This document shows, one piece after another, positions 1 through 46,470 of a stretch of 46,470 nucleotides of DNA. Positions within the stretch are counted from its first letter, which is position 1, and each line of letters opens with the position of its first letter. Origin of the DNA: Bacteroidia bacterium (lineage in GTDB: Bacteria; Bacteroidota; Bacteroidia; UBA10329); the NCBI GenBank assembly GCA_047614525.1, contig JBLHEU010000002.1, positions 1-46,470 on the forward strand, read 5' to 3'. Both the position numbers and the translations under genes were made by a program. A model generated the notes under the pieces. That model had not been told where the DNA came from and ran no database searches. It saw only the letters and a program-made list of their open reading frames with translations.

Positions 1-973
1 GCTTGTTGGAGATGACGGAACCAAGCAACGAACCTGCCTCATCAATCAAAGCTCGTCCTGTCTCCAGGATCAGCAATGGCAATTCATCTTCTACAAATCC
101 AGCATTCATTATGGCTGTAGAAATTGCTTCTGCGTAGTCGTCAAACGTTGGAGAAGTGTCGGATCCGGAAAGAAATGATCCTTTCAGCGTATTAGACGAA
201 GCGAAACCACCCCCCATATCGATGTACTGAATCTTCTTGTCGTACTTTTTCTGAATGCTTAGCGCCAATTCTGAAAGCTTACTTGCCGCAACTCCGTAGG
301 CGTTTGCAGTAAGCATAAACGTTCCTATGTGACTGTGCAGTCCAACCAAATCCATTTTATCGGCAAGAACAATCTTGTTGATGGCATCCCAAGCTTGACC
401 GTTCTCGTAGTTAAATCCGAAGCGATCCCACATTGGGTAAATACCCGTGTCCATGTTTATTCTGATGGCCACTTTCGGACGAATTTCTGTTTCTTCGCAT
501 AACTCGGTTAGTGTGTAAAGTTCATCCAAGTGATCGATGTGAATTAGCGAGTCATTCTCCATCGCTAGCTTCAATTCTTCTACCGTTTTATCCGGACCAT
601 TGAAAATTATTTTTGACCCGGGAACACCATTTTTCAACGCTTTTTGGTACTCAAAACCTGACACAACTTCAGCCCATGAGCCCATGCGGTGATAAACGTT
701 GCAAACCGCGCTTATGTAGTTGGTTTTATAGCTCCACGCAAACTGAACTTTTGGGTAACGTGTGTTAAACGCGCGTACCGCTGACATGTATGTTTCTTCA
801 ATTTTTCGTTCAGAAATAACGAAAAGTGGAGAACCATATTCTTGCATCAAATCGCTAACGCCATTATCCTCAATATGTGTAACTGGCTCATACTCCGTTC
901 GTGTTCCGAACTTATTCATCACACCCGTATTCAGTTTACGGATTATCGGTCTTTCATATCTCTGCTTGTCCAT
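1..973 (-). CDS. Fold-type III PLP-dependent decarboxylase (Orn/DAP/Arg decarboxylase family); 3' end runs off the window
   Basis: Absent from the ORF track because it is open at the window edge. My minus-strand translation from the ATG at 973 reads MDKQRYERPIIRKLNTGVMNKFGT...RYPKVQFAWSYKTNY (Lys in the usual PLP-lysine context)...DLVGLHSHIGTF...KIQYIDMGGGFASS...ILETGRALIDEAGSLLG. The order of these motifs is typical of the family. Confidence 0.75.
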   Translation of the reverse strand, partial: MDKQRYERPIIRKLNTGVMNKFGTRTEYEPVTHIEDNGVSDLMQEYGSPLFVISERKIEETYMSAVRAFNTRYPKVQFAWSYKTNYISAVCNVYHRMGSWAEVVSGFEYQKALKNGVPGSKIIFNGPDKTVEELKLAMENDSLIHIDHLDELYTLTELCEETEIRPKVAIRINMDTGIYPMWDRFGFNYENGQAWDAINKIVLADKMDLVGLHSHIGTFMLTANAYGVAASKLSELALSIQKKYDKKIQYIDMGGGFASSNTLKGSFLSGSDTSPTFDDYAEAISTAIMNAGFVEDELPLLILETGRALIDEAGSLLGSVISNK

Positions 974-1017
974 GTTATTAAGCTTAAAGTCGCAAGTCAC
1001 AAGCGACAAGTTCATAC

Positions 1018-1374
1018 TTAATCAGTTTTTATTGAGCGTTTTAAGCCACTCAGCATTTTCTGAATTTCTTGTGTATTCAACACTAAATCTGCTTGCGTTT
1101 CCGCTAAAACAGGATTGGTTCGACCTAAAATCATCAATTGAGTTTCAAGTTCAAAAGCTGAGCCCATTGCGATATCCAAAAATCGAGCGAATTCCTTGTC
1201 TGTTCCTCTACCTGCACCTTCCGCGATATTGGAAGGAATAGAAACAGCAGACCTGCTTATTTGGGAACCCAACGATATTTTTTCACTCATATCCATTTTA
1301 CCAACTATTTGAAACACATTTTCAACTAAATCCATTGACTTCTGCCAAACAATCAACTTCTTAAAATCCTTCAT
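1018..1374 (-). CDS. Four-helix-bundle protein (23S rRNA intervening-sequence protein / Avd-like family)
   Basis: 118 aa. FKKLIVWQKSMDLV...LGSQISRSAVSIPSNIAEGAGRGTDKEFARFLDIAMGSAFELETQL is the signature of this family (IxEG...kef..fL.iA.GS..E). Confidence 0.85.
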   Translation of the reverse strand: MKDFKKLIVWQKSMDLVENVFQIVGKMDMSEKISLGSQISRSAVSIPSNIAEGAGRGTDKEFARFLDIAMGSAFELETQLMILGRTNPVLAETQADLVLNTQEIQKMLSGLKRSIKTD

Positions 1375-1378
1375 TTCT

Positions 1379-1408
1379 CTTGTAGCTTTCTACTTGAAAC
1401 TTGTAGCT
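1379..1408. repeat. Two direct copies of CTTGTAGCT (1379..1387 and 1400..1408) between the four-helix-bundle gene start and the ATP-grasp stop codon
   Basis: Read directly from the sequence. The second copy overlaps the ATP-grasp stop codon. The opposite flank (999..1010) carries two ACAAG (the reverse complement of CTTGT) inside a small gtcgc/gcgac hairpin at 989..1007. Confidence 0.6.
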
Positions 1409-2478
1409 CAAGAAGCTTTTTTCTTCCTCGGCCCAAGCTCACCGGTTGTGGAGATTTCTTCAAACTCCTTCATGTCCACAATCATATCCCAAGAATACCT
1501 GATAAACATTTTACCCACTTCATATTCGGTGTATTGCGGAACCTTCTCCCCCATTCCAATCTTAACTGCAGCTTCTGGTAAATTTTGTCCGCAACCAACC
1601 GCTAGATATACCCAAGCAGGGAACCGTGGATTGATCTCGAGTAGATAATACTCGTCATCGCTGGTTTTGATGTATTCCAGCTCCATTCCGCCTTTCCATT
1701 TACTTTCCTTAATCAGCTTTTCTGCTTCGTCTAGCAAACCTTGGTCGTCTATACTTACACCTGCCCAAGCTTTTCCTTTATCGGTGATGTATTGCTTTCG
1801 CATTGGCACCATTCCAACCGTGTTTCCATCTCCATCCCCAAGAGCTACAATATTCACCTCCGTTCCGTAAACGAATTCCTGAATTACAATTGGCAAACCC
1901 CACTTGGCGGCCAACTTGTTGAAGTGTGCTTCAACCTGACCTTTATTGTAAGCGATGTGAGCATCGTAAAACTGCCCTTTAACCACCATCGGGTACGTAA
2001 AATCCTGTGCCAAATCTGGAATTTCAGCAGGCGAGAAAATCATCTTGCTTTTTGGAACAGTAAGTCCGTATTTCTCTCCAAACTCTTCCAAATTAACCTT
2101 GTGTCGAGATTCGAACTGGTCCATTGTAGGAAGACAGGTTTTAATGCCAAGGTCTTTCTCCATTCTATCAGCTATCTTGATAAAATTGAACAGTTCAGCA
2201 TCAAAATTCGGGAACAAGAAATCGATATTCTCTAAAGAGTTGATGTATGCCATTCGACCATAAATCACTTCCGTTCCAGATTTCGGAAACGGAATTTGAT
2301 AAACGTGATCCACCATTTCGTGCATGTAAATGCCCGGCTCAAGCGTTTCGTAGCTCAAACCAATAACTCTTACGTCATAATCTTCGCTATCGCGGAGCGC
2401 CCTAATTACAGGCATTCCTGGCCCTGGACTATCGATGTTATTCAGCCCTGTAACGGCTATTGTTAGTTGCTTTTTCAT
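1408..2478 (-). CDS. ATP-grasp family carboxylate-amine ligase
   Basis: 356 aa. Layout is a pre-ATP-grasp domain, then YPMVVKGQFYDAH, then IVIQEFVYGTEVNIV, then ELEYIKT...YYLLEINPRFPAW (the E-x-N Mg/ATP motif). Confidence 0.85.
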   Translation of the reverse strand: MKKQLTIAVTGLNNIDSPGPGMPVIRALRDSEDYDVRVIGLSYETLEPGIYMHEMVDHVYQIPFPKSGTEVIYGRMAYINSLENIDFLFPNFDAELFNFIKIADRMEKDLGIKTCLPTMDQFESRHKVNLEEFGEKYGLTVPKSKMIFSPAEIPDLAQDFTYPMVVKGQFYDAHIAYNKGQVEAHFNKLAAKWGLPIVIQEFVYGTEVNIVALGDGDGNTVGMVPMRKQYITDKGKAWAGVSIDDQGLLDEAEKLIKESKWKGGMELEYIKTSDDEYYLLEINPRFPAWVYLAVGCGQNLPEAAVKIGMGEKVPQYTEYEVGKMFIRYSWDMIVDMKEFEEISTTGELGPRKKKAS

Positions 2479-2481
2479 GAC

Positions 2482-2727
2482 TTACGCGTCTAAGAGTTTG
2501 AATTGCCCGAGCATTTTCAGGAAATCGTAATAGTCCTTGTCTAAAGTTTCTTCATCTATATCATACCAAGCGCGAATGGTATTTTTAATATCCATTTCGC
2601 TCTTACCATCCTTCATCAACTTAAGAATCTCGGTTCCAACATTATTAAGAGAAAAGGAATCGCCACTGGTTGGATTGAATACAAACCCCGACTCGCTAAC
2701 TGCTATGTTTTTCTTAAGTGCTATCAT
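2482..2727 (-). CDS. PqqD-family (RRE-type) small chaperone-like protein
   Basis: 81 aa. FSLNNVGTEILKLMKDGKSEMDIKNTIRAWYDIDEETLDKDYYDFLKMLGQFKLL fits the PqqD pattern (lN.tg..iw.l.dG..s..ei...l...y.....e.l..Dv..Fl..L...gll). Only 3 nt separate its stop from the ATP-grasp start. Confidence 0.75.
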   Translation of the reverse strand: MIALKKNIAVSESGFVFNPTSGDSFSLNNVGTEILKLMKDGKSEMDIKNTIRAWYDIDEETLDKDYYDFLKMLGQFKLLDA

Positions 2728-2823
2728 GATTTCTCTCTTTTAATTCTTTCTAATCTCGCTATCAAAGTAACGTTCAGAGTCTTTGAATTGAGTTACAGTA
2801 TTTCTAATTTATTGTGTAATATT

Positions 2824-3414
2824 TCATTTCACCACTAATTCTAACAGTTGATCCAATGGAATTCTAGCCCCACCTTTTCCATCCTTAAATTGCTTTGGCG
2901 TTACGGACGTTACTTGCTTAAACTGGTTACTCAAATACTGAACGCTGCTGTATCCCATCTGGTAAGATATCTCACTCAAAGTCAGGTTTTTATAGCTAAG
3001 TAGTTCTTTCACTCGTTCAATCTTTAAAAGGATGATGTATTTCTCTAGTGTTGTTCCTGTTTGATCAGAGAAAATTCTGCTCAATTGATGATACGGCATT
3101 CCAGTTCTTTCGCTCAGGTGATCAGAATTTCTAATCAAAGAGTTAGCATTGTTCCCATGATAGAACAACTCAATTGAAGCCGCCTTAATCATTTCAACAT
3201 GTTGCTGACCATCATCCTCAACCAGTGCAAAACCAATAGAGGGCAGCGCATCAATAAGCTGCGCTAATTGTTGCTCATCCTCATAACCTACAACTGCGCG
3301 GCCTAACGAAATGCGCTCACGCTCAATCATATCCAACTGCTTCATCATTTGCCGAATGGCTACGATGCAACGGCTGCTTACCATGTTGCGTATGTAGATT
3401 TCGGCAGTTTTCAT
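2824..3414 (-). CDS. AraC-family transcriptional regulator (small N-terminal HMA-like domain plus AraC HTH)
   Basis: 196 aa. The C-terminus LTLSEISYQMGYSSVQYLSNQFKQVTSVTPKQF is an AraC-type HTH. The N-terminal IYIRNMVSSRCIVAI resembles the MVCxRC domain of small Bacteroidota AraC regulators. Confidence 0.85.
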   Translation of the reverse strand: MKTAEIYIRNMVSSRCIVAIRQMMKQLDMIERERISLGRAVVGYEDEQQLAQLIDALPSIGFALVEDDGQQHVEMIKAASIELFYHGNNANSLIRNSDHLSERTGMPYHQLSRIFSDQTGTTLEKYIILLKIERVKELLSYKNLTLSEISYQMGYSSVQYLSNQFKQVTSVTPKQFKDGKGGARIPLDQLLELVVK

Positions 3415-3576
3415 TCAGTTGTCTTTGTTTTTGGTAAACCGTTTAAGATTAAAATCAAAGTACGAACATCGGCATTAAAGGTTATTTACAGAATTACCAT
3501 TGGTTTTAATGAAATGCCAAAACGGGCTAAATACTGAAATGCGATGCTCTTAACAACCGAAAGCATTGCATATTCA

Positions 3577-3720
3577 TCAGCAATTGTTGTGAGTTGAAAG
3601 TGTAGTAGAAGTTGCTGGTGAATCAGACTCATAGGTATTACGAGAGGTGATTGAAAAAGAAACAACTGCAGCTAAAGAGAAGAATCGTCCCATTTTAACT
3701 GTTTTATTTAAAGTATTCAT
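3577..3720 (-). CDS. Hypothetical 47-aa peptide (MNTLNKTVKMGRFFSLAAVVSFSITSRNTYESDSPATSTTLSTHNNC)
   Basis: ATG-to-TGA ORF below the track cutoff, found by hand in the 412-nt gap between the membrane-protein gene and the AraC gene, on the same strand as both. It has a hydrophobic N-terminal half and a Ser/Thr/Asp/Glu-rich C-terminal half ending in Cys. No homology evidence. Confidence 0.25.
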   Translation of the reverse strand: MNTLNKTVKMGRFFSLAAVVSFSITSRNTYESDSPATSTTLSTHNNC

Positions 3721-3826
3721 GATAATGTGTGTTTAAGGGTTTGAGTAATTGGTATGCCCCAGTTGTGCTGCTACCCCTAAAACTGCACTTCCGAAATTAC
3801 GTAATCGGCTACGCAGGTCTACGTTA

Positions 3827-5389
3827 TTAGATTGTATTGATAGACTTGAATTCGGTTAATACCCAACTCCCCTCTTGATGGATAATGGAACCTAATTCAT
3901 CAACAAACTGACACGTTTCTAAATTATCCAAACGGTAATCAATGTGTTTTCTTACACCCCGATAATTACGAGTATGAAATTTATCGACTGCGGCTTTCCG
4001 AGCATCAATTCCTTCTAGATTTTCGATTGAAACACCGTAAATTTCCATGTAATCGTCATACCAAGGCATCATAAAAAATGGCTCATGTATTATGGCCTGA
4101 AAATGAATTGGAACAGACCGTTTTGCTTGACACGGAAACAAATTATTATCTGGAGATATAAGCACAGAAACATCTAAATCGGTGTTTTTTTCAATCCAGA
4201 AATGCATGTTTTCTAAATCTGAATAAACTCGGTTACCAACCATGTATTTATGCTGATAAGCCTCAGGTAAAAACTTTGAGTTTGTAATGGAAAAAAGTAA
4301 ACAGATAGAAAGGAAAAAGGAAGAAGGGAAAAGGTGTTTTCGAAGTTGAGTGAGTGGTATAAATCCGCTGAGAAACTGGCCCACAAATCCAGCAATCATT
4401 ATTGAGCTAAACGCCCCAATCCAAACAGTGATTTTAAACCACTGAACTTTTCCTAATTGGTGAATATTCAAATGCTCCAATCCAACCCAATAAACCAACA
4501 TTCCGAGTAGACCAAAACCGACTAACCCTGGGTAAAATTCCTTGTCGTTTGGTTTCACCAAGAAGTAGGAAATCAAGCCAAGCACAAGTAAACCACCAAA
4601 CTTAATGTAATGTGTGGTTGGGAAAAGACTGGGTAAATAATGATGATGATTTCTGAAGCGATAGAGAATCTCATAGTACAGTTCTTTATCAAACAGAACA
4701 CCTTCTGCGAACTGCCGAGAAAAAACAGGAACAAGAATGAACATTGCAATTGCTAGAAAGGAAGCAATCAAAGACACCGTTAACTTCAAATTTCTCTTGA
4801 CTAATAATTCTATCCCGGTAAGAATGAGAAATAACTGCAACCCTACTAATGGTTGAAAAAGAGCAGCTATACCCAGAATTATTCCCGCAAAAACCATTCT
4901 TGACCTTACAAATTGAAGTAAGGCAAATGCTGAAATACTCTTTGCCACGGTGCTTGAAATAAAGCTTCCGTACATAACGTGATTCCCGCCTACAGTAAAT
5001 CCGTAGAAAACAATAATAGCAAAAACAGGTGCCAGTAAAACAGACCACCGATTAGCAAAAAGCTTCTCGGCAATTCGTGCAAACGAATAAGCGATTAAGG
5101 CAATACAAAGAAATGTGAGCACAAATAAGCCCCATTCTAAACCAATCGTTTTAGAAACGACCAAGACAAAATGCTCATAGTAATAACGAACTGTAAAGAT
5201 GGAATTGGTCGCGTTTACGAAGTAATCGACTGGGTATAATTCAGCATCTAAAAGCTGATAGATTTGCGGTAAATGCTCCGCCTGATCGTTGGTGTTAAAT
5301 TGATAACCTCGAACCAATAAGAACAGAGCAGCAACAAAACAGGCATACCCTAATAATGGTAAAGAAGTTCCGAAAGGGCGTTGACTCAT
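3827..5389 (-). CDS. Polytopic integral membrane protein of unknown function
   Basis: 520 aa with more than 10 hydrophobic helices and a soluble C-terminal domain of about 130 aa. I recognise no catalytic motif. Confidence 0.7.
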   Translation of the reverse strand: MSQRPFGTSLPLLGYACFVAALFLLVRGYQFNTNDQAEHLPQIYQLLDAELYPVDYFVNATNSIFTVRYYYEHFVLVVSKTIGLEWGLFVLTFLCIALIAYSFARIAEKLFANRWSVLLAPVFAIIVFYGFTVGGNHVMYGSFISSTVAKSISAFALLQFVRSRMVFAGIILGIAALFQPLVGLQLFLILTGIELLVKRNLKLTVSLIASFLAIAMFILVPVFSRQFAEGVLFDKELYYEILYRFRNHHHYLPSLFPTTHYIKFGGLLVLGLISYFLVKPNDKEFYPGLVGFGLLGMLVYWVGLEHLNIHQLGKVQWFKITVWIGAFSSIMIAGFVGQFLSGFIPLTQLRKHLFPSSFFLSICLLFSITNSKFLPEAYQHKYMVGNRVYSDLENMHFWIEKNTDLDVSVLISPDNNLFPCQAKRSVPIHFQAIIHEPFFMMPWYDDYMEIYGVSIENLEGIDARKAAVDKFHTRNYRGVRKHIDYRLDNLETCQFVDELGSIIHQEGSWVLTEFKSINTI

Positions 5390-5424
5390 TCTGCGAGCAA
5401 AATTACCGTTAATTTTATGCTGAA

Positions 5425-6114
5425 ATGTACAAGCGGATTCTACTTGTTGAAGACGAAGAAAGCCTCCAGGATATCATTAAGTTGAACTTGGAGCTTGAAG
5501 GCTATGAAGTATCTGCTGTAAACAACGGCAAGGTGGCTTTGGAGGAATTTGCTTCAAAACGTTTCGACCTTGTAATATTGGATGTAATGTTGCCTGAGGT
5601 TGATGGATTTACAATTTGCCAGACGATTAGGTTGGAAAACACACATGTTCCTATCCTTTTTCTAACAGCCAAAAGCTCTGCAGAAGACCGTGTTTTTGGA
5701 CTCAAAATTGGTGGAGATGATTATCTCACCAAGCCATTCAATTTAGATGAGTTTTTACTGCGCGTTCAATCACTACTTAAACGTGGTGTCAATACTATAA
5801 ACCGCACGGTAGATTCTTTTAAATTTGGTAGTTGTAGTATCGATTTTAACTCTTTCACTATAAAAGACCTGACAGGAACTGAGCATCAGTTGTCTAAACG
5901 GGAAATGAAACTACTTCGTCTTTTTGTAGAGAGAAGAAATGAGGTTTTATCGAGAGAAACCATTTTAGAGACCGTTTGGGGTTATGATGTTTTTCCTTCT
6001 ACACGTACCATCGACAATTACATTCTGGCATTCAGAAAGTATTTTGAGAAAGACCCGAAAGACCCTAACCACTTTCTATCTGTAAGAAGTGTTGGTTACA
6101 AGTTTGTGGCTTAG
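5425..6114 (+). CDS. OmpR/PhoB-type response regulator (no histidine kinase gene adjacent)
   Basis: Receiver domain (ILLVEDEE...DLVILDVMLPEVDG...LTAK...DDYLTKPF) plus a winged-helix output domain (LSKREMKLLRLF...TRTIDNYILAFRK...VRSVGYKF). Confidence 0.9.
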   Translation: MYKRILLVEDEESLQDIIKLNLELEGYEVSAVNNGKVALEEFASKRFDLVILDVMLPEVDGFTICQTIRLENTHVPILFLTAKSSAEDRVFGLKIGGDDYLTKPFNLDEFLLRVQSLLKRGVNTINRTVDSFKFGSCSIDFNSFTIKDLTGTEHQLSKREMKLLRLFVERRNEVLSRETILETVWGYDVFPSTRTIDNYILAFRKYFEKDPKDPNHFLSVRSVGYKFVA

Positions 6115-6165
6115 TGGTATCTAAAACCAGCAATTCTGTTGTTAGCGTGTCTCAGAACACTCTTA

Positions 6166-8628
6166 CTAAATAGGATCTACATCTGGTAGGAAGAATACTG
6201 ATCTGAACTCCTTTCTAGAATGCACTTCTTGGATAATTTCGAAAATTCTAGCTTTCCGTTGCTTAATATTTTGTCCGCCCATTTTCAGAATAATGTGCTT
6301 GTTGTACTTGTTCCTAACCCGTTGAACGATAGGATATTCTGGCCCTAGAAGTAGCTTATCAGGAATTGGCTCTAGTACATCAGCTAGAGCCTGAGCCGCT
6401 TCATCTACTTTATCTCTATCTCTGTGCTTAATGGTAATCTTTATCATTCGGATAAAGGGCGGATATCTGAACGTTTTACGTTGCGAAAGTTCTGCATCGT
6501 ACATTCCTTCATAATCGTTATGAACAACTTTTTCTATGATAAAATGCTGAGGGTCTGAGGTTTGAATAACCACCAATCCCCTTCTACCCTTACGCCCTGC
6601 TCTACCACTTACTTGCGCCATTAGTTGATAAGCCCTCTCGTATGCTCTGAAATCTGGATAATTAAGCAATGCATCGGCATTAAGCACACCAACAAGACCA
6701 ACATGGTCAAAATCTAAACCTTTGGTAACCATTTGAGTACCAACCAAAATTTGAACCCTCTGATCTTCAAAATCTGAGATAATACGCTGGTAAGAATGTT
6801 TGCCTCTTGTGGTGTCTAAATCCATTCTGGCTAATACAGATTCAGGAAAATGTACCCCCAACTCCTCCTCTATTTGCTCGGTTCCAAAACCTTTAGTTTT
6901 AAGGTGTGTTGATTTGCATTTAGGGCATATCTGTGGCGCACCGCTTGCATGTCCGCAATAATGGCACCGAACATCCTGACTGTATTTATGGTACGTTAGC
7001 GAGATATCGCAATTGATGCAATCTGGCACCCAACCACAATTATTGCACTGAATAAAACTTGAATAACCTCTCCTATTCTGAAAAATGATAACCTGCTGAT
7101 TTCTGGCTAACGTTTCCTTAATTCTTTGCAGCAATTGGGACGAAAACGGCCCCTTCATAGATTCCGCCTTTCGTTCGATATTCAAATCACATAATTCAAT
7201 ATATGGAAGTTGAATTCCGCCATAGCGCTCGTTAAGTTTTACAAGACCAATCTTCCCTCGCACACCATTATAATATGCTTCAATACTTGGCGTGGCTGAA
7301 CCCAATAACAGTTTTGCATTTGCCTGTTTACAGAGATACGCAGCTGCATCTCTGGCATGGTATCGCGGTGCTGGATCGTGTTGTTTAAACGTGTGTTCGT
7401 GTTCTTCATCTAGAATAACAAACCCAAGACTTTTAAACGGTAGAAAAAGCGAAGAACGTGCACCTATAACTACTTCGTACGGGTTTGATGAAAGCAGTTT
7501 ATTCCAAACCTCAACGCGTTCATTTTCAGATATTTTGGAATGATACATGCCCACTTTTTCTCCAAAGTGCTTCTGTAATCGCTGAATGATTTGTGTTGTA
7601 AGGGCAATTTCTGGCAGCATATAAAGCACCTGCTTTCCGTTGGCAATGTGCTTTTCAATCAGCTCGATATAAATTTCGGTTTTACCGCTACCCGTAACGC
7701 CATGAAGCAAGGCTGCATCATTATCCAGCAAAGAGTGACTAATCTCTTCAAAGGCCTTGTCTTGCTTTTCGGTAAGTTTTATTCCCTCCGTAGCCCACGA
7801 TTCTTGATTAACCAAACGGGCAACCTCAACCAATTCTTTTACAAGGATGTCCTTTTTTACTAATTGTTCAATTGCAGCGGCAGAAATGCCGTTATCCTGA
7901 ATAAGTACTTGTCGTTTTACAGTACCTCCTTTCTTTGAACTTCTTGAGCATTGCAAAAACTGCATAAGTGCTTCCAGCTGTTTATTCGCTCGTTTAAGAG
8001 CAGTAAAAACCTCTTCTAACTTTTCCTTATCCGCTAACCACGCTGCCAAGCGATAAACGATTTCTGTCTTAGGCTTAAACTTCTGCTGTACCTCTTCAAA
8101 GCGCATAATTGCGCGTTTATGCTCTAATGTGAGGACCACACGGTGCACATGTGTTTGGCGCATCAGCTTTGCTAAATCTTCTAGCGTCAAAAACTCGCTG
8201 TGCTGAAGCGCTTCTAACACATGAAGTTCATCTTCGCTCATTCCATCCGTTTCGCCAAAATAATCTGGATGAATAGCTAAACGACTCTCACTAGAAAGCT
8301 TTAATCCTCCAGGAATTGCGGCATTCATTACATCACCCAAATGGCACATGTAATAAGTTCTAATCCACTCCCAAAAATCTATTTGATGCTGATACACAAC
8401 TGGCGCATCATCCAGCAACTCATCAATGTATTTGGCTTGATGCTGAGTTGGTGGCCTATCGTGTACTTCGAAAATAATTCCGGTGTACAATTTCCTTCTG
8501 CCAAAAGGAACTACCACGCGCTTGCCAACTTCTACCTCAGTTTCTAAAACCCTGGGTACACGGTAAGTAAACGTTCCCGCCAGCGGGCGAGGAATAATTA
8601 CCTCTACAAATATAGCCAAAGAAGACAT
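6166..8628 (-). CDS. priA: Primosomal protein N' (replication restart helicase PriA)
   Basis: Walker A GVTGSGKT, a DEEH box (VILDEEHE), four Cys pairs of the zinc-binding region (CNNCGW..CINCD..CHYCGH..CPKC) and a helicase C-terminal domain. I chose the ATG at 8628 (MSSLAIFVEVIIPRPL). The track ORF extends 25 codons further, to 8703. Confidence 0.9.
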   Translation of the reverse strand: MSSLAIFVEVIIPRPLAGTFTYRVPRVLETEVEVGKRVVVPFGRRKLYTGIIFEVHDRPPTQHQAKYIDELLDDAPVVYQHQIDFWEWIRTYYMCHLGDVMNAAIPGGLKLSSESRLAIHPDYFGETDGMSEDELHVLEALQHSEFLTLEDLAKLMRQTHVHRVVLTLEHKRAIMRFEEVQQKFKPKTEIVYRLAAWLADKEKLEEVFTALKRANKQLEALMQFLQCSRSSKKGGTVKRQVLIQDNGISAAAIEQLVKKDILVKELVEVARLVNQESWATEGIKLTEKQDKAFEEISHSLLDNDAALLHGVTGSGKTEIYIELIEKHIANGKQVLYMLPEIALTTQIIQRLQKHFGEKVGMYHSKISENERVEVWNKLLSSNPYEVVIGARSSLFLPFKSLGFVILDEEHEHTFKQHDPAPRYHARDAAAYLCKQANAKLLLGSATPSIEAYYNGVRGKIGLVKLNERYGGIQLPYIELCDLNIERKAESMKGPFSSQLLQRIKETLARNQQVIIFQNRRGYSSFIQCNNCGWVPDCINCDISLTYHKYSQDVRCHYCGHASGAPQICPKCKSTHLKTKGFGTEQIEEELGVHFPESVLARMDLDTTRGKHSYQRIISDFEDQRVQILVGTQMVTKGLDFDHVGLVGVLNADALLNYPDFRAYERAYQLMAQVSGRAGRKGRRGLVVIQTSDPQHFIIEKVVHNDYEGMYDAELSQRKTFRYPPFIRMIKITIKHRDRDKVDEAAQALADVLEPIPDKLLLGPEYPIVQRVRNKYNKHIILKMGGQNIKQRKARIFEIIQEVHSRKEFRSVFFLPDVDPI

Positions 8629-8809
8629 GGCCGTAAGGTAATATGCATTGCTGAATTGATTACAGCGATTGGGATTTAGAGTGTCATTATCTGGATGCTT
8701 CAATGTTTTTAATTAAGGCAGCCGAACCCCGTTACTTGATTCAAACAGACAGTTAATAAATAGCCAATTATGGCTATTGCCTGCAAACAAGTGCTTTCTT
8801 AAATTTAAC

Positions 8810-9025
8810 ATGATGCATTACGGAGAGAGAATCAAATTATCTAAACGAGAAATAGAAGTTCTCCTTCCAGTTGCTTCAGGCAAACGAAGCATAGATATTG
8901 GAGATCTGCTTAGAATAAGCAAGCATACGGTAGATAACCATCGCAAGAATATGCTGCGTAAAACGGGCACTTCTGGCAGCATGCAACTGGTGGCTTGGGC
9001 TACTAAAGAAGGGCTATTAGTATGA
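8810..9025 (+). CDS. Stand-alone LuxR/GerE-type HTH protein
   Basis: LSKREIEVLLPVASGKRSIDIGDLLRISKHTVDNHRKNMLRKTG is a GerE HTH. The ATG at 8810 is preferred over the TTG at 8777. No receiver or ligand domain is present. Confidence 0.7.
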   Translation: MMHYGERIKLSKREIEVLLPVASGKRSIDIGDLLRISKHTVDNHRKNMLRKTGTSGSMQLVAWATKEGLLV

Positions 9026-9049
9026 TTAGCACATGGGTTTTGGATTCCT

Positions 9050-9196
9050 ATGGCAGCAAACTCTTCTCTTGAAGCAGTGAATAATCGATACTTTTCAATG
9101 AAAAACGAAGACCCAATAATTAAACTGCTGGCTATGATTTTGGCAGCCATCGCAACCGTAGCCATTATGTACTGGTTTAGCGGACCTAGTAATTAA
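9050..9196 (+). CDS. Possible 48-aa single-pass membrane peptide
   Basis: Hand-found ORF MAANSSLEAVNNRYFSMKNEDPIIKLLAMILAAIATVAIMYWFSGPSN, starting 24 nt after the LuxR-type gene. It has one C-terminal TM helix and no homology evidence. Confidence 0.25.
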   Translation: MAANSSLEAVNNRYFSMKNEDPIIKLLAMILAAIATVAIMYWFSGPSN

Positions 9197-9231
9197 GGCG
9201 TTCGCTTATTCAAGCACTCGTTTTTGATTTT

Positions 9232-10203
9232 CTAAGCCGCTAAAATATCGGCAAGCTTCAAGAAATCTTTATTCACCTTATCATGATGCTTTATAGCCTG
9301 CTCAAATGGAGTGTAGCACACTTCATTATTAACTATGCCAACCATAACCGATTGTTTGCCTTGAAGCAAAGCAGTTACCGCTTCATTGCCCAATTGGGAG
9401 GCTAGCATGCGGTCTAAAGCAGAAGGATTCCCTCCGCGTTGTTGATGACCAAGAATAGAAACTCGCGTATCGTAATGCGGCAAAGCTTTTACAACCTGTT
9501 CAGCTATTTTATACGCACCACCTGCATCATCGCCCTCGGCAACCATAATAATGCTGCTGCTTTTCTTTCTGGTATATGCAGCGGCTAGTTTCTCTATTAG
9601 CTGCTCTAAATCTGTATGCACTTCGGGAATTAGAATGGCCGCTGCTCCTACTCCAATACCCGAACGCAATGCTATAAGCCCAGCATCTTTTCCCATTACT
9701 TCCACAAAAAATAATCTGTCGTGAGATGCAGCCGTGTCTTTAATCTTATCTACCGCTTCTAGCACATTATTTAAAGCGGTGTCGTATCCAATGGTATAAT
9801 CGGTGCCCATTAAATCGTTGTCGATTGTTCCTGGTAAGCCGATGAATGGAATATTGAACTCTTCGGTAAATACTTTGGCACCAGCAAAAGTTCCATCTCC
9901 GCCAATTGCCACAACGCCTTCAATTCCGTGCTGCTTTAGGTTATCAAACGCCTTTTGTCTACCTGCCTTTGTAAAAAACTCTTTGCTGCGCGAAGATTTC
10001 AGAATCGTTCCTCCACGCTGTAGAATGTTCCCTACATCGTCAGAATCAAGCTGCTTAATTTGGTTTTCAATCATGCCTTGATAACCGTGCATAATGCCAT
10101 ATACCGTTAAACCATGATGCAAACAGGTTCTAACCACTGCTCGGATACATGCATTCATTCCAGGTGAATCTCCTCCGCTAGTAAAAACTGCAATAGATTT
10201 CAT
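9232..10203 (-). CDS. pfkA: ATP-dependent 6-phosphofructokinase
   Basis: IAVFTSGGDSPGMNACIRAVVR, AIGGDGTF, GLPGTIDND and MGKDAG/GHQQRGG motifs in the canonical order; 323 aa. Confidence 0.93.
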   Translation of the reverse strand: MKSIAVFTSGGDSPGMNACIRAVVRTCLHHGLTVYGIMHGYQGMIENQIKQLDSDDVGNILQRGGTILKSSRSKEFFTKAGRQKAFDNLKQHGIEGVVAIGGDGTFAGAKVFTEEFNIPFIGLPGTIDNDLMGTDYTIGYDTALNNVLEAVDKIKDTAASHDRLFFVEVMGKDAGLIALRSGIGVGAAAILIPEVHTDLEQLIEKLAAAYTRKKSSSIIMVAEGDDAGGAYKIAEQVVKALPHYDTRVSILGHQQRGGNPSALDRMLASQLGNEAVTALLQGKQSVMVGIVNNEVCYTPFEQAIKHHDKVNKDFLKLADILAA

Positions 10204-10322
10204 AGAGGTTGTTCCTAGTTTATTCGAGAATGTAAAAATGAACTACTTTTTGTAGTACGAAGCGGTTTGAGAAGCACAGCTTTGGTTGGATAAAACAACA
10301 TCTTGTCGAAATAAAGTTATGC

Positions 10323-10345
10323 GAAAAAGCCTGCCTTAAGCAGGT
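10323..10345 (-). terminator. Weak rho-independent terminator downstream of the SiaC-like gene
   Basis: On the minus strand: cctgc-ttaag-gcagg (5-bp stem) followed by CTTTTTCG. Confidence 0.35.
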
Positions 10346-10386
10346 CAATCCGCCAATCCGGCTTTAAACAACTTCTTAAGCTGGGT

Positions 10387-10764
10387 TTACAACTTGACAA
10401 CCTCAAAAGGCACTTTCACTACCTGTTTAAAAGATATTCCGTCTTCAATGTTATCCTCGTCATCAGATTCACATATCCAACGCACTGTAAACTGACTTCC
10501 TGATTTATTCAACTCATCGAGGCAATTAAAAATTGCCATTAACCGAATAAATGAACCTGTGTTATAATAGTCTAAAGCAACATCAAAATTACATGCCCGA
10601 TTCAAACCAATTGCATTGGCTCTCAACCAATCTATAACTGGTTGGTAAAATCCTTCGGTATTTTCTGGCATAGACCTTCCTTTGACAACGAACAAATCTT
10701 GCTGTAAATCGAACTTAATCTCTGGAGAGACATCTGTACTTTCAATGTATAAGGTTGTATCCAT
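10387..10764 (-). CDS. SiaC-family (DUF1987) regulatory protein
   Basis: 125 aa. TPEIKFD...GRSMPENTEGFYQPVIDWL...DYYNTGSFIRLMAIFNCLDEL...VRWICESDDEDNIEDG...PFE lines up motif-for-motif with my recollection of Pseudomonas SiaC. Confidence 0.8.
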   Translation of the reverse strand: MDTTLYIESTDVSPEIKFDLQQDLFVVKGRSMPENTEGFYQPVIDWLRANAIGLNRACNFDVALDYYNTGSFIRLMAIFNCLDELNKSGSQFTVRWICESDDEDNIEDGISFKQVVKVPFEVVKL

Positions 10765-10827
10765 ATAAACGATGTTCTAACTAATCAACGGAGATTTCAT
10801 CAAGATGTTCCACCGAAAATGGTCTTT

Positions 10828-12156
10828 TTACGATTTTAGACGAGGATCTAGTGCATCCCGTAACCCCTCACCCAATAGGTTATAAACCGTTACGGTGATG
10901 AAGATTGCAAATCCAGGGAAAATTACGAGCCACCAAGCTTGGAAAGCTTCTCTACCAGAACTGAGCAAAGAACCCCATGTAACTACGTCTGGCGGAACGC
11001 CAACTCCTAAGAAAGAAAGGCTAGACTCAATAAGAATGGCGGCAGCTACACCAAAGGCAATTGCCACAAACGCTGGTGCCACTCCATTTGGCAAAGCATG
11101 CTTAAAAATGATTCTTGCTTCGCTAAAACCAAGTGACTGACCTGCCTGAATGTATTCCAAGTTTCGAATCTTCAAGAACTCTGCTCTAGTAAATCTTGCA
11201 ATTCCTGTCCAACGTGTTAAACCAATAATTAGCATGAGGTTTACAATAGATGGCTTGGCCACCGCAGCGATTGAAATAATCAAAATCATTCCAGGAATGG
11301 AGATTAAAATTTCAATCATTCTAGAGATAATTGAGTCTACTGGAATGTTGGTTTTGCTTTTTAGTAATGGCAACTTACCTAACAATTTCCCAAGTAGGTT
11401 GAAGACGAAAAGAACCACTCCGAAAATCAATACACTAAGTGCTAACTGCAACAGTATGTCTAACCCAGAAGTTCCGATTGCGTCTGAAAGTACATCGCCA
11501 CGAATCATAAATCCGTAGTAATAGGCCATTACAACACCTATTAAGAACACCCAAAACTGCCCCCTAGTTGTTATCAACTTGTTGTCTCCAAAATATCCGG
11601 CCAATGCACCCATAACCAATCCAATTAGGGTTGCGATTCCCATAGATAGAATACCGATAGTCAACGAAATTCTGGAAGCGTGAATCAATCCTGAAAGAAC
11701 ATCCTCTCCTTTCTTATTGGTTCCTATCCTATGTCTAAATCTGCTTGGTATTTCCACTATTGCCCCAGATTTATCCTTGAAAAATTGTTCTCCTGAAGGC
11801 GACCGATAATCTGAGTTTAGAAAGTCGGATTTATTAGGCGCGTATGGAACAGGCGCCCAAATCACGCTTTCCAATTCCATCTGTTTCCACTTGGCAATAT
11901 CGAGCTGAATTTTCTTTACAGAACCATCCTCTAGAGGTAATTCGTAGTTGTTCTTAAAAGAAAATGCAGGAAATAATGTGTGCCCCTCGTACTTGGCATA
12001 TAGCGGCTGATCGTTGGCTATAATTGGAGCAAAAATGGCAATCATTGCTAGGGCTCCAAGTACCCACAAAGAGAAGTACGCTGGCTTGTTCTTCTTAAAC
12101 TGTGCCCAAGCGTACGCCTTAAAACTAAACGACTTATGTTCTTCCTTTCCGCTCAT
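10828..12156 (-). CDS. ABC transporter permease, OppC/DppC-like, with an enlarged periplasmic insert
   Basis: 442 aa. N-terminal FKKNKPAYFSLWVLG and a C-terminal BPD-type permease core (ARFTRAEFLKIRNLEYIQAGQSLGFSE). Confidence 0.85.
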   Translation of the reverse strand: MSGKEEHKSFSFKAYAWAQFKKNKPAYFSLWVLGALAMIAIFAPIIANDQPLYAKYEGHTLFPAFSFKNNYELPLEDGSVKKIQLDIAKWKQMELESVIWAPVPYAPNKSDFLNSDYRSPSGEQFFKDKSGAIVEIPSRFRHRIGTNKKGEDVLSGLIHASRISLTIGILSMGIATLIGLVMGALAGYFGDNKLITTRGQFWVFLIGVVMAYYYGFMIRGDVLSDAIGTSGLDILLQLALSVLIFGVVLFVFNLLGKLLGKLPLLKSKTNIPVDSIISRMIEILISIPGMILIISIAAVAKPSIVNLMLIIGLTRWTGIARFTRAEFLKIRNLEYIQAGQSLGFSEARIIFKHALPNGVAPAFVAIAFGVAAAILIESSLSFLGVGVPPDVVTWGSLLSSGREAFQAWWLVIFPGFAIFITVTVYNLLGEGLRDALDPRLKS

Positions 12157-13647
12157 CTATTTGTACGTGATTCGTGGATCAACAACCGCATAGAGAATGT
12201 CTGACACTAGATATCCAATTAGCGTAAGTACACCTGTAATGGTAAGAACCGTAATAATCATTGGGTAATTCTGATTAACAATGGCGTTAAACACTTCGCT
12301 ACCCATTCCTGGGATTGTAAAGATTACTTCCAGAATTACTGAACCACCAATTGCAACTGGGAATATGTTTGCAAACACTGTGATAATTGGAAGCAAGGCA
12401 TTTCTCAATCCGTGCTTATAAATTACCGTGTTCTCAGAAAGTCCTTTGGCACGTGCCGTTCGAATATAGTCTTGGTTGACAATCTCCAACATTGAAACAC
12501 GCATGGTTCTAGAAAGGAACGCAAATGAGCTATAGGTGTATGAGATAATTGGCAGTACCAAATACTCTGCTCTTGCCCCCCAAACATCGAAGATTGTTGC
12601 GTCTGGCGCAAACCCTCTAACTGGCTCTACACCAGAAGCTGGGAACCAGTGCAACACATCGGGGTTTGCGAAGGTCATCAACAATAAGGTAGCCAACCAG
12701 AAGCTAGGTACCGAGTACAGAACGAATAAAACAACGGTTGTTATTCGATCAAACCGTGAACCTTTATTAACTGCAGCTTTTATACCCAAGGGAATACTTA
12801 CGATGTACCCAAGCACAACGGAAATCATGGTAAAGAAAAAGGACCAGAATATCTTTATGGAGATAACTTCTTGAATAGGCATTTTGGTAGTATAACTGGT
12901 ACCAAAATCGCCTCTAATTACGCCTCTACTAAATTTAGAACCTGAACCAGTTAACCAATGTCCATCACCAAAAATCCAACGATGATATTGATTATTTGGA
13001 TAATAGTTAAGAGCAGGAACATACATTTTCCAAGGTGTTGCAGTGGATTGCACCTCCGCAAACTTGGCTTTTGCGATATCTAGTTTGTCGTTTAGTTTGA
13101 CCATGTATGGTGCTTCATACAAGGCCGATAATTTTTCAAACTTGGCCTCAATTACCACTGTACTATAAGAGGCTTTTAAGGAAGATGACTCGAAATAACT
13201 TTCGTTCATGTCTTCCTTCACTTTATCTAAAGGAAAACCACCAGCCATAGAACTGTCAATTTGAATCCCAGAATGAGCCTTATTCAAATCATCAAGAGAC
13301 GCAAATAATGCACTAATTGCCGGCCAATTGCCGTAAGTATTAGTCAGCCTAGATAACGACTCTCTTTCGTTACGATCGTAGATTTTATACAGTGTATCAC
13401 ATTGGGCAAGCGTGTTTAGACTCACATAGAAAATTGGTAAATCGAGACCTAACTTCTTACTCCAGAATTTCTTCTGTTCAACTTGATTAGCGGTTTGAGA
13501 ACCTATCTCTCCCCCTGCCTGAGCCGCAACTACCATGCGTTCAACTGGATCACCTGGTGCTGAAACCATAATTACAAACCCCAAGAGGGTAATTGCAACT
13601 AGTGTTGGGATGAACACAAAAACTCTACGAAGTATATACTTGAGCAT
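12157..13647 (-). CDS. ABC transporter permease, OppB/DppB-like, with an insert of about 200 aa after TM1
   Basis: 496 aa. MLKYILRRVFVFIPTLVAITLLGFVIMVSAPGDP start and YIRTARAKGLSENTVIYKHGLRNALLP core motif. Its stop abuts the start of the next permease gene. Confidence 0.85.
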   Translation of the reverse strand: MLKYILRRVFVFIPTLVAITLLGFVIMVSAPGDPVERMVVAAQAGGEIGSQTANQVEQKKFWSKKLGLDLPIFYVSLNTLAQCDTLYKIYDRNERESLSRLTNTYGNWPAISALFASLDDLNKAHSGIQIDSSMAGGFPLDKVKEDMNESYFESSSLKASYSTVVIEAKFEKLSALYEAPYMVKLNDKLDIAKAKFAEVQSTATPWKMYVPALNYYPNNQYHRWIFGDGHWLTGSGSKFSRGVIRGDFGTSYTTKMPIQEVISIKIFWSFFFTMISVVLGYIVSIPLGIKAAVNKGSRFDRITTVVLFVLYSVPSFWLATLLLMTFANPDVLHWFPASGVEPVRGFAPDATIFDVWGARAEYLVLPIISYTYSSFAFLSRTMRVSMLEIVNQDYIRTARAKGLSENTVIYKHGLRNALLPIITVFANIFPVAIGGSVILEVIFTIPGMGSEVFNAIVNQNYPMIITVLTITGVLTLIGYLVSDILYAVVDPRITYK

Positions 13648-13668
13648 GGGCCTGTCTAAACTGTATTA

Positions 13669-15567
13669 TCAGTTTGCTTCTGCTGCTGGGGCAGAAATGG
13701 CGCCATTAGCTAGCAATCTTAGGTTGCTGATTATAACACCCGGACGCTCGAAATACATATCTGCATTACCAAATCGTTTGTGTATTACGTTTCTTCTAGT
13801 AGATGCAAAAAAGAACACATAAGGCTGCTCATCGTACACCTTTTCCTGAAGTCTTTTAACCATTGGATGTCTCAAATCAGTATCAATTGTGTACTTAATT
13901 GAATCAATAAGAGCATCGGTACTTGCATCTCCAAAGCCAGTAAAGTTTGAACCTTTAGATGCCCAAGACTCCGTGTGCCAAATTTGTGTAAAATCTTCTG
14001 GTGCAGAAGAACCAGCCCATGCTGCCAACATGGCATCAAACTTATGATTACGAGCTCTGTCATAATGAACAGCAAAATCTAGTGGCGTAATGTTGCATTT
14101 CACTCCAGCTTCATACAATGCTTCAGCAATCATTTGTGCTTGATCTCTCCAAGTAACCTGAGTGGTCATATAATGAAGGTCAAATTCAAAAGACAGCTTT
14201 TCCCCATCAACAATCTTGTCAACAATATTGTCACCATCAGTATCGGTCCAACCAGCTTCCTCAAGTAAAGCCTTTGCACCTTCAAGGTCTCTATCAATTA
14301 AGGAAAGGTCAGTGTTGTATTCTTTTTTAAGTGGAGAAACAGGTCCAACCATTCGCTTGTTCTTCCCTTTATTCAATACAACATTCATTTCATCAACAGA
14401 AATAAGCATAGCAATAGCACGTCTTACTCTTTTATCATCAAAGAACTTCTTGTGCTCAATTCCATCTGGACGACAGTTGAATCCTAGATAAGAGTAGTTG
14501 TAGGTGTTGGTAAATCTTGAATGGTAGTTGTTGTTGAAGTTTTGGTCGTCTTGCAACTCCATCATCTTCTTGGTGGATAAATAAGTAGATGCATCCAAAG
14601 CCTGCGTTTTAAACTCAAGTGCTTGAGAGTTAGGGTCTGTGTTTATTTTGAAAATAATCCGCTCAGGATAAGACGTTTCGTACGCTGTAGGATTAGTCAA
14701 GTCTTGCGTGTAGTGACCCTCTTTTCTAACAAGTGTAAAAGACTGACCTGGTTTCCATTCTGAAAATCTGTATTGCCCCATTCCAACCAAAAACTCTGGT
14801 TTTCTACTGTACTTAGCATCGTTAAACTCTGTTGCCCAAGTATTAAGAGCTGCCTCAGAGTTAGTATCGAATTTAGAATCGTCAAACTGAGCAAACGAAT
14901 AACTTCTCATTGTCTTGCTTGGATCCCAGAAGGCCTCTTGAAGAAGCGGGTAATCTGTGAGGAAGAAAATGTTGTGAATGTATTTCTTCTTCATTTTAAG
15001 TGTGAACTTTCTTGGGTTCTCAGCATCGATAATAATCGCTTCTAAATTCTCTAAGTAGGGCTTAGCATGAGGATTATTTGTTAAGGGACATTTGTTTGCC
15101 ATAAATGTGAAGATTACGTCTTCCATAGAAAGCTGCGCTCCGTCATCCCACTTTGGATCATCTCTTAACTCGTATGTAAAAGACAATTCATCTTCAGAAA
15201 TTACAGGCCAATCTTTTACAACGTCTGGACGTGCATCTAGATTAATAATGTCACTAGACATGATGTACTTCTGAGTATATCCGTGTAAGAACGTTTTAGA
15301 AGCAGAGTTACCGTTTGTAGGGTGCATGTCATCGGGTTCACCGATAAAGTGATAAACAACCGTGTTCTCATCAGACCAAGTTGGGTCAACTTCGGCAGCA
15401 TCATCAATCTTAACGTAAGTAAGTGTGCCAACTTCCGCAATTGCGTCATCGCTAGTTGCGCCTCCTTCAGAAGTACTTGAGTTGCTACCGCAAGAAACAA
15501 GGCCAAACATTGCGCTCCCCAAGAAGGCTAATGCTGCAAACGATTTTCTATTCTCTTTTCTATACAT
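13669..15567 (-). CDS. ABC transporter substrate-binding lipoprotein (peptide/nickel, family 5 type)
   Basis: I chose the ATG at 15567, which gives a lipoprotein signal (MYRKENRKSFAALAFLGSAMFGLVSCGS). A -7 box at 15594..15601 lies inside the longer track ORF, which argues against that ORF. Size and overall pattern fit SBP_bac_5. Confidence 0.8.
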   Translation of the reverse strand: MYRKENRKSFAALAFLGSAMFGLVSCGSNSSTSEGGATSDDAIAEVGTLTYVKIDDAAEVDPTWSDENTVVYHFIGEPDDMHPTNGNSASKTFLHGYTQKYIMSSDIINLDARPDVVKDWPVISEDELSFTYELRDDPKWDDGAQLSMEDVIFTFMANKCPLTNNPHAKPYLENLEAIIIDAENPRKFTLKMKKKYIHNIFFLTDYPLLQEAFWDPSKTMRSYSFAQFDDSKFDTNSEAALNTWATEFNDAKYSRKPEFLVGMGQYRFSEWKPGQSFTLVRKEGHYTQDLTNPTAYETSYPERIIFKINTDPNSQALEFKTQALDASTYLSTKKMMELQDDQNFNNNYHSRFTNTYNYSYLGFNCRPDGIEHKKFFDDKRVRRAIAMLISVDEMNVVLNKGKNKRMVGPVSPLKKEYNTDLSLIDRDLEGAKALLEEAGWTDTDGDNIVDKIVDGEKLSFEFDLHYMTTQVTWRDQAQMIAEALYEAGVKCNITPLDFAVHYDRARNHKFDAMLAAWAGSSAPEDFTQIWHTESWASKGSNFTGFGDASTDALIDSIKYTIDTDLRHPMVKRLQEKVYDEQPYVFFFASTRRNVIHKRFGNADMYFERPGVIISNLRLLANGAISAPAAEAN

Positions 15568-15593
15568 AGATGTGTTCTGATTATTAAGGTGTG

Positions 15594-15601
15594 CAAATAT
15601 A
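15594..15601 (-). promoter_or_regulatory. Bacteroidota -7 box (TATATTTG on the minus strand) for the ABC importer operon
   Basis: Matches TAnnTTTG, 27 nt upstream of the ATG at 15567. Confidence 0.45.
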
Positions 15602-15702
15602 ACATTAGGCGGTAATTTCAATCAGAATTTGACAAGTCGAACAAGGTTTGAAAGTGATTGAAATTTTGATGCTTTTTCTGTTGGCTGGAGGAAAACTATT
15701 TA

Positions 15703-15710
15703 TACTTTTG
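15703..15710 (+). promoter_or_regulatory. Bacteroidota -7 box (TACTTTTG) upstream of the tRNA cluster
   Basis: Matches TAnnTTTG, 59 nt upstream of tRNA-Ser. A TTG lies at 15681..15683, 19 nt upstream of the box. Confidence 0.45.
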
Positions 15711-15768
15711 CACCCCGCTCTCAAAAAAGGTGTTTAGACGCCTTTTAGAAATTGGTTCTTTTAAACAT

Positions 15769-15858
<90 letters not shown>

Positions 15859-15917
15859 CAAGATATTGGGATGGTTTCCCAGATGCAATTGCAAGCATTG
15901 AAAGCCGGAAATTTTTT

Positions 15918-15992
15918 CGGGGTGTAGCGTAGCCCGGTTATCGCGCCTCGTTTGGGACGAGGAGGTCGCAGGTTCGAATCCTGCCACCCCGA
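15918..15992 (+). tRNA. tRNA-Pro (anticodon TGG)
   Basis: Acceptor cggggtg/caccccg, anticodon stem cctcg/cgagg with loop ttTGGga, T-loop gcagg-ttcgaat-cctgc. Confidence 0.9.
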
Positions 15993-15999
15993 CAAAAAA

Positions 16000-16031
16000 G
16001 GCCAACTTGGTTTACCTCGTTGGCCTTTTTT
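16000..16031 (+). terminator. Rho-independent terminator after tRNA-Pro
   Basis: ggccaac-N12-gttggcc followed by TTTTTT, with an A-run on the 5' side. Confidence 0.7.
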
Positions 16032-16064
16032 ATTACAATGTCACTTTCCCAAAAGGTGACAACC

Positions 16065-16138
16065 GGTCGCGTAGCTCAGCTGGATAGAGCATCTGCCTTC
16101 TAAGCAGACGGTCCCAGGTTCGAATCCTGGCGCGATCA
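16065..16138 (+). tRNA. tRNA-Arg (anticodon TCT)
   Basis: Acceptor ggtcgcg/cgcgatc (one G-U pair), D-loop agctcagctggatagagc, anticodon stem tctgc/gcaga with loop ctTCTaa, T-arm ccagg-ttcgaat-cctgg. Confidence 0.9.
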
Positions 16139-16149
16139 CTTGATAATCA

Positions 16150-16190
16150 AGCAGTTACACCGAAATACGGAGTGACTGCTTTTTTATTTT
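16150..16190 (+). terminator. Rho-independent terminator after tRNA-Arg
   Basis: aagcagttac...gtgactgct (9 bp including one G-U, extended by an inner ccg/cgg) followed by TTTTTTATTTT. Confidence 0.75.
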
Positions 16191-16390
16191 TAAGTGATTT
16201 GAAAGCGTTTAACCTCTACTCTATTTATTTACAGAAGTGCTTGATAGCCTTGTGGACTCGTTCGAATCCAAGTTTACCTGCCTTTTATCGGTTTCGGGTG
16301 GCAGCCATTGGCAATGGAGACCGACTTGGCCCTTACAGCCAAGAAGCCAGTTCTGTGGCACCCTGAACTTGTTGAACAGTAGCATTCATT

Positions 16391-16428
16391 GTCTCTTCCT
16401 AAAAAGGTTGGCTTTTTTAGGAAGAGAC
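16391..16428 (-). terminator. Long hairpin 3 nt downstream of the sphingomyelinase-like gene
   Basis: gtctcttcctaaaaag / cttttttaggaagagac, a stem of about 16 bp with one extra T. There is no separate U-tract, so terminator function is inferred from position only. Confidence 0.5.
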
Positions 16429-16431
16429 ACT

Positions 16432-18348
16432 TCAATAAACAACAAAGCGTTGATGAAACAATCCTTTTTCAGAATTGAACTCTACCAGATATAAGCCACT
16501 ATCATACTCGGAGATATTTAGCACCGCACCAGCTCCTTGAATTACGGATTGGTATACCCGCTTACCGCTTGTGTCAAAAACGGATAGATCTCCTGCCAGA
16601 TTAGACTCCGCTAGATTGATAAACAATCTGTTTGATGCTGGATTTGGATGCAGCTGAATGAAAGCGTTCTTATACTCCCCTAGTCCTACTTCGCAAAGAG
16701 CTTGGTCTATCTCAACATCACCGAATTCGTAATTCAACCTTGCCTCTACTGTTTCTGGTCCTTCAGGATAAAACCATGCGTTTAATGAATCTGTGGCCGT
16801 TCCGTACAGAACATCATAGCTCACTAAACAAGAATATTCGCCTGATTGAGATTCTAGCGCACTAATAAATTGCAATTCTGAGTTCGTTTCTCCAACGAGT
16901 TCTACGCCATCTTTACTCCACTGATACGTTACAGGATAAGATGTGGTAATAGATAGCGTCAAATTCTCTCCAGGGCAAATGAGTGTGTCTCCTCCGGTCT
17001 TGGCTATATCTGGGTACATGTATCGTCCTAAAATACATCTGTGGTCGCTGAATTCGGACAAATCCCACAGCACTGGGTCCAGGCTTCGCATGGTGATTAC
17101 CTCATTTGTAATGGTGGTTGGAACTAGGTGTGTTCTATCTCCCCAAGCGTGGTCAATTATTAGTCCGAAATCATCATTGAAATTAGATTCATAAAAACCA
17201 ATATGTTCTGGAATAATAGGATTCATGGTGTCTAAAAACGCTCTGTAATCCATATCAGAACCTGTTGGCTCTGTATTGAAATCGCCTCCAAAAATCACAG
17301 CTTCTCCTTCGGGAATTTCCAAATCTGAAATGAAATCTCTGATTTCGGCCATTTGGGTTCTTCTGGCAAAAATATCGTCCTCTTGACCTCCCGCATCCAT
17401 GTGCGTTCCAAATATATGATAGAACTTACCAAGCTTATTCACCTTGGCATACTTTACTCCTTTATTGGCCAGGCAATCTTGGGCTGCTTGTCCGCATTCG
17501 GCAAAATCTATTTCGTCTTCAACTTCAATTGGCCAACGACTAAAAATCATAACGCCACCATTTGTAGGTATTGGTATTAAACCTGCTGCGTTTAAAATTT
17601 CCGTGCGATAAGGAAAACCAGCGGCTTCCATTGCAGGAACTAAATCTTCTTCTCTAGGAACATCATCAAAGACTTCTGAAAAAACTACTACATCTTGATA
17701 AGGGGAAATTTGAGCTGGCAACAACGCTCCACGATCATCTGCTTGTGGCATCCCAGAAATGCCAAACGTGATCATTTGAATATTGTAATACATGGCGTTA
17801 ACCACATTGGGATTTTCAAAATCAGTTTGGTCAATTTCGTAAATAGGCAAATCGTGTATTGCAAATCGGACGTTTCGATCCATATTGGAATCGTCATTAT
17901 CAGCCTTAAACTTTAGCATTACGTCTTTACCTGCCAAGGTTGTTTGTATTTCATGAAACACATCATCATTGAAAAATGGAACAGAAAACAAATCGCCAGC
18001 AATGGTAAAGTCCATGGTGCTACCACCTATAACTCCCGCAACTCTTAGCTTAATGGTAAGCGTATTGAATTCTCCGATGAGGTCAATATCGTAGAAGGCT
18101 GTATCCCCTTCGGGAACCGCTGTATTTGAACGGTTAACTGTTAAAACTTCTTGGCCTGTAGTTTCTAACCAACCTCTAACAAGTGAATCGCCTACTTCCC
18201 ATTCTTCGGTGGCAACAGTGAGTGTACCAGATTGAGTTACGGCAACATCAAAATCTTGCCAAGTACTATTTCTAACAAATATTGTTGATTGTGATAATGC
18301 TTGTGAGGCAAAACCAGCTACAATAAGTAATGAAAAAATAAGACGCAT
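16432..18348 (-). CDS. Secreted sphingomyelinase-C-like phosphodiesterase (EEP superfamily) with an unknown N-terminal domain, an Ig-like domain and a T9SS C-terminal sorting domain
   Basis: I chose the ATG at 18348 (MRLIFSLLIVAGFASQALSQ signal peptide). The EEP/SMase motif series is QDVVVFSEVFDD, NGGVMIFSRWPI, NKGVKYAKV..HIFGTHMDA, RRTQMAEIRDFI...EAVIFGGDFN and FSDHRCILG. The C-terminus LHPNPASNRLFINL...GLYLVEF...RFVVY is a T9SS CTD. Confidence 0.8.
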   Translation of the reverse strand: MRLIFSLLIVAGFASQALSQSTIFVRNSTWQDFDVAVTQSGTLTVATEEWEVGDSLVRGWLETTGQEVLTVNRSNTAVPEGDTAFYDIDLIGEFNTLTIKLRVAGVIGGSTMDFTIAGDLFSVPFFNDDVFHEIQTTLAGKDVMLKFKADNDDSNMDRNVRFAIHDLPIYEIDQTDFENPNVVNAMYYNIQMITFGISGMPQADDRGALLPAQISPYQDVVVFSEVFDDVPREEDLVPAMEAAGFPYRTEILNAAGLIPIPTNGGVMIFSRWPIEVEDEIDFAECGQAAQDCLANKGVKYAKVNKLGKFYHIFGTHMDAGGQEDDIFARRTQMAEIRDFISDLEIPEGEAVIFGGDFNTEPTGSDMDYRAFLDTMNPIIPEHIGFYESNFNDDFGLIIDHAWGDRTHLVPTTITNEVITMRSLDPVLWDLSEFSDHRCILGRYMYPDIAKTGGDTLICPGENLTLSITTSYPVTYQWSKDGVELVGETNSELQFISALESQSGEYSCLVSYDVLYGTATDSLNAWFYPEGPETVEARLNYEFGDVEIDQALCEVGLGEYKNAFIQLHPNPASNRLFINLAESNLAGDLSVFDTSGKRVYQSVIQGAGAVLNISEYDSGLYLVEFNSEKGLFHQRFVVY

Positions 18349-18449
18349 AATGTGAGGTTGGTGGTGAGTAACGAATATACAACACATAAAATGCAATGCG
18401 TGCATTCTAAAAAAACTCAACCCCAATTCGTCTATTAACTAGAAACGGG

Positions 18450-19886
18450 TTAACGAATTACAACCGGTTTTACTACACGGTTTTCACCATCCAACATTTC
18501 AACCAAGTACAATCCAGAACGCAAGAAGGACACATCTAAGAAACCTCCAGAATCTACAGATGTAAGTTCGGTAATTCGCTTTCCTTCCAAATTCATAATT
18601 GACACTTCAATCTGTCTAGCGTTCTCAAAACTTAATACACCTGATGCATTTGGGTTTGGATAAAACGAAAGCGGCATTTCTCTGCTTACAGAACCGATTC
18701 CAACATCAGAGGAACAAAAGTCTGCCATGGTATCAAACCATAATTTGGAAAAAAGAATACTGGGAGAAGCGCAAGCAAAATGACCAATGGTTGAGTCCCT
18801 CTCAATTACTTGAATATCTGCGGCTCCCGCAGCTATCATGTATTCAGATGCTACAATGGTGTTTAAATAAGTTACTTCTTCATCGCTTCGGCAATAATTG
18901 AACATTACAGGGGCTTGCGGCACCCACTCGTAGACATCATTATCCCTAAGGGCAATCTGCGCTGGGTGCTGTGGGTCAGAAAAGAATGCATCTTGGTAAT
19001 CTTGCTGAAAAATCAATCTCGGAACACTCGGCATTGCGGCATTTAAATCGCCCATGTTAGAGTTACCATCCAATAATGGCGGCAAGGTTACATCATAAGG
19101 TGAAACATAGATCTCTTCAATATTATCATACAAATTTCCGTAAACATGCTGATACGATTGAATGAGATACGGCAAATATCCAGGTTGTGCGTAAGGCTCA
19201 AAAGATGCCACCATATCTAATTGCTCGCCAGACATATCGTAAGGACCGCTCCCTGGAGCGGATGCTGTCACAGTAAATTCTGAACTTAATTCTTCCTGAA
19301 TTTTTCTGTGGGTAGCCATAACCGAATGTCCACCTTGCGAATACCCAACGAGAAAAAGCTGGTCGTTTAGTTCGAGTTGTAAATCGTCACAAATGGTTCT
19401 GCAAGCACGCATTAAATCAATAGAAGCTGTTGCTTCAGACTCGGCATGCTGGTACGGATGAATACCCGGAGATAATCCTAGTCCCAAATAATCTGGTAGG
19501 CACATGGCATAACCGTGCGTGGCTGTCATAACGCCTAAATTCCATTCGCCATTTAAATAGTAGAAAGTGCTGTTCTTTTCAACCTTGGTTCCATGCAGAT
19601 AAGACATCATAGGCATGGCACATGTATCCCCTGTTGGTAAACAGATTAACCCAGATGCAGTGGTTGGTGTTCCATCAACATTTGGAGTGACATAAACCAC
19701 TCTATGTATATCTACTTCATAATTGATAGGAAGTATACCTGGAGGGATTCCGTTGTCCGAAAGAAGTTCATCGATTTCCTCAAAATTGAGATGTAAAACA
19801 ACAGTATCTTCTACAATAGTTCCTTGTGCAAGGCTATAAGTAGCAACGGAGGCAAATAGAAATAATAGGGCAAGGATTTTATTCAT
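18450..19886 (-). CDS. Secreted alpha/beta-hydrolase lipase/esterase with a T9SS C-terminal sorting domain
   Basis: Signal peptide MNKILALLFLFASVATYSLAQ, nucleophile elbow LVGYSQGGHS, and C-terminus FYPNPNASGVLSF...GLYLVEML...VVIR. Confidence 0.8.
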   Translation of the reverse strand: MNKILALLFLFASVATYSLAQGTIVEDTVVLHLNFEEIDELLSDNGIPPGILPINYEVDIHRVVYVTPNVDGTPTTASGLICLPTGDTCAMPMMSYLHGTKVEKNSTFYYLNGEWNLGVMTATHGYAMCLPDYLGLGLSPGIHPYQHAESEATASIDLMRACRTICDDLQLELNDQLFLVGYSQGGHSVMATHRKIQEELSSEFTVTASAPGSGPYDMSGEQLDMVASFEPYAQPGYLPYLIQSYQHVYGNLYDNIEEIYVSPYDVTLPPLLDGNSNMGDLNAAMPSVPRLIFQQDYQDAFFSDPQHPAQIALRDNDVYEWVPQAPVMFNYCRSDEEVTYLNTIVASEYMIAAGAADIQVIERDSTIGHFACASPSILFSKLWFDTMADFCSSDVGIGSVSREMPLSFYPNPNASGVLSFENARQIEVSIMNLEGKRITELTSVDSGGFLDVSFLRSGLYLVEMLDGENRVVKPVVIR

Positions 19887-19890
19887 ACTT

Positions 19891-19898
19891 CAAATGTA
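19891..19898 (-). promoter_or_regulatory. -7 box TACATTTG (minus strand) for the lipase gene
   Basis: Exact TAnnTTTG match. Only 4 nt separate the G from the ATG at 19886. Confidence 0.5.
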
Positions 19899-19929
19899 AA
19901 ATTTCCAATGCAAGCATTGGAAATTTTAC
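19896..19929. repeat. 34-bp perfect palindrome (16-bp arms, 2-nt spacer) in a divergent promoter region
   Basis: gtaaaatttccaatgc-aa-gcattggaaattttac, read directly. Both flanking genes point away from it, so it cannot act as a terminator. Confidence 0.9.
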
Positions 19930-19960
19930 TGACACTTGGTCAAGTAAACCATTTCACCGC

Positions 19961-19968
19961 TACATTTG
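19961..19968 (+). promoter_or_regulatory. -7 box TACATTTG for the 19992 gene
   Basis: Exact TAnnTTTG match, 24 nt upstream of the ATG at 19992. Identical 8-mer to the opposite-strand box at 19891..19898. Confidence 0.5.
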
Positions 19969-19991
19969 AGTCAAACATCAACTCCCTATTT

Positions 19992-21044
19992 ATGAAATTC
20001 ACAGTTACTATTCTCGTTTCCCTCTTCACAATGTCGTCTCTTCTGAGCTTTGGACAGATTACAATTTTGAGTTCCGACTTAACTGCAATTGGTGATGAAA
20101 TTGTTAGGTATTCGGATACCATTCCAACGTACGGTCCAGGCTCTGAAGGGCCTAATCAGCTTTGGGATTTTTCGGCAGCTATAAATGACGAAGCTGCTAC
20201 AACCAACGTAGTTTCTGTTGTTTCGACTCCTTACAATTCAGCTTTCGGGAGCTCAGATTACGCAATGACTGGAGCGACCGACTCATACCTCTTCTTTACC
20301 CACAATAATGTTTACATGGGAACTGATGGAGCCGCTGGAGATTTACTAGAAACCGGAGAAATCATTGAAGCTCAATTCTCGGATCCATTAGTACTTCACA
20401 CCTTTCCAAGGACCTACAATTCCAGATTTGACGACATATACAGTTTCACTGCTGAGGCTGACGGGGCAGCATTTGGAGTTCATAGAATAAGGATAACTCA
20501 CACTGGACAGGTTTTCGACACCACGGATGCCTACGGAACCCTTATCACTCCTACTGGATCTTACGATGCTTTGCGCGTACAAACCATTGATTACACCACC
20601 GATGTAATTGATGTTCAATTACTTCCATTCCCCGCTTTTTGGACTCCATTTACTACAGTGCAAGACACCTCCGTTACATATAGCTGGCATGCAAAAGAAG
20701 AAATGCTAGCAATTGCTGAGTTCACGTTTGACAGTATCGGGAATCCCGCACGCTTCACCTACTCCTCTGTTCCTCCCGTTAGCAGTGTTGGTATTAATGA
20801 TGTAGCATCAACCAAACTTGTGATTTATCCTCAACCTGCCATTGACAACGTTTGCCTTGGTGGTTTAGATAAAAACAAGACGTATCAGACTGAGACGTTT
20901 GCTTTAAACGGCAAAAGCATACAGCACAATCAACTCATTGCAGACTGTCTTGATGTATCGGAATTAGCTCCAGGAATGTACATGCTTGGCTTAAGCTCAA
21001 GTGATGGTACTTTTAGAGAGACCATAAAATTTATTGTTCGATAA
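19992..21044 (+). CDS. Secreted protein of unknown function with a T9SS C-terminal sorting domain
   Basis: I chose the ATG at 19992 (MKFTVTILVSLFTMSSLLSFGQ signal peptide). The C-terminus LVIYPQPAIDNV...GMYMLGLSS...IKFIVR is CTD-like. I recognise no catalytic motif. Confidence 0.75.
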   Translation: MKFTVTILVSLFTMSSLLSFGQITILSSDLTAIGDEIVRYSDTIPTYGPGSEGPNQLWDFSAAINDEAATTNVVSVVSTPYNSAFGSSDYAMTGATDSYLFFTHNNVYMGTDGAAGDLLETGEIIEAQFSDPLVLHTFPRTYNSRFDDIYSFTAEADGAAFGVHRIRITHTGQVFDTTDAYGTLITPTGSYDALRVQTIDYTTDVIDVQLLPFPAFWTPFTTVQDTSVTYSWHAKEEMLAIAEFTFDSIGNPARFTYSSVPPVSSVGINDVASTKLVIYPQPAIDNVCLGGLDKNKTYQTETFALNGKSIQHNQLIADCLDVSELAPGMYMLGLSSSDGTFRETIKFIVR

Positions 21045-21058
21045 ACAAGAGAGACTTT

Positions 21059-22072
21059 CTACCGATTCCTGTCTAGAAAGACATCAACTCTTGTCTTTAC
21101 ATTCTTTCGAATATCCATGTAGAATAGACCATAATCTGCTACATGCAGGTTCTTCACTAGCCTAAACCACGGTGCTTTGGTTTCTACCCACAGCACATTT
21201 CCACCAATATTTTTAATCCTTACGGATATTCTTCGTTTTCTAATCTTTTTCGGATTAAAGACCACCGTGCTTTCATAGTCTGTTTTAACCACTTGATTAG
21301 TGTCTAAGGTCCAAGTTAGTGGATTCACGCTCTGTGTGGTTTTATGCCAATCTCCATCAGGAATAAAGCCGTCTTTGTAACTCATCCAAGAAATCAAGCA
21401 ACCTGTTTCTTCCGCCTTAGAACACATTTTCAGATTAGAATACATTCCCTCATTCACGGTATAACCAATAATGTAGGCCACCACCAATCTGTCCTTTAAA
21501 TCAGTTGTGTCTACCATCTCTTGTAGCAACCTTCTAGTATGATGGGTGCCCTGACTGTGCCCCGCAATAATAAATGGTCGACCATTATTGTAATTATCGA
21601 GAAAATGAATGAAAGCACGTTTAACATCTTGATAGGCAAAGTCAAGTGCTTTATCACCATCTACAGAGGGTTGGTAAAACACTTTTATTATAGCCTGACG
21701 ATATCTTGGTGCGTAAACTCGACATGAAGCATTAAACACGCTGGATTGTAATCGAACAGGGTATTTATCCACCTTTCGGTTGATCTTTTTCATATCCAAG
21801 CCTGCATTCCATAGTGGGCCACGCTGATAAACAGTAGGATGCACGTAAAAAACATCTATCTGTTTAAGGCTATCACCTACCCAAGTTTCACCATCAGGAA
21901 GAACATCGGCCACATCGTTTCTAAATGGCAATGCACTCCATGAATCTAGGGCAGCATAATTAGGTATGTCAGGATGATTTTCAGTATCAAAAGACGTGTT
22001 TTGCGGGAAGGAATTAACTGGCATCAAGCCAGCCAGCAACCCAATAAAAACTAAGAATATCGAGGTTCTCAA
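21059..22072 (-). CDS. DUF3089-like alpha/beta hydrolase (putative lipase), secreted
   Basis: Signal peptide MRTSIFLVFIGLLAGLMPVNS and nucleophile elbow FIIAGHSQGTHH. Size and layout match my recollection of DUF3089. Confidence 0.65.
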   Translation of the reverse strand: MRTSIFLVFIGLLAGLMPVNSFPQNTSFDTENHPDIPNYAALDSWSALPFRNDVADVLPDGETWVGDSLKQIDVFYVHPTVYQRGPLWNAGLDMKKINRKVDKYPVRLQSSVFNASCRVYAPRYRQAIIKVFYQPSVDGDKALDFAYQDVKRAFIHFLDNYNNGRPFIIAGHSQGTHHTRRLLQEMVDTTDLKDRLVVAYIIGYTVNEGMYSNLKMCSKAEETGCLISWMSYKDGFIPDGDWHKTTQSVNPLTWTLDTNQVVKTDYESTVVFNPKKIRKRRISVRIKNIGGNVLWVETKAPWFRLVKNLHVADYGLFYMDIRKNVKTRVDVFLDRNR

Positions 22073-23904
22073 ACCGCAACTTTCCGCAAAGACTTGCTAA
22101 TCGATTCAGATGCCTCAATCTGAGAAATGAACTGATCTATTACAACGGTAGTAAGCAAAGGGTTTACCATGTGATATAGATGTTCTCTAAACAAATCTCG
22201 CTCGTCTTTATCGGTTATATCAATTACTTGAGCGTGGCTTCTATCATAAACCCGAGAGACATACTTAGCCACTCCGTCACGCTCACTTTTAAGAATGAGA
22301 ATTGGAATATTGTGGGCTTCCATGTTTGGAAATTCTGTTTGTTTATCAAGCTTCTTGGACTCAATTAAAGCCGAATGCGTTTGAATAACAAAAATTTTAG
22401 CAGGCAATCTATTTAGCGCACGCTCAATGGGAATTCTATTCAAGTGAGGTAAAGAGCCTAAACTGCTCATAAGTGTTAGAATTCGAGCTTTGGTAGCTTT
22501 CCATACTCGCTCTCTAATGGAGCTTTCCTTACTTATTAACCACTTACTCATAGAGATGCCTCTATTTCTAACTCCTACGTTAGAATCCCACGGAACTATA
22601 TGTCTAGCTGCATAAAACACACTTTTCTCGGCAATTCCTTGCCCTGATGGTAAAATCACGTTGTCTAAAAAGCCTATAAAAGCATGTTTGGCTTCTTCAC
22701 CAAAGAAAGGGTTAGCTCCTATTCTTCCTTTTAGGTACTTCTGAATACCAGGCAATTCATCAAACATCTGCTCCATCATCATAAAATAGATGTTACCCAT
22801 GGAATGATCGAATAGATAAACGGGATGGCCTAATTCACCAAAATGCGCTATAACTTTATCTATATTTCTAACAATATGATTTGAATATTCCTTTATTGGC
22901 AAATCGTTTGGCACGGAGCCGTAATGCATAGCAGCAGCTATATACTTCTTAGTGGGAATTGCGGTTAGCAATCCATCATATGAATTAAGTCCAAGAAAGC
23001 CATGCACAAGTACAACCACGGGCAGTTTAGTTCCTTTGAATTCTTTGTAAGGCTTTGGTAAGTCAACTGTTATTCGACTAGCACCATATGGGGTTTCTCT
23101 TTCTAGTGTAATCTTTGGCCAGGTTAGCGCTCTATCGTCAATGAATACTTTCAGACGCTCTTCCGCTTTATCCATAAATCGCAAAAAACTAGGGCTTTCA
23201 TCCGCCTTTCCCCACCGATAATACAATCGAGCAAGAGCTCTACGTTTTTCCGCTTTGGTTGCTAAAAATGCAATTCGTTTAGTCTTCGTAATGAAGTACG
23301 GAGTAAGAGTAAGCTCCTTTTCTTTTCTATCAGTTACTATACAACCAATTTCCTTTACATCGAATGCATCGGAAAAGCGTGTTATACCTGCAACTCTACC
23401 ACCTGTATCCGTGGCAATAAACATGTAATCCAGCCCTTCTTTGTCTTGCAATTTAAGGTACTCGCTGAGCTTGGTGTTCATTTCGGCACTATACTCCTCC
23501 ATATTATCCCGATTGAGGGATCTACCTAAAATTTGGTCTTTTGTGATTTTCCCAGAAGCTAATAGTTGCTTGAGAAAGCTTATAGCATCGGTAACATCAG
23601 ACATGCCACGCTGCCGACTTAGTTTTGAATTTACAAAAGTGTACCGAATGTTTTCGGGTCTACTCAGCTTGTCGTAATGATCTAAAATGTATTGGTAGGC
23701 TCCAGAGGGGGAAGTACCATGAGAAAGCCCAGCTAAAAACTTTTCTCCTTTACGTGTGCCTTCATTAGCATGCCTAATAAAATCTAGGCCAACAGCCTCG
23801 TCAAATGTTTCCTTAGTATGAAAATACTCCGCAGATGGCGCCACATAAGGACCTGCATACTCTGGCACAATGTCTAAACTCTCCTTTCTCCTGCTCTTCT
23901 TCAT
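22069..23904 (-). CDS. Two-domain protein: degenerate NagB/6-phosphogluconolactonase-like N-domain fused to an alpha/beta hydrolase C-domain
   Basis: The N-terminal LAGLSHGTSPSGAYQYIL resembles the LALSGGSTP motif, but the DER and DGH catalytic motifs are replaced (FVNSKLSRQ, TDTGGRVAGI). The C-terminus has VVVLVHGFLG and the elbow FDHSMGNIY. It overlaps the downstream gene by 4 nt (ATGA). Confidence 0.65.
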   Translation of the reverse strand: MKKSRRKESLDIVPEYAGPYVAPSAEYFHTKETFDEAVGLDFIRHANEGTRKGEKFLAGLSHGTSPSGAYQYILDHYDKLSRPENIRYTFVNSKLSRQRGMSDVTDAISFLKQLLASGKITKDQILGRSLNRDNMEEYSAEMNTKLSEYLKLQDKEGLDYMFIATDTGGRVAGITRFSDAFDVKEIGCIVTDRKEKELTLTPYFITKTKRIAFLATKAEKRRALARLYYRWGKADESPSFLRFMDKAEERLKVFIDDRALTWPKITLERETPYGASRITVDLPKPYKEFKGTKLPVVVLVHGFLGLNSYDGLLTAIPTKKYIAAAMHYGSVPNDLPIKEYSNHIVRNIDKVIAHFGELGHPVYLFDHSMGNIYFMMMEQMFDELPGIQKYLKGRIGANPFFGEEAKHAFIGFLDNVILPSGQGIAEKSVFYAARHIVPWDSNVGVRNRGISMSKWLISKESSIRERVWKATKARILTLMSSLGSLPHLNRIPIERALNRLPAKIFVIQTHSALIESKKLDKQTEFPNMEAHNIPILILKSERDGVAKYVSRVYDRSHAQVIDITDKDERDLFREHLYHMVNPLLTTVVIDQFISQIEASESISKSLRKVAV

Positions 23905-24006
23905 TCTCTAAACTGGCACTCCGTAAAACTCAAATCTACACAGTGTAAACCACAATTGATAACTGAAAGGGCTCAGTTTGTTAACAAAAGAGCAGCATTA
24001 AACTGT

Positions 24007-24486
24007 TTACTTTTGAGGCTGATTTGCAAGGATTTTTTCCGCAGCTGAGATCCAAGCTTCCGCTCCACCTTTTACGTATCCTGTAGAACCAATCTTTCCG
24101 AAGTTAATCTCACCACCCTTTTTAGAGGGGTTTACAAACCAAACCGTAGGATAGCCACGAACTCCGAACATGCGCTGCATATTCATGTTCTGTGTTTTAA
24201 TTGCCTCATCTTGTGCCGTTCTTCTAGGAAAATCTAACTCCATCAAAACAACATTTTCATTTGCCCATTTTGCAAATTCAGGTTTAAAGAATGCCTCTGC
24301 TTGCAGACGTTTGCACCAACCGCACCAATCGCTGCCGGTAAAAAACATCAGCAATGGCTTCTTCTCAGCAATAGACTTATCTACGGCTTCTACCAAGTTG
24401 GTATTCCAATCTGATTCAGTTTTGCCGTCTTGGGCAAACAAATTGATGCTTACAAGCATCGCAATAACTAGGGTTAAACTCTTCAT
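24007..24486 (-). CDS. Secreted thioredoxin-fold protein (CxxC)
   Basis: Signal peptide, then PLLMFFTGSDWCGWCKRL with a WCGWC active site; 159 aa. Confidence 0.85.
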   Translation of the reverse strand: MKSLTLVIAMLVSINLFAQDGKTESDWNTNLVEAVDKSIAEKKPLLMFFTGSDWCGWCKRLQAEAFFKPEFAKWANENVVLMELDFPRRTAQDEAIKTQNMNMQRMFGVRGYPTVWFVNPSKKGGEINFGKIGSTGYVKGGAEAWISAAEKILANQPQK

Positions 24487-24644
24487 GACACGAAACTAGG
24501 ATTTTGTGATTAAACGTGAACAAGCAACTTACGTTGTTTTTATTGTTTGGCAAGCGACATTGCATAAAGCGAGCCAAACACAAAAACTAAATGTATTCAA
24601 GCCGACTTCAGAAACACTTTAAGTTTTCATTTAAAACGTAAAGC

Positions 24645-26396
24645 CTAAAACTTCTTCCAAAGCGAAGCCAAGCCGCCAAGAGACAAAGCAGAAACTGTGG
24701 CTAGAACTCCACCAAACAGGAGGTTTCCGTAGATAAATGAGCCCGTTGCAAATAGCGCTGAATACACCACCACACATCCAAGAAACATTCCAAAAATTTG
24801 TAGCGGAAGATTGCCTACTGCCACAGAGTTTTCAGAACGATAATCCTTCCAACCTACGGTAGGGTTAACATGCTCGCAAAACCGCTCTAACGTTTCTTTA
24901 GATTCTGGTTGGGTTAAAAACGTCACTATCAACCATCCGATTGTGGTTATTCCAACTCCTGCTACAAGTTTCCAATGACCAGCAATCTCAATCAACTCCA
25001 TTTTTGGGTTTATCACTTCAAAGAAAATGGCTACAAAAAATGAAATGACCATACCGCTTATTTCGGTCCAAGCATTTATTCTCCACCAAAACCAACGCAG
25101 AATAAAAATGGCACCCGTCCCTGCTCCTATCTGAAGTAAAATGCCAAATGCTTGTAACGCATTGGTTAAAGCAAGCGCAAAAAGAGCCGCAAAAAGCATT
25201 AGGAAAACGGTTGATAATCTTCCAACCATAACCAACTCTTTCTCCGTGGCATCTGGTTTAATAAAGCGTTGATAGAAATCATTTACAACATATGAACTAC
25301 CCCAATTAAGGTGTGTAGAAATTGTGCTCATAAATGCTGCAACTAAGGAGGCGATAACCAATCCAAGGAGGCCGGCTGGTAGAAAAGTTAACATAGCTGG
25401 ATAAGCCAAGTCATCATTTATCAAGTCTGGGCTAATGTGCGGAAATGCCTCTTGAATGCTATCCAAATTTGGAAATACAACAACAGAACATAACGCGATA
25501 ACAATCCACGGCCACGGACGTAAAGCGTAGTGTGCAATATTGAAAAGCAAGGTTGCTCCCATGGCATTTTGCTCATCTTTTGCCGCCAACATTCGTTGTG
25601 CGATGTAACCGCCACCTCCGGGTTCTGCTCCTGGGTACCAAACGCTCCACCATTGCACAGCCAACGGTAAAATCAGTAACGGAATTAGGTTTTCGGTATC
25701 AGAAAAATCAGGTAGGAAATTGGTTAATGAAGCAACTTCCGCATTTGCCAGTAAGGCATCCAATCCACCAACCTGAGGCAGGTCAAGAATAACGTTAGCT
25801 GCCCATACAGTTCCAATCATTGCTAAGATGAACTGAAAAAAATCGGTAATCAAAACACCTCTCAGTCCGCCAATTGAACTATAAACCACGGTTACAACAC
25901 TTGTAATCAATAGTGTTTCATAGCTAGACAGTCCGAGCATAACGCCACCAATCTTTATAGCGGCTAAACACACCCCAGCCATAACTAAAACATTGAAAAC
26001 TACGCCTAAGTAAATTGCTCTGAAACCACGAAGAAAAGCTGCGTTTTTACCACCGTATCTAATCTCATAGAATTCTAAATCGGTGAGTACGCCAGACCTC
26101 CGCCATAACTTGGAATAAACAAATACTGTTAGCATTCCCGTTAGGAGAAACGCCCACCAAACCCAGTTACCAGAAACCCCATTTTTCCGAACAATATCTG
26201 TCACCAAATTGGGTGTGTCGGCAGAAAACGTGGTTGCTACCATCGAAATTCCGAGCAGCCACCAAGGCATGTTTCTTCCAGATAGAAAGAACTCGGCAGA
26301 GCTACTGCCAGCTTTTCTTGAGACTACGATTCCGACAATAAGGGAGACGATGAAGAAGGCCGCGATGATGGACCAATCGAGTGTTGATAATTGCAT
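24645..26396 (-). CDS. Sodium:solute symporter family (SSF) transporter
   Basis: About 13 TM helices. AEFFLSGRNMPWW and GGLRGVLITDFFQF are typical SSF motifs. The ATG at 26396 is preferred over the TTG at 26417. Confidence 0.85.
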   Translation of the reverse strand: MQLSTLDWSIIAAFFIVSLIVGIVVSRKAGSSSAEFFLSGRNMPWWLLGISMVATTFSADTPNLVTDIVRKNGVSGNWVWWAFLLTGMLTVFVYSKLWRRSGVLTDLEFYEIRYGGKNAAFLRGFRAIYLGVVFNVLVMAGVCLAAIKIGGVMLGLSSYETLLITSVVTVVYSSIGGLRGVLITDFFQFILAMIGTVWAANVILDLPQVGGLDALLANAEVASLTNFLPDFSDTENLIPLLILPLAVQWWSVWYPGAEPGGGGYIAQRMLAAKDEQNAMGATLLFNIAHYALRPWPWIVIALCSVVVFPNLDSIQEAFPHISPDLINDDLAYPAMLTFLPAGLLGLVIASLVAAFMSTISTHLNWGSSYVVNDFYQRFIKPDATEKELVMVGRLSTVFLMLFAALFALALTNALQAFGILLQIGAGTGAIFILRWFWWRINAWTEISGMVISFFVAIFFEVINPKMELIEIAGHWKLVAGVGITTIGWLIVTFLTQPESKETLERFCEHVNPTVGWKDYRSENSVAVGNLPLQIFGMFLGCVVVYSALFATGSFIYGNLLFGGVLATVSALSLGGLASLWKKF

Positions 26397-26481
26397 GCTG
26401 AAAATTAGCCCTATCAATGGCTTTGTTTCAGAACCTATTCATTAAAGTTTCAACAGTTGAAAGGGAATAAAAGACACTGGC

Positions 26482-27897
26482 TTATCGTCCAACTCGCCCC
26501 CTTAATTTAGATTTCAACATTTCGTTAAGCGCCATTAGCTCCTGTTGTGCACCTTTGGTAGGGTCAGATGCTGGAGCTTTATAAACCTTCCCGTCAGGGT
26601 CGATTATGAAGAATAACGGTAAACTCTTTACATCATAATCTTCAATAACCGAACTTGCAATGGCAACTCTTCCGAATTCCCAATCAATCTCCATCTTTTT
26701 CTGAATGCTAAGCATTTCCTCTTTTGAATTTCCTACGCAAATTGTCAAAAACCGAACGTTGGCGAAGTCATTTTTGAGACTAGGAATAACGTTGGTTTCT
26801 CGCTGACAATAGGAATTTGAAACATCTGTCAATTCAAGAAAAACATAGCCTTCATGTAGGTCAGAAAGTTGCCTTCTTTCTCCTTCAACTCCATAATAAA
26901 CAATCTCTGGAGCCATGCTGCCAACTGTCAATTTCTCAAACTTATCCGCTGTGTTTTTTGCAGCTTGACTTATGTATGAATTGGAAGACAAGCCGCCAAA
27001 CATTCTGAGTTCAGCAATCAGTTTTGTTCCATCAACACTTTTATGAGCAACTAACTCCTTTACAGCATTAATCAACATTAATCTTCTGAGGAATGTGTCC
27101 TCAAATTCAGAATCCTCTGCTAATATCCTATCCAACTTGGCAAAAACTTCTTTCCCTTTCAAGATTCTCTGAGTATCTTCAAATCGATTAACCATCAACG
27201 TATTAAAAACTTTTCCTTGATAAAACTGAATGGCAAAATCGATGAAAGCTGGGTTTGTTGGTTGACCTTTTTTTCCTTTCAGATACTTAGTGAAAAGCTT
27301 GTCTCTATCTGTAAGAAATATCTGTTCAACACCAGCCAAAGAATATGCGATGTAATCCTGTACAAAAGGCTCAGCTCTCGCGAAATAAATCAAGACTTTC
27401 TCATCAAACTTGACTAATTCTTTCGCCACAATCTTTGGGCTTCTACGTTGAACCAAAACTGGATAAAGTCGTTCCAGAAATTGGTCAATAGAATCGTTAA
27501 AAACGACTATCTGGTTATTAAGTTTAGCCAGTTTTCCGCCAGTAAATTTTGGGAGAAAGAAATTGCGTTCGTAAAACCCTCTAGGCTTTTTAGGGTCTTG
27601 CTTTGGTGGAACAAAGCTCAGTTCCAAGTCCTTGTCTCTTTCGATGAAGAAATCGGCACAGTCTAAACCAACCTGCAGAAATGCATATTGTGTTCCATTT
27701 GGCAGAACCTTGAGTTCAAAACTACCATCAACATCAACAATCTGAGAAGCTAAAACCCGCTCTTTCTGAGTAATTGGATCATCATTTACGCGCAGTTGAA
27801 TTTCTTGCCCAATAGACAGCGGAGCCACGCCACGTACAATGGCATGTTGTCCGTTTGAGATAAACGGAGCAAGTAAAAACAACCACAGAAATTTCAT
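26482..27897 (-). CDS. Secreted protein with a C-terminal redoxin/TlpA-like thioredoxin fold whose CxxC is degenerate (NSYC)
   Basis: Signal peptide MKFLWLFLLAPFISNGQ. The C-terminal 150 aa (GSMAPEIVYY...YVFLELTDVSNSYCQRE...FLTICVG...LPLFFIIDPDGKV) follows the AhpC/TSA-redoxin pattern with only the second Cys retained. Confidence 0.65.
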   Translation of the reverse strand: MKFLWLFLLAPFISNGQHAIVRGVAPLSIGQEIQLRVNDDPITQKERVLASQIVDVDGSFELKVLPNGTQYAFLQVGLDCADFFIERDKDLELSFVPPKQDPKKPRGFYERNFFLPKFTGGKLAKLNNQIVVFNDSIDQFLERLYPVLVQRRSPKIVAKELVKFDEKVLIYFARAEPFVQDYIAYSLAGVEQIFLTDRDKLFTKYLKGKKGQPTNPAFIDFAIQFYQGKVFNTLMVNRFEDTQRILKGKEVFAKLDRILAEDSEFEDTFLRRLMLINAVKELVAHKSVDGTKLIAELRMFGGLSSNSYISQAAKNTADKFEKLTVGSMAPEIVYYGVEGERRQLSDLHEGYVFLELTDVSNSYCQRETNVIPSLKNDFANVRFLTICVGNSKEEMLSIQKKMEIDWEFGRVAIASSVIEDYDVKSLPLFFIIDPDGKVYKAPASDPTKGAQQELMALNEMLKSKLRGRVGR

Positions 27898-28358
27898 TTA
27901 GTTAGGTCAAGTCCTTCTGGGACAAAGCGTGACACTTCTCCCCCATTGATAAGTATATCACGAACAATTGTGGAGTTTATTGCAGAATACTCCTGAAGCG
28001 ACAGCAGAAAAACCGTGTCTAAATCTGGGTTTAGGGTTTGGTTGATGTGGGCGATGCTCCGCTCAAATTCGAAATCGGCAGAGGTTCTCAACCCTCGAAG
28101 CAAATGATTTGACCCAACAATTTTGCAGTAATCAACGGTAAGACCTGTATAGGTTTCAACCTTCACTTTTAGTTCATTTCTAAAGGTGAATCGAATCATT
28201 TCTAAACGCTTATCTAAATCGAAATAATACTTCTTGCTTGAGTTCGTTCCTATGGCTACGATAATCTCGTCAAACAAGGGAATTGCTCTCAGAATAATGT
28301 CTTCGTGTCCTTTGGTTATTGGGTCGAATGAACCTGGAAAAACTGCTATGCGTTTCAT
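27894..28358 (-). CDS. coaD: Phosphopantetheine adenylyltransferase
   Basis: MKRIAVFPGSFDPITKGHEDII (the T/HxGH motif), 154 aa, ISSTIVR-like NSTIVRD. It overlaps both neighbouring genes by 4 nt. Confidence 0.92.
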   Translation of the reverse strand: MKRIAVFPGSFDPITKGHEDIILRAIPLFDEIIVAIGTNSSKKYYFDLDKRLEMIRFTFRNELKVKVETYTGLTVDYCKIVGSNHLLRGLRTSADFEFERSIAHINQTLNPDLDTVFLLSLQEYSAINSTIVRDILINGGEVSRFVPEGLDLTK

Positions 28359-29707
28359 GTAGTAAACTCCTTTACTTGATAGGTTTTCTCCTTGAAAGAT
28401 ATGCCATTCTTACTCAACTCTTCCAAAACGGGTTCGTAAACATTTTTTGAAAGTGGAAGTAAAACTCCACGGGTTGTAATTCGATTTTCCAAAATCATTC
28501 TTGTTGCAATAGCAAGCGGCAAACCAACCGTTTTGGCCATGGACGTGTTATGCTCATCATCTCCTTTTACTACCATCGAGCTTTCGGTAACAAACTTCTG
28601 TCCATCTTTGATGAAACCGATTTTATGCCACATAACAATCATGTCTTTATCCTCTGGCTTCATGCTCCATTTTTTCTCTAAAATGTGCTGAAGCATTTGT
28701 GCAGGTGTGGCGTCTTTCAAACCGATAACCGTCTCTTCAAATAGTCCAAGCCATCGTAGTTTATCAATCAGTCTGTCGTCTTGACTCAATTTAAGTCCAG
28801 CACGCAGTTTCAACTCCACACTATCGGTGTTACTGTAAGGAAGAAACGAATTCACAAATTCTCGATTTGTCATCGTTTCAGACCCTTCCATCACAAAGCT
28901 ATCATCCGTCATACCGAGTTGAACAAACGTATTCCAACTTCTACTATAACCAGGTTTTCTTAGCGTTCCGCGATAGAGCGTTTTCACGTCATGCAATCCA
29001 TATACATCTCGGTAAGAAAGGCTATCGCGATTGGCATAACCTTCAAACTCTCCATGCCCCTCTATGGTGATGTATTCCGTTCTGCGGAAAACGCGATGAT
29101 ATGGAATGTACTTGTACTTGCCGTTATGAATGAATTTCACAGCTCCACCTTGGCTAGCAAGCACCACATTTCTTGGGTTCCAAGTGAATTTATAATGCCA
29201 TGGATTGTCATCACATTCTGGCGCAACCAAACCACCTGTAAAGCTTTCAAAATGCTGAATTTCACCGCCACCATTTCTGATTTCGTCTAGCAATTTCATA
29301 GCCGAGAGATGGTCTATACCAGGATCTAATCCTGTTTCGTTTAGAAGAGTAATATTCTTGGCTTTTGCGGCATCATGTAAATCCTTCATTTCCTGCGAAA
29401 TGTAGGAAGCTGTTGCAAGGTGTTTGCCTAATTGCACACAATCTCTGGCTACTTCAATGTGCATACTTGCGGGAAGCATACTCACGACAATATCAGCCTT
29501 AGAAAGTTCTTCCTTACGCTGTTCAGCGTTAAACACGTCAAAGGCAATAGCACGACCACGTGGGTGGGTGTCAATTTTCTTCTCGCATAATTCGGCCGAA
29601 ATGTCTCCAACTGTAAGATGCCAATCCTGTTCTTCGGCATGTTTTAGAAAGTAACCGATAAGGGTTGTTGCTGAGCGTCCTGCTCCTATCACAAAAATGT
29701 TCTTCAT
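28355..29707 (-). CDS. Saccharopine dehydrogenase family oxidoreductase (Lys9-like length)
   Basis: Rossmann start MKNIFVIGAGRSATTL and GLDPGIDHL motif, about 450 aa. The ATG at 29707 is preferred over the TTG at 29716. Confidence 0.8.
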   Translation of the reverse strand: MKNIFVIGAGRSATTLIGYFLKHAEEQDWHLTVGDISAELCEKKIDTHPRGRAIAFDVFNAEQRKEELSKADIVVSMLPASMHIEVARDCVQLGKHLATASYISQEMKDLHDAAKAKNITLLNETGLDPGIDHLSAMKLLDEIRNGGGEIQHFESFTGGLVAPECDDNPWHYKFTWNPRNVVLASQGGAVKFIHNGKYKYIPYHRVFRRTEYITIEGHGEFEGYANRDSLSYRDVYGLHDVKTLYRGTLRKPGYSRSWNTFVQLGMTDDSFVMEGSETMTNREFVNSFLPYSNTDSVELKLRAGLKLSQDDRLIDKLRWLGLFEETVIGLKDATPAQMLQHILEKKWSMKPEDKDMIVMWHKIGFIKDGQKFVTESSMVVKGDDEHNTSMAKTVGLPLAIATRMILENRITTRGVLLPLSKNVYEPVLEELSKNGISFKEKTYQVKEFTT

Positions 29708-29895
29708 AGGGCGCAAATTAGCATTATGCTGAGAGTGATATACGGTTAGTCATCATAAATTATCCGTAATTGTCACCAAGTAAATTCTAATTGTCCCATG
29801 GAGTTCGTTGGTCACTAATTTTGAGTCATTAAACTGACTTTTGAAAAATTGAGAATGGCGCAGAACGAAAATTTAAACAAGAAAATGGCTTTAAC

Positions 29896-30333
29896 ATGAA
29901 CCAATCCCACTTCCAAAAACTCGAACACATGTATTTGGTTGCTAACATCCAGAAGTTGATGTTTGAGACAACTACAATCAAAATCTGGGAAGGCGAGGCT
30001 GAGGTTGGGCTTACCGTTCAGCAGAAATATCATCACGCGGGTGCTGCCATGCACGGGGCCGTATATTTCAAACTCTTGGATGATGCGGCCTACTTTGCCG
30101 CAAACTCCGTAATTGAAGGTGTTTTCCTGCTCACCTCTTCATTCAATGTAAACCTCATTCGACCAGTTGCTTCTGGGAAAATTAGGGCTGTTGGAAAATT
30201 GAAATCCCAGTCTAAGAACCTACTTATTGCTGAATCCACGATTTACAACGAAGAGGGGAAAGAAGTGGCATTTGGCGTTGGAACTTTCATGAAAAGCAGA
30301 GTTGAATTGACTCCTGAAATCGGATACAAATAG
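29896..30333 (+). CDS. PaaI-type hotdog-fold thioesterase
   Basis: 145 aa. HHAGAAMHGAVYFKLLDDAAYFAA...GKIRAVGKL...ESTIYNEEGKEVAFGVGTF is the typical PaaI/YbdB pattern. Confidence 0.75.
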   Translation: MNQSHFQKLEHMYLVANIQKLMFETTTIKIWEGEAEVGLTVQQKYHHAGAAMHGAVYFKLLDDAAYFAANSVIEGVFLLTSSFNVNLIRPVASGKIRAVGKLKSQSKNLLIAESTIYNEEGKEVAFGVGTFMKSRVELTPEIGYK

Positions 30334-30353
30334 CCAAGTATTTTGCAAAAAAA

Positions 30354-30378
30354 AATAGAGCCGGAATCCGGCTCTATT
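30354..30378. terminator. Bidirectional rho-independent terminator between convergent genes
   Basis: aatagagccgga/tccggctctatt, a perfect 12-bp palindromic stem, with an A-run upstream and a TTTTTT run shortly downstream. Confidence 0.75.
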
Positions 30379-30433
30379 CGTGTTTTTTCGAGAACTGATG
30401 CCGCAACCATTCCGGCAAAACCTGTTTATACCT

Positions 30434-30628
30434 TTAGTCTCTCACGCAACTCCAATCTTGCCCCACAGTGTTTTCAAGTGTTTCCTCACCGTCCTTAACT
30501 TCATTTGCTTTTCCACAAAATTCAGCGACAGTCGAAGTGGTTGACTCAGTGCAGGTGGTGCATACCTCGCACCCTGTAACAGTAACTGCTCCGACAAATA
30601 ATGCGATAACTAATGCTGTTTTATTCAT
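30434..30628 (-). CDS. Small Cys-rich lipoprotein (64 aa)
   Basis: The signal peptide plus lipobox (LFVGAVTVTG-C) is followed at once by CEVCTTC. The roughly 45-aa mature part has 5 Cys. Confidence 0.55.
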   Translation of the reverse strand: MNKTALVIALFVGAVTVTGCEVCTTCTESTTSTVAEFCGKANEVKDGEETLENTVGQDWSCVRD

Positions 30629-30792
30629 AGTAATTAATTTAAGTTAGGATTTTGTAAATATCATACAAACATATAATAACATACATAGGGTTGGGTTGGT
30701 TTTTAAACAAAATGACATTTTTTTGTTTCGACTACTAGAAATAGGACAAATGAGGGTAAAAGGAAATGAAAAAACCCAACTCATCAATTCCA

Positions 30793-30800
30793 TACCTTTG
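30793..30800 (+). promoter_or_regulatory. -7 box TACCTTTG immediately upstream of the DUF423 gene
   Basis: Exact TAnnTTTG match. 5 nt separate the G from the ATG at 30806. Confidence 0.45.
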
Positions 30801-30805
30801 CCAGC

Positions 30806-31189
30806 ATGAAAAACTGGATTATTTTCATTGCCATTCTTGGAGCCATAACCGTTATTCTCGGAGCTATTGGCGCTCACACTTTAAGGAACACGCTTTCTGA
30901 TGTTCAACTAAACAGTTTCGCTACTGGGGTTCGTTATCAGATGTGGCACATTTTTGCCATTACTGGTTCTGTGCTTCTCTCTAAACAGTTTAACGTGAAT
31001 TTGAATGCTTCGCTTTGGCTTTTCGCCATTGGAACGCTGTTTTTCTCAGGTTCCATCTTTCTGCTTTCTACAATTCCTGTTCATGGAATGGAAGAGGTTA
31101 AGAAAATCGGTTTAGCTACGCCTATTGGCGGATTGATTCTGGTTGCCGCATGGTTGAGTGTGGCCGTTCAGTTTATTCGGAAGAAGTAA
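30806..31189 (+). CDS. DUF423 (YgdD/TMEM256-like) membrane protein
   Basis: 127 aa with 4 TM helices. AILGAITVILGAIGAHTL is the family's GAxGAH motif. Confidence 0.8.
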   Translation: MKNWIIFIAILGAITVILGAIGAHTLRNTLSDVQLNSFATGVRYQMWHIFAITGSVLLSKQFNVNLNASLWLFAIGTLFFSGSIFLLSTIPVHGMEEVKKIGLATPIGGLILVAAWLSVAVQFIRKK

Positions 31190-31223
31190 TTAGTGGGCTT
31201 GTAGACCTACTAGGTTTTGTTGA

Positions 31224-32891
31224 TTACGGAGCTAACTTATTCTTCAGCGCTTTCGCTATAGAATTTGGAATCTTATCCAGCGAATTAAGCAAGTAAGGCA
31301 GTGCTTTTAGCTTCAACCCTTCGTATTCGCTTGGCACAATGGCATCAATTAAATGCGGGCCTGGTTCTCTGAAAGCGTTTTCCAAAGCCGAGTTAAATTC
31401 TTCGGCAGTTCTAACGCGCTCGGCAGGCATTCCCATTCCTTTGGCTATAGATACAAAGTCAATTTCCGGTTGCGAGATATCTAATTGCGCCAAAGCTTTC
31501 GGACCAACCTTTTCTGCTCCTACCCTTTCTAATTCAATATTGAGAATGGCATACGAACCGTTGTTCATGATAACCGTGGTTACATCCAACTTTTCAGCAA
31601 CAATTGTCCAAAGGGATTGAATGGTATACATGGCAGAACCATCCCCAATCAACGCCAATACTGGTCGGTGATGACCCGCAACCGCGGCACCAACCGCAAC
31701 TGGCAATCCTTGACCAATAGCGCCACCTGTAAGCGTAAGCAAATCATGTTTTGGCGAACCTGCTGTATGAAAAGGAATTTTTAGTCCAGAGGTTTGTGCT
31801 TCATCTGAAATGATGGCATTATCTGGAAGCAATGCTCCAACCGCCTGAGCAATTTTCTCAGCATTCAATTTGCCAGTCGCCAATTTTGGTCGCTTGGCTT
31901 CTTGCAGTTTAGGAGCCGTATCTGTAGCTCCAACTGCCGCTACTAAGGCATCTAAACTTTTCAGAGCATCTTGCTCTTTTGTCACCAAATCGTGGAGTTG
32001 GCAGTCATCAGGAACCAAGTAACTTTTCTTGCCTGGATACGCGAAAAACGAAACGGGCGCTTTAGCATCAATTAGAATTAAATGGTCGTAACCGCTCAAC
32101 TGCACAGCAGCCATTTCGGCCAAATAAGCGATACGCTCTACATTCGGAAGACCAGTGCCGCGTTGTAAACGCGTTGGAAATACTTCTGTAAAAAGCTTCG
32201 CTCCTGTCTTTTCTGAAATCTTCGAAGCCGCCATCAAACCAGCTTCAAGGGTAACTCTTCTTCCAAGCAGAATAGCCGTTTTCTTGCCTGCTGTTTTTAA
32301 GACTTCTGCAATTTCATTTATAACTGAATCAGAAGCTGTTTCAGGTTCTGGCTGAGAGAAATCGTTGATTGCTTCACCGCCTTCTCCCCAAGAAACATCT
32401 GCTGGTAGAATGAGTGTAGATATTTGAGCTGGAGAACCTTGAGCAACCTTGATGGCTTCTGCCGCATCGGAACCAATGTTACTTGTTTTCTGAGTTGTGC
32501 GAACCCATTTGGAACAATTCCGTGCAACGGTTTCAATATCAGACTGAAGCTGCGCATCGTATTGAGTATGATAGGTAGCGTGGTCACCAACAATATTGAC
32601 CATCGGGACACGCGCTTTACGGGCGTTATGTAAATTGGCAAGACCGTTTCCGAGTCCACAACCAAGGTGCAATAAGGTAGCCGCTGGCTTTTCTGCAATA
32701 CGAGCATAACCATCAGCAGCACCAGTTGCTACACCTTCAAAAAGAGTAAGCACGGCACGCATATTTGAATCATCCAAAGCGGCAACAAAATGCATTTCGG
32801 AAGTCCCAGGATTGGTAAAACAGGTATCAATCCCTGCGTTTGTCAGTGTGTCAATTAAAGCCTTGGCTCCATTACCTTTTTTCTTACTCAT
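31224..32891 (-). CDS. Thiamine-diphosphate-dependent enzyme, acetolactate synthase large-subunit-like
   Basis: N-terminal GIDTCFTNPGTSEMHFVAALD and the TPP-binding motif IGDGSAMYTIQSLWT...NNGSYAIL; 555 aa. There is no ilvN/ilvC context, so its physiological role is unclear. Confidence 0.8.
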   Translation of the reverse strand: MSKKKGNGAKALIDTLTNAGIDTCFTNPGTSEMHFVAALDDSNMRAVLTLFEGVATGAADGYARIAEKPAATLLHLGCGLGNGLANLHNARKARVPMVNIVGDHATYHTQYDAQLQSDIETVARNCSKWVRTTQKTSNIGSDAAEAIKVAQGSPAQISTLILPADVSWGEGGEAINDFSQPEPETASDSVINEIAEVLKTAGKKTAILLGRRVTLEAGLMAASKISEKTGAKLFTEVFPTRLQRGTGLPNVERIAYLAEMAAVQLSGYDHLILIDAKAPVSFFAYPGKKSYLVPDDCQLHDLVTKEQDALKSLDALVAAVGATDTAPKLQEAKRPKLATGKLNAEKIAQAVGALLPDNAIISDEAQTSGLKIPFHTAGSPKHDLLTLTGGAIGQGLPVAVGAAVAGHHRPVLALIGDGSAMYTIQSLWTIVAEKLDVTTVIMNNGSYAILNIELERVGAEKVGPKALAQLDISQPEIDFVSIAKGMGMPAERVRTAEEFNSALENAFREPGPHLIDAIVPSEYEGLKLKALPYLLNSLDKIPNSIAKALKNKLAP

Positions 32892-33025
32892 TGCTGTCAG
32901 GATTGGTGCATTTGGGAATCTTCAAAATTCCAGTACGAAATTGAGGAAAAAGCTCGTCCATTTTATACTAACAAATGACTGTTACTTTCGCGGTTCAATT
33001 TGAGAATATAAATACAAAATCAACA

Positions 33026-34171
33026 ATGGACAAACACACTCAACGCGAGGAATCACTTTCAGTAACCACCAGTTTGGCTAACACATCCTTGAAACCGACT
33101 TTTACAGTATTAGCTACAGTAATCTTTACTCTATTCGCGTTCCTATCCAGCCAGGGACAGAATAGTGGTTATTCTTCAGCTAATAAATTCAGCAACTGTA
33201 TTCGGTCGATGCAGACAACCAATAACCAACAAGTGAGAAGCAATTTTGCCATGCAGTATTTTATTGGACAGCATTGCACGACTGCGCAACTACAAGACGC
33301 TTGTTATTACTTAAACAATGATTTGAGCAAATATAATCTCTGTTTAGCGGCATATCCGAATGTGATTGACCACGCTAATTTTTTCAATATCTACGACTCA
33401 TTCACTCAGTTTTCTTATGTGATGAGACTTTATCATGACACGCAGGAAAAGGACATGATTATGTTCTTGCAAAACGAATTTCAATTGAGCGGCTCCAGCA
33501 ATAGCAACGCAAAAATTGAGTTGCTGATTGAAAAAGGTGATTTACTCTTATCGGGTAATAGGTTTGACGAAGCAATTGATGCCTACACAGAGGCTATGTC
33601 TTTAAGTCCGGGCGATTTAACCCTAAGAGAAAAGATTAAAGAAGTCAATAACCGTAGGTTAGAACTTGCCAATAGTATTCAGGAGGAAGAGAACAGAAAT
33701 GCGATGTTCTATTCTTTGATTCAAAAGGGTGATGTTCAAATGTCTGCGGGACAATTTGATGAGGCAATTCTCTTTTACGAGAAAGCCATGAACCTAAAGC
33801 CTGGCGACCGAACTGCCTATTTAAAAATCAAAGAAGCCAACAAAAGAAAACAGGAGCAAGCATTGCAACCGCCTATCGAATGTAAAACCGATGGTAATGA
33901 GTTTGCCAACATACTATCGGCAATTACCGACCAAAGGTATTCGTCAGATAAAATATCATTATCCAAAAAATATATTGAGAAAAAGTGTTTTTCCATGGGG
34001 CAGTACAAGCAAATCGTTGGATTGTTTCATATGGATGACGAAAAGTTGGAAATCATAAAATACCTCTACGATTATATTACGGACACTTCGAAAATGTATG
34101 AGTTTAGAAATGAATTTAGATATCCAAGTGCCAAAAGTAAACTCGATGAATTTCTAATTACGAAGGAGTAA
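33026..34171 (+). CDS. Protein with two DUF4476-like domains flanking two TPR-like repeats
   Basis: The C-terminus FANILSAITDQRYSSDKISLSKKYIEKKCFSMGQYKQIVGLFHMDDEKLEIIKYLYDYI and a similar N-terminal segment fit my recollection of DUF4476. The internal repeats are LIEKGDLLLSGNRFDEAIDAYTEAMSLSPGD and LIQKGDVQMSAGQFDEAILFYEKAMNLKPGD. I chose the ATG at 33026. Confidence 0.65.
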   Translation: MDKHTQREESLSVTTSLANTSLKPTFTVLATVIFTLFAFLSSQGQNSGYSSANKFSNCIRSMQTTNNQQVRSNFAMQYFIGQHCTTAQLQDACYYLNNDLSKYNLCLAAYPNVIDHANFFNIYDSFTQFSYVMRLYHDTQEKDMIMFLQNEFQLSGSSNSNAKIELLIEKGDLLLSGNRFDEAIDAYTEAMSLSPGDLTLREKIKEVNNRRLELANSIQEEENRNAMFYSLIQKGDVQMSAGQFDEAILFYEKAMNLKPGDRTAYLKIKEANKRKQEQALQPPIECKTDGNEFANILSAITDQRYSSDKISLSKKYIEKKCFSMGQYKQIVGLFHMDDEKLEIIKYLYDYITDTSKMYEFRNEFRYPSAKSKLDEFLITKE

Positions 34172-34277
34172 CGACTAAGCTATTCAGAGTTTATTTATAG
34201 TAATAAACTTATTTAGCGTAGCCTTTTTTCTGACAATTACTTTCGCATCGAAATCGAAACGAATAAGCAAACCAAGC

Positions 34278-35768
34278 ATGGACAAGTACAGTAAATACAA
34301 AGAATCACTTTCGGAAATCTCTGATATCGCTCACGCCACGGCCCTACTTCATTGGGATTTGGAAACTTACATGCCACAAAAAAGTCATGCGCGTAGAGCG
34401 CAGCAAATTGGCACACTTTCTAAGTTGGCGCACATTAAAATGACCGACCCAGAGTTGAAGAAATTGGTTGATGAATTAGCGGCTAATCTTCCGAATGATG
34501 CAAAGCAAGCTTCGAATATCAAGCACACTTCTCGTGATTTGAAGCGTAAAACGTTGTTCGATTCAAAGTTTGTTGAGGACATGAGCCGAGCAACTAGCGA
34601 AGCATTTTTTCATTGGCAGAAAGCGAAGGAGAATGATGACTTTGCGTTATACGCTCCATTCCTTCAGAAAGTGATTGATTTGAAGAGAAAAGAGGCTGAA
34701 ATCGTTGGCTATGAAGGCCATCCGTATGATGCACTTTGCGATGAGTTTGAGCCTGGTTGTACTGTTGCAGAATTGGATGTTTTGTTTGAAGGTGTGAAGA
34801 AGGATTTGAAGCCTTTGCTAGACGGAATTAAAAGCAAGCCGCAAGTTGAGGCTGGGTTTATGGATCAGTATTTCAATCATGATGAACAATGGGATTTCGG
34901 GATTGAGGTTTTGAAGGATATGGGCTACGATTTTGAGGGCGGAAGACAAGACGTTTCGAGTCATCCTTTTACCATTAATTTTTCGGCAACGGATGTTAGA
35001 GTTACTACACGTGTTTCTGAAGACACCTTCAACGAAATGCTTTGGAGTTGTATCCACGAAGGTGGTCATGCTTTGTACGAGCAGGGTTTGCCTGATAGCG
35101 AATATGGATTGCCTTCTGGCGAAGCTGTTTCATTGGGGATTCACGAAAGTCAAAGTCGATTATGGGAGAATAACGTTGGACGTTCGCTTTCTTTTTGGGA
35201 ATGGAAATTTGCTCGATTAAAGGAGGTTTTCCCAACTCAGTTTGATGGAGTTTCTGCTGAAGATTTCTTCAAAGCAATGAACAAGGTAGAATCAAGTTTG
35301 ATTCGCGTAAACGCGGATGAATTGACGTACCATTTTCATATTCTCATTAGGTATGAAATTGAGAAGGGAATTATGGAGGGTAAACTGAATGCAGTTGATT
35401 TACCTACAGCTTGGAACGCGAAATACAAAGAGTATTTAGGTGTTGATGTTCCGACTGATAGCGAAGGTGTTTTGCAGGACATTCACTGGAGCCACGGTTC
35501 TATCGGATACTTCCCTACCTACTCTATAGGTAGCTTCTACGCGGCACAATTTCATGTTGCGGCAGAAAAAGTGATTGGCACGTTAGACCCAAACAATCCA
35601 AAGCCATATTTGAGGAATCTATTGGCTTGGTTACGTGAAAATGTTCATCAGCACGGGAAAATGTACAGTTCGAAAGAGCTTTGCGAACGCATTAGCGGTG
35701 AACCATTAAATTCGAAATACTTTATGGATTACGCCAAGAAAAAATATGGTGTGATTTACGGGATTTGA
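34278..35768 (+). CDS. M32 family metallocarboxypeptidase (Taq-type)
   Basis: HEGGHALYEQG (HExxH), SSHPFT, IRVNADELTYHFHI and GVLQDIHWSHGSIGYFPTYSIG motifs; 496 aa. Confidence 0.9.
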   Translation: MDKYSKYKESLSEISDIAHATALLHWDLETYMPQKSHARRAQQIGTLSKLAHIKMTDPELKKLVDELAANLPNDAKQASNIKHTSRDLKRKTLFDSKFVEDMSRATSEAFFHWQKAKENDDFALYAPFLQKVIDLKRKEAEIVGYEGHPYDALCDEFEPGCTVAELDVLFEGVKKDLKPLLDGIKSKPQVEAGFMDQYFNHDEQWDFGIEVLKDMGYDFEGGRQDVSSHPFTINFSATDVRVTTRVSEDTFNEMLWSCIHEGGHALYEQGLPDSEYGLPSGEAVSLGIHESQSRLWENNVGRSLSFWEWKFARLKEVFPTQFDGVSAEDFFKAMNKVESSLIRVNADELTYHFHILIRYEIEKGIMEGKLNAVDLPTAWNAKYKEYLGVDVPTDSEGVLQDIHWSHGSIGYFPTYSIGSFYAAQFHVAAEKVIGTLDPNNPKPYLRNLLAWLRENVHQHGKMYSSKELCERISGEPLNSKYFMDYAKKKYGVIYGI

Positions 35769-35959
35769 GATAGACCACTGGCAACGCTGACTAAACGGAT
35801 CAACACAGATTTGATGAACGAAAACAGTTTTCAGGTTGCGTCAGCCTGAGGCGTTTCTGTTGCATTTAAGGTAAACCAACACAAGGAGCCTATGTTTATT
35901 GAACAGACTCCTTTAGCAAGTTCCTATATATCTAATCACTATCCCGGTTAGCACTAACT

Positions 35960-36112
35960 TGATAGAGATTGCCGCAGTCGTTCCTCCTTCGCTATGACGC
36001 GCGTTATGGTTAGTAATTTGCACCCGCGTTAGGGATTGAAGCGGCATCCTTTTGCTTTCGGCAAAAGATAAAGCGGAAAGCCCGACCCGCCAAAAAGCGG
36101 GTAACGCTCTTC
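35960..36112. repeat. GC-rich hairpin modules inside the AT-rich spacer upstream of icmF
   Basis: Seen directly: gagattgccgcagtcgttcctccttcgctatgacgcgcg; ccttttgc-tttc-ggcaaaag hairpin; cccgc-caaaaa-gcggg hairpin. They resemble short degenerate intergenic repeat modules that I recall being common in Bacteroidota genomes. That is unverified memory. Confidence 0.35.
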
Positions 36113-36170
36113 GACTTCTTTAAGTACAGGCCCAAACCTAAATCGTAAATTCGCGGATTAAGATTTGAAG

Positions 36171-39100
36171 ATGAAGGAAGCAGCGCCATACCAGCCAAAA
36201 AACAAAATCAGATTAGTAACCGCAGCCAGTCTATTTGACGGGCACGATGCGGCTATAAATATCATGCGTAGAATTATTCAGGCCACTGGCGTTGAGGTGA
36301 TTCATTTGGGACATGACCGTAGCGTAGAAGAGGTTGTGAATTGTGCCATTCAGGAGGATGTGCAGGCGATTGCGATGACGAGTTATCAGGGAGGGCACAA
36401 CGAGTATTTCAAGTACATGTGTGACCTTTTGAAGGAGAAAGGCGGTGGCCATATAAAGATTTTTGGTGGTGGTGGCGGTACAATTCTTCCTTCTGAAATG
36501 GAAGAGTTACACGCCTACGGTATCACTCGAATTTATGGGCCTGATGATGGCCGCGAGATGGGGTTGCAGGGCATGATTAATAATATGATTGAGCAATGCG
36601 ATTTCCCTACGGGGATGCATTTGAACGGTGAAGCTGGCCGATTAGACCAACGCAACTGGACTGATATTGCGAAGCTTATTTCTGCCGCTGAAAACAACTC
36701 TGAAGGAAGCAAAAAGGACATTGATGCTGTTAAGGCGTTAGCCGAAAAGTCTACCACGCCTGTACTTGGAATTACCGGAACTGGCGGTTCTGGAAAATCA
36801 TCTATGGTTGATGAATTGGTGCGCAGGTTTTTGGTTGATTTTCCAGAGAAAAATATTGCAATTGTATCTGTAGACCCTTCGAAAAGAAGAACGGGCGGAG
36901 CACTTTTGGGTGATAGAATTCGCATGAATGCAATTCGCAGTCCACGTGTTTACATGCGCTCTTTAGCCACGCGACAGAGCAACTTGGCGTTGAGCAAGCA
37001 CGTGCAAGAAGCTGTTGATATTCTAAAAGCTGCGCATTACGATTTGATTATTCTGGAGACTTCTGGAATCGGACAAAGCGATACAGAAATACTTGACCAT
37101 AGTGATGTTTCTCTTTATGTGATGACACCCGAGTTTGGTGCGGCTACACAGTTAGAGAAGATTGATATGCTTGATTTTGCGGATTTAGTTGCCATCAACA
37201 AATTTGACAAGCGTGGTGCTTTAGACGCGGTTAGAGATGTAAAAAAACAATACAGACGCAACCGACAGTTGTGGGAAATGAAGGATGAAGATATTCCTGT
37301 TTATGGGACTATCGCCAGTCAATTTAACGACCCAGGAACCAACTCGCTTTACAAAGCGCTTATGGATGAGGTGGCAGAAAAAACCAAAACTGACCTCCAC
37401 TCTACTTTTGAGATTACGGATGAGATGAGCGAGAAGATTTTCGTGATTCCACCAAACAGAACGCGTTACCTATCTGAGATTTCTGAAAGCAACCGAGGTT
37501 ATGATAAATGGGCTACAGATCAAGCAGAAGTTGCGGACAAACTATATTCCATTCAACGAACTATAGAAACGGTTTCTGAAGATGATTTGAAGAAGGTTCT
37601 TCAAGCTGAGTTCGACAAAGTAAAGTTGGATTTAGACCCTCGGAACTGGCTTATTATTGAAGGTTGGCCAGCACAAGCGCAGCGGTACAAAGACGAGTTC
37701 TACATTTTTAAAGTGCGTGATAAAGAAATTAAGATTAAGACGCATTCTGAATCGTTATCTCACTTACAAATCCCTAAAGTTGCAACCCCGAAATACAGAA
37801 ACTGGGGCGACCTTTTAAGATGGGTTTTACAGGAAAATGTACCTGGTGAATTTCCTTACACGGCTGGTATTTATCCGTTTAAACGAGAAGGCGAAGACCC
37901 TGCAAGAATGTTTGCCGGAGAAGGCGGTCCAGAACGTACCAATAGAAGATTCCATTACGTTTCCATGGGACTTCCTGCCAAGCGATTGAGCACGGCATTC
38001 GATAGCGTTACGCTTTATGGAAGCAATCCAGATCGTAGACCAGACATCTACGGAAAGGTGGGTAACTCAGGTGTTAGTATCTGCTGTTTAGATGATGCTA
38101 AAAAGCTTTATTCTGGGTTTGATTTAACCAACCCGATGACTTCGGTTTCCATGACCATTAATGGTCCTGCGCCTATGTTACTTGGCTTTTTCATGAACGC
38201 GTGCGTTGATCAGGAATGTGAGAAATACGTGATTGAAAACAAGCTTGAAAAAGAAGTTGAAAAAGTCAAAAAAGCAAAGTATGATGACCAAGGAATTGCT
38301 CGTCCAGCATACCAAGGAGAATTGCCGGAAGGCAACAACGGTTTGGGGCTTATGCTACTTGGCGTTACGGGTGATGAAGTGCTTCCTGCAGATGTTTACG
38401 CTAAGATTAAAACAGATGCATTAAGCAAAGTTCGTGGTACTGTTCAGGCTGATATTCTTAAAGAAGACCAAGCACAGAATACGTGCATTTTTAGCACAGA
38501 ATTTGCGCTTAGATTAATGGGCGATGTACAGGAGTATTTCATCGAGAAAAACGTAAGAAACTTCTACTCTGTTTCAATCTCAGGATACCATATTGCAGAA
38601 GCTGGCGCGAACCCGATTTCGCAGCTTGCTTTCACTTTGGCTAATGGATTCACGTTTGTAGAATACTACCTCAGCCGAGGAATGGACATCAACAAGTTTG
38701 GACCAAATTTGAGCTTCTTCTTTAGCAACGGTGTAGACCCAGAATACGCGGTAATTGGTCGTGTGGCACGGAAAATTTGGTCTAAGGCCATGAAGATGAA
38801 ATATGGTGCTGACCCAAGAGCGCAAATGCTCAAGTATCATATTCAAACAAGCGGTAGAAGCTTGCATGCGCAGGAGATTGATTTCAACGATATACGAACT
38901 ACGCTACAGGCACTTTACGCTATTTACGATAACTGTAATTCGTTACACACCAATGCGTATGACGAAGCCATTACTACGCCTACCGAGGAAAGCGTAAGAA
39001 GAGCAATGGCTATTCAGCTTATCATCAATAAAGAGCTTGGTTTGGCTAAGAATGAGAACCCAATTCAGGGAGCTTTCATTATTGAAGAACTGACTGACTT

Positions 39101-39533
39101 AGTTGAAGAAGCTGTGCTTACCGAATTTGACAGATTAACTGAGCGTGGTGGCGTTTTGGGTGCTATGGAAACCATGTACCAACGAAGCAAGATTCAGGAA
39201 GAAAGTCTGTATTACGAAACGTTGAAACACACAGGAGAATTCCCAATTATTGGGGTGAACACTTTCCTAAGTAGTCAAGGCTCTCCAACCATTTTACCTA
39301 AAGAGGTTATCCGGTCTACATCAGAAGAAAAAGAGTATCAGATTGAGATGCTCGGAAACCTCCACAAAGGCAAAGAGGAATTAGCAAATGAAGCTTTAGC
39401 TCGTTTACAGAAAACCGCTGTTCAGAATGAGAACATGTTTGAAGAAATGATGGAAGCCGCCAAGCATTGTTCTCTCGGACAAATTAGCAACGCGCTGTTT
39501 GAAGTTGGAGGGCAGTACCGAAGAAATATGTAA
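36171..39533 (+). CDS. icmF: Fused isobutyryl-CoA mutase (B12-binding domain, MeaB-like GTPase and mutase barrel)
   Basis: N-terminal B12 motif [14 protein letters not shown] (DxHxxG), central P-loop [12 protein letters not shown] with NKFD, and a C-terminal methylmalonyl/isobutyryl-CoA mutase barrel of about 550 aa. The ATG at 36171 is preferred over the TTG at 36165. Confidence 0.9.
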
Positions 39534-39545
39534 ATAATCACATCA

Positions 39546-40292
39546 ATGACAAATCACATGAATAAATCACTTTTTTCAATTGTCCTATTCCTTGTATGCA
39601 CTTGTTTCTGCAAAGGTCAAGACACTATCAAATGGCTAGATATGGCCAGTTTTGAATCTGCTATAGAAAAGGAAGACAAGCCCTCCTTTATTTTTATAAA
39701 GGATAGTGAAGATGATATGATGAGAGGCATGGAGGATGATGATAGGTTTAAAGAAATGATGGGCAAGATGTATAGCTTTCTTGAGGATAGTAGTCTGGTT
39801 GCTATGTTGAATGAAAAATTCAACTGCTATCGTTTTGATCCTGCTATGGATAGCGTTATTTACAAGGGAACGACCTATAAAAAGACCGAGCAGCGAGGTC
39901 GAGCCAATCATGAATTTGTTCCTGTTTTAACAGATAGCGATAGAAATAGACTTCCAGCTGTAGTGATTAGGGATAAAAGTTTTAAGCTCTATGAATTCAA
40001 GATGAGGCCTTCGCAACTAGAAGAAATGAAAATATTGTTGGCTGCTGAAGAGCTAAAAGTTAATTACCTAAAGGAAAACCTTGCAGAAGATAGCAGACTA
40101 CTTAGCGAAAACTCTAGAACCTTAGAAAGAGCGCAGAGGCAAGTGAAATCGGAAGAAGCAAACTTGGAAAAATTAGATAAGTCAATTTTTAGTGGTAGGC
40201 AAGATGCTAAGAGTCTAATGAAAAAGCTGAAGTACTTCACGGAGAACGCCTACAACGGTCTTGACTTGCAGACTTTCGAAAAAAACAATTAG
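39546..40292 (+). CDS. Secreted hypothetical protein with a C-terminal coiled-coil
   Basis: Signal-like N-terminus (SLFSIVLFLVCTCFCKGQ), an acidic Met-rich segment, and heptad-like EELKVNYLKENLAEDSRLLSENSRTLERAQRQVKSEEANLEKL. It starts 12 nt after the icmF stop. Confidence 0.6.
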   Translation: MTNHMNKSLFSIVLFLVCTCFCKGQDTIKWLDMASFESAIEKEDKPSFIFIKDSEDDMMRGMEDDDRFKEMMGKMYSFLEDSSLVAMLNEKFNCYRFDPAMDSVIYKGTTYKKTEQRGRANHEFVPVLTDSDRNRLPAVVIRDKSFKLYEFKMRPSQLEEMKILLAAEELKVNYLKENLAEDSRLLSENSRTLERAQRQVKSEEANLEKLDKSIFSGRQDAKSLMKKLKYFTENAYNGLDLQTFEKNN

Positions 40293-40357
40293 ACTTAAGC
40301 TGACAACTGCGTTGAAAGCCTACAAGCAAGAACCACCCGGGCTAAGTTATATGGGGT

Positions 40358-40420
40358 CCCTTCAAATATTTAAAACCGATCGCTTAGCGGTCGGTTTTAA
40401 ATATTTGAAGGGTTTTGTTT
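40358..40420 (+). terminator. Very long rho-independent terminator hairpin
   Basis: cccttcaaatatttaaaaccgatcg-cttag-cggtcggttttaaatatttgaaggg, a stem of about 25 bp with one G-U pair, followed by TTTTGTTTT. Confidence 0.8.
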
Positions 40421-40916
40421 TGAGGCTAATTGAAAAAGGAAGCGAGTGGTTTCATTCAACATGCTCATGGACACATCTGTAGCTGAAGCTCGTATTTGTC
40501 AAGCAAAAAGCAAGCGCAGTAATTGAAAACTGACCTACGCACTCCAAAGTATTTTATACTTTTTCAAAGGTAGGAAGCCAACCGATTAGATGACCTTCGG
40601 TTTTTGTAACTCAAAATCAAAATCCTTTTTCTGCTCGGTCCGACCATTTGTTCAACCAAATGGTATATGATATGGTATCACTGAAAATTGACAAGACTTA
40701 ACTTTTTTAATTGACGCCATGGTGTCGTGCGGTTCCATAGGCATGTCTTAAACCGCAGAACCTTTATCAAGCAAATTTTAAGCGTTATTCAATTATTTTG
40801 TTTTGGACCCAGTTCCCTAGGCAACCATCAAAATAACCTTCCGTTCAGTAAATAATTATTGCTGACCGATCAGAACATTTGCCCAACCATAAGGTTAACT
40901 TCAACTAAACGAGAAT

Positions 40917-43064
40917 ATGAAAACAGCACACTTCCACACTTTTATCTCATTCCTTTTTCTACAAACTTTGGCTATAAACACCGCATTCGCCCAGTGTGTA
41001 GCAGATGACACTGTTTTTGTTGGAAACTACTTCTTTCAAGACACCGATATTATAATACAGGTTGGAGAGTCAGTCGCTTTCTTTAACGTTGGTGGTACGC
41101 ATGATATAGATGGAATAACCAATGCACAAACTGGGGCTCCATATAATAATCCGGAAGAATTCTTATTGCCTGCAGTTGAAGGCTCAATTGATGGAACCTG
41201 TATGGGAGTAGTCACCCTTACCGAGCCAGGCACATACAATTATAACAGCGGTGTTGGTTTTGATGCAGAACTGGGAATGACCGGTACAATTACCGTTGAC
41301 ATTTTTACAATTCCTGAATTACTGACATCACTTTATAGCGAACCCAGTAGCCTAGACATATTTCAAGGGGCATATGCCTTTTCCTTGTTCTGCGGAGACA
41401 CACTCAATCAACCAAATCAGTACACCGTGTTTGTACCTAATAATGCTGCTATTGGTGCAATTGGAGAAGAACTCAACCTTAATCAATCTGACTTTCTTGG
41501 ACTACCTGATTTTACAACCATACTGGAGTATCACATTGCGCAAGGAGCATATTTGGCTGGAGATTTAGTTGATGGAATGCAACTTCCCTCTATAATGGGC
41601 CAAGACTTGGCAATTACTGAAGTTGGTGGGCAATTCTTCGTAGATGATGCACAAATTATAGCTACAAATTATTTAGCCGATAATGGGGTCGTGCATATTA
41701 TTGATGCGGCTCTAGCTCCAGAAGGAGTGCCAGAAGCAACAGTAATGAGTATTATATCGGATAACGAGGAGTTCTCATTATTTGAGGAGGCAGTGCGCAG
41801 TGCCTATTTAGATGATGACCTCATTGGTCAGCCTACCATAAACACCAATGGTGGAGAACCTGGGCCGTTTACTGTGTTTGCCCCAACTAATGCTGCAATG
41901 ATTGAATACGCAGACATTATCGAAATGTCAATTGAAGAGTTGCTAACATCTCAATACATTGAAGATATAGTAAACAATCATATCGTGGAGTCAGAGTTCA
42001 TCTACCAGAGTGGCTCATTCTCCACAGAGCCTTCCTTGGAGAATAATCTAGGAGAATTACTATCAATCACAGTAGACTTAGACTCACTGGTAAACTATGT
42101 TAATGACGTAAATATTGTGAACCTGGATTTATTAGCATTCAACGGGGTTGTGCATGCTATTGATGAGGTATTGCCAGTTGAAATGCCATCTCTTGAAGGA
42201 ACTTGTGGTACATGGACAGCAACGCTTTCAGGTTCAAATGAGAGTTGGAACGGAAGTCAGGCCTACCTCGTTGTGGATGGTGATGTAATAACTGCGGAAA
42301 CCGTTAACGGTGGGTTTTTATCCTCATTTTCATTTCCTGTGGATTTTGGCTCAGTGGTTGACATAGTTTATTTACCAGATGGCAGTAGCAATGGAGAATC
42401 AATTTCTGTTACCGACATATCAGGTCAAGTGATAGCCCAATCTTCTGGAGAGGGGCTCTACGGTTTAGAACCTTGCGAGGGAGAGCCTAACTGCGGTGAG
42501 CTAGAATTAACACTATACGGATTTAATGGTTCGGGTTTTGATGGTGCATACATTGATGTTTTAAAAGACGGAAATTTCTTTACGAGCATTCAGTACTGGT
42601 TCAGTGGAGATCAGCTCACGATGCCTATAGAAATAGATTCAACGGAGTCGATCAGCCTTGTTTATTACCAGCAAGGGTTTGGATCTGATGAGTTCCATGG
42701 TTATGTTCTAAAAGACTCAGAAGGAAATGTAATTATTGACCAAAATGAATCTGGTCAAGTACCTCAGAGTGTTTATGACATTGTTTTATGCGAATACCAA
42801 GACCCATCAGGCATAATAGAAGCAAAGGAGTTAGCTATTTCTGTTTATCCAAACCCTTCTAATGGAACATTTACATTTAGAGGTCAGATTCCGAGTTCGA
42901 AGTGTAACATAATCGTTACCGACAGTCAAGGAAGGGACGTAAGAACAGAGCCTTTAAACCAGCAATCATTCAATCTCGATGACCTTTCAGATGGTCTGTA
43001 TGGTATAGCCTTGCAGACCAATGGCTCTATGATCTGGAGCGGAAGGGTTGTCATTATACATTAG
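40917..43064 (+). CDS. Secreted multidomain protein: cupredoxin-like N-domain, two FAS1 (fasciclin) domains, two Cys-bracketed repeats, T9SS C-terminal sorting domain
   Basis: FAS1 signatures are YTVFVPNNAAIGA...NGVVHIIDAAL and FTVFAPTNAAMIE...NGVVHAIDEVL. The CTD is ISVYPNPSNGTFTF...GLYGIAL...VVIIH. Signal peptide is FLFLQTLAINTAFAQ. Confidence 0.8.
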   Translation: MKTAHFHTFISFLFLQTLAINTAFAQCVADDTVFVGNYFFQDTDIIIQVGESVAFFNVGGTHDIDGITNAQTGAPYNNPEEFLLPAVEGSIDGTCMGVVTLTEPGTYNYNSGVGFDAELGMTGTITVDIFTIPELLTSLYSEPSSLDIFQGAYAFSLFCGDTLNQPNQYTVFVPNNAAIGAIGEELNLNQSDFLGLPDFTTILEYHIAQGAYLAGDLVDGMQLPSIMGQDLAITEVGGQFFVDDAQIIATNYLADNGVVHIIDAALAPEGVPEATVMSIISDNEEFSLFEEAVRSAYLDDDLIGQPTINTNGGEPGPFTVFAPTNAAMIEYADIIEMSIEELLTSQYIEDIVNNHIVESEFIYQSGSFSTEPSLENNLGELLSITVDLDSLVNYVNDVNIVNLDLLAFNGVVHAIDEVLPVEMPSLEGTCGTWTATLSGSNESWNGSQAYLVVDGDVITAETVNGGFLSSFSFPVDFGSVVDIVYLPDGSSNGESISVTDISGQVIAQSSGEGLYGLEPCEGEPNCGELELTLYGFNGSGFDGAYIDVLKDGNFFTSIQYWFSGDQLTMPIEIDSTESISLVYYQQGFGSDEFHGYVLKDSEGNVIIDQNESGQVPQSVYDIVLCEYQDPSGIIEAKELAISVYPNPSNGTFTFRGQIPSSKCNIIVTDSQGRDVRTEPLNQQSFNLDDLSDGLYGIALQTNGSMIWSGRVVIIH

Positions 43065-43339
43065 AAAAGAGCAAATTGATTTAGGTCATTTACAGAATTC
43101 TCCCGAGTTCGGGCACCAATGCCAGCTCGGCATAATCGAACCATTCAATTGCTTTTGGGGCGTTTCCAACGGCCTGTTTTCCACGTAGCTTCCGAACAGG
43201 AATTGTGGTCAATGAATCTGTGTAGCGGTTCGCAGAGTGCTAGAATTTCTTTCTTGTCAAAATCACAATCGGATAGCCCAAGCCAAGAGTCAATCTGTTT
43301 TCCTTTAATCTGACTTCTTTCACTCTTCAATCCGAAGTA

Positions 43340-43669
43340 TTATAGAAAGGTAAAGACTGCTACAGCTACCAGAATATATCCCTGACAGTTAACTTGAAAC
43401 AACTGAAAACCAACAATTGCACTACTTGCTATTACCCAGAGCAAATCTCATGCAATAATCAGTTTAGTCTGAAGAGAATTTGTCTTCATTCGGTTAGCAT
43501 AGTATAGCAAACAGCAGTAGTCCTACCCCTAAATACTAACCTCAAGAAGATTCGTTATTCCCATCAGAGAAGCAGGCCGTTTATTACATAGAATTGGAGT
43601 AATTCCTGAGCTGACAGAGAAAGCCGCATTACTGAGCAAAGGGGTTTCTAGTTTGATTCTAAGGTTCAT
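43340..43669 (-). pseudogene. Decayed small membrane-protein gene immediately downstream of the SRPBCC gene
   Basis: The ATG at 43669 lies 3 nt after the SRPBCC stop and gives MNLRIKLETPLLSNAAFSVSSGITPILCNKRPASLMGITNLLEVSI*. Hydrophobic, TM-like pieces then continue in other frames (GVGLLLFAILC*, DLLWVIASSAIVGFQLFQVNCQGYILVAVAVFTFL*). This pattern suggests frameshift or stop decay. Confidence 0.35.
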
Positions 43670-43672
43670 TAC

Positions 43673-44113
43673 TTAAGCGTTTAAATTTTCTACTCGGTTT
43701 TTTAATGCAGTATTCATTGCTTCGAAGCCTGCTTTGGTTTTCTCTCCAATCAAACTCATTACTAGTGCAACCAATACACCACTGAAGATCTCGCCATGTA
43801 TGAACTCCGTTTCGTTTTCAGATATTGACTTCAATTGGAAATAATGCTCACCATCAAAAAGCCCGGTGACGAAGAGCTTGCCTTTCCACCTGAATTCTTT
43901 GTTCTCATCTCTCACCAGCACCAATGGCTTGAAGGTTTGTACAGCGCTTCCTTCCATCTTAATGTCGTTAGTCAAATACTGACCAACTTCCCCTTTACCA
44001 TCAATCTTAATCACAAACGGATTCCATTCGGGATACGATTGAAAATCGCTAAAAACGTTCCATACATTTTCAACGCTTGCGTTTATTCTAATTCTTGTTT
44101 CTAAACTTTTCAT
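43673..44113 (-). CDS. SRPBCC (START/Bet v1-like) ligand-binding protein
   Basis: 146 aa. IRINASVENVWNVFSDFQSYPEWNPFV...FRWKGKL..GLFDGEHYFQL is the typical polyketide_cyc2/SRPBCC pattern. Confidence 0.8.
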   Translation of the reverse strand: MKSLETRIRINASVENVWNVFSDFQSYPEWNPFVIKIDGKGEVGQYLTNDIKMEGSAVQTFKPLVLVRDENKEFRWKGKLFVTGLFDGEHYFQLKSISENETEFIHGEIFSGVLVALVMSLIGEKTKAGFEAMNTALKNRVENLNA

Positions 44114-44210
44114 AATCTGTTGTTTTGTTTAACAGAAGCAAATTTGGGGATTACTTGAATCCCACGTTGGACAATTGACGCCTAAGAATTGACATTTCGT
44201 GCCAACCTAT

Positions 44211-44218
44211 TACTTTTG
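44211..44218 (+). promoter_or_regulatory. -7 box TACTTTTG with a TTG 19 nt upstream (44189..44191), for the AraC gene
   Basis: TTG-N19-TAnnTTTG geometry. Only 4 nt separate the G from the ATG at 44223. Confidence 0.5.
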
Positions 44219-44222
44219 ATTC

Positions 44223-45230
44223 ATGACCTTCTCCGGACGATTTGTACTCAACATAATTCAATTTGCATCTCAGCAAGACGCTGATTTCAACCAACTCTTA
44301 GCACTATCAGGATGTTCCATTGAGGAACTGAGTATTGAGGAGTCGCGCGTTGAGGCGAGTATTTACAATGCTGTGATTGAAGCTGCTTTAAAGAACACAC
44401 AAGACCATGCTTTAGGATTACATCTAGGAGAGCATCTCAGTCTTTCAGCCGCTGGCCTGATTTACCAGATTGTGCAAACGAGTTCTACTGTAGAAGAAGC
44501 GCTTCAATACTGTTGCGATTTCGCAAATCTCGGTTGTCGGGCTTTGCCGCTATCGTTACGAAAAACCAAAGATGAAATGATTGTTGAGTTGATTCCTGAC
44601 CCAATCTGGGCAGAATCTTCTGCAGCTTCGGTACATCACACCTCAGATGGGATATTGGCTTTTACACTTCGTGAATTTCAAAACCTCACATTACAGAAAC
44701 ATCAGCCTACGGCAGTTCACATTCCTTACGGAACAAGAAAAAACCGAGCAGAATACGAACGTGTTTTCAAGTGCCCTGTGCATTATGATACTGAGGTAAT
44801 AGCAATGCATTTCAAGCTAGAACATGTGCAAGAACCAGTTGTAACCAGCGATTACAACTTACTTCAGGTTTTAGTGAACCACGCTGAAGAAAAGCTTCAA
44901 GATATTGTAGGAGAAGTCGGATTCACTTCCGTTGTAAAACGTTCCATCATGAATATGGTGAAGCCAAAATTTCCGACCATAGAGGAAGTTGCAGCCAGTC
45001 TGAATTTGAGCGTTCGTTCTTTCCAGCGAAAGCTGAAGGAATTCGGAAAAACGTATAAAGGGCTCTTGAATGAAGTTCGGTTAGACCTTGCCAAATCTTA
45101 CCTGAAAAAACCTGAGTTAAGTATTGGAGAAATCGCCTATTTACTCGATTATTCAGAACCAAGTGCGTTTATTCGTTCCTTTAAACGTTGGACAAAAAAA
45201 ACACCATCACAATACAAACAGACTTTATGA
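44223..45230 (+). CDS. AraC-family transcriptional regulator with an N-terminal AraC-binding-like sensor domain
   Basis: 335 aa. The C-terminus IEEVAASLNLSVRSFQRKLKEFGKTYKGL...IGEIAYLLDYSEPSAFIRSFKRWTKKTPSQY is a double AraC HTH. It is divergent from the SRPBCC gene. Confidence 0.85.
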   Translation: MTFSGRFVLNIIQFASQQDADFNQLLALSGCSIEELSIEESRVEASIYNAVIEAALKNTQDHALGLHLGEHLSLSAAGLIYQIVQTSSTVEEALQYCCDFANLGCRALPLSLRKTKDEMIVELIPDPIWAESSAASVHHTSDGILAFTLREFQNLTLQKHQPTAVHIPYGTRKNRAEYERVFKCPVHYDTEVIAMHFKLEHVQEPVVTSDYNLLQVLVNHAEEKLQDIVGEVGFTSVVKRSIMNMVKPKFPTIEEVAASLNLSVRSFQRKLKEFGKTYKGLLNEVRLDLAKSYLKKPELSIGEIAYLLDYSEPSAFIRSFKRWTKKTPSQYKQTL

Positions 45231-45988
45231 AACTTATCTCTTTTAACGTAAACGGAATTCGGGCCTCAGCAAAAAAAGGCCTATTAGAAAGCATCGAAAA
45301 AATGGATGCTGATGTAATCGGATTTCAGGAAACCAAAGCCACAGAAGAACAAGTACGAGAAGTGCTTTTTGGATTGGATTATCACGTCTATGCCTTTTCT
45401 GCTGAGAAGAAAGGATATTCGGGAACGGCTATCATTTCCAAGACCGAACCGTTGAGTTATCAATATGGTATTGGCATTCCCGAGCATGACAACCAAGGAA
45501 GAGCGATTACCTGTGAGTTTGAAGACTTCTATCTGCTGAATGTATACGTTCCCAATTCAGCAAACGGTTTGATTCGATTGCCCTACCGTATGACTTGGGA
45601 TGCGGCTCTACTCAACTACATCAAAGAATTGGAGAAGAAAAAGCCTGTGGTTTATTGTGGCGATTTGAACGTTGCTCATACGCCAATGGACATTAAAAAT
45701 GCTAAATCGAACTACAACAGAACTCCCGGCTATACGCAAGATGAGATTGATGGCTTGGACAGATACCTAAACTCAGGTATGGTAGATACATTTAGAGCTT
45801 TACATCCTGACGAAGTGAAATACAGCTGGTGGAGTTACCGTGCAGGTGCTAGAGCGAATAATGTTGGTTGGCGATTGGATTACTTTCTTGTTTCAGAAAG
45901 CCTGATGCCGAAAGTAAAAGAGTCCTTTATTTTGAGTGATGTGCATGGTTCGGACCATTGCCCAGTTGGGATTGAGATTACTTTTTAA
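45227..45988 (+). CDS. xth: Exodeoxyribonuclease III
   Basis: MKLISFNVNGIRA, GFQETK, YSGTAI, CGDLNVAH, YSWWSYR and GSDHCPV motifs. The ATG at 45227 overlaps the AraC stop (ATGA). The track ORF starts 13 codons earlier. Confidence 0.9.
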   Translation: MKLISFNVNGIRASAKKGLLESIEKMDADVIGFQETKATEEQVREVLFGLDYHVYAFSAEKKGYSGTAIISKTEPLSYQYGIGIPEHDNQGRAITCEFEDFYLLNVYVPNSANGLIRLPYRMTWDAALLNYIKELEKKKPVVYCGDLNVAHTPMDIKNAKSNYNRTPGYTQDEIDGLDRYLNSGMVDTFRALHPDEVKYSWWSYRAGARANNVGWRLDYFLVSESLMPKVKESFILSDVHGSDHCPVGIEITF

Positions 45989-46470
45989 AAAAGCAAACCT
46001 CCAAATAAACCTCTACCCATTCATCATCTTTCATGGTGCCAACCTTAAACAAGTACTTGTCTGGTTTAATCCAGATTAGTGCATCTGTCATGTAGGTTTT
46101 CATTCCTAGTTCGTTCTCCACCACATATTGGTACAGGATGGTTTTCTGCTTATTGAGCACCGTTCCATCAATCACTTTTCCGTGAATATCCTCTACTTTG
46201 AATTGAATAGAATTTGTGATGGTATCCCAAGTATAAATTCCATCCGAAAACTTTCCAAAATCTGAGAAAGTCGTATCCAAATAACTTTTGGTTTCCATTC
46301 TCACATCTTCCTCTCCAGAACCCCAACGATAGTTTATTTCTTGCTTAAAAGGCGTTCCGTCCTTCCACTTCCCTTCTCCTTTCCACTCGGCATTCATCAA
46401 TGCCTCAAAAGGCATTAACATAATATTTCCCTGAGCAAATAAGGAAAATGGCAAAGCGAAAATGGCAAAA
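45978..46470 (-). CDS. Hypothetical secreted protein; 5' end lies beyond the window
   Basis: The reading frame stays open to the window edge (..FAIFALPFSLFAQGNIMLMPFEAL looks like the end of a signal peptide). The track start is a TTG. It overlaps the xth 3' end by 11 nt. Confidence 0.6.
   Translation of the reverse strand, partial: FAIFALPFSLFAQGNIMLMPFEALMNAEWKGEGKWKDGTPFKQEINYRWGSGEEDVRMETKSYLDTTFSDFGKFSDGIYTWDTITNSIQFKVEDIHGKVIDGTVLNKQKTILYQYVVENELGMKTYMTDALIWIKPDKYLFKVGTMKDDEWVEVYLEVCFFKK

Follow-up and report, generated by a model that had tools for sequence, protein, structure and literature searches.

A conserved PqqD, ATP-grasp and PLP-decarboxylase gene module in several bacterial phyla, with a decarboxylase tail that appears to be the ligand of the RiPP recognition element

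A stand-alone PqqD-type RiPP recognition element (RRE), an ATP-grasp ligase and a fold-type III PLP decarboxylase constitute the front part, and the cytoplasmic core, of a conserved and uncharacterized gene module that spans several phyla. Comparison of the sequences points to an unusual relationship within this trio, since the ligand of the RRE appears to be the N-terminal tail of the decarboxylase itself and not a separate peptide. The three genes open the window, i.e. the whole stretch of 46,470 nt from a Bacteroidia bacterium (contig JBLHEU010000002.1) that was analysed (Table 1). ORF calls and Pfam profiles confirm the gene identities, coordinates and minus strand given in the original prediction, including an ATP-grasp ORF that begins 3 nt past the PqqD stop codon. 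The same prediction found no match to a characterized pathway, and this holds with the whole operon in view: the small protein belongs to the PqqD family, the genes are syntenic in related genomes and the completed operon corresponds to no characterized pathway. A literature search found no paper on the module.

Table 1. Features of the module and its surroundings in the window
Feature	Position	Strand	Size and basis
Decarboxylase gene (fold-type III PLP), partial	1..973 (973..1)	-	first 324 of 452 codons; Orn_Arg_deC_N
N-terminal tail of the decarboxylase, 33 residues, MDKQRYERPIIRKLNTGVMNKFGTRTEYEPVTH	875..973	-	translation; proposed PqqD ligand and candidate tether
Four-helix-bundle / 23S rRNA intervening-sequence protein gene	1018..1374	-	118 aa; PF05635, TIGR02436
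ATP-grasp ligase gene	1408..2478	-	356 aa; Pfam and NCBIfam matches
Stand-alone PqqD-type RRE gene	2482..2727	-	81 aa; Pfam PF05402
AraC-family regulator gene with HMA-like N-terminal domain	2824..3414	-	HTH_18 and HTH_AraC

The gene order is remarkably stable. In a set of 80 metagenome loci, each count being limited to loci with enough flanking sequence, PqqD lies directly 5′ of the ATP-grasp gene in 67 of 71 and the decarboxylase directly 3′ of it in 64 of 64; the order is likewise kept in all 11 genome loci that reach upstream of the ATP-grasp gene. Therefore, the arrangement is not due to chance. Moreover, natural fusions of PqqD with ATP-grasp (P0256) and of ATP-grasp with the decarboxylase (P0204) tie the three functions together, in line with the predicted functional linkage. 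The operon is truncated by the window edge, as had been noted, and its recovered remainder encodes a urea-transporter (UT)-like membrane protein fused to an M23 peptidase (the next gene in 36 of 38 metagenome loci), followed by TPR and outer-membrane proteins. Distant versions, on contigs of 28–70% G+C with source names such as Methylomirabilota, Nitrospinota and Terriglobales, retain PqqD, ATP-grasp, the decarboxylase and a UT fusion. Outside Bacteroidota, the ATP-grasp protein, a single copy in the window, is often doubled, with catalytic residues kept in both halves in most cases, and the UT protein bears SIR2, with or without GNAT, in place of M23 in most versions. The absence of a radical-SAM enzyme, an NIS synthetase and an acyl carrier protein, first seen in the window, extends to every related locus. 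PADLOC models for anti-phage defence gave no significant match for PqqD, ATP-grasp, the decarboxylase or UT-M23, and marginal SIR2 matches only for UT-SIR2.

Two neighbouring genes vary among the loci. The ‘inserted cassette’ described earlier between the ATP-grasp and decarboxylase genes is a true insertion, the gene being absent from 64 of 64 metagenome loci. Its product matches PF05635 (23S_rRNA_IVP) at 116.7 bits, as well as TIGR02436, and short imperfect inverted repeats flank it (1002-1012 and 1398-1408). Present only in the nearest relatives of the window (L001–L008 and L010) and absent from L009 and L011–L017, it is a lineage-specific passenger at this junction, outside the module. The AraC-family protein, which also matches a metal-binding fold weakly over residues 4-62, is often encoded immediately 5′ of the module as an accessory and is probably its regulator; 5 of 11 genome loci and 23 of 58 metagenome loci have an orthologue there in the same orientation. 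ArsR-type regulators are present at distant loci.

The assignment of the 81-aa protein to the PqqD/RRE family is secure, with a PF05402 score of 45.5 bits (cut-off 23.4) over profile positions 4-66 of 67. At the level of NCBIfam, its best match is a lasso PqqD chaperone, under the cut-off: the lasso PqqD models score 31 and 24 bits (cut-offs 70 and 80), and the PQQ_PqqD model TIGR03859 scores 17 bits (cut-off 46). All leader-holding residues, namely an Asn at the end of β3 and an Asp and a Phe on α3, are found in the protein as N28 (2644..2646), D65 (2533..2535) and F69 (2521..2523, all on the minus strand). Across 81 sequences, they occur in 81, 58 and 78 cases, respectively. Their spacing (37 and 4 residues) equals that of N33, D70 and F74 in LppB, which hold the YxxP leader, D70 being hydrogen-bonded to the leader Tyr in the solved complex (PMC13381572). 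The C-terminal ends of the PqqD proteins differ in both length and sequence, and a LysW-type carrier was rejected for want of a conserved acidic C-terminal residue.

What such an RRE would bind at these loci was sought among short peptides. The original prediction had PqqD take the place of the carrier or recognition element, with the ligase acting on a bound peptide or carrier; the RRE family is confirmed, and no gene for a separate peptide or carrier is conserved in the ∼100 loci. In these, tblastx of all intergenic regions and ORF listing revealed no conserved small ORF, and a targeted search down to 10 aa revealed no conserved short ORF with YxxP. No precursor-peptide gene is conserved at the loci, and a peptide may be encoded in trans. 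Several known pathways were rejected. PqqA, PqqB, PqqC and the radical-SAM enzyme PqqE of PQQ biosynthesis are absent from the window and all related loci; ∼100 loci contain no lasso precursor, B2 transglutaminase-like protease or Asn-synthetase-like cyclase; and for a graspetide, neither a microviridin-type (MdnB/MdnC) Pfam model on the ATP-grasp protein nor a precursor, expected to carry Thr/Ser/Lys-Asp/Glu core motifs, was found.

The single conserved YxxPxI motif of the module lies in the tail of the decarboxylase, as YERPII (941..958), and is accompanied by Lys21 (911..913), 15 residues past the Tyr. Conservation in 90 sequences is high (Y/F 89, E 86, R 80, P 88, I 85 and Lys at Y+15 87), the Lys being part of a conserved G..NKFG segment, and the motif is retained over the entire 28–70% G+C range. 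The consensus [Y/F]-E-R-P-x-I fits the leader motif [Y/W]xxPx[L/V/I/F/A] read by discrete lasso-type RREs. No PDB chain aligns with decarboxylase residues 1-33. A link with the RRE emerges from covariation in 81 gene pairs: a tail Tyr is accompanied by Asp65 in PqqD in 58 of 62 pairs, and a tail Phe in 0 of 19 (Fisher 6e-15). Among PqqD positions, number 65 shares the most mutual information with the Tyr/Phe state (0.60), the runner-up reaching 0.15. When all 81 x 30 = 2,430 position pairs were scanned blindly, the tail Tyr/Phe and residue 65 ranked first (0.62 versus 0.40). This covariation rests on few independent events, as a UPGMA tree places Tyr/Phe changes at ∼4 points and Asp/non-Asp changes at 2, one of these being the co-reversal in locus L066. 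Like the discrete RREs of lasso and LPP systems (B1 and LppB), the module thus combines the PF05402 fold family, the Asn/Asp/Phe spacing and a YxxPx[L/V/I] ligand motif. Unlike them, it carries the motif at the N-terminus of a 452-aa enzyme and not on a short precursor, lacks a B2 protease, a lasso cyclase and a kinase, and has ATP-grasp and PLP-decarboxylase partners.

These data bear on a classical RiPP or scaffold-peptide (pearlin-like) pathway, where a peptide encoded elsewhere would bind PqqD, be extended by the ATP-grasp ligase and then decarboxylated, with M23 as leader or release peptidase. A bona fide RRE and a peptidase belonging to the module in Bacteroidota are in keeping with such a pathway, and YxxP precursors of only 21-22 aa were earlier overlooked in fosfazinomycin clusters. 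Nonetheless, it is improbable given that small ORFs, YxxP-bearing or otherwise, are not conserved in ∼100 loci from several phyla, and given a motif that resides on the decarboxylase and covaries with the Tyr-binding residue of the RRE. In addition, sequence identity is 65–70% for ATP-grasp among the closest homologues listed and 75–80% for the decarboxylase among the 120 closest homologues, a conservation unlike that of typical RiPP clusters.

The 356-aa ligase matches ATPgrasp_Ter at 38.6 bits (cut-off 29.1), as well as ATP-grasp_3 and CPSase_L_D2, and has intact catalytic motifs, including the ExNxR magnesium-binding motif. More than 7,000 homologues were found with E <= 1e-10. No close characterized relative was detected, either by sequence against the PDB, where the only match is 2pn1 (E = 3e-4), or by Foldseek with the AF2 model (pLDDT 87.6), whose neighbours are generic ATP-grasp folds of 12–17% identity. 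For the decarboxylase, the 324 codons in the window match Orn_Arg_deC_N at 107 bits, and identical contigs supplied the entire protein of 452 aa. With this length shared by nearly all of its 120 closest homologues, the ATG at 973 represents the consensus start. No variation was seen in the PLP lysine, in the active-site Cys or in the HIGT, GGGF and ExGR motifs. In the AF2 model, which is poor (pLDDT 66.8 overall), the low value for the tail (∼30) is uninformative.

FslC is the N-citrylornithine decarboxylase. The full-length enzyme belongs to neither the FslC nor the LysA family because its scores, 226 bits for NF041039 (cut-off 500) and 211 bits for the lysA model TIGR01048 (cut-off 297.9), are both under the cut-offs. 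Its closest solved relatives are FslC (7kh2, best PDB match, 191 bits) and BtrK (85 bits), which act on amide- or thioester-linked amino acids, in line with the carrier-tethered and amide pathways cited as parallels in the original prediction. Alignment to 1twi reveals that ‘RPxxY’ (RPAMY) of diaminopimelate (DAP) decarboxylases is replaced by ‘TSFWY’, and ‘CES’ by ‘CMN’; in DAP decarboxylases, these residues contact the distal end of the substrate. They are likewise replaced in FslC of the Francisella rhizoferrin system FslA/FslC (T for R in the first motif and CM[NQ] for CES), and this shared feature suggests a substrate with an amide-linked distal end. Rhizoferrin biosynthesis differs in that amide formation relies on an NIS synthetase, in place of ATP-grasp, and in that PqqD, UT fusions and TPR genes are missing from FslC systems. 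Two assignments were rejected on these grounds: DAP decarboxylase (LysA), by score and by its replaced residues, and N-citrylornithine decarboxylase/rhizoferrin, by score and by the lack of an NIS synthetase in any locus.

The explanation that fits best on present comparisons, about as likely to be right as wrong, is that PqqD reads the decarboxylase tail and presents it to the ligase, probably in a Lys-tethered cycle with release by M23 or SIR2. Binding of Y-E-R-P-x-I by PqqD would bring the tail, together with the decarboxylase, to the ATP-grasp ligase, which would join an amino acid by an amide bond to the near-invariant Lys21. The decarboxylase would next strip this amino acid of its α-carboxyl group while it is still attached, much as BtrK acts on glutamate bound to BtrI. 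The doubled ligases would be accounted for by a second ligation, which may follow. Finally, the membrane-anchored M23 or SIR2 domain would cut the Nε-acyl-lysine bond and free a small amine or amide beside the UT-like pore, and periplasmic TPR and outer-membrane proteins would complete the module. A urea-channel-like pore may be too narrow except for very small amides or amines, and other roles are possible for sirtuins and M23 peptidases. Of the predicted sequence ‘ligate, then decarboxylate’, the genes and their linkage stand; we infer the order of the steps, as well as the physical contact between PqqD and the tail, the acceptor role of Lys21, and the formation and export of a product.

Known systems offer partial parallels. 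The butirosin BtrI/BtrJ/BtrK module also pairs ATP-grasp with a fold-type III decarboxylase and shares the proposed ligate–decarboxylate–ligate order with the substrate on a protein arm, a resemblance at the level of mechanism only. BtrI tethers by a phosphopantetheine thioester, whereas the present module has neither an acyl carrier protein nor thioester chemistry; its tether would be a lysine on the decarboxylase tail, presented by a PqqD-type RRE, and release would depend on an M23 or SIR2 domain fused to a membrane protein. Furthermore, its ATP-grasp protein has no detectable specific relationship to BtrJ, and a butirosin-type module was rejected as no locus has an ACP gene. In LysW/LysX and scaffold-peptide (pearlin) pathways, an amino acid is similarly modified while amide-linked to a protein or peptide, with ATP-dependent loading and release by a hydrolase. 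LysW tethers via a conserved C-terminal Glu, in contrast to the candidate internal Lys on an enzyme tail, and pearlin ligases are tRNA-dependent and LanB-like, in contrast to ATP-grasp.

Docking of PqqD on the tail could alternatively assemble, or allosterically activate, an ATP-grasp:decarboxylase complex that makes a free small molecule. The ligase would then couple a carboxylic acid, through an amide bond, to an amino acid such as ornithine or lysine, decarboxylation would give an N-acyl-diamine, as in rhizoferrin FslA/FslC, and the UT-like protein would export or import the compound, which the fused domain would trim. Such a scaffolding role is possible, if on the unlikely side. It agrees with FslC being the closest solved relative and sharing the substitutions in the substrate pocket, with doubled ligases that fit two amide-forming steps around decarboxylation (FslA acts twice), and with AraC-type (upstream) and ArsR-type (distant loci) regulators, which are common with metabolite or metallophore clusters. 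It also agrees with the P0204 fusion lineage, which keeps YxxPxI and PqqD and has no Lys in the linker. As the partner protein of this lineage is also devoid of UT, SIR2 and M23, Lys tethering is either not universal or not the mechanism. Yet mere scaffolding leaves unexplained why a Lys at Y+15 is conserved like the leader motif and why a SIR2 lysine deacylase or an M23 peptidase is a fixed partner. Moreover, if docking were all, a covalent ATP-grasp–decarboxylase fusion could do without PqqD and the motif, yet both are kept.

The UT fusions would provide the releasing activity in the tethered cycle. The UT partner, encoded outside the window, matches PF03253 at 184 bits (profile positions 4-290 of 292) and the TIGR03441 equivalog at 115 bits (cut-off 275). 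Every transmembrane segment precedes the enzymatic domain, and this end of the protein is considered cytoplasmic because SIR2 needs NAD and GNAT needs acetyl-CoA. SIR2 domains are lysine deacylases, and those of the fusions retain the GAGxS, NVDGLH and zinc-Cys motifs; the M23 domains retain the zinc/catalytic H..D and HxH residues. In this view, the inner-membrane protein bears, on its cytoplasmic side, a domain that cleaves amides or transfers acyl groups, namely M23 in Bacteroidota and SIR2 or SIR2+GNAT elsewhere. Modification or recycling of envelope peptidoglycan, with M23 cutting peptidoglycan peptides, the decarboxylase and ligase remodelling stem peptides and the TPR and outer-membrane proteins in the periplasm, is highly improbable. 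In its favour, most M23 domains act as endopeptidases on peptidoglycan, the M23 region has Pgp3, MepM and ShyA/C as its top NCBIfam matches (each scoring far under the cut-off), the decarboxylase belongs to the DAP-decarboxylase superfamily, and TPR and β-barrel proteins are envelope components. Against this, M23 comes after the last membrane-spanning segment, in the place that SIR2/GNAT take in other phyla, and is therefore cytoplasmic; the decarboxylase has other residues instead of the DAP-binding Arg and the Glu-Ser pair; and M23 is swapped for SIR2 in most versions outside Bacteroidota.

PqqD-type RREs serve as class-independent beacons in the mining of RiPP clusters. If a large RRE family reads an enzyme tail, many ‘orphan RRE’ clusters may need reinterpretation, and searches for precursors there would fail. 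With thousands of ATP-grasp homologues, the module is large as well as strongly conserved, and it has members in Bacteroidota, Methylomirabilota, Nitrospinota and Acidobacteriota. What it makes could be a widespread metabolite, destined for the envelope or the cell exterior. The urea-transporter fold fused to SIR2, GNAT or M23 is a second unexplained feature, testable in the context of the module. More tentatively, the whole may represent an enzyme-borne carrier arm, with an RRE that would read a built-in leader, a ligase that would load the Lys, a decarboxylase that would edit its own cargo and a SIR2 or M23 domain that would release it for export. If true, thousands of genomes in at least four phyla would follow a biosynthetic logic that is new, and a natural RRE would for the first time have its ligand within an enzyme of the pathway.

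The four ORFs at the left end of the window, all on the minus strand, lie exactly where the original prediction placed them, and the identities it proposed are borne out by profile matches and by a full-length decarboxylase recovered from identical contigs. The ATP-grasp gene starts 3 nt past the PqqD stop codon. The decarboxylase start at ATG 973 was also correctly predicted, as it gives the 452-aa protein found in nearly all of the 120 closest homologues among the matches listed. Since this start is the consensus of those homologues, a public 466-aa gene call (locus L001), which begins 14 codons upstream of the equivalent of position 973, is 14 codons too long; its 14 extra residues would precede the leader-like motif. 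Neither enzyme has lost its catalytic residues: K167, E207, E266/E268 and E281-x-N283-x-R285 are present in the ATP-grasp, and the PLP lysine (in SYKTN), HIGT, GGGF, ExGR and the active-site Cys in the decarboxylase.

Features of the window and of the compared loci (L0xx), with positions in the respective sequence
Feature	Position	Strand	Size	Annotation
PqqD	2482..2727	-	81 aa	Pfam PF05402, 45.5 bits, cut-off 23.4
ATP-grasp	1408..2478	-	356 aa	ATPgrasp_Ter and ATP-grasp_3 above cut-off
Four-helix bundle/23S rRNA IVP	1018..1374	-	118 aa	116 bits
11-nt imperfect inverted repeat	1002-1012, 1398-1408			flanks IVP gene
CTTGTAGCT, two copies	1379-1387, 1400-1408			flank IVP gene
Fold-type III PLP decarboxylase	973..1	-	324 codons, truncated	Orn_Arg_deC_N
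AraC-family regulator	2824-3414	-		N-terminal domain (~65 aa), weak match to metal-binding (HMA-like) fold
Polytopic membrane protein	3827-5389	-	520 aa	weak DUF6798 match only
Three clustered tRNA genes	15769-16138	+
Flavo-1 RNA	36018-36091	+		Rfam RF01705, 52 bits, cut-off 42
ORF just downstream of Flavo-1 RNA	36165-39533		1122 aa
L001, public decarboxylase call	11464-12864		466 aa
L011, type IX sorting-domain gene	6939-7733		~260 aa
L012, type IX sorting-domain gene	8229-9011		~260 aa
L013, type IX sorting-domain gene	9061-9849		~260 aa
L019, ArsR-type HTH and glyoxalase-fold genes	9991-10755
L020, ArsR-type HTH and glyoxalase-fold genes	4049-5027
L025/L026, ATP-grasp paralogue and TPR protein	10001-13037		TPR protein ~640 aa	paralogue 30% identical
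L028, IS240-family transposase genes	263-958, 8794-9489	same orientation

Beyond the truncated end, 12 genome loci from Flavobacteriales, Bacteroidales, Lentimicrobiaceae, Saccharicrinis and Carboxylicivirga share one gene order: PqqD, ATP-grasp, a variable insert, decarboxylase, a ~730-aa protein, a ~420-460-aa protein with a signal peptide and a ~205-aa TPR protein, likewise with a signal peptide. Of these, the ~730-aa protein carries a full-length urea-transporter (UT) domain (PF03253, 184 bits) and an M23 peptidase domain with conserved zinc and catalytic residues (H..D, HxH); its C-terminal region matches no known family. Across 80 more metagenome loci, PqqD lies directly upstream in 67 of 71 cases and the decarboxylase directly downstream in 64 of 64, with UT-M23 next in 36 of 38. 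The predicted operon thus stands in its identities and linkage, and its remainder is now supplied by the UT-M23, signal-peptide and TPR genes. Upstream of the module, no riboswitch or other known RNA was found in Rfam, and the AraC-type regulator, whose N-terminal domain has a single Cys (MVSSRC), is present as a whole protein, this domain included, in 22-23 of 58 loci. Only the closest Flavobacteriales relatives conserve the 520-aa polytopic protein beside the module.

Among 1.84 billion representative proteins, 212 relatives of the ATP-grasp were found at E <= 1e-30. They include natural fusions of PqqD with ATP-grasp (P0256) and of ATP-grasp with decarboxylase (P0204), and many, of ~710 aa, consist of two tandem ATP-grasp units, both catalytically complete in most. 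The doubled-ligase type comes from Methylomirabilota (Rokubacteria), Nitrospinota and Terriglobales. Contigs of distant relatives, at 28-70% G+C, retain this core. It opens with a TPR protein, continues with PqqD and one or two ATP-grasps, and ends with the decarboxylase and a UT domain that carries SIR2, SIR2+GNAT or M23 as a fusion. Because this core recurs on such diverse contigs in several phyla, the module is ancient or widely transferred. Shared gene order and the two fusions uphold the functional link proposed for the three genes, and there is hardly any doubt that the trio forms a conserved, functionally linked module.

Loci L018 (Priestia), L025 and L026 were set aside as module loci, as they hold only distant ATP-grasp paralogues and neither PqqD nor decarboxylase. 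In L025/L026 the paralogue adjoins a TPR protein, so the ATP-grasp/TPR association recurs outside the module. A gene pair encoding an ArsR-type HTH protein and a glyoxalase-fold protein, which may be a regulator/accessory pair, lies beside the SIR2-type module on two unrelated high-G+C contigs (L019 and L020), on opposite sides. A defence-system reading was rejected, with no significant PADLOC matches.

The ATP-grasp/decarboxylase junction accommodates variable genes. The window's IVP gene is a lineage-specific passenger, since it is absent from 64 of 64 metagenome loci and confined to the window's nearest relatives; the repeats flanking it are short and could have arisen by chance. Some Bacteroidales encode, in or beside the module, a protein whose C-terminal domain is a sorting signal for type IX secretion; in two loci (L012 and L013) its gene lies at this same junction, which looks like an insertion hot spot, unless the type IX protein is a lineage-specific accessory. 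In L028, two transposase genes bracket an entire SIR2-type module (PqqD, a 200-aa protein, a doubled ATP-grasp, the decarboxylase, UT-SIR2 and a DLH hydrolase), which may be carried by a composite transposon.

As to chemistry, the decarboxylase is nearest to the N-citrylornithine decarboxylase FslC (7kh2, 191 bits), followed by DAP decarboxylases (<=137 bits) and the L-glutamyl-[BtrI] decarboxylase BtrK (85 bits), and it reaches the cut-off of neither the FslC nor the LysA family model; its AF2 model is poor. The 'RPAMY' and 'CES' segments of DAP decarboxylases, which presumably bind DAP at its distal amino-acid end, align with 'TSFWY' and 'CMN' here and with 'TISTY' and 'CMQ' in FslC. Loss of the DAP segments, as in FslC, suggests a substrate with an amide-linked distal end. 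For the ATP-grasp, a PDB sequence search gave only 2pn1 (E = 3e-4), and its AF2 model (pLDDT 87.6) resembles biotin carboxylases, CPS, RizA and PurK at 12-17% identity. Since both searches returned generic ATP-grasp neighbours only, its substrate is not assignable by homology. Family members are labelled 'carbamoyl-phosphate synthase large subunit' in databases; CPS-like NCBIfam models score far below cut-off on the window protein. Most members stop exactly at an invariant 'EFExISTxGEL', to which the window's lineage adds a lysine-rich GPRKKKAS (window protein C-terminus, 1408-1434). Self-modification of the ATP-grasp C-terminus was rejected, because with this extension a free C-terminal Leu is not needed.

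What the PqqD-type RRE probably reads lies on the decarboxylase itself. No conserved small ORF emerged from gap ORF listings in any of the ~100 loci examined, from tblastx of all intergenic regions or from a search for YxxP-bearing ORFs 10-80 aa long. The decarboxylase has an N-terminal extension of 33 residues to which no solved chain of the DAP-decarboxylase family aligns. Its consensus in 90 sequences is K-x-x-[Y/F]-E-R-P-x-I ... G ... N-K-F-G (Y/F in 89, E in 86, R in 80, P in 88 and I in 85), and 87 of the 90 have a Lys exactly 15 residues past the Tyr. The motif also occurs in the SIR2-type loci of distant relatives and, in the P0204 fusion, within the linker. Discrete lasso-type RREs bind the leader motif [Y/W]xxPx[L/V/I/F/A]; in the complex of LppB with a leader, D70 forms a hydrogen bond to the Tyr, and the Pro has its kink held by N33 and F74 packed against it (PMC13381572). 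N28, D65 and F69 of the window PqqD have the same spacing as this triad (37 and 4 residues); all 81 sequences compared have N28, and 78 have F69.

PqqD and decarboxylase sequences paired from 81 loci covary at this site. With a tail Tyr (n=62), PqqD position 65 is Asp in 58 cases, His in three and Asn in one; with a tail Phe (n=19), it is never Asp and instead Tyr (12), Ser (4), Asn, Glu or Thr (one each). Fisher's exact test of Tyr/Phe against Asp65 gives 6e-15, a value that reflects few independent events because the sequences are related: a UPGMA tree has ~4 changes between Tyr and Phe and two between Asp and non-Asp, one being a joint reversal to Tyr and Asp in L066, within the Phe clade. 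Among the 81 PqqD positions, position 65 shares 0.60 bits of mutual information with the Tyr/Phe state (next best, 0.15), and in a blind APC-corrected scan of 81 x 30 pairs, PqqD 65 and the tail Tyr rank top (0.62 vs 0.40). Ranking first in both analyses, the pair shows a signal that, in these alignments, is specific rather than a general clade signature. By analogy with solved RRE-leader complexes, it is the very contact expected. Because the covariation falls there, PqqD probably binds the decarboxylase tail. A precursor peptide encoded in trans is very unlikely, as it clashes with the covariation and with ~100 loci without one. On the ligand the original prediction is revised: covariation and the lack of a precursor ORF favour the tail over the separate carrier or peptide it had envisaged. 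A LysW-like carrier role for PqqD was rejected, its C-terminus not being conserved.

SIR2, GNAT and M23 domains share one position, directly past the last transmembrane segment of the UT fusion. SIR2 requires NAD and GNAT requires acetyl-CoA, and since they occupy the M23 position the fused domain would be cytoplasmic, in agreement with the presumed UT topology. A role in peptidoglycan metabolism, to which an M23 peptidase might point, is highly improbable given this cytoplasmic position, the presence of SIR2 instead of M23 in other loci and the decarboxylase's loss of the residues that bind DAP.

Fusion and adjacency link the RRE to the ATP-grasp, and motif and covariation link it to the tail. 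Given both ties, the RRE would bring the tail to the ligase, much as other RREs deliver core peptides to the enzymes that tailor them. The best candidate for the acceptor is Lys21, which is near-invariant; a Tyr-to-acceptor distance of 15 is a typical leader-to-core spacing. The ATP-grasp would link an amino-acid side-chain carboxyl to the Lys epsilon-amine, leaving the alpha-amino-acid end free, and the decarboxylase would strip that carboxyl, much as BtrK acts on BtrI-bound glutamate. A second ligation is possible and would account for the two active ligase units of many lineages. Finally, SIR2, a lysine deacylase, or M23 would cut the N-epsilon-acyl-lysine bond beside the UT-like pore. This Lys-tethered cycle explains the lack of a precursor gene and gives each conserved cytoplasmic part a role, and leaves the amino acid, the product and the TPR and outer-membrane proteins unaccounted for. 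It is offered tentatively, and is weakened by the P0204 lineage, which keeps YxxPxI and PqqD without the Lys and without a UT, SIR2 or M23 partner. The main alternative, equally tentative, is that the tail serves only as a docking scaffold and the product is a free small molecule, as with FslA/FslC.

Tests for membership of the PQQ, lasso, graspetide, LysA, FslC, Btr and LysW families all failed. Both the Btr-like logic and the absence of a characterised match had been anticipated correctly. The carrier-tethered logic of the BtrI/J/K and LysW-type pathways comes closest to the module, and lasso-type pathways share its RRE-leader interaction. No description of the gene combination turned up in the full-text papers searched, few of them from subscription journals, so a prior description is possible. 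The finding is real and has more content than the truncated window showed. Known in kind is RRE-guided, carrier-tethered amino-acid chemistry; new would be an RRE whose ligand is the tail of the pathway's own enzyme, with a membrane partner that is likewise unprecedented.
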